Shown here: in pieces, positions 1 to 60,729 of the stretch
Numbering within the stretch: the stretch's first letter is position 1
How the letters are laid out: each line of letters begins with the position of its first letter
Made by a program: the position numbers and the translations under genes
The notes under the pieces: generated by a model
Told to the model about the DNA's origin: nothing
The model's input: the letters and a program-made list of their open reading frames with translations, nothing else
Databases searched by the model: none
NCBI GenBank assembly: GCA_050747045.1
Contig: JBOGNC010000001.1
Span: 1 to 60,729 of the forward strand
Direction: 5' to 3'
Length of the DNA stretch: 60,729 nucleotides
Origin: Candidatus Acidiferrales bacterium
Lineage (GTDB): Bacteria; Acidobacteriota; Terriglobia; Acidiferrales; UBA7541

Positions 1-82
1 GTTTAGGCTCCCACGGATTTCCGGCATCGACCTAAGCAATGACCCACAGCTTTTTTGGAAGGACGATATATAATCCAGCCGA

Positions 83-832
83 ATGGCGGACGATCCTTTT
101 CTGAATTCTATTCAACATCAAGACCCGCAGCCGCGCAGCCGATGGGACACGGTTGCACTGATTGTAGCTGCGCTTGCCGCCGTTTTCTCGGCGGTAACCC
201 AAGCTCAATCGCATCCCGTATATGCAATCGCGTTTCTAATTCTAGTCGCGATTCTGGTCGCATTTTTATGTTATCGGCCGCTTTCGGCATGGATCGCTAC
301 GAACAAATCGTCTGCACTTCGGAACGGAGTGGCGCGAAGAGCGTGGCCCGAAGTCTTGCGTTTTGACAAACGCTTTGCAGAATTTATTAACAACAATGAT
401 TCGCGCAATCTGCGAACGATCATCAATGATCTTGGCGGACGGAACGATCAAGAACTTCTCAAGGTCTGTCCGCCTGACTACGTCAACACCTTTTATCCGA
501 TGTTTTCGAGTCGGCATGTGCTATTGAAGCATATCGAAGAGCCGGATTTTCGCATCGCAGTGAATGAGCTGATTGCAGTGGTCGCCTCGTATAACGCGGA
601 GTATGTCTTGAAACCAATGGAACGACTCAAAGAAAGTCCTCGGTTCACGCAGCTTGCTCCAAATGATAGGAAATATCGCGAGGCTGCAATCGAAGATTTC
701 CGCGAAAGGTGGGTGCGGTTCTTAGACGACCTCACCGAATTCCTGGCAGCGCGTAACAATGAATTCGGATATGAACAATATCACGAAGCGATTCCTGCTT
801 TTTTCGAGCGCCCGAAGAAGCTTTCCTTGTAA
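83..832 (+). CDS. hypothetical membrane-anchored protein
   Basis: 249-aa ORF with two N-terminal hydrophobic helices (VALIVAALAAVFSAV; AIAFLILVAILVAFLCY) followed by a soluble domain. No family recognised. Confidence 0.4.
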   Translation: MADDPFLNSIQHQDPQPRSRWDTVALIVAALAAVFSAVTQAQSHPVYAIAFLILVAILVAFLCYRPLSAWIATNKSSALRNGVARRAWPEVLRFDKRFAEFINNNDSRNLRTIINDLGGRNDQELLKVCPPDYVNTFYPMFSSRHVLLKHIEEPDFRIAVNELIAVVASYNAEYVLKPMERLKESPRFTQLAPNDRKYREAAIEDFRERWVRFLDDLTEFLAARNNEFGYEQYHEAIPAFFERPKKLSL

Positions 833-1033
833 ATTGAAATCGTGCGCGACTTCCACACATGACTGAAACTGATTGGGACGGAAAATACGCTGCGGACGAT
901 GAGTGGGCTTCCAGGATGGAATGGCATCGGGCAATCGCGTGGAACAGCCTCTCGGCGTGCTGGCAATTGAATCATCCTCAGAATAGAATTCGGTTGCTTC
1001 CGACAGCTTTAGTGACGCAGGAGTAAAACCTGA

Positions 1034-1690
1034 ATGGCGCGAGGAAAAGGCAAGAACGGCGCGAACGGACACTCGAAGAAGCGACCGATTGAGCGGTATG
1101 AGCACAAGGACAAGAAGCGCATCAACAATCCGCCAGTCGGTTTGGTCACGCCGGAGACCGATCCTCCCCTGCCAACGCACAAAATCTACGACTACATTGA
1201 GCCTGTCCCAGCGGTAAAACCCGGCAAGAATTTGGATTACGATCCTCATCTCGATCCGCAGCTTGTCTGGGCCGGGAAGAAAGAACACGCCTCGTTTGAA
1301 GTGCCCACCGTTTCGCTGCATGTCCACGAAACGATTGACCCGCGCACCATTATCGAAGCCGTTCGCAAGCGCAACGGCAACGGCTTGCGTAATTCGGAAC
1401 AACGGAAAAAGCGTTCTGCGGCATCAAGCTCCAGTCGGACCAAGCTGTCGACCGCATGCAGCCAAACAAACTTCTCACGTGCCATTTGCTCCCTCCGATC
1501 TCTCCTTTTAGCAGTACTTCAGCCCTTGTTTGCTCTGGTTTGGTGCTGCTCCTGCCGTTTCTGGTCACTGACACTGGCGTGCCACGCGGCAGGCTTCCGC
1601 TTGCAAACTCTCGCGCCAATCGCGAACACTTCTCTCGTCACTCGCGTTGCTATTCGCTCCAGGCCGGACCAAGAACGGCTCCGCAGGTAG
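1034..1690 (+). pseudogene. N-terminal remnant of a large adenine-specific (type III/IIG-like) DNA methyltransferase
   Basis: The first ~115 aa (RYEHKDKKRINNPPVGLVTPE ... YDPHLDPQLVWAGKKEHASFEVPTVSLHVHETIDPRTIIEAV) resemble the conserved N-terminus of such methyltransferases. The rest of the ORF is Ser/Leu/Cys-rich read-through with no catalytic motifs. Confidence 0.4.
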
Positions 1691-1758
1691 TTCTCTTCGT
1701 GTCGGATTTGTTCCTCGCATTCGGGTGAAGGAAACAAATTCCGACACGAAGGAGAGAA
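1691..1758 (+). promoter_or_regulatory. long imperfect hairpin/palindrome overlapping the ribosome-binding site of the downstream methyltransferase
   Basis: 1696-1706 ttcgtgtcgga pairs perfectly with 1740-1750 tccgacacgaa. It is extended by 1691-1695 with 1754-1758 and by 1707-1712 with 1733-1738, with small bulges. The SD aaggagag (1749-1756) lies in the 3' arm and the ATG is at 1764. Confidence 0.45.
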
Positions 1759-1763
1759 CTTAA

Positions 1764-2438
1764 ATGAATATCGAGCAGAGCAAACATACCATCAGCGGGC
1801 AGCAGCCGAATACGGTCCTGCAAGGCGATTGCGTCGAAGTTATGCGGCAGTTCCGCAGTTGCAGCGTCGATTTCGTATTCACCGATCCGCCGTATCTCGC
1901 GCACTATCGCTCCCGCGACGGTCGCACAGTCGCCAACGACAGCGATGGAGCGTGGTTAAAGCCCGCGTTCACCGAAATCTTTCGCGTGTTGCGCCGCGAC
2001 TCGTTCTGCGTCAGTTTCTACGGTTGGCACCAGGCGGACAAATTCATCGCCGCGTGGCGCGAGGCAGGCCTCCGGCTGGCAGGGCACTTGACGTTCACGA
2101 AACGGTATCCGTCAGCCGAGCGCTTTCTGCAGTATCAGCACGAGAATGCGTATTTGCTCGCGAAGGGCAATCCGCCGCAGCCGACGCAACGGATTCCCGA
2201 CGTGATCGAATGGAGGTATTCCGGTAACAAACTGCATCCGACGCAGAAACCACTCTGCGTTCTCATGCCGCTGATTCAGTGCTTCTCGTGCCCCGGCGAT
2301 TTGGTGCTCGATCCGTTCTGCGGCTCCGGCTCGACGCTGCTAGCCGCAAGACTGCAAGGCCGCCGGTTCGTCGGCATCGACCTCGATGCTGCATATTGCG
2401 ACATTTCCCGTGACCGGCTCCAACCTCAAGCCGCGTGA
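1764..2438 (+). CDS. orphan beta-class DNA methyltransferase (N6-adenine/N4-cytosine, DPPY type)
   Basis: 224 aa with motifs FTDPPY, HPTQKP and DPFCGSGST in the circularly permuted order typical of the N6_N4 methyltransferase family. No neighbouring endonuclease. Confidence 0.85.
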   Translation: MNIEQSKHTISGQQPNTVLQGDCVEVMRQFRSCSVDFVFTDPPYLAHYRSRDGRTVANDSDGAWLKPAFTEIFRVLRRDSFCVSFYGWHQADKFIAAWREAGLRLAGHLTFTKRYPSAERFLQYQHENAYLLAKGNPPQPTQRIPDVIEWRYSGNKLHPTQKPLCVLMPLIQCFSCPGDLVLDPFCGSGSTLLAARLQGRRFVGIDLDAAYCDISRDRLQPQAA

Positions 2439-3003
2439 TAGAATCCGCTCATGGAACCAGCGAGGACAACGCTTGCCGATTGTTAGAGGGCGGTTTTTAC
2501 CCGAAATAGAAAGTACGGGTAGGCTAAAGAAATGCCTTGATGTTCTCCTCTGGGGCAACGATTGGACCAGACAGAACTTGATCGACCTGGACGAGGTCGA
2601 AGTTCTGCGCGACTACCTGCGGAGTATCCGCCCGAGCTTCTGCGGGATTCGATTATTTGTGCCCACCGCCCATGCTGGCTCGGTCGAACTGCTTGAGAGG
2701 TTAAGCATTAAATTCGTATCAGTCTTAATGAACGAGGTGTCGAAACATGATCGAAAGCCTCGTCCTGTTTTCTCTATGTTGCCGAGTTTATAGTTGTCGC
2801 GAAATCTGTCGGGAATCTCGATGGCTTTTCGGCCAAAGTAATAAAGTTGAAACTGTTGTATTGGACTCGAATCGCTTGTGGATTCCCAAACCGTGGTCAC
2901 GGTTCGCGGTCAGTTATATAAGAAGCCCGCTGGGAAAAAAAAGAAACCGGACGCTTCGGTTCCCCTGAAGCTGCTGATTCTGGAAGTGCAGAAGAAGGAA
3001 TAG

Positions 3004-4657
<1,654 letters not shown>

Positions 4658-4661
<4 letters not shown>

Positions 4662-5382
4662 ATGCCGAGGCACAAGAAACAGGTCGGTCACTCGTTCACA
4701 ACCGTCTGCCAAATATCTGCTTTACCCGTGACCGGCTACTGTTTTATGGGATACAGAAGATGGCCGCGCGGCGCGCCAAGTGGAAACGGCAGGAATTCGC
4801 CTTCGAGATACGCTACTACCTAAATTTTTACTACCCCCTTATCTACGGTGGGTTTGACCACATCGCTCTGCTTGTGAGTCAGTCCCTCCAACTCGGACTA
4901 GCTGAGAAGAACGTTGGTGCGACTTACCAGAGTTTCCTTGACGCACTGAAAGCGAAGAGTGCCGTATTTTATTGCATGCGCTTTTTGCCGACACCAAACA
5001 GGTCGAATTTATCAAACGCATCGCGTACTTGAGGCACTATGCGTCGCATCGCGGGTCGCTTGCACCCGGGAAATTACTTGAGAAGCCGGACAAGGAGCCA
5101 ACCGACGATGAAGTAGACGCAATGATCGCACAAGCGGGAATGGATGACTTGGTGATGTACGTGCCGGAGGGGGAATTGCGAGAGAGTTTTCGGCAGTCCG
5201 TCCGATATAACTTCAGGATGCAATACTCCGAAAAAGAGGGAAAGCCGGTTGAGGGCGTCGTGCCTATTGTGATCGACGGCAAGCCCGGCTTCATCCTCCC
5301 CGCCAACGACACAGAATGGAACTTTCACAAGTTTCTGCTTTTTATGAATCGCGTTTTGGCCGAACTGAAGAAGTGTCTGTAG
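4658..5382 (+). pseudogene. hypothetical gene apparently split by a frameshift
   Basis: ORFs 4658-5032 and 4972-5382 overlap in different frames. They read as one continuous protein (...FLDALKAKSAV / LHALFADTKQVEFIKRIAYLRHYASHRG...) if one base is gained or lost in the T-run at 4967-4970. Confidence 0.3.
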
Positions 5383-5521
5383 CATGAGCACCAAGACGTG
5401 CCCTCTAGTACCACGGTAGTACTAAAGTACTATAGAATCAATAACATGCGTCGCAACCATACCGCTCCTCGCCGCATCTACATTTGCAACAGCTTCGCGG
5501 CGGCCAAAGGTTGGGGGTCCA

Positions 5522-6091
5522 ATGGACCCGAGGCGAGAAGCGAAACCCAGTCCCCGGTTCTTGCTGAACTCGGTTGACCTCTTGGGCAGAGAGATCGATC
5601 CAGCCGTATTGTGCGTTGCCCAAGAAATCGCTCGTCGTGCAGTGTCACACGGCGAGAAGCTTCTCCGCGATCCGGCCCTGGCAATCAGTCTCTTCGAAGA
5701 GGCTGCCGCGACAATTTCAAAAACCCTCAAAGAAAAGGAGGCATCCGGCAAACCTGGAATCCGGGACATGCGTGGCTACCTCTTCCGCGCATATTTGCGA
5801 AGAATCAGCGTCGAAAGAAAGGCCAACGTTGCGCTTGACGATGCAACCGAGGAGGAGTGGCAGGAGCACGCACGGCAAACCGACGACAGTGATATCGAGC
5901 GTCAAATTCTGGTGAAGGAATTGCTGGAAACCTGTGATACATTGACGCGAGAAATTCTGTATCGGAAGTTGGAAGGCTGTACCGGGAAAGAAATCGCGAA
6001 GTTCTGCGGTATTCCGGTGAATGCCGCCAATTTGCGATTCAGCAAGGCTCTTCGGCGTCTCCAAAGGGCAGTTCGGGCGAGAGGACGTTAA
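5522..6091 (+). CDS. ECF-type RNA polymerase sigma-70 family factor
   Basis: 189 aa. A region 2-like segment (MRGYLFRAYLRRI) and a region 4 HTH (LTREILYRKLEGCTGKEIAKFCGIPVNAANLRFSKALRRLQ) are present. Confidence 0.7.
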   Translation: MDPRREAKPSPRFLLNSVDLLGREIDPAVLCVAQEIARRAVSHGEKLLRDPALAISLFEEAAATISKTLKEKEASGKPGIRDMRGYLFRAYLRRISVERKANVALDDATEEEWQEHARQTDDSDIERQILVKELLETCDTLTREILYRKLEGCTGKEIAKFCGIPVNAANLRFSKALRRLQRAVRARGR

Positions 6092-6112
6092 GCTGAGGAG
6101 GTTCCTGGGACC

Positions 6113-6439
6113 TTGCCGCTGGCAAGCAAAAGGCGAAAGAAGGCTGGGCGAAAATCCCCGACCGAGAAAGCTCTCCTTGGATATCTGAAGCAGCACCTCT
6201 CGAACGATTTCCCCAACCCCACACGAGTCGGATGCCCTCCCCTCGAAGCACTCGAACGCAACGCGAAAGACCCTATCCACGCGGACGAATCTGTTAGCAA
6301 GCACGTCGCGCACTGCTCGCCTTGCTATCGCGTCTACAGCCGCCTGCTACGTCGAGAACTTGCCCGCATTCGTCAGCAAGCGCCTCAGAACCACTCCAAC
6401 CGGGGCACCCACAAGAAAATTAAGAAAGTTGCGAAATAG
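6113..6439 (+). CDS. putative zinc-binding anti-sigma factor (ZAS-like), soluble
   Basis: 108 aa, located 22 bp downstream of the ECF sigma gene. It has the H-x3-C-x2-C motif HVAHCSPC, no transmembrane helix, and a TTG start with GAGGAG 12 nt upstream. Confidence 0.5.
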   Translation: MPLASKRRKKAGRKSPTEKALLGYLKQHLSNDFPNPTRVGCPPLEALERNAKDPIHADESVSKHVAHCSPCYRVYSRLLRRELARIRQQAPQNHSNRGTHKKIKKVAK

Positions 6440-6764
6440 TTGGACAGATTCTGCCGAAAAAACCCCTCTATATAAATGAAGGGAGTTTTCGCCGAATTCT
6501 CCCGCACGCCTGGTGGGGCCGTCCCACTTCGGTAAACCGCCCGGCGCAGTAGCGAGCCGCTCGAAGATCCCGAGCCGGACGCGAAAGCAGAAACCCTCTG
6601 AACGGAGCGTGTGCTCCAAGTGCGCCTTGAGTCGGATCAAGGCCGAACCACACCTGCAGAGCGGCCCTCCTTTCGCATCCGTGCCCCGGCCCTGCCAGAC
6701 GCGGGCGCGGCGAGAACTCCCTCGGCCTTAACAAAAGGAAATCAAGCGAAGGAGACGAACAGAC

Positions 6765-7085
6765 ATGAAAACACTTTGGCGCAGGGTATCCCGGCTTACG
6801 TACACGCCCCGGACGCTCGCGGTGGTCGCAGTGGGTCTGCTTCTCGCGGCACCCGCATTTGCTCAAGCGGGCAATTCTCCGTGGGAAAACGCAGTCAACG
6901 TTCTTGAGACTGCTTTCACCAGCACCATCGCACGAGGCCTGTCGCTCGTCGCGATTGTTGTGGCGGGCTTGACGTTCGCCTTTGGCGAAGGCGGATCGAA
7001 ACGCATTCTCGCTGGCGTGCTGTTTGGCGTCGGAATGGCAATCGCGGCGGTGAACTTCCTCGCATGGCTCTTTCCGGGCTCCTGA
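6765..7085 (+). CDS. virB2: T4SS pilin, VirB2/TrbC family
   Basis: 106 aa. Signal peptide ending AAPAFAQA, then two hydrophobic helices (LSLVAIVVAGLTFAF; VLFGVGMAIAAVNFLAWLF). First gene of the T4SS block. Confidence 0.75.
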   Translation: MKTLWRRVSRLTYTPRTLAVVAVGLLLAAPAFAQAGNSPWENAVNVLETAFTSTIARGLSLVAIVVAGLTFAFGEGGSKRILAGVLFGVGMAIAAVNFLAWLFPGS

Positions 7086-7113
7086 GCCACCGCACAACGT
7101 GGAGGCAAAGCTC

Positions 7114-7413
7114 ATGGCCGAGGCAAGGCGAATCAACATGGTTCATCGCTCGCTCTCACGGCCCCTCACGATTTTAGGAGCCGAGCGGAAGCTGTTCTTC
7201 TTCGCGATGTGCGTAGGCGCGGGAACCTTCAATCTGCTCGGCAGTTTGCTCGGCGGGCTGCTGATGTTCTTTCTGCTCTACTTCGTCGCGCGCTGGGCGA
7301 CACAGACCGACCCGCAGATTCTCCGATTCCTGCTTACCGCAACGAAACTTCGCAACCAATACGATCCGGCAAAATTCAGCCCGGTATCGATACGCAGGAT
7401 CACCAATGCTTAA
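7114..7413 (+). CDS. virB3: T4SS protein VirB3/TrbD family
   Basis: ~99 aa with LSRPLTILGAERKLFF followed by two TM helices. ATG 7114 is preceded by GGAGG (the track ORF starts at GTG 7099). It overlaps virB4 by 8 bp. Confidence 0.7.
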   Translation: MAEARRINMVHRSLSRPLTILGAERKLFFFAMCVGAGTFNLLGSLLGGLLMFFLLYFVARWATQTDPQILRFLLTATKLRNQYDPAKFSPVSIRRITNA

Positions 7414-9853
7414 ACTCCGGCGGATTTTCAAGAACTACCAGGAGACCGGCGCATTCAACGAGCAGGTAAATCTGTATGGGTTCATCGATTCCCATGTTTT
7501 CCTCACCAAGTCCGGGGAACTCGGCGTCATTCTCGAAGTGCGCGGAGTTGACTATGAGTGTCTGGATGACGCTTCCATTGACGGCCTCACAAAGCGGCTC
7601 GAATCCGCGCTGAAGCTGTTTGACGAAAACTACCGCATCTATCAGTACCTCTTCAAACGAAACAACGAAGCCATCCCCTACAAACTGTATGGCAATCCCG
7701 TCGTAGACACAGCCATCAAAAACCGCATCGCGTACCTGGCTGGCAAGGCCGACACCCTCTTCTCCCTTTCGGTTTATTACGTGATCCTCTTCGAGGGTTC
7801 ACGCCCGAAGCGCAAGATCGCAAGCGCGCTCGCGAAATTTCCCGAGCAGCCAGCGAAGGCGCTCGGCGAGCTCTGGACCTACTTCTCCATCAAAAAACAG
7901 GTTGTCTTTCTCGACCAGGAGATCTCGAAGGCTCAATCCACGCTGCTTCAGAAGGCCGAGAGTTTCATCCTGCAGGTCAGCGATTTCCTAACGGCCCGGC
8001 TCATGGACAAGCAGGAAGCCTTCCGAATTCTGAAAAAGACGCTCAACTTCGCGCCGGAAAAGCTCGACTTGGCGAAGCTCAAATACGACACCTTCCTCGA
8101 CTATTATCTATGCGAGTCACATCTCGAATGCCACCGAGGACATCTCCGTCTTGACGATTATTACGTCAAGGTTCTCACTCTCAAGGAGCCATCGGCGCAG
8201 AGTTTCCCCCTCATTTTCAAACGCCTGCTGGAAGTCCAGGCGAACTATTACGTCGTCACGGAATGGAAGAGGGAAGACTCGGGTAAAACTCGGCGGATCA
8301 TCCAGGCCAAGCGCCGCCACTTCCACAACACCAAGCGTTCGTTTTTCAGCCAGGTCAATCTGAACGATGCTGCTCCGCAGGATGTTCTTCTCGACGATTC
8401 GAAAGAGTCACAAGTCCGCGAACTCGGCGAGGGCATCAAGGAGATCGAGCTTCACGGGAATTACTTCGGGCAGTTCTCAGTCACCGTCGTCATCTACGAT
8501 CTCGACCCCGCCAGAGTGGACCGGGCATGCGCGGAATTCTACAAAGTCTTCAGCGTTCACGACGCGCAGCTTTACGAAGAGAAATACAACCTTTTGAACG
8601 CATTCCTCGCAGCGGTTCCCGGCAACCACGTCTTCAATCTTCGCTACCTCTATCTGCTCAACACCAACTACGCCGACTTTTCGTTTCTCTTTACCCTCCA
8701 CTGTGGCGAACCTAGGAACCGCCATCTCCGGCAGGAATATCTCGCTGTTCTTGAGACGAACCATCACACGCCGTACTTCCTGAACCTACATTATCGGGAT
8801 GTCGCGCACACGATGATTCTGGGTCGGACCGGCGCGGGCAAATCATTCCTGCTGAACTTTCTGATCACGAACCTCCAGAAGTACGCGCCGCATACGTTCA
8901 TCTTCGATCTCGGCGGGAGTTTTGAAAGCCTCACGCATCTTTTCGGCGGCTCCTACGTTCGTGTCGGCCTCGAATCCGACGACTTCAAAATCAACCCATT
9001 CTCGCTGCCGCCTACGAAGGAGAACCTCGACTTCCTCGCGCTCTTTGTGAAGGTTTTGCTTCAAGGCTCCAGGACGCCAGAGGTTGATCCCGCGACGGAG
9101 CGCGATCTCTACCACCAGATCGAGAATCTCTACGCCGTTGATCCTGCGTTGCGCACGCTTGGCGTGCTGGCGAACACCCTCGGCCATGACCTGTCGGAGC
9201 GCCTCGCGCGATGGACTCGCGGCGGGCAGTTCGGCTTTCTCTTCGACAACTCGGAAGACACCATCTCGTTCTCGCAATTCCAGTGTTTCGACTTTCAGGG
9301 GATGAGCCAGTACCCGGAAATCCTCGAACCTCTGTTGTTCTATATCCTCCACCGGGCCAACGCGGTCATTGCCGACCGCCCAATCACGCAAGTCTTCAAA
9401 GCGTTTTTCATCGATGAGGCATGGGTGTTCCTGAAGAACCCCAGCATCCAGCGGTACGTTGTCGAAGCCCTTAAGACCTGGCGGAAGCACAACGCGGCGA
9501 TGGTGCTCTCAACGCAGTCGCTCGACGAGCTGCGGCGTTCCGACATCCTCGACGTGATTATCGAAAGCTGCGCCACGAAAATCTTCCTTGCGAATCCCGA
9601 CATGGACCGGGAGCTTTACAGCAAACAATTCCACCTGAACGAAAACGAAGTCGAGCTGATTTCGGCACTCATCCCCAAGCAGCAATTCCTGATCAAGACA
9701 CCGGAACTGGCGAAGGTTGCCAATCTGACCGTGGACCCGAAGAGCTACTGGCTCTATACGAACGACCCCTACGACAACAAGAAACGGAAAGAAGCATTCG
9801 AGACCTACGGCTTTGAACGAGGGCTCGAAATGCTCGCGGGGACGACGCCATGA
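7406..9853 (+). CDS. virB4: T4SS ATPase VirB4/TrbE
   Basis: 815 aa with Walker A GRTGAGKS and Walker B-like FFIDEAW. Size and position after virB3 are typical. Confidence 0.9.
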   Translation: MLKLRRIFKNYQETGAFNEQVNLYGFIDSHVFLTKSGELGVILEVRGVDYECLDDASIDGLTKRLESALKLFDENYRIYQYLFKRNNEAIPYKLYGNPVVDTAIKNRIAYLAGKADTLFSLSVYYVILFEGSRPKRKIASALAKFPEQPAKALGELWTYFSIKKQVVFLDQEISKAQSTLLQKAESFILQVSDFLTARLMDKQEAFRILKKTLNFAPEKLDLAKLKYDTFLDYYLCESHLECHRGHLRLDDYYVKVLTLKEPSAQSFPLIFKRLLEVQANYYVVTEWKREDSGKTRRIIQAKRRHFHNTKRSFFSQVNLNDAAPQDVLLDDSKESQVRELGEGIKEIELHGNYFGQFSVTVVIYDLDPARVDRACAEFYKVFSVHDAQLYEEKYNLLNAFLAAVPGNHVFNLRYLYLLNTNYADFSFLFTLHCGEPRNRHLRQEYLAVLETNHHTPYFLNLHYRDVAHTMILGRTGAGKSFLLNFLITNLQKYAPHTFIFDLGGSFESLTHLFGGSYVRVGLESDDFKINPFSLPPTKENLDFLALFVKVLLQGSRTPEVDPATERDLYHQIENLYAVDPALRTLGVLANTLGHDLSERLARWTRGGQFGFLFDNSEDTISFSQFQCFDFQGMSQYPEILEPLLFYILHRANAVIADRPITQVFKAFFIDEAWVFLKNPSIQRYVVEALKTWRKHNAAMVLSTQSLDELRRSDILDVIIESCATKIFLANPDMDRELYSKQFHLNENEVELISALIPKQQFLIKTPELAKVANLTVDPKSYWLYTNDPYDNKKRKEAFETYGFERGLEMLAGTTP

Positions 9854-10146
9854 AAATGCTCGTGATTTCGTCCATTGTCTGGATTCTCATCGTGCCTAGT
9901 CTCGTCGGATCTTTTCTGATCCTCACAGTTCTTGCTGCCTTTGTGCCTCCGCTGTACTTCGCTGTGAGCTGGTTTCTTCTCGCTCTCAGCACCGCGTTGC
10001 TGTTGTGCGGGCCTTTTTGGATCATTCCATTCGTGCCGTTCGCCCGCTCGCGTTTCAGCTTTTCGCCATATAGGTGTCAGGGAATAAATTCATCTCAGGA
10101 GAGAAATAATGAAGCGCATCGCACCGCTAAAGTCTATTTTGAGTAG
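9850..10146 (+). CDS. small integral membrane protein (possible VirB7 substitute or entry-exclusion protein)
   Basis: 98 aa. ATGA overlap with the virB4 stop and three hydrophobic helices. The 3' end overlaps the virB9 start, so the true end or function is uncertain. Confidence 0.35.
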   Translation: MKMLVISSIVWILIVPSLVGSFLILTVLAAFVPPLYFAVSWFLLALSTALLLCGPFWIIPFVPFARSRFSFSPYRCQGINSSQERNNEAHRTAKVYFE

Positions 10147-10948
10147 CCTCGCCTTCTTCTGTCTCGTCGGCATGACTGCCATACCAGCGCACGCCGCGAC
10201 GGAAGCAACGGCGCGCGTCGTGAAATACTCGCAGAACGACATCGTGCCCGTGCAGGCCAAGATTCGATTTTCCACCCTCATCATCCTTCCGGCCAACGAA
10301 GACATCATCGATTTCACCACCGGCGACAAGGACTTCTGGGTCATCAACGGCGTCCACAACCTCTGCTTCATCCACCCTGCCCAGATCGGCATTCGCACCG
10401 ACTTGAACCTCATTACGGCGAGCGGCCACGTCTATTCGTTCCTGCTGACCGAAGTCAGCAACGAACCAAACGTGCAGCCGGACCTGAAGATCTTCATCGA
10501 GCCAAAAGACCAATCGAGCGTCGGTGGACAGAACTTCTTCCAGGGCTACGTCCCCGCAAGCGAGGCCGATGCATACAAGAGGGAGATTCAGACGATCCGC
10601 GAGCAGGCCGACGCCCAGGTTCAAACAGCCAAGGCACAAGCCAGACAGCAAATCGAGAAATTCCGCTACGAGTATCCAACGAAACTCCGATTCGACTACG
10701 AGATGAACAAAAAGGCTTCCGGCCAGCCGTTCCTGGTCTCCGCGATTTACCACGACGATGCCTTCACCTACATCCAGTGTGCCGCGCGGGAAAAGCCAAC
10801 CCTGTACGAATTAAAGGATGGGAAGCCGAATCTGATCAACTTCCAATTCGAGAACCGCGTTTACATCGTTCCAAAAATCCTCGAAAGCGGATACCTCGCC
10901 ATCGGGAAAAAGAAGCTCACCTTCTCGCGGCAAGCATCCGCGAATTGA
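10109..10948 (+). CDS. virB9: T4SS outer-membrane core protein VirB9/TrbG family
   Basis: 279 aa. Signal peptide (AIPAHA), then the VirB9/CagX-like pattern VPVQAKIRFSTLIILPANEDIIDFTTGDKDFWVINGVHNLCFIHP...NLITASGHVYSFLL. Confidence 0.7.
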   Translation: MKRIAPLKSILSSLAFFCLVGMTAIPAHAATEATARVVKYSQNDIVPVQAKIRFSTLIILPANEDIIDFTTGDKDFWVINGVHNLCFIHPAQIGIRTDLNLITASGHVYSFLLTEVSNEPNVQPDLKIFIEPKDQSSVGGQNFFQGYVPASEADAYKREIQTIREQADAQVQTAKAQARQQIEKFRYEYPTKLRFDYEMNKKASGQPFLVSAIYHDDAFTYIQCAAREKPTLYELKDGKPNLINFQFENRVYIVPKILESGYLAIGKKKLTFSRQASAN

Positions 10949-10958
10949 GAGGCCGACC

Positions 10959-12257
10959 GTGAACGAACCCATTCAGGAAAAGACGCCCAAGCCGCCCGGC
11001 CTCGTGCCGAAGAACGTTCAATCGTGGCTTCTCATCAGCCTCGCTCTCTTGATGGTCGTCATCATGTGGGCGACAGGCGGAAAGAAGCGGCAACCCGCGA
11101 CCAAAATCGCTACCACAACGGTCCCCGCGCAGGCCCCGCTCGAAGTGAACCAAACGAGGATCAACGACCTCCAAAACCGCATCGAGGAACTACAGCGCCA
11201 GGAACTGGTCGCCCAAAATGCCCTCGCGCAGCAGGGCCGCTTGCTCGGAACGATGCCTCAGGGCTCCCAACCTGGTCAGCAATCGTCCACCTCGGGTAAT
11301 CAGCCATCGGAACGCACCGAAGATGCAATCCAGTCTGAGCAGAAAAGGCGTCGGTATCTCTCGCTGTTCGCGTCGAATGTCGCCCTGAGCTACCGCAAAT
11401 CTCCCGCTGCGGCGCAACCAGCGACGGAGGCAGAACCGGGCTCGAACCACACGACGGACACGCCTCGGCCTAAAGGTCCCGATGCCGCGCAACTCGCACA
11501 GCTTCTGAAAGAGACGCAGCCCCTTGCTTCTCTCCCAACGACGGCACCGCAGGCCGTTTCTTCCATCTCGGCCCCGGCGCAAAACGTTTCGCCGAAAACA
11601 GGCAGCGACCGAAAGGAGGAAACCCCACGCCCTGCCGCCGCGCCAAGTGGGACGCGCAACGCGGCGGCAGGGAAGACCTACATTCTCTTCGAAGGAACGA
11701 TTCTCGAAACTGTCCTCATCAACCGGCTCGACGGCTCGTTTTCCGGGCCTGTCGAGTGCCTGCTCACAAACGACGTTTACTCGCACGACCGGCAGCACCT
11801 GTTGATCCCGGCGGGAACGAAGGTTCTTGGCGAGGCAAAGAAAGTCGAAGCCCTCGGGCAAACTCGCCTCGCCGTTGTCTTCCACCGCCTTATTATGCCG
11901 GACGGATACTCCGTCAGCCTTGACCAGTTCAAGGGGCTCGACCAGATCGGCGACACAGGTCTACGAGACAAGGTAAACAACCATTACCTGCGACTCTTCG
12001 GCGTCTCACTTGCGATTGGGGCGCTTGGAGCCGTAGCCGAGGCTGGTACCGGCAGCGCACTCACTGCGTCTGGCACCGACATGATGCGCCAGGGATTCGC
12101 GTCGAGCACCGCCCAGTCCGCTTCCCAAATCCTCGACCGGTTCCTCAACGTCATGCCCACGATCACCATTCGCGAGGGCCATCGCGTGAAGGTTTATATC
12201 TCGGGGGATCTCGCTCTGCCCGATTACAAAAACCACACCATACCTTCGGATTTTTGA
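10959..12257 (+). CDS. virB10: T4SS protein VirB10/TrbI family
   Basis: 432 aa. One N-terminal TM helix, a Pro/Gln/Ala-rich linker and a C-terminal TrbI-like domain (ILFEGTILETVLINRLDGSFSGPVECLLTNDVYS...LIPAGTKVLGE...LIMPDGYSVSL). GTG start. Confidence 0.85.
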   Translation: MNEPIQEKTPKPPGLVPKNVQSWLLISLALLMVVIMWATGGKKRQPATKIATTTVPAQAPLEVNQTRINDLQNRIEELQRQELVAQNALAQQGRLLGTMPQGSQPGQQSSTSGNQPSERTEDAIQSEQKRRRYLSLFASNVALSYRKSPAAAQPATEAEPGSNHTTDTPRPKGPDAAQLAQLLKETQPLASLPTTAPQAVSSISAPAQNVSPKTGSDRKEETPRPAAAPSGTRNAAAGKTYILFEGTILETVLINRLDGSFSGPVECLLTNDVYSHDRQHLLIPAGTKVLGEAKKVEALGQTRLAVVFHRLIMPDGYSVSLDQFKGLDQIGDTGLRDKVNNHYLRLFGVSLAIGALGAVAEAGTGSALTASGTDMMRQGFASSTAQSASQILDRFLNVMPTITIREGHRVKVYISGDLALPDYKNHTIPSDF

Positions 12258-12272
12258 GAAAGGAGAACGACC

Positions 12273-13085
12273 ATGAAGAAAAAACTTTTTGCTTGCCTGC
12301 TCGCCATCGGGCTGTGCGTCGGAACCGCATCGGCACAGTTTGGATTCGGCATTGTGTACGACCCCACCAATTACAGTAACGCGCTTCTGCGCTATTACCA
12401 GCTCGAACAGCAGCTCGTTCAACTCAAAAACAGCTACGCCCAACTCGTCTCTCAATACAACCTCGCGCTGCAAATGTCCCGGAACATTCAGAATATGCCC
12501 GCGCGTTACCGCGCTCAGTTTTCCCAATGGAGAAACACAGCAGCGCAGGACACTTACGGCAACACAGCAGCGTGGATCACTGGCATCAACACCGGCAACC
12601 TCAGCGCGGGCTACCAGCAGGCGACGACCCAATTGCTTCAGTATAGCCCTAACGAACTGTCGGGCATGACACCCGATGAACTCGCGCGAGTGAAATCCCA
12701 ATACGCATCGGTCGAACTCGCGGACGGCGCAAACACGACGGCAATCGACACCATCGGCTCAATCCGTGGAGACTCTCAGAACATTCAGAATCAGATCACC
12801 AATCTCGAACAGGATTCGCTGTCCAATGAACCGAACCTCAATACGGAAGTCGCCGTCCTGAACAAGATCAACGCCTCGGGTGTACTCACCCTGCGCACGC
12901 TTCAGGATTCGAACAAGCTGCTCGCGTCGCTTCTCGAAGAGCAGACAATCATCGCCAAGCAGCAGCGCGAAGCGACAACCAACACGATCAACGCCGACAT
13001 CGAGCGCCGGGCAAGCCTCGCGGGAAACATGGCGCAGGTGACCGGCACGCTGACCGATTCACTTCAGAACTTCCGCATGCCGTGA
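12273..13085 (+). CDS. trbJ: TrbJ/VirB5-like conjugal transfer protein
   Basis: 270 aa. Signal peptide, then VYDPTNYSNALLRYYQLEQQLVQLKNSYAQL, a TrbJ-like helical N-terminus. Confidence 0.6.
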   Translation: MKKKLFACLLAIGLCVGTASAQFGFGIVYDPTNYSNALLRYYQLEQQLVQLKNSYAQLVSQYNLALQMSRNIQNMPARYRAQFSQWRNTAAQDTYGNTAAWITGINTGNLSAGYQQATTQLLQYSPNELSGMTPDELARVKSQYASVELADGANTTAIDTIGSIRGDSQNIQNQITNLEQDSLSNEPNLNTEVAVLNKINASGVLTLRTLQDSNKLLASLLEEQTIIAKQQREATTNTINADIERRASLAGNMAQVTGTLTDSLQNFRMP

Positions 13086-13126
13086 CGCGGGCATGGGAAG
13101 CCGACCCACTGTGGAAGGAGCCGACG

Positions 13127-13963
13127 ATGCAAACTGACTTCCTGCAGTTCATCTTTCAGGCCATCAACAATCTGCTCACTCAGAACCTCGGCTTCTTCGA
13201 CACCATGGGCCAGAACCTGTTCCGGTCCTTCGCCACCATCCTTGTGGTCTGGTACGGCGTCAAGTCCGCGCTGTCCGCCGCCAGCGGCAGGCATTTTCTC
13301 CACTTTGACAACTTTGCGAGTCTTCTGCTCACCATCAGCTTCGGTTTCGCGATGGTCAATTACTACAGCACTCCCATCCCCGGCATCGGCACCAGCTTCC
13401 ACAATCTCATCACCGATGAAGCCCAATTCCTTGCGAACCAGATCAATCAGAACGAGCTACAGACCGTTGTCGCGCGCGTGGCCGATTTTGAAACGCGGCT
13501 CTCTTCCCCCGGTGTAGCGGACTTCCTGGGGACTCTCATCTATGTTGCTGTCACCATCCTGCTCGCGGCGGCCCAGGCCATCGCCATCGTCGTCATCGCC
13601 TACGGATTCATCGCCACCGCTGTTTGTGTTCTCGTGGGGCCAGTCTTCATACCTTTCTTTATCGTTCCGAAACTCGAATGGCTGTTCTGGGGCTGGTTTC
13701 GATGCTTCATCCAATATGCCTTCTACCAGGTCATCGCGGCGGCTGTTGTCTACGTCATTGGCAACCTCATTCTTGGAGTTCTCCGCCTGCCCCCCGGCGG
13801 GACCATTTCCACGGTCGAACTCATGGGCTGGTTTCCGGTCTTGTTCATCACGTTTCTCGCTTCAATCTACGTGCTTTTGAAGGTTCCCTCCTTGACCAAC
13901 CACATCTTCAGCGGAACATCCGGCGGCTCTTCGGCAGCAATTCTGGAAAGGGTATTCGGATGA
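13127..13963 (+). CDS. virB6: T4SS inner-membrane protein VirB6/TrbL family
   Basis: Polytopic membrane protein with at least 5 hydrophobic helices. ATG 13127 is preceded by GGAAGGAG. Position after trbJ is typical. Confidence 0.7.
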   Translation: MQTDFLQFIFQAINNLLTQNLGFFDTMGQNLFRSFATILVVWYGVKSALSAASGRHFLHFDNFASLLLTISFGFAMVNYYSTPIPGIGTSFHNLITDEAQFLANQINQNELQTVVARVADFETRLSSPGVADFLGTLIYVAVTILLAAAQAIAIVVIAYGFIATAVCVLVGPVFIPFFIVPKLEWLFWGWFRCFIQYAFYQVIAAAVVYVIGNLILGVLRLPPGGTISTVELMGWFPVLFITFLASIYVLLKVPSLTNHIFSGTSGGSSAAILERVFG

Positions 13964-14631
13964 ACAACCACGCCAGCTTTCACAATGCCAAGCGGCTCTA
14001 TCTCGAACAGTACGGTGATCCCATGGTGACGAACACCTATCTCAAGATTGCGCTCGTTCTCGTCTGTCTTGTGGCCATCGGCTTGGCCCTCATGGACTTG
14101 CGCACCATTCGGACGTTCCAGGACTTTCGGCCCCTAGTCATCCGCATCGACAAGCTGGGGCGGGCCGAAGCGCTCAACTATCACGATTTTGATTACAAGC
14201 CCCAAGACGCCGAGGTGCGGTACTTCCTGACCCAGTTCTGCACGCTCTACTATCGCCGGAACCGCTACACAATCCAGGACGATTTCTCGAAGTCGCTCTA
14301 CTTCCTCGACGGGAACCTCGCGAACAGCGTCATGGATGCTTACAAGAAGGGCGACATCATCAAGAACTTTCTCACGAACCCCTCAGCGCCCGAGATCGAC
14401 ATTGCCGTTCAAAACGTGGCCCTCGAAGGGTTGCAGAACCCGCCCTATCGCGCCCGCGTGGATTTCGACATGGTTTATTACTCGCCCGTGGATCACAGCG
14501 AGATCAAGCGCGACCTCTATACCGCCAACTTCGTCTTCGTTTTCAGGAGCCAGGTTCCCAACGCACTCATCCCCATCAATCCGCTGGGAATGACGATCAC
14601 CTACTTCCGCGAGGACGAGGCGTTCAAATGA
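13960..14631 (+). CDS. virB8: T4SS protein VirB8 family
   Basis: 223 aa from the in-frame ATG at 13960 (ATGA overlap with the virB6 stop). One TM helix (IALVLVCLVAIGLALM) and an NTF2-like periplasmic domain ending NPLGMTITYFRED. Confidence 0.75.
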   Translation: MNNHASFHNAKRLYLEQYGDPMVTNTYLKIALVLVCLVAIGLALMDLRTIRTFQDFRPLVIRIDKLGRAEALNYHDFDYKPQDAEVRYFLTQFCTLYYRRNRYTIQDDFSKSLYFLDGNLANSVMDAYKKGDIIKNFLTNPSAPEIDIAVQNVALEGLQNPPYRARVDFDMVYYSPVDHSEIKRDLYTANFVFVFRSQVPNALIPINPLGMTITYFREDEAFK

Positions 14632-14918
14632 AAAACAGGGTTCGCTTCCTTCGAAGAGAAAAACACTGGTCTCAAGAAGAACTGGCGGCGCGCGTTGGTG
14701 TTTCCCGAGAGTGCATCGAGGCCATCGAGAAAGAACGATTCCTGCCCAGCATCACGCTCGCCTACAACATTGCCTTCGCGCTCGAACACTATGTGCTCGC
14801 AGTCTTTCCAGCCCAGAGACAGCCTCCAGGGCCCTCGCCAGACTCCTCCGGGCTTCACCCCGAACGCCCGAGGGCGCAGTCGAGAGAAGCCGCATTCCAC
14901 TCGGGAGCTTTGAAATGA
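14628..14918 (+). CDS. XRE (Cro/CI) family HTH transcriptional regulator
   Basis: 96 aa with FLRREKHWSQEELAARVGVSRECIEAIEKERFLPSITLAYNIAFAL. ATGA overlaps at both ends. Confidence 0.8.
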   Translation: MKNRVRFLRREKHWSQEELAARVGVSRECIEAIEKERFLPSITLAYNIAFALEHYVLAVFPAQRQPPGPSPDSSGLHPERPRAQSREAAFHSGALK

Positions 14919-15205
14919 TTGCCAACGCACTGATCGTCACCATTGCCATCCTGCTTGCCCTCGGCTTCTGGCTCATGGGCGAACTGACGTTCCTCATCCC
15001 GTACAGATCGGTCCTTTACCACCAGTACGGCACTGTGCTCCTTGCGTGGATTGCTGTCGTGTTCGTGAATGTCTTCGCAGCGATGTACGCCATCCATCGC
15101 AAGTTCTTCCTAAAGGACACGGGCAGGAAACTATCGCATGTGGACAAACAGCTTTTGGCGGGCCATTCGCCGGTACCGCCTCCGATGGTGGATGAAGACC
15201 ACTGA
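14915..15205 (+). CDS. small membrane protein
   Basis: 96 aa from the in-frame ATG at 14915, translationally coupled to the XRE gene. Two TM helices (ALIVTIAILLALGFWLM; VLLAWIAVVFVNVFAAMY). Confidence 0.45.
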   Translation: MIANALIVTIAILLALGFWLMGELTFLIPYRSVLYHQYGTVLLAWIAVVFVNVFAAMYAIHRKFFLKDTGRKLSHVDKQLLAGHSPVPPPMVDEDH

Positions 15206-15206
15206 A

Positions 15207-16127
15207 ATGGCTCGTGATTTCACGCCCGGTGAATTCGAGGATCTCCGCGACGTACAGTCCGTCCCGCGCAACCGAACGCTTGACGGGGGAACGCGGGAAC
15301 CGCAGCGACCGCGAATCCCGGATCGAAATCCCCAGGACGACCGGGACCCCGAAAGCATCCGCAATCTCCATCCCCCCGACCCGCGCTTTTATGACAACCC
15401 CAGCCTATTCCGGGGCCGGGACCGTGATTATCGGTTACGTCGGTATGAAGAACATGCTCTGGCCGACATTGGAAGGTTCCGCGTCGTAGCCACCGAAGAC
15501 CTAGCGAAATACCTCTACGAGGGCCATAGCGTCGAGCTGGAACGCGACTTGCGCAGTCTGGCGCGACAGGGGCTGATCCACCACAAAGCATTTGAAGGCT
15601 CCGATGGAAGCACCCGCGAATTGTTCACTCTCACAAAGGCTGGTTACCGTCTGTTACGCGCACACCATGTGCTTCCCGAAACCCAATCGGCCTACCACGG
15701 ATTCGTCACGCCGAAAGAAGCAAACCACGACGCCGACATATACCGGGTCTATCAGATAGAGGGTCGGCGAATCTCTCGCGGCGGCGGCAGGAAGTTCCGA
15801 GTGATTCTCGATTTCGAGCTGAAGCGGAAGCTCAACCGGGATTTCGCGACGTTTGGCAAGGAATCGCAGCAAGAGATCGCGGCGCGTCACGGCCTCAGAG
15901 TTGTGAACGGAAAAATCCCCGTCCCCGACCTTCGAATTGAATACGAGACACCCGAGGGAGCCATGGCCCGTGTGGACCTCGAACTTGCCACCGAACACTA
16001 TCGCCCGCGCCAGTTGGCCGAGAAAGTTCGCGCGGGCTTCTCCCTGTACGCGCCGCGCAGCGAAGCCGACCGTCTCCGCCGTGTGCTCGATCAGCGCGAC
16101 CTGACTGCGGAGATTTTGAGCCTATGA
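15207..16127 (+). CDS. Replic_Relax (replication-relaxation) family protein
   Basis: Winged-helix N-terminal part (RFRVVATEDLAKYLYEGHSVELERDLRSLARQGLI...FTLTKAGYRLL), then HDADIY and ILDFELK motifs suggesting a nuclease-like core. The ATG at 15207 follows the upstream stop. Confidence 0.6.
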   Translation: MARDFTPGEFEDLRDVQSVPRNRTLDGGTREPQRPRIPDRNPQDDRDPESIRNLHPPDPRFYDNPSLFRGRDRDYRLRRYEEHALADIGRFRVVATEDLAKYLYEGHSVELERDLRSLARQGLIHHKAFEGSDGSTRELFTLTKAGYRLLRAHHVLPETQSAYHGFVTPKEANHDADIYRVYQIEGRRISRGGGRKFRVILDFELKRKLNRDFATFGKESQQEIAARHGLRVVNGKIPVPDLRIEYETPEGAMARVDLELATEHYRPRQLAEKVRAGFSLYAPRSEADRLRRVLDQRDLTAEILSL

Positions 16128-17164
16128 GAATCGAAGTGCATGATATCGCTGCCATCAAAGCCCTTGGCTACACCGAGGACGAAGCACGTTTCCTATATAT
16201 CGTCGCAACCCATTCGGGATATTTCGTTCCACGTCAGTTCATCCTATTTGCCAATGTCGAGTGGGGCAAGCGATCCGCCAAATTCGCCCACAAGCTTGAG
16301 TGCCGTGGACATGCCTGCTGGCAGGAATACCAGGACGCGGGCCGTGTCTATCACCTCTTTTCCAAGGCGATTTACAGCGCGATTGGGAAGGAAAATCTAC
16401 GCAACCGCCGCAGGCACTCGCCGGAATTCATCAGGACCCGGCTCGTCCTGCTTGATTTCGTCATTGCGAATCAACAGCACGACTATCTCGAAACGGAACA
16501 GCAAAAGGTCCAGTATTTCTGCGAGCAGCTTGGACTCTCGAAGAAGAGCCTTCCAACCAAGGCATACGAGGGCTCGCGACCTAGCGAACCAACACTACGA
16601 TATTTCGTCGACAAATACCCACTGTTCCTCGATTCCTCCCGTGCCTCTTCCTCCCCTGTGCTCACCCTCTCTTTTGTGGACCCAGGACACGCTAGCATTA
16701 AGGCATTCGCGACGCACCTCGACGCATACGGGCAACTCTTCCGGCAAGTAAACGAATTCCGCTTTCTGTACATATCGAATTCCACGGCCAATTTCACTCG
16801 GGCAGAGGGCTGCTTTTCGGAACGGGTTGTGTTCGCGCTTTCGAGTGATATTTCTGGCGAGATTCTCCGCTACTTCCGGCTTCGGAAAGCCTGGGACCTT
16901 AAGAAGTACGCCCTGTTCTCGAACGACCAGATCGAATCGCTGAACGACGCAGCGAAGCGTTTTCACGGTGAGCGGTTCGAAGGACTGTACTCCGCTTGGT
17001 CATCGGAGCGATTAAGCGCCGATGAAATCCGGCGCGAATTTTCCCAAACCGAACCACATCGCAACGTGGGTTTCGCAACCTACCTCGCGCGCGAAAATCG
17101 TTTTCCCATGAGCAGTCTGAAAGAAGGGGGTGAAGTGGACTTCACCCCGGTACTTCACCGTTGA
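16124..17164 (+). CDS. hypothetical protein, possibly a second Replic_Relax-like paralogue
   Basis: 346 aa. ATGA overlap with the upstream gene and a similar N-terminal layout (LGYTEDEARFLYIVATHSGYFVPRQF...KLECRGHA...YHLFSKAIYSAIG...HSPEFIRTRLVLLDFVIAN). Confidence 0.45.
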   Translation: MRIEVHDIAAIKALGYTEDEARFLYIVATHSGYFVPRQFILFANVEWGKRSAKFAHKLECRGHACWQEYQDAGRVYHLFSKAIYSAIGKENLRNRRRHSPEFIRTRLVLLDFVIANQQHDYLETEQQKVQYFCEQLGLSKKSLPTKAYEGSRPSEPTLRYFVDKYPLFLDSSRASSSPVLTLSFVDPGHASIKAFATHLDAYGQLFRQVNEFRFLYISNSTANFTRAEGCFSERVVFALSSDISGEILRYFRLRKAWDLKKYALFSNDQIESLNDAAKRFHGERFEGLYSAWSSERLSADEIRREFSQTEPHRNVGFATYLARENRFPMSSLKEGGEVDFTPVLHR

Positions 17165-17331
17165 TTTTCGGTCGCTTCACCCTCGCGGTGAAGCGAAGTG
17201 GCAGTGAAGGACAGAGATATACCGTGAAGAGAAAGCCCGGAAGGACGCGGCCAAATTCGGATGAGGCGGGAGCGACCCCACCCTCTGACGCACCGGGCGT
17301 CACGGGAATTCGTGGGGTCGCTCCCGCCTCA
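17127..17331. repeat. iteron and inverted-repeat cluster; candidate oriT or relaxosome binding region
   Basis: Heptamer GGTGAAG/CTTCACC occurs at 17129, 17140, 17153, 17175 and 17187, with degenerate copies at 17203 and 17223. These form hairpins at 17127-17148 and 17172-17196. There is also a perfect 20-bp inverted repeat, 17262-17281 with 17312-17331. Confidence 0.5.
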
Positions 17332-17410
17332 GGGCGCATTGAACTTGCGCCATTGGTTTTAGCCGCGTCCCGGATTTCGACCAAGCAAGTAACCACAGGA
17401 GGAAAGGAAA

Positions 17411-17653
17411 ATGCCTTACATCAAGAAACCACCCGAGTTGGTTAGCCGTTCGATCAAGCTGGAACAGCCCGTCAGCGAGCTGCTCGACGACTACTCACGA
17501 TTCGTTGAATGCACGCCCGACCATGTCGCGAACTACGTCCTGAAAAAGCTTCTCTGGAGAGACCCCGAATACAGAAAGTGGCGGGCTGACCATCGAAGCG
17601 CCGCGCAGGTCAAGCCAGCCAGTGACGCAGCGGCAGTTCGGAAAACCGCATGA
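17411..17653 (+). CDS. small hypothetical protein (possible relaxosome accessory factor)
   Basis: 80 aa with a GGAGGAAAGG SD upstream and an ATGA overlap with the coupling-protein gene. No family recognised. Confidence 0.45.
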   Translation: MPYIKKPPELVSRSIKLEQPVSELLDDYSRFVECTPDHVANYVLKKLLWRDPEYRKWRADHRSAAQVKPASDAAAVRKTA

Positions 17654-19647
17654 TTCAGCGCGTACTCAACTCAAAGAATTTCGTCGCCTGTCTGCTAGCG
17701 GCAGCCACGGGAATGGTCCTTTATATAAGGATGCCGTTCCCCGAGGGGAATCTCTTCTTCGAACTCATGTTTCTATGGGCGCGGCCCGTGTTCTTGGGCT
17801 TCAAGTACTCCTACATCGTTTTCCTCTACACCACGCCTTACATCGCCTACTCGATTCTGCTCTCGGGTCTCTACATCTTCGCCCTCAAGATTCCACAACG
17901 CATCAGGCCAGGGCGCTTGCCTGCATATCCCGACCCCCGCAAGCGCAGCGCCCTGTCCCTCGTGATCGGCGAAATCCACAACCCCCGTAAACCTGTCCCG
18001 GCAGCGGCTCCTCATTGGTTGATCGTGCCCGAGCGCGGGCTGTTCACCGGAATCGCGATTTTCGGAGCGGTAGGGACCGGCAAAACGAGTGGCTGCATGT
18101 ACCCCTTCGCGGAGCAGATTCTTGCCTATTGTGCTGGCGACGAAGGAAAGAAGATTGGCGGCCTCGTTCTCGAAGTGAAAGGCGACTTCTGCCACAGGAT
18201 CAAGGAGATTCTCGCGCGCCACGGGAGGGCGGACGATTACATCGAGATCAGCCTCGACTCCCAATACCGTTACAACCCGCTTCACAACGACCTTGACGCC
18301 TATGCTCTCGCTTACAGCATCGCTTCGCTCCTGAACAATCTCTTCGGCAAAGGCAAGGAACCGTTCTGGCAACAGGCATACACGAACCTGGTCAAATTCA
18401 TCATCCTCCTGCACAAGATTGCCTACGATTACGTCACCCTGTTCGATGTCTATGAGTCCGCCATTTCTCCTGACGTTTTGGAGAAGAAGATTCAGGATGC
18501 TGAGCGGCGGCTTGAAGAACGCTATTTTCTGCTCGTGTCCGGCCCCGACTACAGAACCCACTTCGACGGCCTGAAACTCTTCGAGTTCTCGCTCGATGAA
18601 TCCACTGAGATGTACCGGGCCAAAGACACTCCTGGAGCGCGGCGCTTTCTGCAGAGCAAATCCATAGATTGCGAATATTTGAGCGAAGCAGGATTCGATA
18701 AGGCCGATCCCGACCGGCTCGAACAACTGCAAGCCGTCAAGCGCTGGTTCTACAACGACTGGCGGCGCATCGAGCCGAAGCTGCGGACTTCCATCGTCGA
18801 AGGCATCTCCGTATTCCTGTCGCTTTTTGACGACAACCCGGCGGTCAAGAGAACGTTCTGCCCGCCGCCAGAGTGCTACGACCCGAGGGCCAACGCTGAC
18901 TCCCGCTTCGGCAAGCCCCTGCCATCGTTCAGTTGGCTGATCGAGAGCGGGAAGGTCTGCTGCCTGAATTTCCCCACCGGCATGAACCCCGGTCTGGCGA
19001 AGGCCCTCGGCGTCATGATGAAGCTCGATTTCGAGCGGGCCGTGGTGAATCGCGTTCCCATGATCGAAGCCAACAAGGACAGGTACTTCCGCCAGGTTCT
19101 CTTTCTTTGCGACGAATATCAACATTTCGCCACTGTTGGCGAAAATGAGCCGACCGGCGACGAAAAGTTCTTCAGTCTCTCCCGTCAGCCCAAATGCATC
19201 CCCATCATCGCCACCCAGAGCATTAGCTCACTGAAATCGGCGCTCCCCGGAGAGACTTGGCGAACGCTGATTCAGACGTTCCGCACGAAGATATTCCTGG
19301 CGCTCTCGGACGACTTCTCGGCCCGCACCGCAAGCGAGCTCTGCGGACGCGAAGACCAGCTCAAGGTTAGCTACAACCTTTCCGAAAGCGGACACGATGC
19401 GCGGGTCAGCCTGCTCACCGGCAAGGCCATCTCGCATAAAGCGAACATCACCGCCTCGAAGAGTTACTACCCCCAGTCCGACTTCCGGTTTGACATGAAG
19501 ACATTCACCGAACTCAAGAACGCGCAGTCCATCGCCATCGCGTACGACGGATTCAATCCGATGCCGCCGACCTTCTGTTACCTGAAGCCTTATTTCAACG
19601 ACCCCAACAAGCCCTATTTCAAACAGGTCGCCGATGGCGAGTTATGA
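17650..19647 (+). CDS. virD4: type IV coupling protein (VirD4/TraG/TraD-like)
   Basis: 665 aa. N-terminal TM helices, Walker A GAVGTGKTSG and Walker B LFLCDEYQHF. Confidence 0.85.
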   Translation: MIQRVLNSKNFVACLLAAATGMVLYIRMPFPEGNLFFELMFLWARPVFLGFKYSYIVFLYTTPYIAYSILLSGLYIFALKIPQRIRPGRLPAYPDPRKRSALSLVIGEIHNPRKPVPAAAPHWLIVPERGLFTGIAIFGAVGTGKTSGCMYPFAEQILAYCAGDEGKKIGGLVLEVKGDFCHRIKEILARHGRADDYIEISLDSQYRYNPLHNDLDAYALAYSIASLLNNLFGKGKEPFWQQAYTNLVKFIILLHKIAYDYVTLFDVYESAISPDVLEKKIQDAERRLEERYFLLVSGPDYRTHFDGLKLFEFSLDESTEMYRAKDTPGARRFLQSKSIDCEYLSEAGFDKADPDRLEQLQAVKRWFYNDWRRIEPKLRTSIVEGISVFLSLFDDNPAVKRTFCPPPECYDPRANADSRFGKPLPSFSWLIESGKVCCLNFPTGMNPGLAKALGVMMKLDFERAVVNRVPMIEANKDRYFRQVLFLCDEYQHFATVGENEPTGDEKFFSLSRQPKCIPIIATQSISSLKSALPGETWRTLIQTFRTKIFLALSDDFSARTASELCGREDQLKVSYNLSESGHDARVSLLTGKAISHKANITASKSYYPQSDFRFDMKTFTELKNAQSIAIAYDGFNPMPPTFCYLKPYFNDPNKPYFKQVADGEL

Positions 19648-20641
19648 CGAACGGGATGGAGAACCGACGATGAACGGATTCGAGATGATCCTTCCATTCC
19701 TGAAACCCATCGAGCACCTCATTCTCGACGACTCGATCAGCGAGGTCATGGTGAATGGCCCGGACCGCGTCTTCATAGAGAGGAGCGGCCTGCTCCAACA
19801 GGTGCAAGGGGTGTCGCTCGGGGAGAAATCCCTCATGGTTGCGGTCAAAAACATCGCGCGGCGTCTCGGCAGCGACATCTCGGAATCGAAGCCCATTCTC
19901 GATTCGCGGCTGCCGGACGGGAGCCGTGTTGCCGCCGTGATCCCGCCGTGCAGTTTGAGCGGCGTCACATTGACCATTCGCAAGTTCAATACACGGCATT
20001 TCGAAATCGACGATCTGATCAGAACCAGCACGCTCGACAGCAATCTAGCGAATCGGCTCAAGGAATATGTCCTCGCGCGCAAAAACATCCTCATCAGCGG
20101 TGGAACCGGGACCGGCAAAACGACACTGCTCAACATTCTCGGGAAGTTCATCCCTCAGGATGACCGGATTCTTCTGATTGAGGACACTGCCGAGATTCAG
20201 TTGGCGCAGCCGAACCTTGTCAGGTTCGAGGCGCGGCAGGCTCAGAATGGCCTGCCGGCAGTAGCCATCCGGGATCTGCTCAAAGCAGCGCTTCGGCACC
20301 GCCCGGACCGTATCATTCTCGGCGAGATTCGCGGCGGCGAAGCGTTCGACCTGCTCCAGTTGTTGAACACGGGGCATTCGGGCACCCTCTCGACAATTCA
20401 CGCAAACTCCGCGAAACAGGGGCTCGCCCGTTTCACCAGTTGCGTCCTTCAGAGCGGCGTGGACCTCCCTTATCGTGCCATCAAGACCAACATCGCCGAC
20501 TCATTGAACGTCGTGGTTCAGATCGAGCGCAGGCCGGGACGCCGATACATCTCCGAAGTGCTCGAAATCAACAGCTATGACCCCGACGCAGACCTCTTCG
20601 ATTACTGCGCCATGTATGTGCATCAGGGAGAAACGCCATGA
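19634..20641 (+). CDS. virB11: T4SS ATPase VirB11 family
   Basis: Walker A GGTGTGKTTLLN, RILLIEDTAEI and His box NTGHSGTLSTIHAN. The start may instead be the in-frame ATG at 19670. Confidence 0.9.
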   Translation: MASYDERDGEPTMNGFEMILPFLKPIEHLILDDSISEVMVNGPDRVFIERSGLLQQVQGVSLGEKSLMVAVKNIARRLGSDISESKPILDSRLPDGSRVAAVIPPCSLSGVTLTIRKFNTRHFEIDDLIRTSTLDSNLANRLKEYVLARKNILISGGTGTGKTTLLNILGKFIPQDDRILLIEDTAEIQLAQPNLVRFEARQAQNGLPAVAIRDLLKAALRHRPDRIILGEIRGGEAFDLLQLLNTGHSGTLSTIHANSAKQGLARFTSCVLQSGVDLPYRAIKTNIADSLNVVVQIERRPGRRYISEVLEINSYDPDADLFDYCAMYVHQGETP

Positions 20642-21549
20642 CTACCGAAAACCCGGACAAGAAGGACATCGCCGCACCGGAATATATTCGCGCGAACTTT
20701 GATCCCTCAGACCGGCTCGCCGTCCTGGTACGAAACCGGAAGCGCGGAGAAACCCTCCAGCGGATCAGCACGGCGGTACGCATCGCCGCCCCCCAGTTTC
20801 AGGAGTGGCTGCGATACAAGAATGACCGGGACGGCTCCGACATCTACATCGGAATGAACCCGCTCAGACCCGACGCCCACACCCGAACGAAGGATGATAT
20901 ACAGGCGATCAAGCACCTCTATCTCGACCTCGACCACGAGGGAACGAAATCCCTCGCGGCCCTCCAGCAATCTGACCTTGTGCCGCCCCCGAGCTACGTT
21001 CTGAGCACGTCGCCTGACAAGTTTCAGGTGACATGGAAAGTCGAGGGAGTCACTCAAGAGCAGGCCGAAGCGTTCCTCCACGCCCTTGCGCGGGAGTTCG
21101 ATGGCGATCCCGCAGCGACCGATTCGACGAGAGTCCTCCGCCTTCCGGGTTTCGCAAACAAGAAATATGAAGAAGACTTCCGCGTCGCCATTCACTCGCA
21201 CACGGATCGCACATATCATCCACGGGATTTTAAGCTTCGTGCCGACCCCGTGGACTCTGGCCCAGGAAGATGGAATCCGTCTCGCGAGCGCACAGCAACG
21301 TCAGGCCCTCGGGAATTGAGCCAATCGGAGCGCGACTGGGCCTACGCGAAGCGAGCCTTGGCGCGCGGACTCCCCCCAGAAGAAGTCATGCGTGACATTG
21401 CGGAGTTCCGCGCGCATGAAAAGCATGACCCGGAAGATTATGCCCGGCGCACAGTTACCAAAGCCCAGGCTGAACTCAATGCTCCTCCGTCTTCGCGCAC
21501 CGCAGGCACTGTCCCCGAAACCGACAGCAATCGCGATCCTAGCCATTAG
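20638..21549 (+). CDS. RepB-type (RSF1010 RepB-prime-like) DNA primase domain protein
   Basis: 303 aa with DIYIGMNPL, IKHLYLDLDH, STSPDKFQVTWKV and DSTRVLRLPGFANKK, resembling the RepB primase catalytic domain. ATGA overlap with virB11. Confidence 0.6.
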   Translation: MTTENPDKKDIAAPEYIRANFDPSDRLAVLVRNRKRGETLQRISTAVRIAAPQFQEWLRYKNDRDGSDIYIGMNPLRPDAHTRTKDDIQAIKHLYLDLDHEGTKSLAALQQSDLVPPPSYVLSTSPDKFQVTWKVEGVTQEQAEAFLHALAREFDGDPAATDSTRVLRLPGFANKKYEEDFRVAIHSHTDRTYHPRDFKLRADPVDSGPGRWNPSRERTATSGPRELSQSERDWAYAKRALARGLPPEEVMRDIAEFRAHEKHDPEDYARRTVTKAQAELNAPPSSRTAGTVPETDSNRDPSH

Positions 21550-21597
21550 CAGACAGCGGCTTACGTGCCCCAATTTGCCAGGCTTCGAGCAACCAGA

Positions 21598-22929
21598 ATG
21601 GAATCGACGAACCACTTGCTGTCACGCGATGTCGTTGGTACAGTCGCGACAGCGACGCCAGCGAAGCGGAAACGAGGCAAAGCCTTGTCACGCCGAACTG
21701 GTCAAGATGGTCATATAGAAAAGTCAGGAAGATGGTTTGTCGTGCGATTCTGGAAAGACATTCCGGGCCAAGAGAGGCGCATGCACGTTCGAGAACGTGT
21801 CTGCCTGATTTCCGGCCCTGGCCTGCTTTCTAAGAGCGAACGAAAACGGAAAGCGAGGGAAATCATCCGAGCAAGCGGGGCGGACTCCTCTGAATACTTC
21901 AAAGAAGTCGTGAAGCAGGACACCGGAGTTACGTTCCACGAGCAATCTGAAATTTGGCTAAAGCAGTTGCAGAATCGCAAGCGTAAACCCATTCGACAGA
22001 GCTATGCGGTTACAATTCAGGGAGCACTCGACAAGTGGATTCTTCCTGCGATTGGGCAGATTCCACTAGCGAACGTGGACAACCTTTCTGTCAAGCCGCT
22101 CATTGAAAAGATGTCGGCAGCGGGGCTATCACCACGGACTGTAAACAAGTACATCGAGCACGTTAAGCAGGTCGTGGCATCGTTGAAAAGTCCAAACGGC
22201 GAATCCATCCATAACAGGAAATGGGACGCTGAAACAATGGACCTACCCGTCGTTGAGCAAGCAGAACAGAAGCGTCCATCGGTCAAGGCCGATGCGATCT
22301 CACAACTTATCCAGGCCAGCAGCGGTCAGGAGCAAACACTGTATGTTCTCCTTGCAGCCACTGGTTTGAGGATTTCTGAGGCACTTGCGGTCGAGCAGCG
22401 TCATTTCACCAACGGTGGTCGTACCATCACGGTCGAGCAGCAGGTCGAGAAAGATTCCGCTCGCATCGCGAAATATCTGAAGACCGCCGCTGCCAAAAGA
22501 CAGATAGATTTGCACCCTGACATTGCAGAGTACCTGCAACGCTACACCGCCGGAAAAACTGGTCTGCTGTTCCATACAGCGAATGGCAAGCCGCATCTTT
22601 ACGGCAACCTGGAAGACCGCTGGCTTACTCCGCGTCTCGTCAAGATGGGATTAGATGAGGAAGGAATGGGTTGGCATTCATTCAAGCGTTTCCGTAAGAC
22701 CTGGTTGCGTGGTAGTCGCTGCCTGGAGGACATCAACAACTTCTGGATGGCACACAAGCCGCAAACCATGTCAGAGGTCTACTCGCATCTTCACGAGGAA
22801 TTGCAATTACGCCTCGATGAAGCAGAACGAGTCGGCTACGGATTCACTCTTCCGGCTTCTGATGTTGGCTGTGCTGTACCGATTGTCCCGAAATTGCACC
22901 AACATAGTGCAAGAGAAAAAGCAGCGTAA
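21598..22929 (+). CDS. int: tyrosine site-specific integrase (element A)
   Basis: C-terminal catalytic region with ATGLRISEALAV ... HSFKRFRKTWL ... MSEVYSHL (R, H-x-x-R, Y). It ends 22 bp before the tRNA-derived repeat. The track ORF starts at GTG 21565. Confidence 0.85.
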   Translation: MESTNHLLSRDVVGTVATATPAKRKRGKALSRRTGQDGHIEKSGRWFVVRFWKDIPGQERRMHVRERVCLISGPGLLSKSERKRKAREIIRASGADSSEYFKEVVKQDTGVTFHEQSEIWLKQLQNRKRKPIRQSYAVTIQGALDKWILPAIGQIPLANVDNLSVKPLIEKMSAAGLSPRTVNKYIEHVKQVVASLKSPNGESIHNRKWDAETMDLPVVEQAEQKRPSVKADAISQLIQASSGQEQTLYVLLAATGLRISEALAVEQRHFTNGGRTITVEQQVEKDSARIAKYLKTAAAKRQIDLHPDIAEYLQRYTAGKTGLLFHTANGKPHLYGNLEDRWLTPRLVKMGLDEEGMGWHSFKRFRKTWLRGSRCLEDINNFWMAHKPQTMSEVYSHLHEELQLRLDEAERVGYGFTLPASDVGCAVPIVPKLHQHSAREKAA

Positions 22930-22951
22930 ATGATTGGGAGAGCGAGGATTA

Positions 22952-23000
22952 GTTGGTGGACGTGGCCGGGATCGAACCGGCGACCCCCTGCTTGCAAAGC
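22952..23000. repeat. 49-bp direct repeat: duplicated 3' half of tRNA-Ala (att site shared by elements A and B)
   Basis: Identical to 60565-60613 (gttggtggacgtggccgggatcgaaccggcgaccccctgcttgcaaagc). This covers tRNA nt 30-76 plus 2 nt, and identity stops on both sides. Confidence 0.95.
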
Positions 23001-23139
23001 GGCAAACCAAATTTATCAAATCTTGCCGGAGCCGACGCATGCCGCTTGAAACGGACAACTTGCAACAAAACGAGACAAGGTGCGTTTGTCACATTTGTTC
23101 GCTTATTGTTCGCGAATTGCCCCCTTTTGCCGCGACTTG

Positions 23140-23157
23140 TACTACGTTTTTACTACG
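23140..23157. repeat. arm-type repeat pair TACTACG-N4-TACTACG
   Basis: The 18-mer tactacgtttttactacg is identical to 60480-60497. The two heptamers are phased 11 bp apart. Confidence 0.7.
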
Positions 23158-23218
23158 GCGGGTCACGGTGGGAGGGAACCTCCGCAAAAGCAGGTGCCCT
23201 CTCTGGCCGTAGGAAATT

Positions 23219-23238
23219 CGTAGTAAGAACGTAGTAAG
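23219..23238. repeat. inverted copies of the arm-type heptamer (CGTAGTAAG x2, 11-bp phasing)
   Basis: cgtagtaag occurs at 23219-23227 and 23230-23238. It is the reverse complement of the TACTACG core, and a third copy lies at 60534-60542. Confidence 0.65.
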
Positions 23239-23277
23239 AGAACCGCGTGACGACGCTGGAGCCTACCTTCGCGCAAG

Positions 23278-23703
23278 CTAGGCCGACCTTCGTAGCCCAC
23301 CTCGGCTGGCCCTGTTTCCCCTGTGGACGGCAACCCTGCGGTACCTCCGAGCGGGCTGGATCAAAACATCGGCCGGTATGCCGAGTTTCTCATGCAGGTT
23401 GCGAATCATGTTCAAGGACAGCGGCCTCTTTCCCCTCATCACCTCGTACACGCGCGTCCGCTGGCCGATGACTCCGATCAATGCTCTCGAGTCTTTACCT
23501 CTCTGTTCCAGTCGGAACTTGATTGCCTCGACGGGATCCGGAAGATCAATGGGATAGTGTTCCCTTTCATAGGCCTCAATGAGCGTGGTCAGAATATCCA
23601 ACTCGTCGCTCTCTGCAGAGCCTTCCGCGGAATCCCACAACTCTTCCACGCGACGCAGCGCTCGCTCGTAATCCGCCTCCGTCCTAATTGGCCTGATGTC
23701 CAT
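23278..23703 (-). CDS. higA: HigA-type HTH antitoxin
   Basis: 141 aa with IRTEADYERALRRVEELWD...DILTTLIEAYEREHYPI..PDPVEAIKFRLEQRG and a C-terminal HTH (RTRVYEVMRGKRPLSLNMIRNLHEKLGIPADVLI). Overlaps higB by 20 bp. Confidence 0.8.
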   Translation of the reverse strand: MDIRPIRTEADYERALRRVEELWDSAEGSAESDELDILTTLIEAYEREHYPIDLPDPVEAIKFRLEQRGKDSRALIGVIGQRTRVYEVMRGKRPLSLNMIRNLHEKLGIPADVLIQPARRYRRVAVHRGNRASRGGLRRSA

Positions 23704-24022
23704 ATCTCACCGTCTTCACGTCAATCTTGTCGTATTCTGCATGTGTTCCAAGCCATTTGATGAACACGATCTGATGCTGATAGTTGATAGCCACCACCAA
23801 CCTGTAGTCGTTGCCCTTGATGTTGAAAACCACTCGATCTGGACCAACGATGCTGGCGTTGGCATATGCTTTCACAAGATCCGCTGGCTTGTTCCAGTCG
23901 GCCCGGAGCACCTCGTGAAACCATGCATCGAGTGCTGACTTGACCGCCTTCTGATCCTTGCTGCCTTTGAGCCGCTCGACAAACTGCTTTAGAGTCTTCC
24001 GCGCAATTATCCTCACGGCCAA
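23684..24022 (-). CDS. higB: HigB-family (RelE-like) mRNA interferase toxin
   Basis: 112 aa with ADWNKPADLVKAYANASIVGPDRVVFNIKGNDYRLVVAINYQHQIVFIKWLGTHAEYDKIDV, the characteristic HigB_toxin pattern. The toxin-first order is typical of higBA. Confidence 0.8.
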   Translation of the reverse strand: MAVRIIARKTLKQFVERLKGSKDQKAVKSALDAWFHEVLRADWNKPADLVKAYANASIVGPDRVVFNIKGNDYRLVVAINYQHQIVFIKWLGTHAEYDKIDVKTVRYGHQAN

Positions 24023-24293
24023 GTCTCAGGCAGCATGTTCAATTATACTCTTGTTCCCAAAATGGGTACAGCCCGATTGTTGAGTGTGTCGATTGTTGAG
24101 AGCCCAAGGCATACTACGTATTCACTACGCGACTGCAAAGCGAAGAAGGGAAATCCCTCAACCTTCGCTACCTGATGAGAATGAAAGAGGAAAGATTAGG
24201 TGCAAGCACACCGCGCGGGCAGAGCATCGGTCTTTCAGACAGGGGACCGGGCCACGCTGGGCCAGGTCGGCACTCTTTCCCCGTCTGAACTGC

Positions 24294-25940
24294 TCATTTT
24301 GAACGTCGCTTCTTGCTTTTTGTTTCTTTGTTTCCGTTGCCCCTTTTCCGCTTTCTCGACAGCTCCGCAGCGACCTTCGCAGTGACCTTCGACGCGTCCA
24401 CCTTGTAGCGGGCAGATGCTTTCATGAGATTGGCCTCTTTCGACAGAGTCTCGGCAGAACTGTAGCCAGGACAGTACAGATCGGGCACGAGTGCGCAAGT
24501 GACTAAGAAGCGGTTGAGGTCAGCGGTGCTCATTTCCCGGATTTGAGCTTCGGCCAGCTTCTCATGATCTACTGAGGTTCCGCCCCAAGATGTCTTCGTC
24601 TTCTTTTCGTCCCAGCTATAGACCTGGAACAGCCGATGATGATTGTCGTGGCCCAGGCGCCGGAAATAATCGAGTGCAATCATCTCGAAATCTCCACGGG
24701 CTAATGCAGGAGGAAGGTTCTGCCGAACGGCCTGCAAAATCCGCGACCGCGATTCCTTCTGAACCCGAATTGCGAGCGCAAGTTTGCTGCGCTGTTCCCG
24801 CTCCTGTGGCGAGATTTCGTAACGAGAGGACTGCCGGTGCGTCTTGCAGGTCTCATCCGCACAGATGTGCAAGACCGTTCCCGCTTCTCGGCCATCCACG
24901 ATCACGGCGGCCCGTGTGTGCGGGCACTCTCCCTCGCGTTCCACGCGCCGATACTGGCCTTCGTACAACATGTCGGGAGACTTGGAACGTGCCTGCCAGT
25001 AAGGGGCCGAAGAGATCTGAACTGGCTTTTGGCCCTCTTTCACCAAGGGTGCAACGCGAATCCTGACCAGCGCCTCGATTTTCGCCCGGTAGCACGCCGG
25101 GTCTGTGCACAGAGATTTGTTTCTGATTTCCGGGAAGAGCAGCGGATTATTGCCAGTCCGTTTGGGACACGTTGAGCATGGTCCTGCCGCGGGCAGCAAA
25201 TTGGCGTCGTTGACGTCGAAGGGCGCGTTTTTCAAGTCCAGGTGAATTTCGCCTTCGATCCAATCGCGAAGCTGTCGGACGGTCATCGCTTCCGCTTTCC
25301 GGTCCTTGAGAATCGAGGCCGTGTTTCGGTGACCGGGAAAACATTCCATGAGGGCTCGTTCCTGATCCGCGGGTTGGAGTCGTGCGAGTTCCAAGGCATG
25401 TGCCACGGTGAGCTTACCCTCATAGAATGCTGTTTGCGCGGCCGGAATCAGATCTGTGAGTGAGATGCGACCCTTCACGTAGGTGGGACTCTTGGCAACC
25501 TGCGCCGCGATTGCTTCGACGGTGTAGTAATCCGGCTTCAGCTCCATCAGTGCCCGATAGCCGATCCCCTCGTCCAGCTCGTGGATATCGGCGCGCTGTA
25601 GATTCTCGATGAGCTGAATCTCCCGACATTCAGCATCGGTTAGGTCGCGCACCGCTGCTGGAATCGCTACCTTGCCCGCTAACTTCGAGGCACGAAAACG
25701 GCGGGCGCCAGCGACCAATTCGTACGTTCCATCCGTCCTGTCGGGCGCTGGCCGGACGAGGATTGCTTGCAAGACACCGTGCCGTTTGATGTTTTCGGCC
25801 AATTCCCTGAGCTTCCCTTCATCAAAGGCCCGACGCGGGTTGCTGGTGGACTCGCGGATCCGATCCAGGGGAATATCCTGAACGCATGACACCCCACGAA
25901 ATGCCAGATCCACATGGTTAGCTAACAGTGTGTTCATCAT
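24294..25940 (-). CDS. ParB/Srx N-terminal domain protein with Cys-rich extension
   Basis: 548 aa. ParB box GVLQAILVRP...YELVAGARRFRASKLAG, then Cys clusters (CSTCPKRTG...CTDPACYRAK; ECPHTRA...HICADETCKTH) and a basic tail. Confidence 0.8.
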   Translation of the reverse strand: MMNTLLANHVDLAFRGVSCVQDIPLDRIRESTSNPRRAFDEGKLRELAENIKRHGVLQAILVRPAPDRTDGTYELVAGARRFRASKLAGKVAIPAAVRDLTDAECREIQLIENLQRADIHELDEGIGYRALMELKPDYYTVEAIAAQVAKSPTYVKGRISLTDLIPAAQTAFYEGKLTVAHALELARLQPADQERALMECFPGHRNTASILKDRKAEAMTVRQLRDWIEGEIHLDLKNAPFDVNDANLLPAAGPCSTCPKRTGNNPLLFPEIRNKSLCTDPACYRAKIEALVRIRVAPLVKEGQKPVQISSAPYWQARSKSPDMLYEGQYRRVEREGECPHTRAAVIVDGREAGTVLHICADETCKTHRQSSRYEISPQEREQRSKLALAIRVQKESRSRILQAVRQNLPPALARGDFEMIALDYFRRLGHDNHHRLFQVYSWDEKKTKTSWGGTSVDHEKLAEAQIREMSTADLNRFLVTCALVPDLYCPGYSSAETLSKEANLMKASARYKVDASKVTAKVAAELSRKRKRGNGNKETKSKKRRSK

Positions 25941-26037
25941 TGTTCATCCTTCTTCGAGCGTGGATTGGGAGCATTGGAGCAGAGGAAGACTTGAAGGCAA
26001 ATTCTCTAGGCGGATCAATTTTGTCCTTGACACGCCT

Positions 26038-26058
26038 TGGAGTACGACCGTACTCTTA
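26038..26058. promoter_or_regulatory. palindromic operator candidate upstream of the tetR-family gene
   Basis: gagtac-gacc-gtactc lies at 26040-26055. It shares the right half-site gtactctta and the left core gagtac with the palindrome at 26661-26684, and ends 5 nt before the ATG at 26063. Confidence 0.5.
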
Positions 26059-26062
26059 CATC

Positions 26063-26647
26063 ATGCGATATTCGCCAGAACACAAAGCTCGCAGCCACGA
26101 GAAAATTCTGTCCATGGCCGCCCGCTCCTTCCGCGAACGCGGAGCGGACAGCAGCGGGATCGGGACAGTGATGAAGAAGGTAGGCCTTAAGAAAGGCGGC
26201 TTCTATCGGCATTTTAAGAGCAAGGACGACCTATTCGTCGAAGCCGTGGCACGGGCACTCGACGAGACGGGAAGAGGTATGGTGGAGGTTGCAAAGTCCG
26301 CCCCCGAAGGTCAGGCTCTGCGCGCCATCATCGAACGCTATCTAAGCGCTGGTCACGCGAATTCGCTGGGAACCGGTTGCGTGCGTGCCGCCCTCGGGCC
26401 GGAGCTCGCACGAAAGCCATTGTCCGTGCGGAAACGGATTGAGGCGTCTCTGGAAGCGTATCGCGAGCGCCTCCTACCATTCATGCCCGGTCAAACGCGA
26501 GAAGAAAAAATGGCGAAGTGCAGGTTGTTGTTCCCCAGTATGGCGGGCGTGTTGATGATGATCCGGGTTACTGCGGACCCTCGAAAGCGTGAGCAGATGT
26601 TGATGGAGGCGAGGAAGTTTTTCATAAAGAGCTTCGCTGAAGAGTGA
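26063..26647 (+). CDS. TetR/AcrR family transcriptional regulator
   Basis: HTH region ILSMAARSFRERGADSSGIGTVMKKVGLKKGGFYRHFKSKDDLF. The in-frame ATG at 26063 was chosen over the upstream track start. Confidence 0.85.
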   Translation: MRYSPEHKARSHEKILSMAARSFRERGADSSGIGTVMKKVGLKKGGFYRHFKSKDDLFVEAVARALDETGRGMVEVAKSAPEGQALRAIIERYLSAGHANSLGTGCVRAALGPELARKPLSVRKRIEASLEAYRERLLPFMPGQTREEKMAKCRLLFPSMAGVLMMIRVTADPRKREQMLMEARKFFIKSFAEE

Positions 26648-26660
26648 TTTTTTTGCATCC

Positions 26661-26684
26661 ATAAGAGTACAGTCGTACTCTTAT
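26661..26684. promoter_or_regulatory. perfect 10-4-10 palindrome, second TetR operator candidate
   Basis: ataagagtac-agtc-gtactcttat lies between the tetR stop and the next gene (26728). Confidence 0.5.
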
Positions 26685-26727
26685 CAAGAGCGGAAACGAA
26701 ACCAAACTCAATCGAAAGGATAACCCG

Positions 26728-27123
26728 ATGAAAGATATGGCAGTGCTTCCCGCAGCATCCGTAGAGCAATCACAGTCCGCGGGCGCCTCAGGCGTGCCCA
26801 GCGTGGCTATACCTAAAACCACCGCAGTCATCGTAATTGAGACTCCCAAGCAGGGTGTAACCCCTCAACAAATAATGGCCGTAATCCCGGAAGAGATTCG
26901 GGCAACTGTGAAGCTCTACCTCGAGGGGAAAATCCGCCAGTGGTACTCGCGCGGCGATGGCAAAGGCGTCGTCTTCGTGGTCGACGCGAAGACCGAGGAC
27001 GAAGCACGAGCCATTATGGAAACGCTGCCGCTCGCGAAGGAACAGTTGCTGGATGACGAGTACATTCCCGTCGGACCCTTGATGCCGCTGAAAGCATTGA
27101 TGGGCCCAGGAACCGAGCAGTGA
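26728..27123 (+). CDS. small alpha+beta barrel protein, muconolactone-isomerase-like
   Basis: The C-terminal 90 aa (VKLYLEGKIRQWYSRGDGKGVVFVVDAKTEDEARAIMETLPLAKEQLLDDEYIPVGPL) resemble the MIase/Dabb fold family. Weak recognition. Confidence 0.4.
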   Translation: MKDMAVLPAASVEQSQSAGASGVPSVAIPKTTAVIVIETPKQGVTPQQIMAVIPEEIRATVKLYLEGKIRQWYSRGDGKGVVFVVDAKTEDEARAIMETLPLAKEQLLDDEYIPVGPLMPLKALMGPGTEQ

Positions 27124-27175
27124 CCATCCCTGCGATAGTTCAGCTGCAGGACGAGAACCTTAGAAGGAGGCGATC

Positions 27176-28291
27176 ATGATTAAGCCAAGGATCATCGTGA
27201 CTGGCGCGACTGGGAAGACCGGCAGCGTCGTCGCTACCGAACTGTTAAAGGCCGGCTACCCCGTCCGCGCCTTGGTGCACCGAGAAGATGGCCGCAGCGC
27301 TCGGCTGAAGGCGCAGGGGGCCGAGATCGCAGTGGCCGACCTGAACGATGTCGAGCGCGTCGCCGACGCGCTGAAGGATGTCCAGCGCGCCTATTATTGT
27401 CCGCCTTACGATTCGTACATGATTCAGGGCGCGGTCGCCTTCGCGGTTGCAGCCAAGGAAGCCCGGCTCGAACACATCGTTGGCCTCAGCCAGTGGCTAG
27501 CGAGCCCTTCGCATCCGTCGCTCATGACCCGCCACCACTGGCTCGTCGATCGGCTGTTCTCGATGACGCCCGGAGTCGCGCATACGATCGTCAACCCGGG
27601 CTGGTTCGCGGATGATTACCTGGTGACGATTGGGTTGTCAGCGAATCTCGGCATCTTTCCCTGGTTCTTGGGCAATAGCCGCAACGCTCCACCTTCCAAC
27701 GAAGATATCGCCCGAGTTGCTGTTGCGGCCCTGATAGATCCTGCGCGGCACGCCGCAAAGAGCTATCGCCCCACTGGGCCGGAACTCCTCGGCGCGGAAG
27801 ACATGGCCAAGGCCATCGGCCGAGCTGTTGGACGATCGGTCAGGGTGGTCCCGACGCCGGCCTGGCTGTTCATGAAGGCCGCACGGATGAGCGGCTATCC
27901 GATCGATGTGTTCAGTGGTGTTCGCTACTACATCGACGATCACAAGCGCGGCGCCTTCGAACTGAGCGCATCGACTACCGACGTGTTCGATGTGACCGGC
28001 TGTCCTGCTGAAGACTTCGAGACGATCGCTCGCCGTTATGCGGCGCTTTCCCGCAACCGGCGGACCTTCGGCAATTGGCTTCGCGAGTTCGTGCAGTTCA
28101 TGCTCGCTCCGTTCAGCCCTGGTTTCAATCTGGACCGCTACGACCGCGAACTGCGTCGCCCGTTCCCGTCGCAGCCGCAGTTCGCCCCCGACTCCAATGT
28201 GTGGCGGCGCGAACACGCCATCGCTGACACCTTTAAGCCCGTGGCGCCCCGCCACGAGCAGGCCCCTATCGCCGCCACCAGCCGCGGTTAA
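27176..28291 (+). CDS. NmrA-like NAD(P)-binding (atypical SDR) protein
   Basis: N-terminus IIVTGATGKTGSVVATELLKAGYPVRALV (Rossmann GxxGxxG). The 371-aa length with a C-terminal extension fits. Confidence 0.8.
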   Translation: MIKPRIIVTGATGKTGSVVATELLKAGYPVRALVHREDGRSARLKAQGAEIAVADLNDVERVADALKDVQRAYYCPPYDSYMIQGAVAFAVAAKEARLEHIVGLSQWLASPSHPSLMTRHHWLVDRLFSMTPGVAHTIVNPGWFADDYLVTIGLSANLGIFPWFLGNSRNAPPSNEDIARVAVAALIDPARHAAKSYRPTGPELLGAEDMAKAIGRAVGRSVRVVPTPAWLFMKAARMSGYPIDVFSGVRYYIDDHKRGAFELSASTTDVFDVTGCPAEDFETIARRYAALSRNRRTFGNWLREFVQFMLAPFSPGFNLDRYDRELRRPFPSQPQFAPDSNVWRREHAIADTFKPVAPRHEQAPIAATSRG

Positions 28292-28324
28292 AGACTGGAA
28301 TCCTAAAAAAAGGAGAGATTCGTC

Positions 28325-28834
28325 GTGCAACAACAACTCTGGTTTTTCTTGAGCATCGCATTCAGCTTCATCGCCTGGGGGATCGTTGCCGCCCGATACA
28401 TCTGGCCCGAACTCCGCCTCCGGCAACGGGCCGAGGCGTTGCAGCCTCTGCTCATCCTGCACAGTTTTCGCTTCATCGGGCTGGCATTCCTGGTCCCAGG
28501 CGTCGTGTCGCCCGATCTGCCTTCCACCTTCGCGCACTCTGCCGCCTATGGCGACATCATTGCGGCGACACTCGCGCTGCTTTCACTGCTATCACTGCGT
28601 CGTGGCGTGGGGGTGGTCATCGCATGGGGCTTCAATCTCTGGGGCTCAGCCGATCTCCTAAACGCTTTCTATCAGGCCAACCATGCTGGGCTCTCAGCAG
28701 GGCAGTTGGGTGCCACCTATTTCATTCCGACCTTCATCGTGCCCCTACTGCTGATTACGCACGGACTCGCTTTCCGAATTCTCCTGCAACGTCAAGCTGA
28801 ACCCGCAATGCAAGATAGCCGAAATCTGGCATAA
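28325..28834 (+). CDS. integral membrane protein
   Basis: 169 aa with 4-5 hydrophobic helices and a GTG start. Co-directional with the TetR-controlled genes. Confidence 0.5.
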   Translation: MQQQLWFFLSIAFSFIAWGIVAARYIWPELRLRQRAEALQPLLILHSFRFIGLAFLVPGVVSPDLPSTFAHSAAYGDIIAATLALLSLLSLRRGVGVVIAWGFNLWGSADLLNAFYQANHAGLSAGQLGATYFIPTFIVPLLLITHGLAFRILLQRQAEPAMQDSRNLA

Positions 28835-28873
28835 GGCCCGGCCACCGCGAGGAGTCAGAGGAAAGGCCTGCGG

Positions 28874-29614
28874 CTACGCCGCCATAGAGTCCTCATCAAA
28901 CGTTTCGGGTCGTGAAGTTTTCGATGCCGGCACTTCTCGGCCTCGCAGCAAAACCAAATCCAAGAACCACATCTGATCCACCTTGCCGAGATTGATTTCC
29001 TGCGGGTGGTTCTTGAGGAATCGCAAGATATCCTTCTCCCGCACACGATGAATGTCATTACCATTCCCGCCGTGCCGCCGCGTGCCCTGGAACCGATCCC
29101 GGAGCCAACCGCTCGCAATCCAGGCGGAGATTTTGTGGTGGTCTTCGCCCAGGCATTGCTCGAGATCACGCATCGTGTAGCCATCTCGAACGCGACGGGA
29201 ATTTCCCATGCGTTTCAATTTGTTCACAACCGAGCTTTCGGGCCGATGCAGGCGCTTTGCGATTGTGGCAGACGAAACACGCCCAATCAGTTTGCCCAGG
29301 ACATTCAGTTCGGCCGGTGTCCAGGGCTTCCGATCCATCTTCATGGTTAAGCCTAATCGCGCGGCTTGGCGCTTGATATACCAGCGCGGCAAGCCCGTCA
29401 TGCGGATCATCCGATTGAGCACTTGAAAACGACGATTGAGTCCGCCGTAGTATTGCGCCTTCAGAATGTCATCGAATTCCGAGCGCCACGTGTACTTCAA
29501 CTTGGCGTGTCTGCGGCGATCTGCTCTACACTTCGAGCAATACTTCGCCTCAGTCGGAGGCACGCCCTTCCTACGGCCCTCTTCGATGGGCTGACCACAG
29601 ATAGCGCAATTCAT
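28874..29614 (-). CDS. zinc-ribbon plus HTH DNA-binding protein, hypothetical
   Basis: N-terminal CAICGQP...CSKC zinc ribbon, then repeats resembling Myb/HTH segments (WTPAELNVLGKLIGRVSSATIAKRL). The ATG at 29614 is preceded by GAGGAGAG. Confidence 0.5.
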   Translation of the reverse strand: MNCAICGQPIEEGRRKGVPPTEAKYCSKCRADRRRHAKLKYTWRSEFDDILKAQYYGGLNRRFQVLNRMIRMTGLPRWYIKRQAARLGLTMKMDRKPWTPAELNVLGKLIGRVSSATIAKRLHRPESSVVNKLKRMGNSRRVRDGYTMRDLEQCLGEDHHKISAWIASGWLRDRFQGTRRHGGNGNDIHRVREKDILRFLKNHPQEINLGKVDQMWFLDLVLLRGREVPASKTSRPETFDEDSMAA

Positions 29615-29677
29615 GGTTACTCTCCTCAAACGGAAATAATGGAAGCGACGGGTGCGGATCGGAATTCCAGATCAAAC

Positions 29678-29866
29678 CTACAGATCCTCGTCATCGAGGA
29701 AGACGCTCCAGTCCGGCGTATTTGCGAGGAGTTCCAGCACCTTTTCCGGTTCGGTCCCCAAAAGGCGGCGGCAGGTCTCAAGCTCAAATTCGACTTGTTC
29801 AGCAACTATCTTTGCGGCGGAGCGATACGCGATATCGCTCCCTGGTGGGATGTCGGCCAATTTCAT
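29678..29866 (-). CDS. small acidic hypothetical protein
   Basis: 62-aa ORF with an acidic C-terminus (FLDDEDL), co-directional with its neighbours. No family recognised. Confidence 0.3.
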   Translation of the reverse strand: MKLADIPPGSDIAYRSAAKIVAEQVEFELETCRRLLGTEPEKVLELLANTPDWSVFLDDEDL

Positions 29867-29952
29867 GGCTCTGTCCTTGGAAGAAAAAATGCGGATCGGG
29901 ATGCCGAACTCTTGCGAAGAAGTCTCAGAGGGTGCCTGATTAGGCGGGGAGC

Positions 29953-30279
29953 TTAGAGGACAACGTGGTCCAAGTTGCAGCCAAGAGGAGTGAGAGACTC
30001 CAAATCTTGGGGGCGGGACCGGATCGAGGCGATTTGCAGCGGTTCATCCCAATCCGGATTGAATACAACGACGCGCAGAACTAGTGTGCCATCCTGCTCA
30101 GTCGTGTTTTCGATCGCTACGGAGTCCCACATTTCCTCTGTGCCGCGATGTCTGATGCGCTGGGCGACCCTGACCCACAACGAATCCGTGTCGGCGTGAA
30201 AGTTACCTGTTTTTCCTGCGTCACAACTGACCCGGAAACCAAGAGAAGCCGGTCCCAAGCTGATTCGTGGTTCGTTCAT
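29953..30279 (-). CDS. hypothetical protein
   Basis: 108-aa ORF co-directional with the DUF932-like gene. No family recognised. Confidence 0.35.
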   Translation of the reverse strand: MNEPRISLGPASLGFRVSCDAGKTGNFHADTDSLWVRVAQRIRHRGTEEMWDSVAIENTTEQDGTLVLRVVVFNPDWDEPLQIASIRSRPQDLESLTPLGCNLDHVVL

Positions 30280-30415
30280 CTGTATTTGCTCCGGCAGGCG
30301 CTGACCTGTTCGGCCTGCGAATTCTCTGACCCTGACGAGTGGAACAGGAGGCAGATTGAACGCACTGCCTCCCTACGTTCCTCGTTGTGTGACGGTGACC
30401 GCGTTTTCCACGCGA

Positions 30416-31150
30416 TCAGTTGGAACTGGCCGTGGTCAGTTCGAGAAACGAGGCCAGCTTCGCCGTTGCCCGAAACTGAGGAATGGGGTCGAGTTCTTTG
30501 AAAGCACTCGTGAAGGCGTTGGAGAGACTCCAAGTCGTGCGCGAGGCAAATTGCTCGACCTCCGGATTGAAGTACAAATCGTGGACGCGCCGGGCCAAGT
30601 GCTTGGGAACGTCCAACTCCCCCTGAACAAAGGCCCGATAGATGACCAGTTTTGCGGAGTCATCTGAGATGCGCGTGCCTTTCCATGCCTCGATCTGCTT
30701 CTTCATCGGCTCGAAATTCCGCTGAATGCGGTCGATCCCGATGGAGAGCACATCGACGAGGCTGAAATGTTTGCTGTGCTTTGCCAACACGGGCGTGAAA
30801 TCTCCGTGAAACGCCATGTTGTCGCAGACGAGCACGCGATAACCGACCGTCACTGCGAGCCGCATCGACTTGTCGTTCGAATTGCGGATGCCAACGGAAA
30901 ATCGGCAACCGTCAAACGTGGTTTCCAGGTCCAGAACTCCGAACATCTTCATGCCGTCGTGGGATACTGCGTATTCCTCACGAATGGCCGAGATGTGCCG
31001 GAAGCTGAGACCTTCGACCAGCGCCTCGACAATTTGGTTATGTGGGATTGGTTGATGCGTTGGGCTCGCTTCGGGTGTCGGGATCAGTTTCAGTTCATCT
31101 CGCGTGATCTTTGAACTCCCGCAATGAGCCAACAGTTGAGCTTGTTCCAT
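30416..31150 (-). CDS. DUF932-like protein (MGE-associated)
   Basis: 244 aa with THQPIPHNQIVEALVEGL...REEYAVSHDGMKMFGVLDL...SVGIRNSNDKSMRLAVTVGYRVLVCDNMAFHGD...AKHSKH. This matches the pattern I associate with DUF932 proteins of ICEs and plasmids. Confidence 0.7.
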   Translation of the reverse strand: MEQAQLLAHCGSSKITRDELKLIPTPEASPTHQPIPHNQIVEALVEGLSFRHISAIREEYAVSHDGMKMFGVLDLETTFDGCRFSVGIRNSNDKSMRLAVTVGYRVLVCDNMAFHGDFTPVLAKHSKHFSLVDVLSIGIDRIQRNFEPMKKQIEAWKGTRISDDSAKLVIYRAFVQGELDVPKHLARRVHDLYFNPEVEQFASRTTWSLSNAFTSAFKELDPIPQFRATAKLASFLELTTASSN

Positions 31151-31322
31151 TTCTATCTCCTTTCAATGTAATGGACCGACTCGAAGGTCCCCGCAGTGAA
31201 GCTGTTCACAGACGTGGACCTTCGGGTTCTTCGTGGCGCCCGCGAGGAGAACTACGCGGAGCCAAATAGCAGGAAGCGTGCCGAAATTGGGCTTTGGGAT
31301 GGCGCCGCCGCGAAGAGGAGGA

Positions 31323-32438
31323 TCAGAAGCGCAGCGGCATTAGGATGTAGCGATACTGCTCGGTCTCATCGCCAGAGGGTCGGAACTCAGCGGCGCTCTC
31401 TGCATCCTTCACTTGCATGCGGATCGAAGTCGCTGCGCCCACCGCACGCAGAAACTCAAGCAGATATTCAGCATTGAAGCCTATGTGCAGCGCTTCTTGT
31501 CCGTACTGGGTTTCGACGGACTCTCGTGCTTCACCGTATTCCGGCGAACTCGCCGATACTTCCAGCCGATCTTTCTCCAAGAGCAACCGCACACCGGGCA
31601 CGCGCTCATCCGCTAGAAGCGAAACACGTCGAACAACGTCTTCGAACTCTTGCGGCTTTAGGTCGACTGCCTTTCCGTTCTCCTTTGGCAAAACCGATTC
31701 ATAGTTCGGAAACTGGCCGGTGAGAAGGCGCGACGCAAGCATGCGTGGACCAAGAGAGAAGTAAATCTGCGACCCGTCTTTCGAGAGTTCGACGCTGGGT
31801 CCGTTGCTATCTTCCTCGCTAAGGCGAGGCAGCAATATCAGCGCTCTTCGGGGAATGAGTACCGACAACTCCTCTTTCAGATTAGCGATTTCGCTCTTGC
31901 GTTCCGCCAGAGCCAAGCGGTGACCATCGGTTGCGATCATAGTCGCGCAATCTGGCTTCAGTTTGAGGAGCGCGCCGTTCAGCACGTACCGGCTCTCTTC
32001 CTCGGACACGGCGAATGAAGTCTTTTTCACGCAGGCGTCCAGCACGGCGGCATCCAACCTTGCGATTGGTTCCGGGACGGTCGGAAATGTCGGGAAATCA
32101 CCCTTGGCCAAACCGACGAGCTTGAAGGAGGTTCTTCCAGACGTTACCTGCACCGCATGGTTCTCAAGACCTCGGCAGCGAATCTCGCCGCTGGCAGCGG
32201 AACGGACAATTTCCAGGAAGCGGAGTCCTGGGATGACTGCAGCGCCCTTGGTCTTCACTTTTGCCTGACAAGTCGTTCTGGCCGTGACCTCCATGTCGGT
32301 CGCGGTGATCCTCAGTTCGAATCCTTCCGCTTCCAAGAGAAAGTGAGAAAGTACGGGGATCGTGCTTCGCTTCTCCACCGCGTTGCGAACGAAATTTAGC
32401 TCCTTTACCAGATCAGATCTTTCAACGAAGAAATCCAT
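31323..32438 (-). CDS. dnaN: DNA polymerase III beta subunit (sliding clamp) paralogue
   Basis: 371 aa from the ATG at 32438. It has LVKELNFVRNAVEKRSTIPVLSHFLLEAEGFELRITATDMEV, a three-domain length and the C-terminus YRYILMPLRF. Confidence 0.9.
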   Translation of the reverse strand: MDFFVERSDLVKELNFVRNAVEKRSTIPVLSHFLLEAEGFELRITATDMEVTARTTCQAKVKTKGAAVIPGLRFLEIVRSAASGEIRCRGLENHAVQVTSGRTSFKLVGLAKGDFPTFPTVPEPIARLDAAVLDACVKKTSFAVSEEESRYVLNGALLKLKPDCATMIATDGHRLALAERKSEIANLKEELSVLIPRRALILLPRLSEEDSNGPSVELSKDGSQIYFSLGPRMLASRLLTGQFPNYESVLPKENGKAVDLKPQEFEDVVRRVSLLADERVPGVRLLLEKDRLEVSASSPEYGEARESVETQYGQEALHIGFNAEYLLEFLRAVGAATSIRMQVKDAESAAEFRPSGDETEQYRYILMPLRF

Positions 32439-32573
32439 TGAACACACCCCTTCTCTGCCCTAACTAAGAGAGTTAGGCGGATTGGCTGTTCCTTTCCGAA
32501 GCAAAGCCATGCCGATGCTGTTGGGAATGACTACAGCGAGATGGTGAACAAGATACGACGAGCGTCGCCGTCT

Positions 32574-32589
32574 TGGCACAATGTGTGCA
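32574..32589 (+). promoter_or_regulatory. sigma54-type -24/-12 promoter-like element
   Basis: TGGCACaatgtGTGCA matches the consensus TGGCAC-N5-TTGCA in 10 of 11 specified positions (6+4 excluding the mismatched T). It lies in non-coding DNA between dnaN and an IS remnant. Confidence 0.25.
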
Positions 32590-32814
32590 GATACTTAGGT
32601 ATTTCCGAAGGTGTTGGACACAATGGAAGGAGCCGGACGCAAAGCAACTCTGAAACCCGATTGCCGAGGCAGGGCATGCCAAGACTTCGGCTCATTTGCC
32701 TTGGCCTCTGGATCTTCATTTCACTCGCGCGCTTCAGCAAAACCTCTAGCGTCCGGGGTGGATCCCCAGCATCGAGCATTGCCTTGAAAACTGCATAGAC
32801 ATCGGTTCTCGCCC

Positions 32815-33269
32815 CAGCCTTTCGCGCAGAGCGCCTACACGAAGGTCGAGCATCATGCCGGGGAGTTGTGCCCGCGCGTGGGCTTTCTCGTGACCAACCT
32901 GAGCCCGCCGAGCCGGGCAGTGGTGCGCTTCTATAACAAACGCGGCACCGCCGAGCAGTGCGTCAACGAAGGCAAGCAGGCGGTGAAGATGACGCGGTTG
33001 AGTTGCCATCGCTTTCGGTCGAACGAGGTGCGGCTGTGGCTGAGCGTGATTGCCTATAACCTCGGAAACCTGTGGCGGCGGTTGGCGCTGCCCCAACGAA
33101 TCGCTACTTGGTCGCTGACCAGTTTGCAGCAGCGTTTGGTGAAAACCGGCGGTCATTGGTCAAGCACGCACTCTACTATTGGCTCCTGTTGGCGGAGAGT
33201 CGTCTCACGCGACGGTTGTTTGGGGTCCTGCTGGGCAGGATCGAGGCCCTATCCTCTCCAGCGGGGTAG
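32815..33269 (+). pseudogene. IS1380-family (DDE group 1) transposase, C-terminal remnant with frameshift
   Basis: The HAGELCPRVGFLVTNLS..VVRFYNKRGTAEQCVNEGKQAVKMTRLSCHRFRSNEVRLWLSVIAYNLGNLWRRL pattern is present. The reading continues in another frame after ~33147 (LVKHALYYWLLLAESRLTRRLFG). The N-terminal two thirds are absent. Confidence 0.7.
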
Positions 33270-33535
33270 GCGAGCTGCCAACCGGGCCTGATTTTAGGCG
33301 ACGAGCAGGCAGGGGACGGGAGGATGTCGAAGGTATCGAATGAGAGAGAGCACGGTTTGGGCTTTGGCGTTCTCAGCAGTGGCAAAACTGGCTCGTTGGT
33401 CCGCGTTCGAGGCTCCGAACGCTGAAAACCCGGCTGACAATTGCATGCACGGGCGGTCTGACGTATGTTGTTGGCCGGGCCAGAGTCCATAATGGAAATT
33501 CCGGCTAACATTCACACTCATTAGGGAGACTCTCT

Positions 33536-34645
33536 ATGCCAAATTCGGAATCGAAGAAAGCGACTCTGCCAGCGCGGCGGCGCAGCGAAGGCGGCGCCAC
33601 AATCGCGGCGAAGCTCCTGCTGCTGCTCGCAGTGGCCCTGGGCGCATTCGGTTTTGGATTGCATGCTTCCGCCCAGGGAACCGCAAAGTACACCACGCAC
33701 ACGCTGACTCTTCCCTCGCACGGCAAGGGAAACGTCACCATGGATTACATCGCCTATGACCCCAAGACCGGATATGTCTGGGTTCCCGCCATCAACATCG
33801 GCTCGGTCTTTGTTGTGGATGCCAGCAACGAGACGGTGCACGAGATTACGGGCTTTGCCACAAAGGAGATTGAGATGCGGAACGGCCGCAAAGGCGCGCA
33901 GGGTCCAAGCGGCGTGTACGTCGGTGACGGCGTCGTCTACATCGGTGACCGCGCCGACCGCAGTATCTGTGCCGTCGATGAGAGAACGCTCGTGCGCAAG
34001 AACTGCGGCCACATCGACTCCACTCCCGACGGCGTCGTCTACGTGGCACCCACCAGGGAAGTCTGGGTTACGTCGCCGGGCGACGACTCGGTCCGCATCC
34101 TGGACAGCCATACTTTGGAGCAGAAAGCGAAGCTGACTTTTGACGGCCGGCCTGAGGGCTACGCTGTCGACGCCAAGCGCGACCGCCTCTACATGAACTA
34201 CGAGGATAAGGACCTCACCACGGCGATCGACCTGACGACGCGCAAGACCGTGGCGAAGTGGCAGGCCAACTGTGGGCCGGACGGTCCGCATGGTCTGCAG
34301 ATCGATCAGAACACCGGCTATCTCTTCGTTGCCTGCAGCACGCGGGCAGAGGTTCTGAACGCGGGCGGGAATGGGCAGCAGTTATCGTCCATCAACACCG
34401 GCGATGGTGTCGATGATCTCAACTATTCGCCGGCCACCCACATGCTATACGTAGGAGCAGCGAGAGCCGCGCAGCTTACGGTGGCGCGAGTCCATGGCTC
34501 CGGCAAGCTCAGTGTGGTTGCAGTCGTTCCGACTCACGAGGGCGAGCGCAACGGGGTCGCCACCAAGAACGGCACCGTATACATGGCACACGCGAGGCCA
34601 GGAAACTTTACCGGCATGGTCGTGGTGGTGCCGAACAGGAAGTAA
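33536..34645 (+). CDS. secreted beta-propeller repeat protein (YVTN/lactonase-like)
   Basis: 369 aa with a signal peptide. It shows repeated about-40-aa units with V-x-V-D/ID-like strands (VFVVDASNETV, ICAVDERTL, VRILDSHTL, TTAIDLTTRK). Confidence 0.55.
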   Translation: MPNSESKKATLPARRRSEGGATIAAKLLLLLAVALGAFGFGLHASAQGTAKYTTHTLTLPSHGKGNVTMDYIAYDPKTGYVWVPAINIGSVFVVDASNETVHEITGFATKEIEMRNGRKGAQGPSGVYVGDGVVYIGDRADRSICAVDERTLVRKNCGHIDSTPDGVVYVAPTREVWVTSPGDDSVRILDSHTLEQKAKLTFDGRPEGYAVDAKRDRLYMNYEDKDLTTAIDLTTRKTVAKWQANCGPDGPHGLQIDQNTGYLFVACSTRAEVLNAGGNGQQLSSINTGDGVDDLNYSPATHMLYVGAARAAQLTVARVHGSGKLSVVAVVPTHEGERNGVATKNGTVYMAHARPGNFTGMVVVVPNRK

Positions 34646-35089
34646 GTAACATCACGGCGGGCGCCCCCCCAGGGGACCTGAGGCAACCCTCTTCGTAACG
34701 AAATAAGCGCTGAGCGGTTTTCACGATTCAAAACGCCGTGCCCCATTTCTGCCTCTGGGCGGCATCTCTGCGCCGGTTTGAAGGTATTATTGGTCGTTCC
34801 TACTCACTGCTGCACGGGACATCGATGGTCACGAAAACAGTAGCAGGGGTAAACGGTGGGATGGTTCTGACCTTGAAACACTATGGCCCTTTACTCCTGT
34901 CACGAGTGCGCTAATGCGGTCGAGAATGTCCCTATCGAGGGGCGTGACGTGTTCTGGGTAGTGTCGCATGTCAGAAGCCAAAAAAACTCATGAAGGAGGA
35001 AAGCACTGGATCCTCCTCTGCACTCTACTTTCCTGGCTCAGGATCAGCAACGATCATACACGCTCCGCAATCGGAAGGGTTCTTAGGGT

Positions 35090-35287
35090 TCATTCCGCTT
35101 GCAATCGAGCCGATTCCACCCGCAATTCCTCGGGAGGGACTTCAACGATTCTGCCGTCACGCCAGATGTAAATTGGCAGCCCTTGCCGGGCGTGTTCCAC
35201 TATCACTTTCTCGACAGCAGCTTTGAGCGCGATCTCGGCGCGCTCTTCCAGTGGAAGTTCAAGGACGTTCGCTGGCGGCTTTGTCAT
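35090..35287 (-). CDS. small protein coupled to the zeta-like kinase (possible antitoxin)
   Basis: 65 aa with a 4-bp overlap with the upstream P-loop gene. No family recognised. Confidence 0.4.
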   Translation of the reverse strand: MTKPPANVLELPLEERAEIALKAAVEKVIVEHARQGLPIYIWRDGRIVEVPPEELRVESARLQAE

Positions 35288-35892
35288 GGCTTTCCGTAAC
35301 GACCAATCAGGTTCTCGTAAATCTCTCGATTTATTATACGGAGGCTGTTCTGTTTCTCAAAGGCAATGACAGTGGGTGTTGCGCCCGAGTTGTCAAATAA
35401 CGTCCAAGAATCACCCAGTGGAACATAGCGGAGGAGGAAGTTGCGAATCGAGCGGTCAAATCGGCGGCGAACGACAGTTTCAGGCACGTCGTGACCGCCT
35501 TCCAAGACTCTAGCTCTCACTCTCTTCAGCGCCAGATCGACGGTCGGCACCCATAGGAAGAAGTAGTGCACTTGATACCCGCGTTTCTTGAGATGACGAA
35601 TCAGGCTCAGATAACTTCGCCCCGAAAGAGTGGTCTCGAAGCCAAAGCTCGCTCCGCGCCTCGCGTATAGCTCGATTTCCTCCAGCATTAGCCGCCCGGC
35701 GCGGAAGGCGATAGCTTCAGGCGAGAACGGCGATACACCCTGTGCGATCAGGTCTGCGTTAATGAAATTCCTGCACTCCGCGTAATTCGGCAAGAACTCT
35801 CTCGCGAAGGTTGTCTTGCCGGCGCCGTTCGGCCCCGCAATGATGTAAACGCTTGGGCTCATAACCTCCCTTAAGAAATTCGGTCTGATCAT
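35284..35892 (-). CDS. zeta-toxin-like P-loop kinase (AAA family ATPase)
   Basis: Walker A AGPNGAGKTT near the N-terminus, about 200 aa, with FINADLIAQG and WVPTVDLALKRVRARVLEGGHDVP. This resembles the zeta toxin/UDP-GlcNAc kinase family. The start may be the internal ATG at 35862. Confidence 0.65.
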   Translation of the reverse strand: MIRPNFLREVMSPSVYIIAGPNGAGKTTFAREFLPNYAECRNFINADLIAQGVSPFSPEAIAFRAGRLMLEEIELYARRGASFGFETTLSGRSYLSLIRHLKKRGYQVHYFFLWVPTVDLALKRVRARVLEGGHDVPETVVRRRFDRSIRNFLLRYVPLGDSWTLFDNSGATPTVIAFEKQNSLRIINREIYENLIGRYGKP

Positions 35893-35962
35893 ACCGTACT
35901 AGCAACGTATGCTTGCTTAAACTCACGCTTCAATTGATTGCTGCACGCGAGGAAGGCTGAAC

Positions 35963-36307
35963 TCAAACTTCAGTTGTTCTCGTTAGCCTCTGTCCATACA
36001 TCCACGGTTCCATCCTGATGGCTGCGGCCCAGTCCTGAAAACTGGGGATGCGCCCCAGGTCCTCGCGGACATGCTGCTCTCCGATATATCGCAGGGGCAC
36101 CTCTGTCCCTTGGCTATTTCGGATAGCCACACCGAAGATCCGCTCTGCCAAGAAAATCCCTTCTGCGTGGTGCCTCAGGGCTCGATGCCTAACGTCTGCC
36201 ATGATGGCTTTCGACTCATCGAACCACTGGTGGATACGCAGGTAATCGTCGGCGACGCCGCCGAATTTGCGAGCGCTATTCTTGGCGTGTTCCAAAGGAT
36301 GAGCCAT
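35963..36307 (-). CDS. conserved hypothetical protein
   Basis: 114 aa with YLRIHQWFDESKAIMADVRHRALRHHAEGIFLAERIFG...GEQHVREDLGRIP. It looks like a widespread uncharacterised family that I cannot name with certainty. Confidence 0.45.
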   Translation of the reverse strand: MAHPLEHAKNSARKFGGVADDYLRIHQWFDESKAIMADVRHRALRHHAEGIFLAERIFGVAIRNSQGTEVPLRYIGEQHVREDLGRIPSFQDWAAAIRMEPWMYGQRLTRTTEV

Positions 36308-36310
36308 GAG

Positions 36311-36661
36311 CTAAATCTCCCGCGGTTCCTCAGGGTGGCCGACGGTTTCGTACCAGTTGTGCTCCACGCGAATCGTCAGCGTTTGAACGTTGAACGTAAC
36401 CGTTCCGAAGCCGCCGTCGCCGTCCTCGTATCCTTCTGGCGCGAAACCCTCGAGCAGATCACCCAGTGTCTGGAGATCGAGATCGACGGGCAGGAGCGAT
36501 TCCTCAACGGGTTTCTCTGCGGCATCTTGGAACTGAGGTGGTTCCGCGCGCCCTTCATCGCCATCCCCGTAGTAGCTAACCGTCACTCTGGCGACTCCCG
36601 CAGCGCGCAAGCCATCAGAAAACTTCAGCACTTCGTCTTTCCGTTCTTGATCTGCGGTCAC
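36311..36661 (-). CDS. hypothetical acidic protein
   Basis: The GTG at 36661 is preceded by GGAGGAG 6 nt upstream, giving 116 aa. The longer track ORF (to 36829) would overlap the NrdJ remnant. Confidence 0.45.
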   Translation of the reverse strand: MTADQERKDEVLKFSDGLRAAGVARVTVSYYGDGDEGRAEPPQFQDAAEKPVEESLLPVDLDLQTLGDLLEGFAPEGYEDGDGGFGTVTFNVQTLTIRVEHNWYETVGHPEEPREI

Positions 36662-36734
36662 GGCGTACTCCTCCGTTGTTAAGGTGAAGTAAGAATGCGT
36701 GAATCGTAGGTCGAAAGAGCGAGACCGGGAGGGT

Positions 36735-37330
36735 CTAGGAGCAGCCACTCGTACTGCCACAATTGACGCACTTATAGCAACTGCCGTTCGGCACCATGAG
36801 CATCCCGCAAGTCGAACAGGAAGGAGCATCGCCGGTCGTGGCGGCGCCGTTACGTGGGTGAACGGATTCGCGGTCTTTCGTGTTGGCGGACGGCGCGCTC
36901 ATCGTGGGTTGAATTAGTTCAGGTTCGCCTGACGCATCCCGAGGCTTGAGGTATTCGGATGAGAGAAACTTCCCGCCGAGCCACCGCGCGATGTAGTCCA
37001 ACACCGAACTGGCGTACCGGATATTCGGATTCTCGGTAAAGCCACTTGGCTCGAATCGGGTGTTGGTGAGCTTATCGACTAGGGCCTTCAGAGGCACGCC
37101 GTACTGAAGGCCTATCGAGATTGAAAGAGCGAAGCCGTCCATGAAACCAGAGAGAGTTGAGCCTTCCTTCGCCATCTTGATGAAAATCTCGCCCAGCGCT
37201 CCTTCCGCGTACATACCAACGATGATGTAGCCCTCGTGACCGCCTACGGAAAATTTGTGCGTTATGGATTTTCTTTCGTCCGGAAGCTTGCGCCGCTGGG
37301 CACGAGCGGACAAGTCCTTCTGTTCCGGTG
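36735..37330 (-). pseudogene. nrdJ: C-terminal fragment of class II (B12-dependent) ribonucleotide reductase NrdJ
   Basis: KLPDERKSITHKFSVGGHEGYIIVGMYAEGALGEIFIKMAKEGSTLSGFMDGFALSISIGLQYGVPLKALVDKLTNTRFEPSGFTENPNIRYASSVLDYIARWL plus the Cys-rich tail CSTCGMLMVPNGSCYKCVNCG. The whole catalytic barrel is missing. Confidence 0.8.
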
Positions 37331-38022
37331 CTTCGTCGGGGATAGGGCGATCGACAGCGATCACCCTATCCGATCGCGGCGCGAAAGTCGCGCTTCTCGC
37401 TCGCAGCGCCGATGCGCTGAAGGAATTGGCGCAGGAGCTTCCAGGCAGCTTGCCGCTCACGATAGACATGACGCAGTTTGATCGAGTCCGGGAAGTCGTT
37501 AGCGTCGTGCACCAACATTACGGCCGTATCGAGGGTCTCGTAAACAATGCAGGCCGTAGCTATGCGGCTTCAATCGAGAAGATCGAGCCCGCGGTTTTCG
37601 ACGAAATCTTCCATCTGAACGTGCTGGCGCCGATTATCGCGATGCAGGCCGTGATCCCGGTGATGCGAGCCCAGGGCGGCGGAAGCATTGTGAACATCAA
37701 TTCGGGAACTGCCTTCATGACTGTTCCTCAATACAGTGTCTACTCGTCGTCCAAGCGTGCCCTTCTTGGCTTTAGTCTCACCGCACGCGCCGAGTTGGAA
37801 AAGGATCACATCATCGTCAGCGAAATCTACCCATTCATCACGGCGACGAACTTCGGCAAGAACCGGATGGGCAATCCAGCAGGCGGTGGGCCCTCGGCTC
37901 ATTACGCCGAGGGCGACAAGCCCGAATTCGTCGCCGGACTCGTTGTGCAGGCTATCGAGGAAGGCGGAGCCCAGTATTTCGCGAACGATCGCCTTCGCAA
38001 AATGGCGGCGGGCGCGGTCTAG
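37264..38022 (+). CDS. classical short-chain dehydrogenase/reductase; 5' end abuts the NrdJ remnant
   Basis: SGASSGIG cofactor motif, NNAG, and S...YSSSK catalytic residues. The N-terminal about 20 aa are read from the antisense of NrdJ-derived DNA, so the start and intactness are uncertain. Confidence 0.7.
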   Translation: MDFLSSGSLRRWARADKSFCSGASSGIGRSTAITLSDRGAKVALLARSADALKELAQELPGSLPLTIDMTQFDRVREVVSVVHQHYGRIEGLVNNAGRSYAASIEKIEPAVFDEIFHLNVLAPIIAMQAVIPVMRAQGGGSIVNINSGTAFMTVPQYSVYSSSKRALLGFSLTARAELEKDHIIVSEIYPFITATNFGKNRMGNPAGGGPSAHYAEGDKPEFVAGLVVQAIEEGGAQYFANDRLRKMAAGAV

Positions 38023-38069
38023 GCCGGATCTCGAATGGGAAAAGGAGGGCCAAACATGTCCGCATTGCA

Positions 38070-38461
38070 GGGGGAAATCGCTGGCCATTGTCCAGACGCC
38101 GCATCGGTTCCGCACCAAGCGAATGCTTTGGAAGTACAGCGGGTTTGGAGTCGTAACCCAGACGAGTGCCGATCACCGGTATGTGAACGGGCAGCTCCAG
38201 CGATCGAAAAAGCCGGCGTTCGTACGTGGACTCGACCCCGCTCACAATCATCAACTCAAAGCTGTATTCAAGAGTGCAGCGATCCAAGCCTCCACGAGGA
38301 AGGGCCCATTCCAGGAGTTCTATCAAGCTCTCGTAGCGAAGGGGATGAGGCCGGACATGGCGCGTCTCACTCTGGCGCGGAAGATTGCCACGATCAGCTG
38401 GATGGTGTGGAAAAAAGGAGGTGCGTTCGACGCCAAATATCTGAAGTCACAAACAGCTTGA
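38070..38461 (+). pseudogene. IS110-family transposase, C-terminal remnant
   Basis: HRFRTKRMLWKYSGFGVVTQTS...NHQLKAVFKSAAIQAS...FQEFYQALVAKGMRPDMARLTLARKIATISWMVWKKGGAFD matches the conserved IS110/IS116/IS902 C-terminal domain. There is no N-terminal DEDD domain. Confidence 0.65.
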
Positions 38462-38988
38462 GTGTCTCTGATCCGCGTCCGTTCCGTCGCTGGGGTTCTT
38501 CCCCAGTGGTGCCGAACCGGTTCTGGGACACTTTGGGTTCGAGGTGAGTCTCAATTCGGATGGTAGGCCCAGATTCTGTGTGCCGCGTGCACCTTAGTCT
38601 CACTCTGCAACTCTAGGCCCCCTCGGATAACCCGACATAGCCATGGGCCACGCGTCCCAAATAGAACCATGAGTTGCCACTGAGCAACCACGTTCTGCTT
38701 GTGAGTTTCAGATCGGATTGGCTTCGTCGCGAAAGGCGATGAAAACCGCGGGCAAGAAAAACCGAAATCGTTGGAATCCCAGCATTCGTGCTGACGGCAC
38801 GGCCGGACAGAATACCCCCCAGTTTAATTACGTGGGGCTGGAAGCAAGAAAAACTCCAGCGCCTCCAGTGCTGAGGGGAATGTTTCTCTTGACTTTCCCG
38901 TCCATAGAACCATCCGAATTGGTTAGTCCTGCCTTTCAGCTTCGAACTGATTCGGCTCGCGGCGTAAACTCGATGCCGCCTTGAACCC

Positions 38989-39894
38989 TTATTCGAGCGC
39001 TCGCACATCTGGCAAGCGCCGCACTTCGGCGATGAAGTTCGCGAGCAAGGGGGACGCGTTGTCCCTTCTCCACGCGAGAGCCAATGTCAAAGGCATGTTC
39101 AAATCGACCACGGGTAAAATGACAACGGTTTCAGGGCACCGCCAGCGTGCGGTTCCAAGGACCCATGCGACGCCCAGGCCGGTCGATACGAGACTTAGAA
39201 TTGTTGCTTCGTTCAGTCCCTCCTGAACGATGCGGGGAGACTTCAAGCCGCCGCGATAACACTCGCGCATCAGGTGGTCGTAGAACGCCGGGCTGTCCCG
39301 CCTTGGAAACCAGACAAATGGAGCATCCGTCAGGTCCCGCAGACGGAGTCTCTTGCGCTTTGTGAGAGGGTGTTTTTTGGGCGCGGCCAGCTCGATGCGT
39401 GTTATGGCGACGGGAATCTGATCCAGTTCCGTGTCGGATTTTGCCATGAAATTGACGAACCCCGCATCCAGGCGGCCGGATCTTATAGCGTCTAGCTGTG
39501 CCACGCTCGCTGCCGGTTGAAGTTGCAGTTCGGCGTCGGGCTGCTGCTCCCGGAATCGCCGGAAGGAATCCGGAACAACGCCGCGCCAGGATGCATTCTC
39601 GGCGAACCCGACGCGCAGCGTGCCTGAATGACCGCGAGCCACGCGATCGGCGCGCGCAGTCGCTTCGCTGACCTCCTGAAGAAGCCGCCGCGCATCCTCC
39701 AGAAATACCTTGCCGGCTGTACTCAGTTTCACGCCGCGCGGCAGTCGTTCGAAAAGTTTGAAGCCAAGCTCCTTTTCCAAATCCTGAATCTGGCGGGAAA
39801 GCGCGGGCTGAGCCACGCGCAGCCTGCGCGCCGCGCGCCCGTAATGCTGCTCTTCGCCGACCGCGACGAAATATCTCAGATGCCTCAATTCCAT
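38989..39894 (-). CDS. LysR family transcriptional regulator
   Basis: MELRHLRYFVAVGEEQHYGRAARRLRVAQPALSRQIQDLEKELG is a canonical LysR HTH. The protein is 301 aa and divergent from the dehydrogenase operon. Confidence 0.9.
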   Translation of the reverse strand: MELRHLRYFVAVGEEQHYGRAARRLRVAQPALSRQIQDLEKELGFKLFERLPRGVKLSTAGKVFLEDARRLLQEVSEATARADRVARGHSGTLRVGFAENASWRGVVPDSFRRFREQQPDAELQLQPAASVAQLDAIRSGRLDAGFVNFMAKSDTELDQIPVAITRIELAAPKKHPLTKRKRLRLRDLTDAPFVWFPRRDSPAFYDHLMRECYRGGLKSPRIVQEGLNEATILSLVSTGLGVAWVLGTARWRCPETVVILPVVDLNMPLTLALAWRRDNASPLLANFIAEVRRLPDVRALE

Positions 39895-40119
39895 TCCGAT
39901 ACTTTATCGCGATTGGTCCGATAGTAAAGATGTGTTGGACGTATTAAATACTCTCTGTCAAATCAGGTTCACGACAATGAAAGGCGGAAAGAAGAAACCA
40001 AAGGCCAAACCGATTCGGGAAAAGCGGCCAACTTTGAAGCCGGCAAAGAACGGGCCCAGGGTTCCTCTTCCGACCGCTTTGGAACGGTAGGCCGGTGCAA
40101 AGGCAACTAGGGGGCACAG

Positions 40120-41205
40120 GTGAAAGCACTTGTAGTTAATGCAATCGGTCGAGGGTTCGATTTCGAGGATGTGGACATTGCCTTACCGATGGGACGCGAG
40201 GTTCTCGTCGACGTGCAGGCGTCCGGGCTATGCCACACCGACTTGCTGTTCGCTACTCACGATATCGCTCCTTTTCCGTGCGTGCTAGGTCATGAGGTCG
40301 CGGGTATCGCCGCCGCCATCGGGCCGGACGTCGGCCAGATCCATATTGGAGATCACGTCGTAGGCGCTCTGACACAGTCGTGCGGGGCGTGCGCGCGATG
40401 CCTGTCCGGGCGGCCCTTCCAGTGCCAACATCCAGAGTTGACAATACGCCCACCAACAGCTGCCCCACGCCTGAGCCGAAATGGGACTGGTCTATTCCAG
40501 GGCTTCGGACTCGGTGGCTTTGCCCAGCAGGCGCTCATCCATGAAAACCAGCTTGCCGTCGTACCCACAGACATTCCGTTCGCTCAGGCCGCTCTACTCG
40601 GCTGCGGCGTTGTAACGGGCGCCGGCTCCGTCTTGAACACAGCCAGCCTTCGCGCCGGCGACACGGTTGTGATCTTCGGCGCTGGAGGGGTTGGGCTGAA
40701 CGCTATCACCGGGGCACTCATTGCCGGAGCGTCAAGGATCGTTGTCATCGACATCCAGGAGAAGCGACTCGAAGAGGCCCGCCGATTCGGCGCGACCGAT
40801 GTCATCGATTCCACCAAGACGAAACCCGTCGAGGTTATACGCGATCTTCTGCCGGAAGGAGCGGACCACGTCTTCGACTTCGTAGGACTGAAAACCGTGG
40901 CCGAGCAGGGGCTCGCCATGCTTGGAGTCGGCGGCGGACTCTACCTGGTCGGGGTGTCCAAACCCGAAGTTGACATCAGCTTGAACATCTTTGACGCGAT
41001 CGGCGGCCAGAAGCGTGTCCAGGCTGTGAACTACGGCTCGACGAACGCCAAGCGGGACATTCCTATGTACTCGCGGCTGTACCTGCAAGGCCGGGTGAAT
41101 CTGGACGACCTCGTTTCGAAAAGGATTGCGTTACGTGATGTCAATGACGGTTACGCAGCGCTGAAAGATGGCTCGCTCAACCGTGTCGTCGTCACCTCGT
41201 TTTGA
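40120..41205 (+). CDS. zinc-dependent alcohol dehydrogenase (MDR family)
   Basis: GLCHTDL and GHEVAGI zinc ligand motifs, a structural zinc Cys cluster (CGACARCLSGRPFQC) and Rossmann VIFGAGGVG. GTG start. Confidence 0.9.
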   Translation: MKALVVNAIGRGFDFEDVDIALPMGREVLVDVQASGLCHTDLLFATHDIAPFPCVLGHEVAGIAAAIGPDVGQIHIGDHVVGALTQSCGACARCLSGRPFQCQHPELTIRPPTAAPRLSRNGTGLFQGFGLGGFAQQALIHENQLAVVPTDIPFAQAALLGCGVVTGAGSVLNTASLRAGDTVVIFGAGGVGLNAITGALIAGASRIVVIDIQEKRLEEARRFGATDVIDSTKTKPVEVIRDLLPEGADHVFDFVGLKTVAEQGLAMLGVGGGLYLVGVSKPEVDISLNIFDAIGGQKRVQAVNYGSTNAKRDIPMYSRLYLQGRVNLDDLVSKRIALRDVNDGYAALKDGSLNRVVVTSF

Positions 41206-41234
41206 TCGCCAAACTTTCAATAAGGAGAGCAACC

Positions 41235-42680
41235 ATGGAAACTGCGGCCAAGAAAGAAGCCCTGAAAACACTCACGACCCACTACATCGATGGCGCCTTC
41301 GTCGAATCCCATGGCAAGCAAGTCATGGATATCATCAAGCCGACCAACGGCCAGCTGATCGGCCGCGTGACGCTGGGCGACGAGGAGGATACGCGGCGCG
41401 CCATCGCTGCGGCCAGACGCGCATTCGCGACGTACGGCCGATCGACGAAGGAAGAGCGCTCAAAGATCCTGAGGCGTCTGCATGAGGCGGCCTCGGCGCG
41501 CATCGTCGATTTGACGGCGGCGATGGTTGAAGAATACGGAGGCGTCGTCCAGTTCGCCAGGCCCATCGTCGAATCGGGTGTCGACGCATTCCTGGCGACG
41601 GAGAAAGCACTCCAAGAGATCGAGCTAACCCGGAGTTGGGGCAAGACTACAGTCACCTTGGAGCCCGTCGGCGTAGCCGGTTTGATTACCGCATGGAACG
41701 CGAACGCTTTGTTCATTTGCCTAAAGCTTGCCTCGGCCGTCGCCGCCGGCTGTACTGTCGTCCTAAAGCCCAGTGAGATGAGCTCGCTCCAGACACGCGT
41801 GATGGTAGAGGCTCTGCACGAGGCCGATCTGCCGAAGGGTCTCTTGAATGTTGTCACCGGGCTTGGCAATGTTGTCGGTGCCGAGCTGACGCGTAATCCC
41901 GATGTCGACAAGATCTCCTTCACGGGCTCGGTGGGCGTGGGCCAAGGGATCATGCGTGATGGCGCCGCGACCATGAAGCGCGTCACGCTGGAACTCGGCG
42001 GAAAATCGCCTACTATCCTGCTCGATGACGCCGTTCTCGACAAGGCGATCCCTGCAGCTCTCGTCTTGACCTTTATGAACAGTGGGCAAGCCTGTGCAGC
42101 CGGGACGCGCCTCCTCGTGCCCAGGAGCAAGTTAGATGCGGTAAAGCGGAGCTTACGCGACGCGATGCGCGTCTTCTCCGTCGGCGATCCGGCTGATCCC
42201 AAGACGACGATTGGACCGATGGTGTCGCAAAAACAATACGAACGCGTGCAGTCTTACATTCACAAGGGCATCGAAGAAGGCGCGGAAGTTCTCGTTGGCG
42301 GTGAAGGGCGTCCCGAAGGTTTCGAAGCAGGTTACTTCGTTAAGCCCACGGTGTTCGTCAACGTGAAGAACAGCATGACTATTGCCCAGGAGGAGATTTT
42401 CGGCCCCGTGCTGTGTGTCATCGCCTACGATAATGAGGAAGACGCGATCCGGATCGCGAACGACTCTAAATACGGTCTCCACGCCGCCGTCCTCGGTACG
42501 GATCTTCAGCGTGCACGTCTCGTGGCCTCACAAATACGCGCCGGGCGCGTCGTGATCAACGGCATGACGGATGATCCGCAGGCACCGTGGGGAGGATTCA
42601 AATACTCGGGCGTCGGCCGTGAATATGCCCGCTACGGGGCCGAGGCGTTTCTCGAAACCCGGGCCATACTTGAGTCCTAG
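41235..42680 (+). CDS. NAD(P)-dependent aldehyde dehydrogenase
   Basis: FTGSVGVG, ELGGKSP and MNSGQACAAGTR (catalytic Cys), plus EEIFGPV. The ATG at 41235 is preceded by AAGGAGAG. Confidence 0.9.
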   Translation: METAAKKEALKTLTTHYIDGAFVESHGKQVMDIIKPTNGQLIGRVTLGDEEDTRRAIAAARRAFATYGRSTKEERSKILRRLHEAASARIVDLTAAMVEEYGGVVQFARPIVESGVDAFLATEKALQEIELTRSWGKTTVTLEPVGVAGLITAWNANALFICLKLASAVAAGCTVVLKPSEMSSLQTRVMVEALHEADLPKGLLNVVTGLGNVVGAELTRNPDVDKISFTGSVGVGQGIMRDGAATMKRVTLELGGKSPTILLDDAVLDKAIPAALVLTFMNSGQACAAGTRLLVPRSKLDAVKRSLRDAMRVFSVGDPADPKTTIGPMVSQKQYERVQSYIHKGIEEGAEVLVGGEGRPEGFEAGYFVKPTVFVNVKNSMTIAQEEIFGPVLCVIAYDNEEDAIRIANDSKYGLHAAVLGTDLQRARLVASQIRAGRVVINGMTDDPQAPWGGFKYSGVGREYARYGAEAFLETRAILES

Positions 42681-42691
42681 GGAGACCTTTC

Positions 42692-43156
42692 ATGAGCCAA
42701 CACTTGACGATCTCTCCCGCCGAAGCCGCGGATCGTCTCGCGATCCGGGAGCTTATCGAGGCCTACGCGCATTGCGCCGATCGTCGCGATGCCAAAGGCC
42801 AGATGGCGCTCTTCACCGCGGGCACCCATTTCGTGGTGTACATGGATGCCAAGGACCCGAAGCCTTCACAGGAACCGCACTCCCGCGAGGCGCTCGCTCC
42901 CGTCTTCGCGGACTTGAACCAGTATGCCGCGACCATGCACTTCGTTGGACAAAACACCATCTTAACGTTGACGGGCGACCGAGCTACGGGGGAGACATAT
43001 TGCATGCCCCATCACCTTACCATCGATGGTGGCAAACGACGGCTGATGATCGCCGCGCTACGCTACTACGACACGTTCGTTAAAACTGACGGCTCGTGGC
43101 TGTTTGCCGAGCGCAAGCTCTATGTCGACTGGCTGGAGGAGCGCGCGCTGTCATGA
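42692..43156 (+). CDS. SnoaL-like / NTF2-fold protein
   Basis: 154 aa with AADRLAIRELIEAYAHCADRRD...YYDTFVKTDGSWLFAERKLYVDW, a typical SnoaL_4-like pattern. Confidence 0.65.
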   Translation: MSQHLTISPAEAADRLAIRELIEAYAHCADRRDAKGQMALFTAGTHFVVYMDAKDPKPSQEPHSREALAPVFADLNQYAATMHFVGQNTILTLTGDRATGETYCMPHHLTIDGGKRRLMIAALRYYDTFVKTDGSWLFAERKLYVDWLEERALS

Positions 43157-43857
43157 ATGTTGCGGCGGCGAGCCAGAAACGTCTTGTAATCGTGGGCGCC
43201 AGCGGAATGGTCGGCGGCTATGCCCTCCGTTATGCGCTAGACGATCCCGCCGTCGGAAGTGTGACCTCTATCGGGCGCAAGAAGCTCGGTATCTCGCACT
43301 CCAAGCTCAAAGAGGTTTTGCATCAAGACTTCGCGGACTGCTCGCCGCTCGCCGATGTGCTGTCGGCTCAGGACGGCGCAGTCTTTTGCCTGGGCGTGTA
43401 CACCGGCGCGGTGTCAGACGCGGAACTCCGCACGATTACCGTGGACTGCACGCGCGAGTTCGCGCGCGTTCTCCGGGGCAGCAGCCCCGAGGCGGCCTTT
43501 TCGTTTTTGAGCGGGAATGGCGCGGACCCGACGGGGCGAAGTCGGATGGCTTTCGCACGCTACAAAGGCGAGGCCGAGAAGGCGCTACTCGCGGCCGGCT
43601 TCCCTCACGTCTACATCTTCCGGCCCGCGTACATCTATCCTGTGGAGCCAAGGAGGGAGCCGAATTTCAACTACCGCCTGCTACGCGTGATTTACCCCGC
43701 TTTTCGGTTGCTGTTCCCCAATCAGGTGATTCGGTCCGACGACTTGGCCCGGGCCATGGTAGATGTCGCAATGCAGCGAACAGGAGAACAACGAAGCCTA
43801 GTTTTCGAGAACCGTGATATCCGAGCGATGATTGATTCGCGGCGACGTGGCGAATAA
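43153..43857 (+). CDS. NAD(P)H-binding (atypical SDR) protein
   Basis: The in-frame ATG at 43153 gives an ATGA overlap with the previous gene. The N-terminus is RLVIVGASGMVGGYALRYAL. Confidence 0.7.
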   Translation: MNVAAASQKRLVIVGASGMVGGYALRYALDDPAVGSVTSIGRKKLGISHSKLKEVLHQDFADCSPLADVLSAQDGAVFCLGVYTGAVSDAELRTITVDCTREFARVLRGSSPEAAFSFLSGNGADPTGRSRMAFARYKGEAEKALLAAGFPHVYIFRPAYIYPVEPRREPNFNYRLLRVIYPAFRLLFPNQVIRSDDLARAMVDVAMQRTGEQRSLVFENRDIRAMIDSRRRGE

Positions 43858-44047
43858 CGGCCCTTCGAAGTTAGCGTCCCTTCTGGATAGGTTCCCGTTT
43901 GTTCTACACTATTGCGACTCGAAAATTGTCAATTCGGATGACTACGACTTCCGGTAAGTCGCCTGAGCAATATTTTTGGTTGCGTAGGCCTGATTTGAAC
44001 CAACGCCGCCGCGGCCTAACCAAGTTCGTTGCATACCTTGTTTTAGG

Positions 44048-45838
44048 TTACGCCACTGTGGACACAGCGGCCTGATCGTGTTTCATGCTCCCACGGAGGC
44101 TAAGAAATGTCACACCTGCCGGCACGAGCGATGGCAGTGCTTCTTCACTTGTTGCAAGCACGATAGCTTGGTCGATATCGCTGTGCGACAGTAAAGCAGT
44201 AAGCAGCTTGCGCCTCTCCTTGTCCAATACATCGGCCCGATCAATAACGACGAATCGAATTCCTGTGGCCGTTGCCAGAGCCAGTTGGAATGCGATGCTG
44301 AATCTAAACCGCTCAGATTCCGAGACCTGCTTCAAAGAGAACCCAGAATGATCGTCCGGCGACGAGATGACGCGGATTTCGAATGGATCGAGCGTGAAAT
44401 TGCAGGCGTAACCGAAAGCCGCCAGGCGCATGTTCAAGCTCTCGGCGAATGATCCGATCCGATCGCTTGCTTGCGCCATCATGGCGCCATTCGGCCCGAA
44501 GAATTCAACGAACCTGTCCAGTAGGCCGATCCTTGCCTCTAAGCTCGACTTCTCTCTGGCTTGTGTCTCCCACTTCTCTTGTAGGGCTGGGACCTGCTGG
44601 GCTTTTTCCAGCACACGGTCCCCCTTGTTGATCCTTTCCACGAGGATGGTCATTCGGCTTTCGAGATCCGAAGCATCTGGTTTCTGTACTTCCTGAACCT
44701 TGGATTGTTCTTCTATCAGCTTTGCGCGCCGGGCGAGAGCTCTGCGGTGAGCGTCGAGACGGCACGTTGCCGCCTCTGGGTCGCCGTACTCGTTGAGCTC
44801 CTCCCGCGTTCCTTGAATCAGGCCCTCAAGGTCTGCGAGCCGCTCGCTCAGTGTCTCTATCTCTTTCGATTTCGCCGCTGGCGAGATCGGCTGCCCGCAC
44901 GTGAGGCACTTGTCCTTTAATCCCTGGGCGGCCGCTAGAGCCTTCTCAACGATCCTTTGTTCGGCGGTCAGGTCGGTCAACTCCTGTCGCAGTTTTTCTG
45001 CGTGGGCTCGCTGCGATTCCTGTTGAAGCAGCCCTTGCTCTTCGCTCGGGCTCAGGATATCGGCTGAAGCCTCCCCGATCTCCGCTTGCACTTGCTTTAA
45101 TCGGGCCTGTGCATTCTGCCAACAGGCATCTGTCTCCGCCTTCTGTGCGATGAGTCGCTCCTTCTGTTGCCGTAACTCTTCCAGCTTCTTTCGCACATCC
45201 GCTACACCCGGGAGATCCGGTGGAACTTCGGGCTTTTGCATTAGGCCAAGGGCCTTTAGTGCACGGTTGGCTTCTGTGCGCAAGTCGTAGAAGCGCTGAT
45301 GCGCAGCTTCGACATCAGCAACGCTTCCTAGTTTTGGCAGCTCCTCATTGATGGCGCGCAGCGCATCGCCGATTTCTTTCGGGATATCAATCCTTCCGGC
45401 CTCGACCAACTGGGCCAAGAACCTCTGCTGCTCCGCTTCCGGCATCTCGACGAAGCGGTCGGCGTTCAGTACTGCAGACAACACGTCGGCGGAACCAAAC
45501 TGCTTGGTTAGGAACGTCTCTGCGTTATCGACCGGCACTCGCTTTCCATTGATCTCAACGATCTGTGATCTTTGTGTACGCCGCCGGCAGATCATTTCCG
45601 CGCTCGCCAGTGTTGCTGAGACCTCAAGCTCTTTTTCGCCGGAGCGAATCAGGGACTCAGCTCCCCGGCCGGCGGCATCCGTCAGTTCGCATCGCCCGGT
45701 GAACAAGAATTCCAAGGCCATCTGGATAGAGCTTTTGCCGCAGCCGTTTGGCCCTCGTATGAAGTTGAATCGGTCTAGCTCCAGCACCGTTTCCTGGTGA
45801 GACCGAAAGTTCTTCAAGGTAAGCGTCTGAATTCTCAT
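44048..45838 (-). CDS. Rad50/SbcC/SMC-like ATPase with central CxxC zinc-hook-like motif
   Basis: 596 aa. It starts MRIQTLTLKNFRSH with Walker A GPNGCGKSS. A long heptad-rich central region has CLTC at residues 311-314 (about 44897-44908). The C-terminal signature-like VSESERFRF and Walker B FVVID are followed by R. Confidence 0.8.
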   Translation of the reverse strand: MRIQTLTLKNFRSHQETVLELDRFNFIRGPNGCGKSSIQMALEFLFTGRCELTDAAGRGAESLIRSGEKELEVSATLASAEMICRRRTQRSQIVEINGKRVPVDNAETFLTKQFGSADVLSAVLNADRFVEMPEAEQQRFLAQLVEAGRIDIPKEIGDALRAINEELPKLGSVADVEAAHQRFYDLRTEANRALKALGLMQKPEVPPDLPGVADVRKKLEELRQQKERLIAQKAETDACWQNAQARLKQVQAEIGEASADILSPSEEQGLLQQESQRAHAEKLRQELTDLTAEQRIVEKALAAAQGLKDKCLTCGQPISPAAKSKEIETLSERLADLEGLIQGTREELNEYGDPEAATCRLDAHRRALARRAKLIEEQSKVQEVQKPDASDLESRMTILVERINKGDRVLEKAQQVPALQEKWETQAREKSSLEARIGLLDRFVEFFGPNGAMMAQASDRIGSFAESLNMRLAAFGYACNFTLDPFEIRVISSPDDHSGFSLKQVSESERFRFSIAFQLALATATGIRFVVIDRADVLDKERRKLLTALLSHSDIDQAIVLATSEEALPSLVPAGVTFLSLRGSMKHDQAAVSTVA

Positions 45839-47013
45839 GATCTGTGCTCCTTTCTCCCGTTCGTCGCCCGCCCGATCCTGAGTTCGGTTTCAACATGCAA
45901 ATCCACCACCCCTGTCAACCTCTGAGCCAGCTCAGCACGTTTCTCTGCCTTGAGGGCGGAAGAGAGGCCCGAAATCGTTAACTTGTCTCGCAGCGCCCGC
46001 TCTTCGGGGCGTGCTTGGAACCATTCGTCAAGGATCGAAGCAGCATCGCGGAATGGATAGAATTCCTTCTCCACCGGGACGAAATCAGCCACGTACTCAC
46101 ACTGGTTCCCGTCGCGATAGCAAATCAGCCCGCGTTCCACCATGACGTCCTTGAGAACTTTCGTATTCTGCTTTTCGGCTTCTTGGAGCCAGAGGGCAAA
46201 GCGGAGCCTTTGTTCAGGAGTCAATTGCGAGTAGGGATTTGTCTGCGCCACTGGGCAGTCGTTCAGGAGAAGCGGGCACCAAGTGCAGTGCCTCCCCGGA
46301 GAAACCTTAAGATCGCCCTCCCCGCAGACGGCGAATTCATGAAGTTTTCTTTGACGGCATCGTTCTCTTTGCGCGAGGTCCTTGAGCCAGGGCAAGTCTT
46401 TCTGCGTGTACTCGACGCAACGCGAAGCCCCGTAGCGAACGAACTCCAAGACGAATTTCACGCGCTCCAATGACGGGTTGAGGCACATCAGCAAGAGGGG
46501 ATAGAACTTTGATTGGAACGTGTCCGCATCGATGATTTGGTAGTAGCTCTTCCAATCATCGATCTCGGCTTCCGTGAGCGAATGCAGCATGACGAGATCG
46601 AGGGTCCCCTCGTATTCGGGTGTTTGCCCATCATCCAAATCCGCGAGTGGTTGGAAGTCCTGATCGAGCGCAATATGGAGCTCGGTCGCGAGGATCCTCT
46701 CTGGGTCGAAGGCGTGGTTGTTGCGAAACTTTTCCAAAACTTCCTGTGCCGCGGTGCCAGCTCCCTTCGTCAGCGCGTCAAATGCTTCGAGGTCGGTTGA
46801 ACGCTTGGCCCTAACCAAGTGGTTGATGTAGCTCGCCAATATCTGATGAATTTCGATCCCTCGGGCCGCAGGCTCAGAGTCAGCGACCTTCGCGCGCTGA
46901 ACGTGCTTCCGAACGTATAGGGTTTCGCAGGCCATGTCGCCGTGTCTCGATTGGCTCAACGGCGGGATCTGGTTCGAATGTTCCGAACGCGGCGATTCCG
47001 CAAGTGTTTTCAT
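45835..47013 (-). CDS. Cas4/RecB-family PD-(D/E)XK nuclease with Fe-S cysteine set
   Basis: 392 aa with motifs GTLDLV, EIDDWKS (DxK) and QSKFY (QxxxY). There is one N-terminal Cys (MACETLY) plus C-terminal CTWCPLLLNDC. ATGA overlap with the downstream ATPase gene. Confidence 0.75.
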   Translation of the reverse strand: MKTLAESPRSEHSNQIPPLSQSRHGDMACETLYVRKHVQRAKVADSEPAARGIEIHQILASYINHLVRAKRSTDLEAFDALTKGAGTAAQEVLEKFRNNHAFDPERILATELHIALDQDFQPLADLDDGQTPEYEGTLDLVMLHSLTEAEIDDWKSYYQIIDADTFQSKFYPLLLMCLNPSLERVKFVLEFVRYGASRCVEYTQKDLPWLKDLAQRERCRQRKLHEFAVCGEGDLKVSPGRHCTWCPLLLNDCPVAQTNPYSQLTPEQRLRFALWLQEAEKQNTKVLKDVMVERGLICYRDGNQCEYVADFVPVEKEFYPFRDAASILDEWFQARPEERALRDKLTISGLSSALKAEKRAELAQRLTGVVDLHVETELRIGRATNGRKEHRS

Positions 47014-47106
47014 GGTGCACCTCAGCTAGGGTGGGAACAGAGGAAACTGCATTTCTCTGACCGGATTATTTAGAGAGTTGGGTTAGAGGAGCCGAAAGCA
47101 GGCAGG

Positions 47107-47547
47107 TCAGCGTAATTCAGCCATTGCCAGCGGAGAGACGACAGTCGCATTGAGGAGGTCTTGCGGGAAATCAGTTGGGTTCAAAGTTATGACGAGGTTC
47201 GCCTTTCCTTGCTCGGCACAGAGGCAGAACGGATCGTCCTTGGGGTCAGGTGAGATTTCCATCGAGGAGCGCACCTTGACCTCTTCGGACCGTTCTCGAA
47301 TTAGATTAACGACTTTTCCGATCAGGCTTGAGCGGACCCGAAGTCGCTTCAGGACTTCCTTGTATTCATCCAAGATGTCTTCGCTAATAAGCCAGACAAA
47401 GTGGTTCTTCTCCGCCCATCTGTGGAGTACGTCAGCGCTCGCATTTCGACCTGGAGCAAAAGGCTGCCGAAACCCCGAAATGCCGGCCACAAGCACGCTG
47501 GTGTCAATCACCACACGCGGCTTGCGGCTCTTAGCTTTCTGCGGCAA
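47107..47547 (-). CDS. PIN-domain toxin (TIGR00305-like)
   Basis: 146 aa with RVVIDTSVLVAG, SEDILDEYKEVL, DPKDDPFCLCAEQGKANLVITLN. Overlaps the upstream HTH gene by 17 bp. Confidence 0.8.
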   Translation of the reverse strand: MPQKAKSRKPRVVIDTSVLVAGISGFRQPFAPGRNASADVLHRWAEKNHFVWLISEDILDEYKEVLKRLRVRSSLIGKVVNLIRERSEEVKVRSSMEISPDPKDDPFCLCAEQGKANLVITLNPTDFPQDLLNATVVSPLAMAELR

Positions 47548-48079
47548 CGGTGATCTCCGGTGCCCGTCTCTCTTTACGATAGCTACGCACCGCGCGCAAG
47601 ATTTCCTCTTCGGAAACCTCGCCGATGTCCTTCGCTGCTTCGGTTAGCGATTCAAGAAATTCCTTTTTCCACCCTCGGCGCTTCCTGCCGCGTGGCAGGT
47701 CCCTGTAGAGAGTAGCCCTGCTCATTCCCTCTTCAACCTGCCCCTCTAACGCTCGAAAGGGCACTCCGAGCTTTAATGGTTCCTCGTCTGTCGTGAGCCG
47801 AAAACAGAAAACAACGTACGTCGGATTCTCTACCCTGAGCTTCTCTTCCGACGCGCTGAACGCGTCCATCAACTTCGAAAGCACGCTCGTGCGCGTTCCG
47901 AGCGACTCCTTCAGATAGAAGGCAACCTTCGCCGCCAGCAGCGTGCTCGGGTCGAAATAGTACGTTCCTTCTGACCTTTTCGGCTTCACAACGCCGAATT
48001 GGACGAGGTTTTGCAGTTCCTTCGGCTCAACCTGGAGGACGGCGCTCGCTTGCTTAAGCTTAAGCATTCGCTCGGTCAT
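47531..48079 (-). CDS. HTH (MerR/excisionase-like) protein, putative cognate antitoxin
   Basis: 182 aa with the N-terminus LKLKQASAVLQVEPKELQNLVQFGVVKP. It is genetically coupled to the PIN gene. Confidence 0.5.
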   Translation of the reverse strand: MTERMLKLKQASAVLQVEPKELQNLVQFGVVKPKRSEGTYYFDPSTLLAAKVAFYLKESLGTRTSVLSKLMDAFSASEEKLRVENPTYVVFCFRLTTDEEPLKLGVPFRALEGQVEEGMSRATLYRDLPRGRKRRGWKKEFLESLTEAAKDIGEVSEEEILRAVRSYRKERRAPEITVAAES

Positions 48080-48101
48080 GGTAGCTCCAATTACTATCTA
48101 A

Positions 48102-48138
48102 ATGTTAGACCATATTAGATTGTGCGTCAAGGACGCAC
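48102..48138 (-). promoter_or_regulatory. sigma70-like promoter with the -35 embedded in a 7-3-7 palindrome
   Basis: Minus-strand reading gives TTGACG (48125-48130), 17 nt, then TAACAT (48102-48107). The palindrome gtgcgtc-aag-gacgcac is at 48122-48138, 23 to 59 nt upstream of the HTH-PIN pair. Confidence 0.3.
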
Positions 48139-48161
48139 CATGCAAGCCACCCCCCTGGTAT

Positions 48162-49403
48162 TCAAAAGAGGAATCCTCCGCCGACTGACGATGCGCTACC
48201 TGGCACTACTGCGGTCGGACGGTTCGAAGGGCTGGCTTCACAAGCTTCTCCATTCGCCTGCCGTCCGTGGCGGTTATCGCTGTTGTCGGCTGGCATGCTC
48301 GGCTTCTCGTCCAGTTCATTTAGGAGGCTTCGCTCGAGCCCAGCTAGGTCCCCGGCTGATTGGCCGAGCAGCATCTTCGTCTTGGCTTCGTTGTAGCCAA
48401 GGCGGCGGGCCAGATCACAAATCCTGGCGAGTTGCTCCCCCGTCTCACTCGGGCCATTATCGGGTGCCGGGAACTCCGCGGCGATGTTTTCGCTGCTCGG
48501 ATAGAACTCGCCCGCAATCTCCTTGGCGCGGTCTCCATCTGGCTCATGTACGACATATTGAACTCCACGAGACAGCTCAATGGCCGGGCGGCCCTCGCTC
48601 AAGAGCCTCGCGGGTTCGGTCATATTTGCAACCAAAGTGCGCAGGTCCGTCGCTCCAATCTCCAGGCTGAGAATGTAAGCGACAGACGTGTGCCTGATTC
48701 CATCGTGGTCGGAATATGAGATTTTCTCCGGGCTGGCTTTCAGGATCGCTTTGATCCCGCTCAAGGTTCCGCCATTCAACCGCCTAATCTGCATCAAGCC
48801 ATTTGACAAATTCCGAATTGACCGGTAGCTGCTTGTGTGTAGCCGGCAGATGGCGCCAAAAGTCGGGAATTTCTCTAGGATAAAGTAGAGATCGCCTGAA
48901 GGTTTGCAATCACCGCGCTCCAGGTCCGGGCAACCATCGCCGCAGGGCTCAACCGACTGGCCCTTCTTTGGCCCGTCGACGTACTTGTAATTACCGGGCC
49001 AGGGCTCCCCCTCGGGGTGGTTTTGCGTTCGCCGACTCGCCTGCATTTCGAACCGAACGCCGTTGCCATTGGCGATCTGCACAAGCTCGCCGTGGCACTT
49101 GCACCCAGCGGGCACCCACCACGCGTATTCAGTTCGCAACACTTCGCGGGGATCATCATTGAGGAAGATGATTCCCAGTTCGGTCGGTTTCTCGCCATGT
49201 GCTTTCGATATGTCCGGCGCTGGCTCCCAAACGACGTCTTGTCCGCGAAGTGTTTTCCGCTTGAAAACGAAGTGGTCTAGGCGCCGCGGATGACTGTTTC
49301 CGTTGCCTGGCTCCGGCCCCTCACCGATGGCGACCTTGATTGTCACCGGAAGTTTTTCGAGGGCCGCCCCGCTCTCATCATGTGTTAATCCGAGAATGCC
49401 CAT
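48162..49403 (-). CDS. Cys-rich hypothetical protein
   Basis: 413-aa ORF with good coding appearance. Cys clusters occur at GCKCHGE and EPCGDGCPDLERGDCKP, followed by the conserved-looking stretch HTSSYRSIRNLSNGLMQIRRLNGGTLSGIKAILKA. No family recognised. Confidence 0.55.
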   Translation of the reverse strand: MGILGLTHDESGAALEKLPVTIKVAIGEGPEPGNGNSHPRRLDHFVFKRKTLRGQDVVWEPAPDISKAHGEKPTELGIIFLNDDPREVLRTEYAWWVPAGCKCHGELVQIANGNGVRFEMQASRRTQNHPEGEPWPGNYKYVDGPKKGQSVEPCGDGCPDLERGDCKPSGDLYFILEKFPTFGAICRLHTSSYRSIRNLSNGLMQIRRLNGGTLSGIKAILKASPEKISYSDHDGIRHTSVAYILSLEIGATDLRTLVANMTEPARLLSEGRPAIELSRGVQYVVHEPDGDRAKEIAGEFYPSSENIAAEFPAPDNGPSETGEQLARICDLARRLGYNEAKTKMLLGQSAGDLAGLERSLLNELDEKPSMPADNSDNRHGRQANGEACEASPSNRPTAVVPGSASSVGGGFLF

Positions 49404-49477
49404 TAGACTTCCACCTCCTGTTTTTGATCTGTTTGTCTTGAAAAACTGCTGGTTGATGTGGGAAACCCAAACCAGCT

Positions 49478-51811
49478 TCAGAACAGCGTGAGCTGGCCTG
49501 CGGGAATGCCTTCACGACGTGGAGTCTTGCGAGGAATTGGTTCAAACGGAGTAGCGAGAGCAGGCAACTGGCTGGCTGGCGCGACGGAGGACTCACTTTC
49601 AGCGAGTCCGAGATCTCGGACAAGCTCTGTGGCGGGTTCCGCCTCGGCCGATTTCACCGCGAAGACTTCTTCCTGTTTCTTCTGCAAGGCGCTCCACACG
49701 GCGTCGGCTCGTTCTCCGATTCCTTTCTCGGTCACGAGTTCCCGCGCCATGGCCATGAGAATGTCGTCATCGTCGTTGATGGACTGCAACCCTTCCGATG
49801 CGAACTTCCCCTCCATCGCCAGAGAAACAAGTAGTTTTCTGCCCATCAACCGAAGACATGTCTCTTGCATCGTTCCGGCGTAGTGCAGGAATTTCACCTT
49901 TACGGGAAGCCGCTGGCCGATTCTCCAGCTTCGCCGACTTGCCTGCCTAAGAACGTAAATCGAATATCCAGACTGATAGAAAAGAATCGTTGGGAACTCG
50001 ATCAGATCGAGGCCGGTTTGCACGAGTTTTGGGTGGCAAATGACGGCCTGCACACCGGCACGAACCTGGCGCTCGTACCATCCTTCCCTCGACTCCGGCG
50101 GCACTTCGGTCGTCAGAACCGCAACCCGAATCCCCTCATTTGCCAGAATGTGCTCTAGCCTTCGAGTCACATCCCGCTTCTGCGTGTACACCGCATAGAT
50201 TTGGCAGCGACGGCCGTGGGCGAGCTCTGCTTTCACTTCTTGTACCAGGCGGCACTCCTTGGCGTAGGCGAAGTCTTCGTGCAGGTCCTGTGTCTCGGCG
50301 ATCAGGAATCTCTCTCGTCGCTGGGTTTCCGGGTCGAATTCCCAGCCGTACAAATTCCCGAGATGAAATGGCCGGTCGGGATACAGCAGGAGGGCGTTCA
50401 GCGCAACGCTCATCACTGATTGGTTGCCGCGATGCTCTTTCAGCGCGGTCTTCACGTCCTCTTCAAGCTTCTTGTAGGCTTGCTTCAGAGGAGCATCCAT
50501 CTCTACGCTGAGGACTTCCTCGCGATAAGGCGGCAGCGCCGCTGAAATGTCTTCGAGAGAAATAAACGCCCCAAGGCTCATCAGGAAACGGCCAAAGAGC
50601 AGCGGCGACGCCCCCGGTCGCCTGCGAATGCGCTTTGTGACGCGCGCCTCCGAGCACGCATTGTCGGCTGGCTCAATTACGGTGACCTTTTCGAGCAGAC
50701 CGTACGTCTCGGTGAAGGCCCGTACTCCGGCCTCGCCATACTCAAATCCTTCTTTGACCATCTTTCCGGCTTCGAGGCGGTAGAGAATATTGAAGACCTC
50801 GTCGGCATAGCCACCTAGCAGCGTGCCCGTGAGTACCGCCGTGTGCTGCGCACAAGCAGCCAGCGTCCCGAGTGCATTCCCTTGGGCCGTATCTCCTTTG
50901 AGCTCGTGCACCTCATCGGCGATGGCGTAGTCGAAGAAGTCTGGCATGTACCGGCCGATAAAATCGATGGGAGCAAAACGCCGAGTCTTTTTCCCGTCCG
51001 CTTGCCACAACGCGCTGTACAACGCCCGCCGCAGTTTTGCGGACTCGTCACCGTTCGGTGCGCCTAGAATCTCGCTCAGCTTGGCCTTCTTGAAATCGGC
51101 TGACAGCAATCGCTCGCCATCCTCACCTAAGTAGATCGGACAGCCAGTGTCGGAATTAACGACGCTTCCTTGGTATCGCCCGCATCGGGCATGCCCGTAG
51201 GCATGTCGCCAGAAGTAGCTGAGCTTCCCGCGCTCGCGCCCCACAATGAACACAGCGGGGAATCCGCAGATGGAATCCCACCGCTGGCGGGCCGTGCGAG
51301 CCCCTCTCCGAAGTCGCAACTCGGTCAGAGTAGTGCGCAGCCCTTCCCGCACGATTCGGCCATGGCGCAATCTCACTTCGTTGACTCCCGCATGGCCTGC
51401 AGAACTCGTCGGGGTACGCAGTCCGTCGATGAAGAAAACGCGCACGCGAGGTAAGGTAAGAAATGTTTCTCGAGCCCACTTCTCGACCAACTGCGGTGGA
51501 ACCATGGCCAGGGCGGTAAAGGGCTTGCGGTCGCTGTGCACATGAACAGCGCCCAGCGAGATCAGCGTTTTCCCCGTTCCGCACTCCGCGATCACCGCTG
51601 CGCCGCGTGCCTGATTCCATCGCTTCACCACACCCATGATTGCGAGCGTCTGTGCGGGAAACGGCTTCCGGAGGAGTTGTTCGACCAGCGGTGACGGGGC
51701 ATCCTCAAAGCCGTGCAACGGGGGATAAGTTTGAAGAATTCGCTCACCGAGCTCGGGGGCCCACGCACGGAGATAGGAGGAGATCGAATCGATATCCTTC
51801 GGTAATGGCAT
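49478..51811 (-). CDS. SNF2-family helicase/translocase
   Basis: 777 aa with motif I AECGTGKT, motif II DEVHELKG and motif VI RQASRRSWRIGQ. There is a large (about 200 aa) insertion between motifs Ia and II. Confidence 0.85.
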   Translation of the reverse strand: MPLPKDIDSISSYLRAWAPELGERILQTYPPLHGFEDAPSPLVEQLLRKPFPAQTLAIMGVVKRWNQARGAAVIAECGTGKTLISLGAVHVHSDRKPFTALAMVPPQLVEKWARETFLTLPRVRVFFIDGLRTPTSSAGHAGVNEVRLRHGRIVREGLRTTLTELRLRRGARTARQRWDSICGFPAVFIVGRERGKLSYFWRHAYGHARCGRYQGSVVNSDTGCPIYLGEDGERLLSADFKKAKLSEILGAPNGDESAKLRRALYSALWQADGKKTRRFAPIDFIGRYMPDFFDYAIADEVHELKGDTAQGNALGTLAACAQHTAVLTGTLLGGYADEVFNILYRLEAGKMVKEGFEYGEAGVRAFTETYGLLEKVTVIEPADNACSEARVTKRIRRRPGASPLLFGRFLMSLGAFISLEDISAALPPYREEVLSVEMDAPLKQAYKKLEEDVKTALKEHRGNQSVMSVALNALLLYPDRPFHLGNLYGWEFDPETQRRERFLIAETQDLHEDFAYAKECRLVQEVKAELAHGRRCQIYAVYTQKRDVTRRLEHILANEGIRVAVLTTEVPPESREGWYERQVRAGVQAVICHPKLVQTGLDLIEFPTILFYQSGYSIYVLRQASRRSWRIGQRLPVKVKFLHYAGTMQETCLRLMGRKLLVSLAMEGKFASEGLQSINDDDDILMAMARELVTEKGIGERADAVWSALQKKQEEVFAVKSAEAEPATELVRDLGLAESESSVAPASQLPALATPFEPIPRKTPRREGIPAGQLTLF

Positions 51812-51868
51812 AGTCTTTTCCTCAGGGGGGTTTCAATCGACGCAGAAAAGTAACAGATAGAAAGAGTT

Positions 51869-52360
51869 TCAGGCTGTAGCAGGCGCGAGGGCCGATGCAA
51901 AAACGTCCTTCTGAATTTCGGCAGTGGTTACGTAGATATCGGTGTGCCGTACGAGCGCGGTGAACGCGACGCCGCTATCGCGGGCGATCATCTGGGAGCA
52001 CTCTACAGTTGCAATCTGGCTTTCCGGAACACGAAAATCCGGTGGCGCGGTCACTATCTCTCGCGTGTCAACTTCAAGGTTTTCCAGCATCTCCTCCAAC
52101 TCGACAGTGGACTCCTGAACTTCGCCCGGCGGGCTGGCTCGATTCAGCCAAGGGCTGAAATACTCCGGCGAAGAATCCCAGTAGTACGTCTCGTACGCCG
52201 AAGCATCGGTAGCCTTCTGTTCCCTCAGCACCGCAATTCGCCGTAGCGTGAGCTTCGCAAGTTCCGCGCTGATTTCAACGGCCGCATAATCGCAGCCGCC
52301 GCTGTAATCGGGGTTGCTGCTCCACACTTTCAGAATGACTCGCATCAGCGCCTCCTTCAT
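51869..52360 (-). CDS. hypothetical protein
   Basis: 163-aa ORF, 19 bp downstream of the preceding gene. No family recognised. Confidence 0.45.
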   Translation of the reverse strand: MKEALMRVILKVWSSNPDYSGGCDYAAVEISAELAKLTLRRIAVLREQKATDASAYETYYWDSSPEYFSPWLNRASPPGEVQESTVELEEMLENLEVDTREIVTAPPDFRVPESQIATVECSQMIARDSGVAFTALVRHTDIYVTTAEIQKDVFASALAPATA

Positions 52361-52379
52361 ACGGGACCGCCCAACCGCA

Positions 52380-53081
52380 TCAGGTCTTGTTCGCGGCTTC
52401 GCGTTGCTCCAAATTCAAGCCTTCCAAGAAAGTGCGTGGCGACTTCCAAGAGATCGATCCGTTCTCTCCTGGTATTCGGATGAGATGGTCTCTCAGGGCT
52501 CTGCCAATCCATTTCAGAAACGTCTGCTTATTTCCTTTGACTAGAACGGGCGAGCAGCCAAGCCCGAGCAACGGCGTAATCGCTTTTCGTTGATCGAGTT
52601 CACCCATGAACCACGGCGCCCACTCCGGTACGACCGGAAGACCGTATCGGGACGCGACACGATAGAGCACAAACGTCGGATCGGCGTCACACAGAATCGT
52701 GCGTGCGCCCTCTCGATCCGAGCCCGGTTTCGTCTTGGCTAATTCGGCGGACACCGCCACCAAGTGCCGGACTGGATGCTTTTTGCCCGGAACAACCACG
52801 CTCCCGCGAAAGCATTGGGCTTCGGGCCCTAGAGATGCAGCCATAGGAGCGCAGGCGGGAAGTCGAATCTGGAACAAAGCTACCTCGGTTACCGCCGCCC
52901 ACAGTGCCCCGATTTCCGAGTCGCCGCCGATCATCGAAATTAAATGAGCGTTGATGTGGCCTTGGTCGGCCTTTGTCGGTTCCAGAATGGCTCGGTCAAC
53001 GTACACCCGAACGCGGGTGGTTGTGTCCTTCGTACGCTTCGTGAATTCGAGCGTTCCGAAGCCCTGGTGTGCGTTCTGCAT
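52380..53081 (-). CDS. hypothetical protein
   Basis: 233-aa ORF with no family recognised. Confidence 0.5.
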   Translation of the reverse strand: MQNAHQGFGTLEFTKRTKDTTTRVRVYVDRAILEPTKADQGHINAHLISMIGGDSEIGALWAAVTEVALFQIRLPACAPMAASLGPEAQCFRGSVVVPGKKHPVRHLVAVSAELAKTKPGSDREGARTILCDADPTFVLYRVASRYGLPVVPEWAPWFMGELDQRKAITPLLGLGCSPVLVKGNKQTFLKWIGRALRDHLIRIPGENGSISWKSPRTFLEGLNLEQREAANKT

Positions 53082-53168
53082 GGTTATGATTCTCCTCGGT
53101 GTGACTCATCAAGCGGGTGGCATGAACTGTCGTGAACGAATGCAAGGGCTTGTCGGCGAGAGTATGGC

Positions 53169-53591
53169 TTACGTGAGGAGATGGGGTGCAACTAAACTAA
53201 GAAACTCGCGGGATGTGATGATCTTGGTCCTCTTCCAGTATCGTGGGAAGTGCCGTATGTTTCCCGTAATGAGATAATCCGCGCCGGCAACGTCCGCGCA
53301 CTCTACGAAAATATTGTCGTCCGGGTCGCGCGTGACCTCGAGATGCCGCACTGGAGCCACCGAACGGGCGTTCTTCTCGACAAGCTGCAACAATTGCTGC
53401 TGAAGGCCTTTGCGGATCTGAAATTCTGGCCGCGAAAGCACGGCCCGATATTCTGCGACGATTGGGGCTGAGACGTAGAGCCGGGCTGGTTTGGTGAGCG
53501 CAAGCAGGAGGACCGTGCGTTGTAGTCCTTCGGGCTTCAGGGCGGCAGAGACGACGATATTGGTATCCACGACGAGGCGAAGCGAAATCAT
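53169..53591 (-). CDS. vapC: PIN-domain toxin (TIGR00305-like)
   Basis: 140 aa with LVVDTNIVVSAAL, APIVAEYRAVL, DPDDNIFVECADVAGADYLITGN. 4-bp overlap with the antitoxin gene. Confidence 0.85.
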   Translation of the reverse strand: MISLRLVVDTNIVVSAALKPEGLQRTVLLLALTKPARLYVSAPIVAEYRAVLSRPEFQIRKGLQQQLLQLVEKNARSVAPVRHLEVTRDPDDNIFVECADVAGADYLITGNIRHFPRYWKRTKIITSREFLSLVAPHLLT

Positions 53592-53887
53592 TTGCGCTTC
53601 GTTCGCTTGGCCCGCGTGTCCTTGATGATTTTGTCGATCTGCTGCGAACTCAGCTTGTCCGTGCCCTTTGCCTCGGATTCCTCGCCAAGGACCCTCAGAA
53701 CCTCAGGTTCTGGAGCGGCAAGCCGTACGTAATCTCGGACGCTCAGCAACACCGCGCGCGGCGTGCCGCGCTTTTCGATCACGAGCGAGCGTCGCTCATC
53801 TTCCACGCGCTGTAGAAGATGGCCGAAATTCGTGCGGGCTCGCAGTGCGGAAACCACGATGCTATCGTTCTTCGCAGCTTTTGGCAT
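53588..53887 (-). CDS. Phd/YefM-type antitoxin
   Basis: ARTNFGHLLQRVEDERRSLVIEKRGTPRAVLLSVRDY is a typical Phd/YefM N-terminal domain. The ATG at 53887 is preceded by GGAGAG (the track start is a TTG at 53908). Confidence 0.75.
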   Translation of the reverse strand: MPKAAKNDSIVVSALRARTNFGHLLQRVEDERRSLVIEKRGTPRAVLLSVRDYVRLAAPEPEVLRVLGEESEAKGTDKLSSQQIDKIIKDTRAKRTKRK

Positions 53888-53970
53888 CAGATGAACTCTC
53901 CAGTTCAATTATACGAAGTGGACAGTTAGGTCCGCAAATGATTTTGCCCTCCGGCTGGCACTTGCTGCCG

Positions 53971-54387
53971 CTAAGTAGTTGATGCGCGAATCGCGCTGGT
54001 CGCCTTGGAATACACCGTCCAGTACTGCCGCGCATCATCCACTTCCGCGGGCTGGACAATACCGCCAGGTTCTACGCGCACAGCGGGGAAGTTGCTCTCA
54101 TGCAGGGCTTCGGAGTAATGCCATTCCTGGCCGTCTGAAACAATGAGGTGATCGCCATAAGCACCGGGACACGAGCCATTGCAGACCAAGAAAGGCACGC
54201 TCTTCAGCGCGGTCAGCTCGTCGTAATGTCCGCCGCTGGCTTCATCATCCACCATAACGATGGCAGCCAGGAGTTCATTTCCGTCGACTGACATAGCCCT
54301 TGATTCTTCGACTCTGTAACCCATCCTTTCAAAGGTATCTTTGTCTCGCTCAGCGCAAACGAGTGTTGAGTAACACCGATCACCCAT
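53971..54387 (-). CDS. hypothetical protein
   Basis: 138-aa ORF, 30 bp downstream of the methyltransferase gene. No family recognised. Confidence 0.45.
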   Translation of the reverse strand: MGDRCYSTLVCAERDKDTFERMGYRVEESRAMSVDGNELLAAIVMVDDEASGGHYDELTALKSVPFLVCNGSCPGAYGDHLIVSDGQEWHYSEALHESNFPAVRVEPGGIVQPAEVDDARQYWTVYSKATSAIRASTT

Positions 54388-54417
54388 GGTTTGTCTCCCC
54401 TCTTTGATGGTCCAGTT

Positions 54418-55455
54418 TTACTTCAAGGTGGTGATCTCCCCTGTGCAAAAGACCAGCGTCAGTTCGTTCGAGAACCGTTCTTTCTCTCGAATGACCGTCT
54501 TTCCGTCTTCTTCCTCTTCGGATTTGTCCACCAGCTTGACCGACTGCCAGTGCGCGATGTGGCGCGTCTCGCCTTCGCCGAAAATACCGTTGAGCATTCC
54601 GGCTGTGCAGAGCAACCCAACATGCCCGCCGTGCAAAGGCGTGAGCGGCCGACCGCTGACATCCGACTGAGGAGCGAAAAGAATGGCTGAGGCTTGACGG
54701 TAGGCGGAGGACCTTGGAAGAAGGTCTTCGATTTCGTCCAAGGGCAACCCCCGATAAACCATCCGCACTGCCTCTCCCGGGGGAACCGCATACACGGGGT
54801 CTGGCTCTGTGGGTAAGGGCGAGAGCCTCTCTGGGTCTGCCGCCAGAGACTCGAACCGCATTCGGGCGCGCGTGATTTCGGCATCTTGAACTCGATCCCT
54901 TTCGGCCCGCGTGCGTCGCCCTCCTATCACAATGACCTGCTTATATTTCACGCTCTCGGGTTCCGTGAACCGGTGGACGCGTACGTCGCGGAATTGATGC
55001 GCTAGGATCTGACTGCAATCGTGGAGGTACCGGCCAGGGATAACCATCACTAAGATCCCACTCCGCTTTAGCCAGCGATAAACATGATCGAGGAACAGCC
55101 GTTCCATGCGCTGCGATCTTTCCTCGCCGATCTCGAAGTCGTAAGGAGGGTTCAAATAGATCAGCGAGAACGATTCCACCGGGCACTGCACGTCAAAGCA
55201 GTTGCCGTGAATCACCTCGATATCCTTGTTCCGGGCCTGCTCGGCGCGGCCAGCGTCCAACTCAACGCCATAGCGCAAAACTCCTTTGTCAGAAGTGATT
55301 TGAGCGAACGCTCCACCATCGCCCACACAAGGATCGAGCGCGCAGCACTGTTGGTCCGGGAATGCCAAGAATCTCCGAATCCGCTCCGCCTCTGGCGGTG
55401 GCAACGGATAAAAGCCAAGACGTGTTCGACCGGCAAGACGCACGGCAACCTCCAA
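54418..55455 (-). CDS. N6-adenine DNA methyltransferase (NPPY type), orphan
   Basis: 345 aa with an AdoMet motif LDPCVGDG and the catalytic motif IYLNPPYDFE. No endonuclease partner recognised. The start codon is uncertain (TTG 55455 or GTG 12 nt downstream). Confidence 0.75.
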   Translation of the reverse strand: MEVAVRLAGRTRLGFYPLPPPEAERIRRFLAFPDQQCCALDPCVGDGGAFAQITSDKGVLRYGVELDAGRAEQARNKDIEVIHGNCFDVQCPVESFSLIYLNPPYDFEIGEERSQRMERLFLDHVYRWLKRSGILVMVIPGRYLHDCSQILAHQFRDVRVHRFTEPESVKYKQVIVIGGRRTRAERDRVQDAEITRARMRFESLAADPERLSPLPTEPDPVYAVPPGEAVRMVYRGLPLDEIEDLLPRSSAYRQASAILFAPQSDVSGRPLTPLHGGHVGLLCTAGMLNGIFGEGETRHIAHWQSVKLVDKSEEEEDGKTVIREKERFSNELTLVFCTGEITTLK

Positions 55456-55512
55456 GTACGGGAATTGTGGGGGAGGAGAAAAAGGAGCTATTCGACGAAA
55501 GATCCGTTGCGC

Positions 55513-56574
55513 TTACTCGCCGCACTGCCCATATTCCTTCAGTTTTCGATAGACGGTGGTTTTGCCAATACCCAACAGCCGTGCGGCAGCGATTTTGTCC
55601 CCCTCGGCTACCTCTAGCGCCTTCATGATGGCGCTCCGTTCTAGTTGAGCTAAGCTCTGCGTGTCCGTCGCCGAGCAGTTATTGGCGATCTTTTCGGGGA
55701 TTGGATAACCATCTTCGTTCCTGAGGACCGGCCCCGAACCGAGCGCGATCGAGCGCGCCACGAAGTTCTCTAGTTCACGCACGTTTCCCGGCCAGTTGTA
55801 GGAAGTTACGAATCGCCAAAACTCGTTAGAAATGGTCTCTACGGGCCGCATTGGGTCGGCGTGTCTTTCAAGGAATGCGGCGACGAGGAGCGGGATATCG
55901 GCTTTCCGCTCACGTAGCAGGGGCATCTCGATGGGGATGACATTCAGGCGATAATAGAGGTCGCTCCTAAATCTTCCGGCATCGACAGCATTCCTCAAAT
56001 CGCGATGTGTTGCCGCGATGAATCTAACGTTGACTGGCCGGGCCTGCGCGGAGCCGACCGGCCGGACCTCACGTTCTTGAATTACGCGAAGAAGTTTCGC
56101 CTGCAATTCAGTTGGCAATTCTCCAATCTCGTCCAAGAACAGGCTGCCGGCGGCCTCAACCAGCCCCTTCTTATTTGCATCCGCGCCCGTGAAGGAGCCT
56201 CGCAGATGGCCGAACAATTCGGACTCGATCAGCGTCTGCGTTAAGGATGAGCAATCTACGGCAACAAACGGAGCGTCTCTCCGTAGACCCGAATTGTGAA
56301 TACATCGAGCCACAAGTTCCTTCCCGGTGCCAGTCTCACCGAGAATCAGTACCGGAAAGGGACGGTCCGTTGCCTTGCGGATAAGCTCGTGAACCATCCG
56401 CATCGCCGCGGAAACGCCGATCAGACCTCCCTGGCCAGCCATGGAAGCCAATTGGGCTCGGAGCGCGTGAAGTCCCATATTTTGCGATTGTGGAACTCGG
56501 TAATCCTCAATGGTTTGCGATTCACCTGAACGCGGGAAGGCTTCGGTGAAACAACCTCCACTCGACATAAGCAC
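55513..56574 (-). CDS. sigma54-dependent transcriptional activator (bEBP) lacking a sensory/receiver domain
   Basis: 353 aa. The AAA+ core starts about residue 50 (LIGVSAAMRMV...LILGETGTGKE). It has the GAFTGA-loop variant GSFTGA (56182-56199), FLDEIGEL, and a C-terminal Fis-type HTH (AAARLLGIGKTTVYRKLKEYG). Confidence 0.85.
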   Translation of the reverse strand: MLMSSGGCFTEAFPRSGESQTIEDYRVPQSQNMGLHALRAQLASMAGQGGLIGVSAAMRMVHELIRKATDRPFPVLILGETGTGKELVARCIHNSGLRRDAPFVAVDCSSLTQTLIESELFGHLRGSFTGADANKKGLVEAAGSLFLDEIGELPTELQAKLLRVIQEREVRPVGSAQARPVNVRFIAATHRDLRNAVDAGRFRSDLYYRLNVIPIEMPLLRERKADIPLLVAAFLERHADPMRPVETISNEFWRFVTSYNWPGNVRELENFVARSIALGSGPVLRNEDGYPIPEKIANNCSATDTQSLAQLERSAIMKALEVAEGDKIAAARLLGIGKTTVYRKLKEYGQCGE

Positions 56575-56677
56575 ACCGCCTTTTTATGCGTTTTGAAAAA
56601 CGAAAATCCCACTGCATGCGGTCAGAATCCCGGCGCCTTGACCGGGCGATGGGTCTCTATGACGAGCGTCCACTGAT

Positions 56678-58264
56678 TTGGCAAACAGCCAACTCATTGT
56701 TACAGTCCGCCGCGAAATGGACGAGGCGCTGAAGGCCATCGAAGGTTCACAACCGAGTATTGGTGAGCGAACCGTTCTTAAACTGAAACCCAAAGGTGCG
56801 AAAACGGAGTGCCTGTTTGTGGATGGCACGTCCATCTTGCTGTCGAATTTCTTGGCCGGTTTCGTTCGCACCGGCGACGAATTACTTTTTCCTTTGGAGC
56901 TGCAGGCAACCGGCGCCGGCACACAAATCTACATTCGCAAAACAAGTACCCAGGAAAAAAGGAATGACGCACTTCAGGCCGAGATCGGCTACGCGACACA
57001 GCCGAGGAGAGACAAGCGAGGTAATCTGTTCGTTTCCGCTGAGGTGGTCGGTGGTTCTCTGGGGATCTCCGCCATCCACCTGCGTTGCGAGGCGTTGAAG
57101 GATTATTTCTATGTTGGCAATCGTCGGCGCGCGTGGGACCGGCAACCTTCGTTGTACGAACTGCTGCGGGTCAATACCAACGTAGCCCCGGCCGAACTGC
57201 GCCTCGCCTTCAAACTTCGCACGCTCGAACTCCGCGCGGCCCACGCACCAGCCGGCGAACTTCGTGCGCTAGAGCGCGCTTTCAATATCCTGGCGCATCC
57301 AGAACTGCGCGCTTGCTACGACGCCCTCCTGAATGACCCTGCAGCGCCTGCACTCTTTCCGCACAACGGCTTTGGTTCCTTGCTGGTTGCTGGAGATCGC
57401 TCCCGTGACGGCACGACCTTCTACGCTTTCCGCATCCTCTCGTTCTTGCCCGAACAGAAGACGAAGCGCATGCAAGTGCCACTGCGGAAATGCACTTTCT
57501 ACGACGATCGCGCGATCTATCGAGACGCGCAGCGGAAGTGCGAAATCATGTTCGATCAGGCGGCGGTCCCGCTTTCGTGGGATTCCACCTGGAACCAGTG
57601 GAAACATCTGCTCGGCGCGAAGATCGGCATTAAGGCAGCCTTCATCCAGAGCGGGAAATATCGGCGCCGCGGTGAGGCATGGCATTTCGTCCGGTGGGAA
57701 ACTGCGCTGCCGAGCCGCATTGAAGCTACGCTCCCGGTCAACATTGCCGAGCAAATTGGTGAGGCGCGTCACACGCATCATCGCTTCGGTCAATTCGCTG
57801 AAGCCCTCGACAGAATCCGGACGCGCACTGAATCTGCGCCCATCGAAAGAGCTGACCTGCAAAGGCTCTGTGCCGGCTTAGGCATCCCTGGGGATTTCGA
57901 CGTCGCGTTAATCACATGGAAGGCAGACTACGACGCCTTCTATCACAGGCAACTGTGCAAGCGAGCCCGCCGACTCTACGTGTTCCGGTCGGAGTACATC
58001 TTCGACCTTGAGAAGTGGGTCATTGTCGAAATACCGCAGCTCGGCCACGCCACCTATTTATTCTCCAAGCCTGCCAGCATGACCGAGTTCTTGGCTCTCT
58101 ATACGATGGTCACCAGAGAAGACATTCTCCAGAACCGCGGCAACGTGGCCGAGAAGCTCGGCTTCTTGGGTCGAATTATTCATGGCCTCAAACCGCAAGC
58201 GTGGTTGAAGGAACTAAAAGTGCGCCTCGGTGAGGTCGTTGATTATGCCGACATTTCCGAATAG
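56678..58264 (+). CDS. hypothetical protein with a degenerate J-domain-like segment
   Basis: 528 aa. Residues about 157-218 (SLYELLRVNTNVAPAELRLAFKLRTLELRAAHAPAGELRALERAFNILAHPELRACYDALL) look like a DnaJ J-domain but carry HAP in place of HPD. The start may be the ATG at 56717. Confidence 0.55.
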   Translation: MANSQLIVTVRREMDEALKAIEGSQPSIGERTVLKLKPKGAKTECLFVDGTSILLSNFLAGFVRTGDELLFPLELQATGAGTQIYIRKTSTQEKRNDALQAEIGYATQPRRDKRGNLFVSAEVVGGSLGISAIHLRCEALKDYFYVGNRRRAWDRQPSLYELLRVNTNVAPAELRLAFKLRTLELRAAHAPAGELRALERAFNILAHPELRACYDALLNDPAAPALFPHNGFGSLLVAGDRSRDGTTFYAFRILSFLPEQKTKRMQVPLRKCTFYDDRAIYRDAQRKCEIMFDQAAVPLSWDSTWNQWKHLLGAKIGIKAAFIQSGKYRRRGEAWHFVRWETALPSRIEATLPVNIAEQIGEARHTHHRFGQFAEALDRIRTRTESAPIERADLQRLCAGLGIPGDFDVALITWKADYDAFYHRQLCKRARRLYVFRSEYIFDLEKWVIVEIPQLGHATYLFSKPASMTEFLALYTMVTREDILQNRGNVAEKLGFLGRIIHGLKPQAWLKELKVRLGEVVDYADISE

Positions 58265-58293
58265 AGGATTTGGAAGACTTGCGACAACGGGAT

Positions 58294-58710
58294 TCAGAAC
58301 GGAGCCGCTTCGCTTTCCGCGCCCGTGGCGCTACTCGCTGTGCCATCGGAATTATTGTCGTTGTGGCTCGAATTCTTCGCCTCTCCAAGTACCCGCAGAG
58401 ACGCTACGACGACTTCAGTCACCGTTTTCGTCGCACCTTCCCGATCCTCGAATTTCCGAGTCTGCAGCCGGCCTTCGACAAAGACTACGGTCCCTTTCGC
58501 CACAAACTGTTCTGCGATCTGCGCCAGCTTGTCCCACGCGACGCAACGAACCCATTCCACGTGCTGGTTTCCATCCTTCTTGTTGCGGAATGGTTGATTG
58601 ATGGCGAGCGAGAAATTCGCGACAGATTTGCCCGCAGACGTGGATTTCACTTCTGCATTCTGCCCGGCATTCCCGAGAAGAATGACTTTGTTTACTCCGA
58701 TGCTGGACAT
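58294..58710 (-). CDS. ssb: single-stranded DNA-binding protein
   Basis: 138 aa with an OB fold (VNKVILLGNAGQNAEVK...VANFSLAIN...VEWVRCVAWDKLAQIAEQFVAKGTVVFVEGRLQTRKFEDREG), a disordered tail and a C-terminal acidic/aromatic tip ending AAPF. Confidence 0.9.
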   Translation of the reverse strand: MSSIGVNKVILLGNAGQNAEVKSTSAGKSVANFSLAINQPFRNKKDGNQHVEWVRCVAWDKLAQIAEQFVAKGTVVFVEGRLQTRKFEDREGATKTVTEVVVASLRVLGEAKNSSHNDNNSDGTASSATGAESEAAPF

Positions 58711-58982
58711 GATGTGTGGGCCTCCATTTACCCGAGAAATTCAAAAGGTAGCCATGAAACGGGGGATTGGCGAAAAAAGGGACCAAGAGAAAAGCGAATC
58801 GCGGCAGTGCTAGCCTTCAGGCGGCAAATTCAGACAAAACCCAAGCGCTCCAACAAATTGCAATTCCCTTCAGACGCCGCAGTCCGTACTACGCGCAACG
58901 AAATGACCTTCACACCCTCGCCCATCCGGTTTGACAGCATGGCCGGACGGCTTACGATTTGCTTCGAACGTAGCGAGGCCGG

Positions 58983-59396
58983 ATGGACAACGGAAGACCG
59001 CCGATTGGAAAGAGACAGGTTGGTGACCCAACCGTCGTCGCCTGCGTGGTATTCCAAACCCGAGATCCCGAGCATCTCTTGGAACTGTTGCGCGAAGCGT
59101 TGACCGGAATCGCTGATCCTTTGCCGGAAACCTCGGCATCCTTACCAACAATTGCTCCACGGAGCGATTCCGATCCGTGGCTAAGGCACCCCGAGGCTGC
59201 GGAATATCTTGGAATAGCAACGAGCACGCTCTACCGATACGCGTGCCAGCAGAGGATTGAATCTCGGAAGCTCTGCGGTCGTCTTGAGTACCGTCGCTCC
59301 GTGTTGGACAAATTCAAAGATTTGCACATCCGCCCGGCCGCCCGATGGCCCTCCCCAAGGCGTATAATTCCTGCGGCGCTCGGCTCCGGCAAGTGA
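58983..59396 (+). CDS. xis: excisionase-family HTH DNA-binding protein
   Basis: The C-terminal part WLRHPEAAEYLGIATSTLYRYACQQRIESRKLCGRLEYRRSVLDKF is a typical excisionase/MerR-like HTH. It lies immediately upstream of int. The start is uncertain. Confidence 0.6.
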   Translation: MDNGRPPIGKRQVGDPTVVACVVFQTRDPEHLLELLREALTGIADPLPETSASLPTIAPRSDSDPWLRHPEAAEYLGIATSTLYRYACQQRIESRKLCGRLEYRRSVLDKFKDLHIRPAARWPSPRRIIPAALGSGK

Positions 59397-59407
59397 GAGG
59401 AGCGTCA

Positions 59408-60538
59408 GTGGGGCTATACAAAAGGAAAGACTCGCGATTCTGGTGGATGGACTACACGGCGAAAGGCGAACAACGGTGCGAGTCGACCAAAACCTCCAGC
59501 AAAGATCTGGCAAAGAAGATATGGAAGAAACGCGAAGCCGAGATCGCACTGGGGCGTTTTCAGGTCGGCTGGCCCGGCGAGCGAATGACCTTCGCAGCAT
59601 TATGCGAAGAGTTTTTAGATTCGCACAGTTCGACGCTTTCTCCGAAAAGTCAGGAAAACCACCGGATTTTCAGCAAGCATCTGCGAAGCTACTTTGGGGA
59701 CCGCAAATTGACGGATATCGATGAGCGGGCCGTCGTGGACTACCGCAATTATCGACGCCGCCAGCCGTTAAGGTGGAATCCAAAGCGAACGGTGAAAGGG
59801 GCTACGGTCAACCGGGAGTTAGCGTGCCTACACTGCATCTTCCAGTTTGCGCTCAAGCGAAAATACATTGGCGAGAATCCGACCGCCGGTGTGAAGCATT
59901 TCAACGAGCGTATTGAGAGGCCAACCAAGAGTATGCTCACTGTAGAAGACGAACATCGGATCCTTGAAGCGGCGCCGCCGTACCTCCGGGTTGCGATTGT
60001 GCTGCTCGTTCAGACCGGTGGGAGAACCTACAGTGAGGGATTGTCGCTGAGGTGGGACCAGGTGGACCTCGCCCACGGTGTCATACATCTCGGCGGCAGC
60101 GTCAAGACGACCGACTCAGCTCAGCCGTTGCCTTTGAGCCGGTTGGCTTGCGACGTTCTCAAGGAATGGAAGAAGGAGCAGGGTTCGGAGAGTCCATTTG
60201 TATTTCCGAGCCCGAAGACGCAGGGCAAACCTATATGCAGCGTCAAACACGCATGGCGGACGACTCTGAAGAACGCTGGTGTGCCGTACTTCCCGATTTA
60301 CAATCTGCGTCACGTATTCTGCACGCGACTCAGTTGGGTCGCTCCAGATGCGGTGGTGCAGCGGGCGATGCGGCACAGCAGTCCAGAGACGAAACGCCAT
60401 TACCAGCTCGGTATGGTTGATCAGGTTCGTGAGGGCATTGAACAGGCCAACGAACGAGCCTATCAGGGGAAACAGAAACTACTACGTTTTTACTACGTTT
60501 CTCCCAAAGAAGAAAAAGAGGCTGCCGAGGCCTCGTAG
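59408..60538 (+). CDS. int: tyrosine site-specific integrase (element B)
   Basis: GTG 59408 gives the typical N-terminus GLYKRKDSRFWWMDYT. The catalytic region has QTGGRTYSEGLSLRW...LRHVFCTRL...MRHSSPETKRHY (R, H-x-x-R, H, Y). It ends 26 bp from the att repeat. Confidence 0.9.
   Translation: MGLYKRKDSRFWWMDYTAKGEQRCESTKTSSKDLAKKIWKKREAEIALGRFQVGWPGERMTFAALCEEFLDSHSSTLSPKSQENHRIFSKHLRSYFGDRKLTDIDERAVVDYRNYRRRQPLRWNPKRTVKGATVNRELACLHCIFQFALKRKYIGENPTAGVKHFNERIERPTKSMLTVEDEHRILEAAPPYLRVAIVLLVQTGGRTYSEGLSLRWDQVDLAHGVIHLGGSVKTTDSAQPLPLSRLACDVLKEWKKEQGSESPFVFPSPKTQGKPICSVKHAWRTTLKNAGVPYFPIYNLRHVFCTRLSWVAPDAVVQRAMRHSSPETKRHYQLGMVDQVREGIEQANERAYQGKQKLLRFYYVSPKEEKEAAEAS
60480..60497. repeat. arm-type repeat pair TACTACG-N4-TACTACG inside the 3' end of int
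   Basis: This 18-mer is identical to 23140-23157. Confidence 0.7.
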
Positions 60539-60542
60539 TAAG
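60534..60542. repeat. inverted arm-type heptamer copy (CGTAGTAAG) overlapping the int stop codon
   Basis: Same 9-mer as at 23219 and 23230. Confidence 0.6.
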
Positions 60543-60564
60543 TGATTGAAATTGCAGGCAGATG

Positions 60565-60613
60565 GTTGGTGGACGTGGCCGGGATCGAACCGGCGACCCC
60601 CTGCTTGCAAAGC
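60565..60613. repeat. 49-bp direct repeat within and next to the intact tRNA-Ala (att site)
   Basis: Identical to 22952-23000. Confidence 0.95.
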
Positions 60614-60642
60614 AGGTGCTCTCCCAGCTGAGCTACACGCCC
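60567..60642 (-). tRNA. tRNA-Ala (anticodon UGC), CCA encoded
   Basis: The reverse complement GGGCGTGTAGCTCAGCTGGGAGAGCACCTGCTTTGCAAGCAGGGGGTCGCCGGTTCGATCCCGGCCACGTCCACCA folds as a 76-nt cloverleaf. It has a 7-bp acceptor stem with the G3:U70 Ala identity pair, the anticodon loop TTTGCAA and the T-loop GGTTCGATCC. Confidence 0.95.
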
Positions 60643-60729
60643 AAAAGTGAGGGACGCTCTGATTCTAAGGCACTTTCTTATTTGACCGTTACTCCAATCC
60701 TCATTTCCAACTCCGCTGTGCCAAAACTG

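What the first reader, a model, noticed from the sequence alone, without database searches (positions are those of the whole stretch)
44048..47013. Translationally coupled Cas4-like Fe-S nuclease plus zinc-hook Rad50-like ATPase: an Mre11-less Rad50 pair
Seen: the 392-aa protein has RecB/Cas4 motifs (GTLDLV, IDDWK, QSKFY) and a 1+3 cysteine set (C29; C-x2-C-x6-C). Its stop overlaps (ATGA, 45835-45838) the start of a 596-aa ATPase. The ATPase has an N-terminal Walker A (GPNGCGKSS) and a coiled-coil middle with CLTC at residues 311-314, almost exactly the midpoint. Its C-terminal part has SESERFR/FVVID motifs. Established: Rad50/SbcC hooks use CxxC at the coiled-coil apex and normally partner with Mre11/SbcD phosphoesterases. 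SMC-like ATPase plus nuclease-effector pairs are the logic of Lamassu and related defence systems. Inference: this is a DNA-end or foreign-DNA sensing module in which a Cas4-type exonuclease replaces Mre11. It could be a Lamassu-like defence variant lacking LmuC, or the recombination/end-processing engine of the island.
Basis: partly seen in the sequence, partly recalled or inferred. Interest (0 to 1): 0.7.

Follow-up and report, generated by a model that had tools for sequence, protein, structure and literature searches.

The report
Rad50-like ATPase paired with Cas4-like nuclease
A mobile genomic island carries a conserved gene pair, an iron-sulfur Cas4-type nuclease and a Rad50-like zinc-hook ATPase with no Mre11, and in related phages the same pair sits beside RecT-type recombinases, so it is most likely the element's own DNA-end recombination machinery and not a defence system.

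Summary
A 392-aa PD-(D/E)XK nuclease (45835-47013, minus) overlaps by ATGA a 596-aa ABC ATPase (44048-45838, minus). The nuclease has an invariant Cas4/AddB-type motif set and 1+3 cysteines. The ATPase has Walker A, Q-loop, signature, Walker B Asp and a CxxC at the apex of a predicted antiparallel coiled coil. A family profile matches solved Rad50 heads and Rad50 zinc-hook fragments.

No Mre11/SbcD-like gene was found. The pair lies in the conserved backbone of a 37.6-kb island integrated at tRNA-Ala, widespread in Acidobacteriota metagenomes. Both genes are under purifying selection.

Distant relatives (nuclease 33-49% identical, ATPase 28-35%) keep the same pair in prophage-like early operons, directly after RecT-like or Gp3-like genes. 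This favours a three-part end-resection and annealing module.

Lamassu membership fails: no LmuA match and no conserved LmuC. Resemblance to LmuB is no stronger than to Rad50.

In the window's lineage the Walker B glutamate is arginine. The H-loop histidine is absent family-wide. The ATPase may therefore be an ATP-gated tether and not a fast hydrolase.

I judge it a new variant of a known kind, of moderate interest.

The parts
45835..47013 (-). 392-aa Cas4/AddB-type PD-(D/E)XK nuclease. N-terminal nuclease domain about residues 1-265, plus a conserved C-terminal domain about residues 266-392 of unknown fold.
   Evidence: ORF. Pfam PDDEXK_1 E=1.9e-5; 42 of 45 diverse members hit PDDEXK_1, 2 hit DUF2800, 1 hits Cas_Cas4. 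PHROG phrog_69 'exonuclease'. Conserved catalytic and cysteine residues. dN/dS 0.08-0.20.
46927..46929 (-). Cys29, the first ligand of the predicted 4-Cys Fe-S cluster.
   Evidence: Translation. 93% in 72 diverse representatives; invariant in the 45-sequence alignment A3.
46501..46608 (-). Nuclease active-site motifs: GTLDLV (D139), IDDWK (D153, K155), QSKFY (Q167, Y171).
   Evidence: Translation. 99-100% conserved in 72 representatives.
46255..46287 (-). C243-x2-C246-x6-C253, the remaining three Fe-S ligands.
   Evidence: Translation. 100% conserved in 72 representatives.
45835..45852 (-). Gene junction: Shine-Dalgarno AAGGAG (45847-45852), 8-nt spacer, ATGA start/stop overlap (45835-45838).
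   Evidence: Sequence. 35 of 45 relatives have the two genes abutting.
44048..45838 (-). 596-aa Rad50/SbcC-like ABC ATPase with a coiled coil and a zinc hook.
   Evidence: Pfam SMC_N, AAA_23, AAA_15. PHROG phrog_77 SbcC-like 7e-30. Family profile against PDB: Rad50 heads 5.5e-17. AF2 model. Foldseek top hits LmuB and Rad50. dN/dS 0.11-0.17.
45728..45754 (-). Walker A, GPNGCGKSS.
   Evidence: Translation. G34, K35 and S36 invariant.
44897..44908 (-). CLTC (C311, C314), the predicted zinc hook at the coiled-coil apex.
   Evidence: The hook region of the profile matches Rad50 zinc-hook crystal fragments 1l8d_A (2.6e-5) and 6zff_A (4e-5).
44237..44323 (-). Signature motif SESERFR and Walker B FVVID followed by Arg534 in place of the catalytic Glu; D-loop ADVLD.
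   Evidence: The residue after the Walker B Asp is E in 4, R in 3 and G in 1 of 8 family members.
48162..49403 (-). 413-aa Gp3-like protein (PF18897), the conserved upstream partner. It occupies the position held by RecT-like genes in other relatives.
   Evidence: Pfam 6.6e-26. Synteny. Conserved C-terminal GFLF tip.
47107..48079 (-). MerR-like (182 aa) plus PIN (146 aa) pair, accessory genes inserted between the Gp3-like gene and the nuclease gene.
   Evidence: Pfam. Found at this place in only 1 of 80 relatives, L043.
49478..51811 (-). 777-aa SNF2-family helicase of the conserved backbone. C-terminus GQLTLF resembles a beta-clamp-binding motif.
   Evidence: Pfam. 82-93% identity in relatives. 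C-terminus conserved.
22952..23000 (.). Left 49-bp direct repeat (island boundary), a copy of the 3' part of tRNA-Ala.
60565..60613 (.). Right 49-bp direct repeat inside tRNA-Ala(TGC) (60567-60642, minus). The tyrosine integrase gene at 59345-60538 (+) lies next to it.

Best explanation
The two genes are the nuclease and ATPase subunits of a three-part DNA-end processing and recombination module. The module belongs to temperate phages and phage-derived integrative islands.

Proposed mechanism:
1. The Rad50-like ATPase dimerises through ATP-bound heads and through a zinc hook at the tip of a coiled coil about 14 nm long. It binds or tethers double-strand DNA ends of the element.
2. It recruits or licenses the Cas4/AddB-type Fe-S nuclease, probably through the nuclease's extra C-terminal domain. 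The nuclease takes the place of Mre11/SbcD and resects the end.
3. The exposed single strand is handed to the protein encoded just upstream. That protein is RecT-like in some elements and Gp3-like in this island and others. It anneals the strand or otherwise channels it into recombination-dependent replication, recircularisation or repair of the element.

Shown: domain identities, conserved catalytic, cysteine and hook residues, the coiled-coil topology, the long-range conservation of the gene pair and of its RecT/Gp3-like neighbour, purifying selection, and backbone (not cargo) status in the island.

Inferred: complex formation, nuclease polarity, the role of ATP, the annealing role of the Gp3-like protein, and the biological substrate.

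In the window's lineage the Walker B Glu is Arg, and the whole family lacks the H-loop His. ATP binding is therefore more likely than rapid hydrolysis to be the working step.
For: (1) Nuclease. Motifs and the 1+3 cysteines are 93-100% conserved over 72 representatives and invariant in a 45-sequence subset. It falls in the PDDEXK_1, DUF2800 and Cas4 families and in phage 'exonuclease' phrog_69.

(2) ATPase. The family profile matches Rad50 heads best (3aux, 5.5e-17). It separately matches Rad50 zinc-hook fragments 1l8d and 6zff at about 3e-5. The CxxC sits at the apex of a confident antiparallel coiled coil. Phage SbcC-like phrog_77 scores 1e-20 to 1e-30.

(3) Co-inheritance. In 8 of 9 informative distant loci the orthologous ATPase lies downstream on the same strand. 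In these loci the nuclease is 33-49% identical and the ATPase 28-35% identical to the window proteins. Loci: L022, L024, L026, L030, L031, L112, L113, L114.

In 80 close metagenome loci the ATPase follows in 45. Another 8 have at least 2.5 kb downstream and no ATPase.

(4) Neighbour.
- RecT (Pfam) lies directly upstream in L021 and L022.
- Divergent RecT-like proteins of 355-368 aa lie upstream in L112 and L113. L114 has an uncompared 357-aa gene at the same position.
- Gp3-like lies upstream in L024, L030 and the island lineage.

(5) Position. In five prophage-like loci (L022, L030, L112, L113, L114) the module lies in an early-operon-like stretch with a repressor/cro-type switch upstream and/or DnaB or RusA downstream. 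This is the classic place for phage recombination genes.

(6) In the island the order MT-h233-h163-SNF2-Gp3-Nuc-ATPase is conserved at 64-93% identity across Acidobacteriota and Nitrospirales contigs. dN/dS is 0.08-0.20.

(7) A published survey noted PDDEXK-like exonucleases and SMC (PF02463) genes next to recT in Firmicutes phages (PMC8093625).
Against: - No experiment exists, and no structural model of the complex.
- The AlphaFold2 model of the nuclease was unusable (pLDDT 43). Its C-terminal domain is therefore uncharacterised.
- The Gp3-like protein is known only as a recombination directionality factor. It has no demonstrated annealing activity.
- The Walker B Glu to Arg change and the missing H-loop His depart from Rad50/SbcC, where ATP hydrolysis drives nuclease action.
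- In many close relatives the pair lies more than 7 kb from any Gp3-like gene (11 loci). In some the ATPase is lost or fragmented while the nuclease stays (L010, L012, L014, L017).
- Neither the nuclease nor the Gp3-like protein matches any deposited phage genome by tblastn, and the nuclease matches no deposited plasmid. The phage assignment of the relatives therefore rests on gene content of metagenome contigs.
Confidence: 0.55

Rival explanations
1. A Lamassu-like conflict system without LmuC. The SMC-like ATPase senses foreign DNA ends or replication intermediates and releases or activates the nuclease. The result is abortive infection or exclusion of competing mobile elements.
For: - LmuB models are the best PADLOC matches for 5 of the 6 ATPases tested and second for L024, where mad3 is first (E 1e-12 to 2e-19).
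- The top Foldseek hit is Salmonella LmuB 9hqx_B (3e-9).
- Short LmuB proteins are also about 600 aa and many carry a zinc hook (PMC12663957).
- The gene order effector-then-SMC is the same.
- The nuclease has an extra C-terminal domain, as LmuA does.
- The variable residue after the Walker B Asp (E/R/G) recalls the hhhhD[Q/S/T/E] of short Lamassu. A Lamassu clade that lost LmuC is described.
- Mobile elements often carry defence genes. The junctions around the pair attract toxin-antitoxin modules.
Against: - No LmuA model matches any of 7 nucleases.
- The small ORFs sometimes found between the two genes are unrelated to each other.
- No solved LmuB sequence matches the family profile at E <= 0.1, whereas Rad50 heads and hooks do.
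- Phage SbcC-like bit scores (75-107) exceed LmuB bit scores (45-68).
- The pair is consistently adjacent to RecT/Gp3-like genes in early operons. It belongs to the conserved backbone, not to variable cargo.
- A Cas4/AddB-type 4-Cys nuclease is typical of end-resecting enzymes.
Confidence: 0.2
2. An SbcCD-like maintenance or anti-host function. The pair would cleave hairpins or blocked ends arising during replication of the element. Or it would hold and protect the element's DNA ends from host RecBCD-type nucleases (a Gam/Abc-like role). Or it would act as an SMC-like segregation device together with the island's ParB-like protein.
For: - SbcC-like PHROG match.
- The early-operon position is also where phage anti-RecBCD genes sit.
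- The island encodes its own sliding clamp and a ParB-like protein. Its SNF2 helicase ends in a clamp-binding-like motif, which links the backbone to replication.
Against: - No kleisin or ParB-loading features were found.
- The ParB-like gene is about 18 kb away. It is absent from the flanks examined in the prophage-like relatives.
- Pure end protection would not need a conserved nuclease active site.
- This reading does not explain the RecT/Gp3-like adjacency any better than recombination does.
Confidence: 0.12
3. Chance adjacency, or decaying remnant genes without current function.
For: Some relatives carry fragmented ATPase or nuclease genes (L010, L012, L016, L018-L020). In L001 the ATPase is called as two genes of 407 and 175 aa, although tblastn aligns it as one unbroken segment.
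Against: - dN/dS is 0.08-0.20 for both genes.
- Catalytic, cysteine and hook residues are invariant.
- The pair is conserved down to about 30% identity.
Confidence: 0.02

Closest known systems
Rad50-Mre11 / SbcCD (including phage T4 gp46-gp47 and T5 D13-D12)
   Same: - ABC ATPase split by an antiparallel coiled coil with a CxxC zinc hook at the apex.
- Walker A, Q-loop, signature, Walker B Asp and D-loop are present.
- The family profile matches Rad50 heads and hook fragments.
- The ATPase is encoded next to a nuclease, with overlapping genes.
   Different: - The partner is a Cas4/AddB-type Fe-S PD-(D/E)XK nuclease, not a metallophosphoesterase. The nuclease is encoded upstream.
- The coiled coil is short: about 95 residues on the first arm and about 125, with two breaks, on the return arm.
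- There is no H-loop His.
- The Walker B Glu is not conserved; it is Arg in the window.
Lamassu (LmuA-LmuB, with or without LmuC; DdmABC)
   Same: - A Rad50-derived SMC-like ATPase of about 600 aa, often with a zinc hook, paired with a non-Mre11 nuclease.
- That nuclease has an N-terminal catalytic domain plus a C-terminal domain.
- The gene order is effector then ATPase.
- The Walker B motif is degenerate.
   Different: - No LmuA or LmuC homology.
- No sequence-profile match to solved LmuB.
- The context is a recombination/replication operon with RecT/Gp3-like genes, not a defence island.
Phage exonuclease-annealase pairs (lambda Exo-Beta, RecE-RecT, YqaJ-RecT, DUF3799-RecT)
   Same: A PD-(D/E)XK-superfamily exonuclease is encoded next to a RecT-family gene in the early operon of temperate phages. 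SMC-like genes near recT have been noted in a survey (PMC8093625).
   Different: - The exonuclease here is a 4-Cys Cas4/AddB-type enzyme with an added C-terminal domain.
- A Rad50-like ATPase is a constant third member.
- In the window the annealase position is held by a Gp3-like protein of unknown biochemical activity.
Cas4 and the AddB / AdnAB nuclease domains
   Same: The same motif set (E, D, D/ExK, QxxxY) and the same 1+3 cysteine arrangement that binds a [4Fe-4S] cluster.
   Different: No CRISPR array or cas genes, and no helicase fusion. The partner is a Rad50-like ATPase. No solved structure is detectable by sequence.

Membership tests
Rad50/SbcC family of ABC ATPases | N-terminal Walker A, Q-loop, C-terminal signature motif, Walker B Asp, D-loop | tested here: met
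   GPNGCGKSS, Q137, SESER, FVVID and ADVLD are all conserved in 8 divergent members. Profile against Rad50 heads gives E=5.5e-17.
Rad50/SbcC family of ABC ATPases | Antiparallel coiled coil with a CxxC zinc hook at its apex | tested here: met
   AF2 helices 212-306 and 320-446 with CLTC in the connecting loop. CxxC is invariant. The profile matches Rad50 hook fragments 1l8d and 6zff at about 3e-5. Zinc binding itself was not tested.
Rad50/SbcC family of ABC ATPases | Catalytic Glu after the Walker B Asp, and an H-loop His | tested here: not met
   The window has Arg534. The family shows E, R or G at this position. The H-loop position is T followed by S, T, D or G, never His.
Rad50/SbcC family of ABC ATPases | Mre11/SbcD metallophosphoesterase partner | tested here: not met
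   No GNH[DE] motif in any frame of the window. No Metallophos family among the Pfam-annotated neighbours in any related locus.
Lamassu | LmuB SMC-like ATPase | tested here: inconclusive
   PADLOC LmuB models hit at 1e-12 to 2e-19. The top Foldseek hit is LmuB 9hqx_B. However, the TM-scores are about 0.17, phage SbcC-like models score higher, and no solved LmuB sequence matches the family profile.
Lamassu | LmuA effector with a Lamassu-type C-terminal domain | tested here: not met
   Zero PADLOC LmuA hits at E <= 0.1 for the window nuclease and at E <= 0.001 for 5 distant homologues. A structural comparison of the C-terminal domain was not possible because the model was poor.
Lamassu | LmuC subunit (absent in type I and clade S) | tested here: not met
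   The genes overlap in the window. The small ORFs between them in L022, L031, L112 and L113 share no similarity with each other.
Lamassu | Protection against phages or plasmids by abortive infection | not testable with these tools
   Needs challenge assays.
Cas4/AddB-type Fe-S PD-(D/E)XK nucleases | Motifs E, D, D/ExK and QxxxY, plus four Cys in a C...CxxCx5-6C arrangement | tested here: met
Cas4 proper (CRISPR adaptation) | Association with cas1/cas2 and a CRISPR array | tested here: not met
   No cas genes among the neighbours scanned in the window or in related loci.
Phage exonuclease-annealase (SynExo) recombination modules | Exonuclease gene adjacent to a single-strand annealing protein gene | tested here: inconclusive
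   Met in relatives: RecT in L021 and L022, and divergent RecT-like genes in L112 and L113. In the window the corresponding gene is Gp3-like, and its annealing activity is unknown.
Gp3-type recombination directionality factor (for the upstream gene) | PF18897 domain, and partnership with a large serine integrase | tested here: not met
   The PF18897 domain is present (6.6e-26). It matches a solved chain named 'Recombination directionality factor' (9teh, 1e-65). However, the island's integrase is a tyrosine recombinase, and so are those in L030 and L114.

The most novel reading that the evidence does not exclude
The trio of Gp3-like or RecT-like protein, Cas4-type Fe-S exonuclease and Rad50-like zinc-hook ATPase is a previously unrecognised, self-contained recombination machine of soil phages and integrative islands.

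In this reading:
- Rad50 has swapped Mre11 for a Cas4-type nuclease.
- It has relaxed its ATPase chemistry into an ATP-gated end tether.
- Gp3-like proteins, known only as directionality factors of serine integrases, are ancestrally single-strand DNA handling or annealing proteins interchangeable with RecT.
Probability: 0.25. Interest if true: 0.7.

Novelty: new variant of a known kind. Interest (0 to 1): 0.5.

Why it matters
- It would be a second natural example, besides Lamassu, of a Rad50-type zinc-hook ATPase working with a nuclease other than Mre11. Here the setting is recombination, not immunity. That bears on how Lamassu evolved from DNA-repair machinery.
- It would give the Gp3 family a cellular role beyond integrase control.
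- It could provide a compact recombineering toolkit for Acidobacteriota and other hard-to-engineer soil bacteria.
- It also defines the backbone of a widespread family of tRNA-Ala islands that carry metabolic cargo in soil metagenomes.

Tried and rejected
- tblastn of the nuclease against deposited phages and plasmids, and of the Gp3-like protein against deposited phages, found nothing.
- Viral-contig scans with the window nuclease and with a distant homologue gave one marginal hit and none. The diverse alignment A3 was too divergent for pattern scanning.
- AlphaFold2 on the nuclease with a shallow alignment gave pLDDT 43, so I ran no fold search on it. The head of the ATPase model was also poor. 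Foldseek TM-scores are therefore low and do not separate LmuB from Rad50.
- Sequence and profile searches of the nuclease against PDB gave no meaningful match.
- I checked whether phiC31, the source of Gp3, has the same module. It does not.
- I considered the MADS, DISARM and Dpd defence systems for the methyltransferase-SNF2-nuclease-ATPase block. Matches to mad3, DpdE and PbeA were weak or partial, and prophage-like relatives carry the trio without the methyltransferase or SNF2.
- The paper classifying ABC ATPases (Krishnan et al. 2020) was not available. Searches for DUF6094, PF18897 and Cas4+SbcC+RecT found nothing relevant.
- The small ORFs between the nuclease and ATPase genes were tested as a possible third subunit. 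They are unrelated to each other.

Full report
**1. The observation**

They share the tetranucleotide ATGA. An AAGGAG ribosome-binding site lies 8 nt before the ATPase start codon. All quoted motifs translate at the expected coordinates.

*Family assignments.* Pfam assigns the first protein to PDDEXK_1 and the second to SMC_N, AAA_23 and AAA_15. PHROGs call them 'exonuclease' (phrog_69) and 'SbcC-like' (phrog_77, 7e-30).

*Nuclease motifs.* An exhaustive HMMER search found 520 representative clusters of the nuclease. In 72 full-length representatives at about 30-67% identity:
- C243, C246, C253, Q167 and Y171 are invariant.
- E111, D139, D153 and K155 are at 99%.
- G52 and H56 are at 96%, and C29 is at 93%.

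All of these are invariant in a curated 45-sequence subset. This is the Cas4/AddB motif set with its 1+3 cysteine cluster. 42 of the 45 members hit PDDEXK_1, two hit DUF2800 and one hits Cas_Cas4.

*ATPase hook.* C311 and C314 are invariant in 120 close homologues. AlphaFold2 places them in the loop joining two long, confidently predicted antiparallel helices, 212-306 and 320-446. The head domain of that model is poor.

*Profile against solved structures.* A profile of ten family members searched against all PDB sequences matches:
- archaeal Rad50 heads best (3aux, 5.5e-17);
- independently, the isolated Rad50 zinc-hook fragments 1l8d_A (2.6e-5) and 6zff_A (4e-5), through its hook region.

*No Mre11.* A crude scan finds no GNH[DE] metallophosphoesterase motif in any reading frame of the window. 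No Metallophos gene appears among the annotated neighbours in any related locus.

*Selection.* Both genes are under purifying selection, with dN/dS 0.08-0.20 against five relatives each.

**2. Two departures from canonical Rad50**

The residue after the Walker B aspartate is arginine in the window (FVVID-R) and is at least 90% conserved in the close lineage. Across eight divergent family members it is E in four, R in three and G in one. The H-loop position never carries histidine. ATP binding and head engagement probably matter more than fast hydrolysis, at least in the window's lineage.

**3. Where the pair sits**

*Island boundaries.* A 49-bp direct repeat (22952-23000 and 60565-60613) copies the 3' part of tRNA-Ala(TGC) at 60567-60642. 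A tyrosine integrase gene (59345-60538) abuts the tRNA. This defines a 37.6-kb integrated island.

*Integrase-proximal half.* This half holds a minus-strand block:
- DUF6094 methyltransferase;
- three proteins without Pfam matches (138, 233 and 163 aa) and a PIN protein;
- a 777-aa SNF2 helicase;
- a 413-aa Gp3-like protein (PF18897);
- a MerR-like/PIN pair;
- the nuclease and the ATPase.

*Rest of the island.* It carries metabolic cargo together with a ParB-like protein, DUF932, a DnaN sliding clamp and a zeta toxin. No virion genes were detected among the proteins scanned against PHROGs.

*Species-representative genomes.* In 17 loci, all Acidobacteriota or Nitrospirales metagenome-assembled genomes, the order MT-h233-h163-SNF2-Gp3-Nuc-ATPase recurs at 64-93% protein identity.

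*Metagenome loci.* In 80 loci of the same lineage:
- 66 have at least 300 nt downstream of the nuclease. The ATPase follows on the same strand in 45 of them.
- It abuts the nuclease in 35 and comes after a 0.8-3.8 kb insertion in 10.
- 8 loci have at least 2.5 kb downstream and no ATPase.

The insertions are stacks of toxin-antitoxin genes (Phd-PIN, MazE-PIN, GNAT, Xre-RES) or an HlyIII gene.

The Gp3-like gene is usually separated from the nuclease by 1.3-6.5 kb of variable DNA. In the window that space is occupied by the MerR-like/PIN pair.

The pair therefore belongs to the conserved backbone, flanked by insertion hot spots.

**4. Distant relatives give the functional clue**

I looked up the contigs that encode nuclease homologues of 33-49% identity. 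In these loci the ATPases are 28-35% identical to the window ATPase over their full length. Each has one C[PLH][TM]C at its midpoint.

| Locus | Gene order |
|---|---|
| L022 | RecT, DnaJ-like, nuclease, 67 aa, ATPase (632 aa), then RusA and DnaB |
| L021 | RecT, 161 aa, nuclease, then an IS |
| L024 | Gp3-like, nuclease, HNH, two small ORFs, ATPase (646 aa) |
| L026 | 135 aa, nuclease, ATPase (634 aa) |
| L030 | integrase, repressor/cro-like switch, small ORFs, Gp3-like, nuclease, ATPase (650 aa) |
| L031 | nuclease, 107 aa, ATPase (cut by the contig end) |
| L112, L113 (68-69 kb contigs) and L114 (prophage beside a tyrosine integrase) | S24-type repressor switch (L112 and L114; not detected in L113), small ORFs, a 355-368-aa protein, nuclease, small ORF, ATPase (617-644 aa), then DnaB (L112 and L113) |

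The 355- and 368-aa proteins of L113 and L112 have weak local similarity to RecT. The 357-aa protein of L114 was not compared.

The ATPase is present in 8 of the 9 informative contexts. The position directly upstream is taken by a RecT-type or a Gp3-like gene. This is the classic location and composition of a phage recombination module.

A published survey of Firmicutes phages had already listed PDDEXK-like exonucleases and SMC (PF02463) genes among recT neighbours, without further study (PMC8093625).

**5. Most likely mechanism**

The Rad50-like ATPase dimerises through its heads and zinc hook and captures DNA ends of the element. It recruits or licenses the Fe-S nuclease, plausibly through the nuclease's conserved C-terminal domain of about 130 residues. 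That nuclease replaces Mre11/SbcD in resecting the end. The single strand then passes to the RecT-like or Gp3-like protein for annealing, recombination-dependent replication or recircularisation.

Steps shown: domain identities, residue conservation, topology, co-inheritance, neighbourhood and selection.

Steps inferred: physical interaction, nuclease polarity, the role of ATP, Gp3-like biochemistry and the in-vivo substrate.

I put this at about 0.55.

**6. The Lamassu alternative**

*Points in its favour.*
- Lamassu LmuB is a Rad50-derived ATPase of about 600 aa. It often has a zinc hook and is paired with an effector carrying an N-terminal nuclease and a C-terminal domain.
- Short Lamassu systems have degenerate Walker B motifs, and one clade lacks LmuC (bioRxiv 10.1101/2025.03.14.643221; PMC12663957).
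- LmuB models are the best PADLOC hits for the window ATPase and for four of the five distant ATPases, and second for L024, where mad3 is first.
- A solved LmuB is the top Foldseek hit.

*Points against membership.*
- No LmuA model matches any of the 7 nucleases.
- The interposed small ORFs are unrelated to each other.
- No solved LmuB sequence matches the family profile, while Rad50 does.
- Phage SbcC-like models score higher than LmuB models.
- The genomic context is recombination/replication, not defence.

Membership is therefore not supported. A Lamassu-like sensing mode remains possible, at about 0.2. Other maintenance or anti-host roles get about 0.12. Non-function is effectively excluded.

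**7. Novelty and score**

No defence, NCBIfam or PDB entry describes this nuclease family or the pair. I found no paper describing it. The idea of a Rad50-like ATPase with a non-Mre11 nuclease is already established by Lamassu. Exonuclease-annealase modules are textbook phage biology.

I rate it a new variant of a known kind, with interest 0.5. The most novel reading still open is that the trio is a distinct recombination machine and that Gp3-like proteins are RecT-interchangeable DNA-handling proteins (probability about 0.25).

Noticed in passing
window 22952-23000 and 60565-60613; tRNA-Ala 60567-60642 (-); integrase 59345-60538 (+): A 37.6-kb genomic island is bounded by 49-bp direct repeats of the 3' part of tRNA-Ala(TGC), with a tyrosine integrase gene next to the tRNA. 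The finding lies inside this island.
   Followed up: yes
window 49478-51811 (-), C-terminus; DnaN at 31323-32447 (-): The SNF2 helicase ends in GQLTLF. This matches the beta-clamp-binding consensus QL[SD]LF as I recall it (my own knowledge, not checked here). The ending is conserved (GQL[T/A]LF) in five relatives after a variable linker. The island also encodes its own DnaN sliding clamp.
   Followed up: partly
window 48162-49403 (-): A 413-aa Gp3-like protein (PF18897, the family of the phiC31 recombination directionality factor) sits in an island that uses a tyrosine, not a serine, integrase. It has a long variable, low-complexity linker ending in a GFLF tip that is kept in 6 of the 7 island-lineage proteins checked (absent in L017). 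In prophage-like relatives it occupies the same position as RecT.
   Followed up: partly
window 44237-44254 and 44141-44170 (-): The ATPase has Arg in place of the Walker B catalytic Glu and lacks the H-loop His. Across the family the Walker B residue is E, R or G.
   Followed up: yes
window 47107-48079 (-); L003 11331-11961; L043 9352-12414; L108 7957-9203: The gaps between Gp3 and the nuclease, and between the nuclease and the ATPase, are insertion hot spots filled with toxin-antitoxin modules: MerR-like/PIN, MazE/PIN, Phd/PIN, GNAT and Xre/RES. In two loci the insert is an HlyIII gene.
   Followed up: partly
window 53169-53591 (-) and 47107-47547 (-): Two PIN_3-domain genes lie in the same backbone block. 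They are 28% identical to each other.
   Followed up: no
window 54418-56574 (-): A DUF6094 methyltransferase is conserved in related islands. Next to it is a sigma-54-dependent activator (353 aa without a receiver domain) that was not found next to the methyltransferase in relatives.
   Followed up: no
window 56678-59103 (+): Two ORFs of 528 and 277 aa lie between the sigma-54 activator and the integrase. They match nothing in Pfam, NCBIfam or PHROGs. They are candidates for island-specific replication or excision functions.
   Followed up: no
window 24294-25940 (-), 30416-31150 (-), 35284-35892 (-), 36735-37469 (-): The far half of the island carries a 548-aa ParB-like protein, a DUF932 protein, a zeta-toxin-like kinase and a TSCPD-domain protein, mixed with metabolic cargo (LysR regulator, alcohol and aldehyde dehydrogenases, SnoaL-like protein).
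   Followed up: no
L001 1-5413: In one 5.1-Mb acidobacterial contig the pair lies, with no Gp3-like or SNF2 gene within 10 kb, downstream of an ATP synthase operon. The operon includes an ATPase_gene1 (PF09527) gene, which I recall as typical of N-type ATPase operons (my own knowledge, not checked here). The ATPase of the pair is called there as two genes of 407 and 175 aa.
   Followed up: no

Follow-up and report, generated by a model that had tools for sequence, protein, structure and literature searches.

What does a run of 13 co-directional minus-strand genes at 44048–56574 encode, in a window (the whole stretch of DNA analysed) of 60,729 nucleotides? An earlier note on this DNA had offered two hypotheses: (a) a new modification-dependent defence system, or (b) an early-entry anti-defence and recombination module. 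We found all 13 open reading frames, with successive gaps from g1 to g13 of 57, 30, 62, −4, 87, 19, 57, 74, 82, −17, 93 and −4 bp, matching the range of −17 to 93 bp reported before, and confirmed the earlier domain calls (sigma54 enhancer-binding protein, or bEBP; NPPY methyltransferase; Phd–PIN; SNF2 helicase; HTH–PIN; Cas4-like nuclease; Rad50-like ATPase). We favour, at a probability of roughly 0.55, a composite reading in which a DarB-like counter-restriction module (module A), a DNA-end-processing module (module B) and accessory insertions make up the backbone of an integrative island. Hypothesis (b) fits better than (a); all biochemical activities, as well as the anti-restriction and recombination roles, are predicted.

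Table 1 Features of the block and of the island that carries it (positions in the window).
Feature	Description	Position	Strand	Basis
g1	sigma54 enhancer-binding protein, AAA+ plus Fis-type HTH	55513..56574	-	Pfam
g2	DUF6094 N6-adenine-type DNA methyltransferase	54418..55455	-	Pfam DUF6094 2.9e-32
g3	138-aa acidic protein, pI 4.5	53971..54387	-	no known domain
g4-g5	Phd/YefM antitoxin + PIN_3 toxin, 4-bp overlap	53169..53908	-	Pfam
g6	233-aa basic protein, no fold match	52380..53081	-	between methyltransferase and helicase
g7	163-aa acidic protein, pI 4.5	51869..52360	-	no known domain
g8	SWI2/SNF2-related SF2 helicase/translocase	49478..51811	-	Pfam SNF2-rel + Helicase_C
g9	413-aa Gp3-like protein (PF18897), conserved cysteines	48162..49403	-	Pfam
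g10-g11	MerR-type HTH antitoxin-like + PIN_3 toxin, 17-bp overlap	47107..48079	-	Pfam
g12	Cas4-like PD-(D/E)XK nuclease	45835..47013	-	Pfam PDDEXK_1
g13	short Rad50/SbcC-like ABC ATPase, CxxC hook	44048..45838	-	Pfam SMC_N
u1	528-aa conserved gene, J-domain (DnaJ-like) ~residues 140-205	56678..58264	+	profile vs PDB
Integrase	island tyrosine integrase	59345..60538	+	Pfam Phage_integrase 5.5e-19
attR	49-bp repeat within tRNA-Ala(TGC)	60565..60613	.	identical copy at attL
tRNA-Ala(TGC)	tRNA gene, contains attR	60567-60642	minus	
attL	identical 49-bp copy, tRNA-Ala 3' half	22952..23000	.	0 chance matches expected

A ~37.6-kb island in an Acidobacteriota genome (23.0–60.6 kb of the window) carries the block at its integrase end, as its conserved DNA-handling backbone. 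The tyrosine integrase is located next to the tRNA gene, and attL, the left border, abuts the integrase of an adjoining T4SS ICE, the two elements lying in tandem. We compared the island with 79 genome, 80 metagenome and 72 IMG/VR loci, and counted gene presence in 24 close and 25 distant related loci (49 in all), the close ones being those with enough flank. The island is a member of a large Acidobacteriota mobile-element family, in which the order runs tRNA or tmRNA gene, integrase, u1 and then the block; integrases are swapped among related islands, the adjoining tRNA or tmRNA genes differ too, and at least six MAGs hold two to three copies each of the related locus. Eight of the nine non-toxin–antitoxin genes travel together in related elements; the bEBP is the exception. 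The divergently transcribed u1 lies outside the block but is part of this backbone too, occurring in 16 of 24 close loci and in 7 of 25 distant ones. In conjugative elements, orphan methyltransferases, toxin–antitoxin genes and SSBs are enriched in the leading regions (PMC11541004); early-entry or leading-region status is putative here, because no T4SS, relaxase or oriT was identified in the island.

Module A consists of g2, g3, g6, g7 and g8. Its methyltransferase, g6 and helicase are found together in 46 of the 49 loci, with the methyltransferase and g6 each occurring in 22 of 24 close loci and 24 of 25 distant ones. The methyltransferase g2 carries DPCVGDG (motif I) and NPPY (motif IV, residues 102–105) and lacks DUF6094 profile positions 1–124, the N-terminal part. 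It matches phrog_9133 (4.6e-11), as does the methyltransferase domain of phage P1 DarB (3.4e-43); direct alignment of g2 to DarB residues 93–259 by hhalign is weak (E 2.9e-4, probability 40.6%). The helicase g8 matches phrog_62 (2.1e-26) and aligns with DarB residues 813–1229 (hhalign probability 92.8%, E 4e-7), a match that could partly reflect general SF2 similarity. Judged by sequence, module A matches a split-gene version of the DarB-type dyad of adenine methylase and SWI2/SNF2 translocase, with g2 and g8 as its halves. This pairing was published in 2017, contrary to the earlier view that the combination is undescribed: the 'DNA methylase-helicase dyad' was reported on phages, plasmids and conjugative transposons, with the anti-restriction protein DarB of phage P1 as archetype, and is also known as separate genes on conjugative elements, counter-restriction being the role predicted for the dyad (PMC5512222). 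The literature holds no published experiment on any DUF6094/helicase pair, and the mechanism of DarB is itself inferred.

The settings in which the pair recurs are consistent with such a role. On pKLC102, Thermoanaerobacterium pMU3262, Oceanithermus pOCEPR01 and the Alicyclobacillus plasmid NZ_CP066785, a DUF6094 gene immediately precedes a helicase homologue, so that Bacillota and Deinococcota plasmids also carry the pair, and a methyltransferase gene precedes the helicase in 45 of 68 IMG/VR loci. In other elements the pair is accompanied by genes for establishment or anti-defence, comprising, by element set, ArdC; Rad52 and ThiF; or AcrIIA9, PcfJ and a Phd antitoxin, and, in distant relatives, SSB, Rad52, AEP primase and Sipho_Gp157. 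When the element enters a cell or is activated in one, the translocase would carry its methylase partner along the DNA of the element itself, and the resulting rapid and broad modification would allow escape from host restriction.

The always co-located g6, an obligate methyltransferase/helicase partner gene in the Acidobacteriota family, may be a third subunit. Its relatives form 655 stand-alone clusters, and none of the 150 best-scoring ones listed is a fusion; its AF2 model is of moderate quality (pLDDT 61.7) and gave no fold match, and g6 shows no similarity to DarB. The acidic g3 and g7, possible anti-defence accessories, are backbone genes of the close clade (12/24 and 16/24 close loci, respectively) with no match in Pfam, PHROG, NCBIfam or PADLOC. 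Copies of g3 in L046, L058 and L066 are 28–34% identical, and the distant copies are located elsewhere within clade-B elements. None of the three proteins has detectable homology to characterised proteins. The earlier count of four genes without a recognisable domain holds for these three but not for g9, a member of PF18897, and therefore falls to three.

That protein begins module B and is encoded in 23 of 25 close loci; it belongs to the Gp3-like 'recombination directionality factor-like' family (6.6e-26; 91.8 bits, cut-off 23.6), and the window contains no serine recombinase. The nuclease g12 has a four-cysteine (Fe–S type) motif with invariant Cas4/AddB-type residues C29, C243, C246 and C253, together with invariant D139, D153 and K155, a C-terminal extension of ~130 aa and a match to the phrog_69 exonuclease (5e-12). 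The first 4 bp of g13 are shared with the end of g12; the g13 protein has a Walker A motif, a Walker B motif without the usual Glu and an invariant mid-protein CxxC (residues 311–314), and matches the SbcC-like phrog_77 (7e-30). The ATPase gene immediately follows the nuclease gene in 32 of 62 metagenome loci and lies 0.9–4 kb further in many others. In L007, L090 and L141 the trio is nearly contiguous, with 186–341 bp between g9 and g12, and contiguous homologues with 33–51% identity occur in L167–L169 with no methyltransferase or helicase nearby; among 16 GTDB loci, only 6 have g12–g13 within 8–10 kb of the helicase. Module B is thus a separable trio that travels elsewhere without module A. 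On a Psychrobacter plasmid, a Gp3-like gene adjoins a lambda-exonuclease gene. Compared with Rad50/SbcC systems, a Cas4-type nuclease here fills the place of Mre11/SbcD, and the trio may form a DNA-end tethering and resection (recombination) unit, which would process element ends or single-stranded DNA intermediates for recombination-dependent repair or replication.

This separability bears on hypothesis (a), in which the conserved genes form a single defence system, with the methyltransferase marking self and the helicase, nuclease and ATPase attacking unmodified incoming DNA. Defence systems are common on mobile islands, gene order is kept across many close relatives, and the enzymatic vocabulary is shared with DISARM, BREX, MADS and Lamassu; PADLOC matched g2 to mad2 (1.4e-19) and g13 to LmuB (2.1e-19) and mad3 (7.6e-17), with a weak DpdE/ZorD match. 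These are domain-level matches only: PADLOC found no named system in full, as the earlier note had anticipated, and none of the signature components of named systems in the block. The two modules occur independently, with arbitrary, variable cargo between and within them, which argues against one 13-gene system; the methyltransferase/helicase pair stands beside ArdC, AcrIIA9, SSB and Rad52 on conjugative plasmids, an anti-defence or establishment setting; and the block is the element's invariant backbone, possible in several copies per genome, whereas defence cargo occupies variable hotspots. We therefore regard hypothesis (a) as very unlikely. Of the earlier interpretation, the absence of a full match to a named defence system, the co-travel of the genes and hypothesis (b) survive, but the sigma54 lead, the single system and the novelty do not.

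A defensive role confined to module B is possible, given the LmuB match of g13, the nuclease-plus-C-terminal-domain layout of g12, which resembles that of LmuA of Lamassu, and the overlap of the g12 stop codon with the ATPase start. Module A would then serve counter-restriction while g12–g13, with or without g9, acts as a Lamassu-like abortive or DNA-end-sensing pair in which the Rad50-derived sensor restrains the nuclease until foreign ends appear. The LmuB alignment is nearly full-length, and Lamassu evolved from SbcCD, with LmuC missing from type I (PMC12663957). However, PADLOC gave no LmuA match for g12; the g13 SbcC-like PHROG match (105 bits) exceeds that to the LmuB model (68 bits); and the g13 family profile searched against the PDB matches Rad50 heads and the Rad50 zinc hook, with no Lamassu chain at E ≤ 0.1. 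The Gp3-like gene is also a constant third partner, one that on two Bacillota (Alicyclobacillus) plasmids adjoins ssb, with a ~535-aa CxxC ATPase gene downstream and no nuclease annotated among adjacent genes, and g12–g13 diverge in step with the backbone rather than being swapped as cargo. We consider such a pair improbable.

J-domains are known to recruit DnaK when plasmids and phages initiate replication, and the J-domain match of u1 (E 6.5e-6) bears on another reading, in which g8, g9, g12 and g13 replicate or maintain the excised element together with a DNA polymerase III beta-like (dnaN-like) clamp and ParB, the methyltransferase being regulatory (epigenetic) rather than anti-restrictive. 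The island does encode this clamp, ParB and DUF932; dnaN accompanies these genes on an Alicyclobacillus plasmid and in 10 of 68 IMG/VR loci, and the triad of distant relatives is set among AEP primase, SSB and Rad52. Yet neither an initiator nor an origin was found, the strict cross-phylum coupling of methyltransferase and helicase favours a joint DNA-modification activity, and SWI2/SNF2 enzymes are double-stranded DNA translocases, not replicative helicases (PMC5512222). A mainly replicative role for the block is thus doubtful, and we retain the composite of counter-restriction and end-processing modules.

The remaining genes of that composite are accessory. The bEBP, with Sigma54_activat (3e-65) and HTH_8 domains and no N-terminal sensor domain, is an insertion between u1 and the methyltransferase gene; of 24 close loci with enough flank, only 2 carry it (L018 and L062). 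The intergenic regions of the block contain no −24/−12 promoter, and sigma54 promoter matches across the window numbered 24 against 27 expected by chance; neither sigma54 leadership nor sigma54 control of the block is borne out. The pair g4 (Phd, 2.7e-11) and g5 (PIN_3, 1.3e-20) is present in 7–8 of 24 close loci, about a third, and in ~1 of 25 distant loci. The pair g10–g11 (PIN_3 3.8e-15 for g11), with its own sigma70-like promoter (a promoter-like site at 48130–48102), recurs in one other locus only (L094) and in 0 of 25 GTDB loci. It occupies the g9/g12 gap, a cargo hotspot inside module B that ranges from 186 bp to 8.8 kb across loci and holds locus-specific cargo: DUF4011-helicase-REase, an outer-membrane protein, an ABC permease, SNF2 plus PLD genes, or a reductase. 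Both PIN pairs and the sensor-less activator are accessory insertions at backbone junctions that act as hotspots; a homologous helicase likewise borders a cargo hotspot in Pseudomonas PAPI-1 islands (PMC12629846).

All 13 minus-strand open reading frames proposed for the block were borne out, with gaps between successive genes of 57, 30, 62, −4, 87, 19, 57, 74, 82, −17, 93 and −4 bp, and Pfam upheld most of the domains originally assigned to them. In block order (g1–g13), the genes encode a sigma54 activator with AAA+ and Fis-type helix–turn–helix (HTH) domains and no sensor domain, a DUF6094 methyltransferase with an NPPY motif, a 138-aa protein, a Phd antitoxin followed by a PIN toxin, a 233-aa protein, a 163-aa protein, an SNF2/Helicase_C helicase, a 413-aa protein, a MerR-type HTH protein followed by a second PIN toxin, a PD-(D/E)XK nuclease and an SMC/Rad50-like ATPase. 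Four of these genes had been described in the earlier note as lacking a recognizable domain. This held for the 138-, 233- and 163-aa proteins, which matched no family in Pfam, PHROGs, NCBIfam or PADLOC (Pfam at E ≤ 10 returned zero matches for all three, and for u1, the divergent gene beside the block, and u2), but not for the 413-aa protein, a member of the Gp3-like family PF18897 (6.6e-26; 91.8 bits against a cut-off of 23.6, residues 26–234). Scanning the block for promoters and terminators gave matches at chance level, with the site upstream of the MerR-type HTH gene as the sole exception.

Coordinates of the block, its surroundings and the loci compared with it
Feature	Sequence	Positions	Strand
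T4SS conjugative element (ICE)	window	7.4–22.9 kb	
ICE integrase gene	window	21565–22929	
49-bp direct repeat, internal copy	window	22952–23000	
DUF932 gene	window	30416–31150	−
DNA polymerase III beta-like clamp gene	window	31323–32447	−
Sigma54-type site, one mismatch	window	32574–32589	+
Zeta-toxin-family gene	window	35284–35892	−
Block, 13 genes	window	44048–56574	−
ATPase gene (g13)	window	44048–45838	−
163-aa gene (g7)	window	51869–52360	−
138-aa gene (g3)	window	53971–54387	−
Divergent gene u1	window	56678–58264	+
Island tyrosine integrase gene	window	59345–60538	
49-bp direct repeat, 3′ end of tRNA-Ala(TGC)	window	60565–60613	
DUF6094/helicase locus, Alicyclobacillus NZ_CP066785.1	L166	9703–11747	
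Hotspot cargo	L019	14258–20563	
Hotspot cargo	L139	5209–9258	
Hotspot cargo	L016	13706–16600	

The block is a composite of a DarB-type methylase–helicase dyad in split form, a separable trio (Gp3-like protein, nuclease and ATPase) and accessory insertions, namely two toxin–antitoxin (TA) pairs and the sigma54 activator; throughout, we infer the functions of its genes. A helicase-anchored survey of one genome per GTDB species yielded 79 loci, of which 76 bore Acidobacteriota titles, two were listed under Nitrospirae/Nitrospirota and one under Dormiibacterota. The nearest homologues of the helicase come from Acidobacteriota metagenome-assembled genomes (MAGs) of Acidiferrales, Sulfotelmatobacter and Terriglobales. 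We distinguished a close clade, with helicases at least 75% identical, from a distant clade in which identity was about 60–70%. The 13 genes had been put forward as one candidate system; their neighbourhoods do not bear this out. The backbone genes travel together in related elements but fall into two separable modules, and the TA pairs and the sigma54 activator are accessory. The distant clade retains the methyltransferase, the 233-aa gene and the helicase, and its neighbouring genes encode SSB, Rad52-like, AEP primase, ThiF, Sipho_Gp157 and AAA ATPase proteins, a second PD-(D/E)XK nuclease, an HD/OB nuclease and DUF3150. No homology was found between the neighbours specific to one clade and those specific to the other.

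Occurrence of block genes and u1 beside the helicase in the two Acidobacteriota clades
Gene	Close clade	Distant clade
Methyltransferase (g2)	22/24	24/25
233-aa gene (g6)	22/24	24/25
163-aa gene (g7)	16/24	3/25
Divergent u1	16/24	7/25
138-aa gene (g3)	12/24	3/25
PIN (g5)	8/24	1/25
Phd (g4)	7/24	1/25
Sigma54 activator (g1)	2/24	0/25
Gp3-like gene (g9)	23/25	2/25
HTH of second TA pair (g10)	0/25	0/25
Nuclease (g12) within 8–10 kb	6/16	0/18

We also anchored a metagenome survey on the nuclease (80 loci). The ATPase homologue followed the nuclease immediately in 32 of 62 metagenome loci and lay 0.9–4 kb further on in many others, and among the 19 loci whose 10-kb flank was complete, 12 had the Gp3-like gene and helicase upstream in the same orientation. 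The distance between the Gp3-like and nuclease genes ranged from 186 bp to 8.8 kb across these loci, and the contents of the gap differed in nearly every one, including DUF4011-helicase-REase, a TonB-type outer-membrane protein, an SMC-like ATPase, a MacB permease, SNF2 and PLD genes, a glycosyl hydrolase and a disulfide reductase. In the window, this hotspot holds the HTH–PIN pair with its own promoter-like site, a pair found in one other locus (L094). Related islands adjoin tRNA-Ser, -Asn, -Ala, -Arg, -Pro or -Gln genes or the tmRNA gene, with their integrases exchanged. Together, the co-travel counts, the variable gap cargo and the exchanged integrases fit a mobile-element backbone that takes up insertions at hotspots. 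This calls for care in system discovery: what looks like one neat co-directional system on an island can consist of backbone genes together with later hotspot cargo. Hotspot cargo was sometimes defence-like, as with a gene of unknown function beside a PLD-domain gene and an SNF2 helicase, a DUF4011-helicase-REase (MTES_1575) and a 964-aa SMC-like ATPase.

The dyad with its three small companions and the trio are separable modules. In the IMG/VR loci L167–L169, the Gp3-like (48–51% identical), nuclease (46–47%) and ATPase (33–35%) genes are contiguous, with no methyltransferase or helicase within the flanks. Among the 68 IMG/VR helicase loci, a DUF6094-type methyltransferase lies upstream in 45 and a Gp3-like match was found in one.

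Consistent with the earlier note's view that the block matches no named system, PADLOC, with Pfam and NCBIfam, found no complete MADS, Lamassu, DISARM, BREX, Zorya or Dpd system in it. We rejected MADS as its identity because the eight-gene set mad1–mad8 is incomplete: the likeness is at the domain level only, linking the methyltransferase to mad2 (1.4e-19) and the ATPase to mad3 (7.6e-17), whereas mad1 and mad8 gave marginal PADLOC matches (E 8e-3 and 5.5e-4, respectively) and mad4–mad7 have no counterpart in the block. The NCBIfam MAD3 model reached 16 bits on the block against a cut-off of 420. Signature components of DISARM (DrmA/DrmB/DrmC), BREX (PglZ/PglX/BrxC), Zorya (ZorAB) and Dpd (DpdA–K) are absent in the block, and the helicase matched DpdE (6.6e-8) and ZorD (1.6e-3) weakly in PADLOC, through its C-terminal helicase domain.

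The nuclease–ATPase pair may nevertheless have a defensive role. As in Lamassu, mobile elements carry an SMC/Rad50-derived ATPase together with a nuclease-bearing partner, and the ATPase weakly matches LmuB in PADLOC (2.1e-19). Unlike Lamassu, the ATPase is closer to Rad50 than to the solved Lamassu proteins, and its gene belongs to the conserved backbone, not to the hotspot cargo. PHROG SbcC-like families outscore the PADLOC LmuB model, and the ATPase-family profile retrieved only Rad50, SMC and GajA from the PDB, with no Lamassu chain at E ≤ 0.1. PADLOC gave no LmuA match for the nuclease at E ≤ 0.01, and no LmuC-like small gene lies between the nuclease and ATPase genes, which overlap by 4 bp.

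Judged from sequence, the first module belongs to a type already known from mobile elements, the DarB-type dyad, and its split form is new. The DNA methylase–helicase dyad of polyvalent proteins, with DarB as its archetype, was described by Iyer, Burroughs, Anand, de Souza and Aravind in 2017 either as a single polypeptide or, on plasmids and conjugative transposons, as adjacent genes in a conserved arrangement, with the proposal that the methylase needs the SWI2/SNF2 ATPase to modify transferred DNA as a counter-restriction measure (PMC5512222). The block likewise has an N6-adenine-type methyltransferase followed by a SWI2/SNF2-related SF2 helicase on a mobile element. DPCVGDG (motif I) and NPPY are invariant in 12 members of the methyltransferase family, and phrog_9133 is common to the block methyltransferase (4.6e-11) and the DarB methyltransferase domain (3.4e-43) over the same profile region. 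Using hhalign, the helicase-family profile aligned with DarB residues 813–1229 (probability 92.8%, E 4e-7) and the methyltransferase profile with residues 93–259 (E 2.9e-4, at a probability of only 40.6%). BLAST of both proteins against phage P1 DarB gave no similarity, the links being at the level of profiles and the shared PHROG only. The methyltransferase match begins at position 125 of the DUF6094 profile, so an N-terminal (LPD36-type) extension is probably absent. The helicase matches SNF2, Helicase_C and ResIII helicase domains only, none of which reaches its C-terminal ~100 residues (Pfam), and no PD-(D/E)XK endonuclease domain, the feature of type III restriction-modification Res, was detected in it. 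In contrast to DarB, the dyad of the block is split into separate genes, with a family-specific 233-aa gene between the halves and two small acidic genes interleaved, lacks fusions to other effector domains and is carried by an integrative island without a capsid or T4SS of its own.

The order of the dyad is widely kept: the methyltransferase precedes the helicase in 46 of 49 Acidobacteriota loci, on four plasmids of three other phyla and in 45 of the 68 IMG/VR loci. On these four plasmids, the gene immediately before the helicase homologue encodes a DUF6094 protein (helicase 29–40% and methyltransferase 26–34% identical to those of the block). Pseudomonas aeruginosa pKLC102 has the DUF6094 gene and then the helicase homologue; in Thermoanaerobacterium pMU3262 the pair sits beside ThiF, ADP-ribosyltransferase and Rad52 genes, and in Oceanithermus pOCEPR01 near ArdC. 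In Alicyclobacillus NZ_CP066785.1, a Phd antitoxin gene precedes the pair, and the next genes after it encode an AcrIIA9-family anti-CRISPR protein and a PcfJ-domain protein. The DUF6094 and DEAD/DEAH helicase gene pairs of the pKLC102/PAPI-1 ICEs and of conjugative plasmids are direct homologues with the same order and adjacency, and in PAPI-1, too, the helicase borders a cargo hotspot (PMC12629846). Unlike in the block, the two genes are directly adjacent there, without the 138-, 233- and 163-aa genes or the trio. Our literature searches found no functional work on DUF6094 and no functional characterization of DUF6094/helicase pairs. Orphan methyltransferases, TA genes and SSBs are overrepresented in the leading regions of conjugative elements (PMC11541004). 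The earlier note had offered two hypotheses, a new modification-dependent defence system and an early-entry anti-defence and recombination/replication module; its observations stand and its interpretation does so in part, the anti-defence and recombination reading fitting better than the defence system.

The split dyad with its obligate third protein could serve as a tractable test case for the long-standing hypothesis of SWI2/SNF2-driven DarB-type counter-restriction. That 233-aa protein, always encoded between methyltransferase and helicase, belongs to a family of 655 clusters at 50% identity; the best 150 of these 655 clusters were all stand-alone proteins of at most 388 aa, with no Rosetta-stone fusions. 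Its AF2 model (pLDDT 61.7) had no Foldseek match at E ≤ 1e-3 in the PDB or BFVD, and PDB profile searches with it and with the Gp3-like protein found nothing. Either protein as a detached piece of DarB was rejected, hhalign showing no similarity. The 138- and 163-aa proteins are both strongly acidic (pI ~4.5, net charge −12), a property reminiscent of DNA-mimic anti-restriction proteins; no homology to such proteins was found in support.

The Gp3-like/nuclease/ATPase trio could not be matched to any described system. The nuclease has invariant Cas4/AddB-type cysteines (C29, C243, C246 and C253) and D139/D153/K155, and its gene is immediately upstream of, and translationally coupled to, that of the ATPase. 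The ATPase has the Walker A motif GPNGCGKS and an invariant central CxxC (C311 and C314), and in the PDB its family profile matched both Rad50 head domains, the N-terminal one at about 1e-11 and the C-terminal one at about 1e-10, as well as the zinc-hook structure 1l8d with E 0.033. The pair therefore resembles Rad50–Mre11/SbcCD in its Rad50-type ABC heads, the central CxxC hook in a coiled coil and the nuclease gene coupled upstream. It differs in having a Cas4-like PD-(D/E)XK Fe–S nuclease where those complexes have the Mre11/SbcD phosphoesterase, a short ATPase of 596 aa, and a Gp3-like protein as constant third member. Unlike in Rad50/SbcC, the Walker B motif (FVVIDRAD, residues 529–539; VVID-R) has Arg after Asp533, which is invariant in 11 homologues, instead of the usual catalytic Glu, and the enzyme may work slowly or rely on a different residue. 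On plasmids, we found no match to the nuclease and N-terminal matches only to the ATPase.

The N-terminal ~230 residues of the 413-aa protein fit the phiC31 Gp3 family model; its AF2 model was of low confidence (pLDDT 36.9). This family has been characterized only as the phiC31-type directionality factor of serine integrases (PMC5814800). Unlike phiC31 Gp3, the block protein is longer and linked to nuclease, ATPase or SSB genes rather than an integrase, and no cognate large serine integrase is present in the window, where both integrases are of the tyrosine type and tblastn with two serine recombinases found none (best E 0.05). On two Alicyclobacillus plasmids the Gp3-like gene lies beside ssb, with a ~535-aa CxxC ATPase gene further downstream, and on a Psychrobacter plasmid it lies beside a lambda-exonuclease-family gene and DUF932. 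That Gp3-like genes recur beside genes for nucleases, Rad50-like proteins and SSB suggests a second function of the Gp3 family. From gene context only, that is, the nuclease, ATPase and ssb neighbours, we infer a role of the trio in DNA-end or ssDNA recombination. A bolder reading, to which we would give perhaps one chance in four, is that the trio is an undescribed, widely mobile machine for DNA-end recombination, a Rad50 complex in which a Cas4-type nuclease replaces Mre11, that the ancestral job of the Gp3 family is DNA-end or ssDNA handling and not integrase directionality, and that the trio and a three-subunit split DarB-like dyad (methyltransferase, 233-aa protein and helicase) would form an ‘establishment kit’ of soil Acidobacteriota integrative elements.

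The proposed sigma54 control of the block was not upheld. Searching the window for TGGCAC-N5-TTGCW with up to 2 mismatches, and all intergenic regions with a relaxed regular expression, we found no −24/−12 promoter in any intergenic region of the block; window-wide, 24 sigma54-type matches were observed compared to 27 expected by chance. The island's only intergenic one-mismatch site, TGGCACAATGTGTGCA, lies 23 kb from the activator gene. That gene is an occasional insertion between u1 and the methyltransferase, seen in L018 and L062, with a fragment in L094.

A 49-bp exact direct repeat, a match for which the chance expectation is none, occurs once internally and once as the 3′ 49 bp of tRNA-Ala(TGC), which the tyrosine integrase gene abuts; the repeats and the integrase at the tRNA place the block on a separate island of ~37.6 kb that is integrated in tandem with the ICE. 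The latter encodes VirB4, VirB9, VirB10, VirB8, a coupling protein, VirB11, a RepB primase and an integrase-like protein; its integrase gene adjoins the internal repeat, and the ICE and island integrases are unrelated to each other. No T4SS, relaxase or oriT was identified among the scanned ORFs of the island, which the neighbouring T4SS ICE may mobilize. Further island genes encode ParB, DUF932, a DNA polymerase III beta-like clamp and a zeta toxin, along with metabolic cargo (LysR, ADH and ALDH). The 528-aa product of u1, a gene kept with the block in both Acidobacteriota clades, has a J-domain (DnaJ-like) at residues ~140–205 (E 6.5e-6, profile against the PDB) and no other recognizable domain. 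Our analysis reveals the build of a large, uncultured Acidobacteriota mobile-island family with thousands of homologues in soil metagenomes. At least six MAGs carry two or three distinct copies of the helicase block (L017/L020, L015/L065, L034/L066, L039/L047, L044/L054 and L028/L070/L078), as expected if several related islands occupy one genome.

The clamp gene of the island adjoins its DUF932 gene. A dnaN gene also stands alongside Gp3-like, Rad50-like, DUF6094 and helicase genes on the Alicyclobacillus plasmid (L164/L166) and is present in 10 of the 68 IMG/VR helicase loci. The zeta-toxin-family gene is the third toxin-type gene of the island besides the two PIN toxins of the block.
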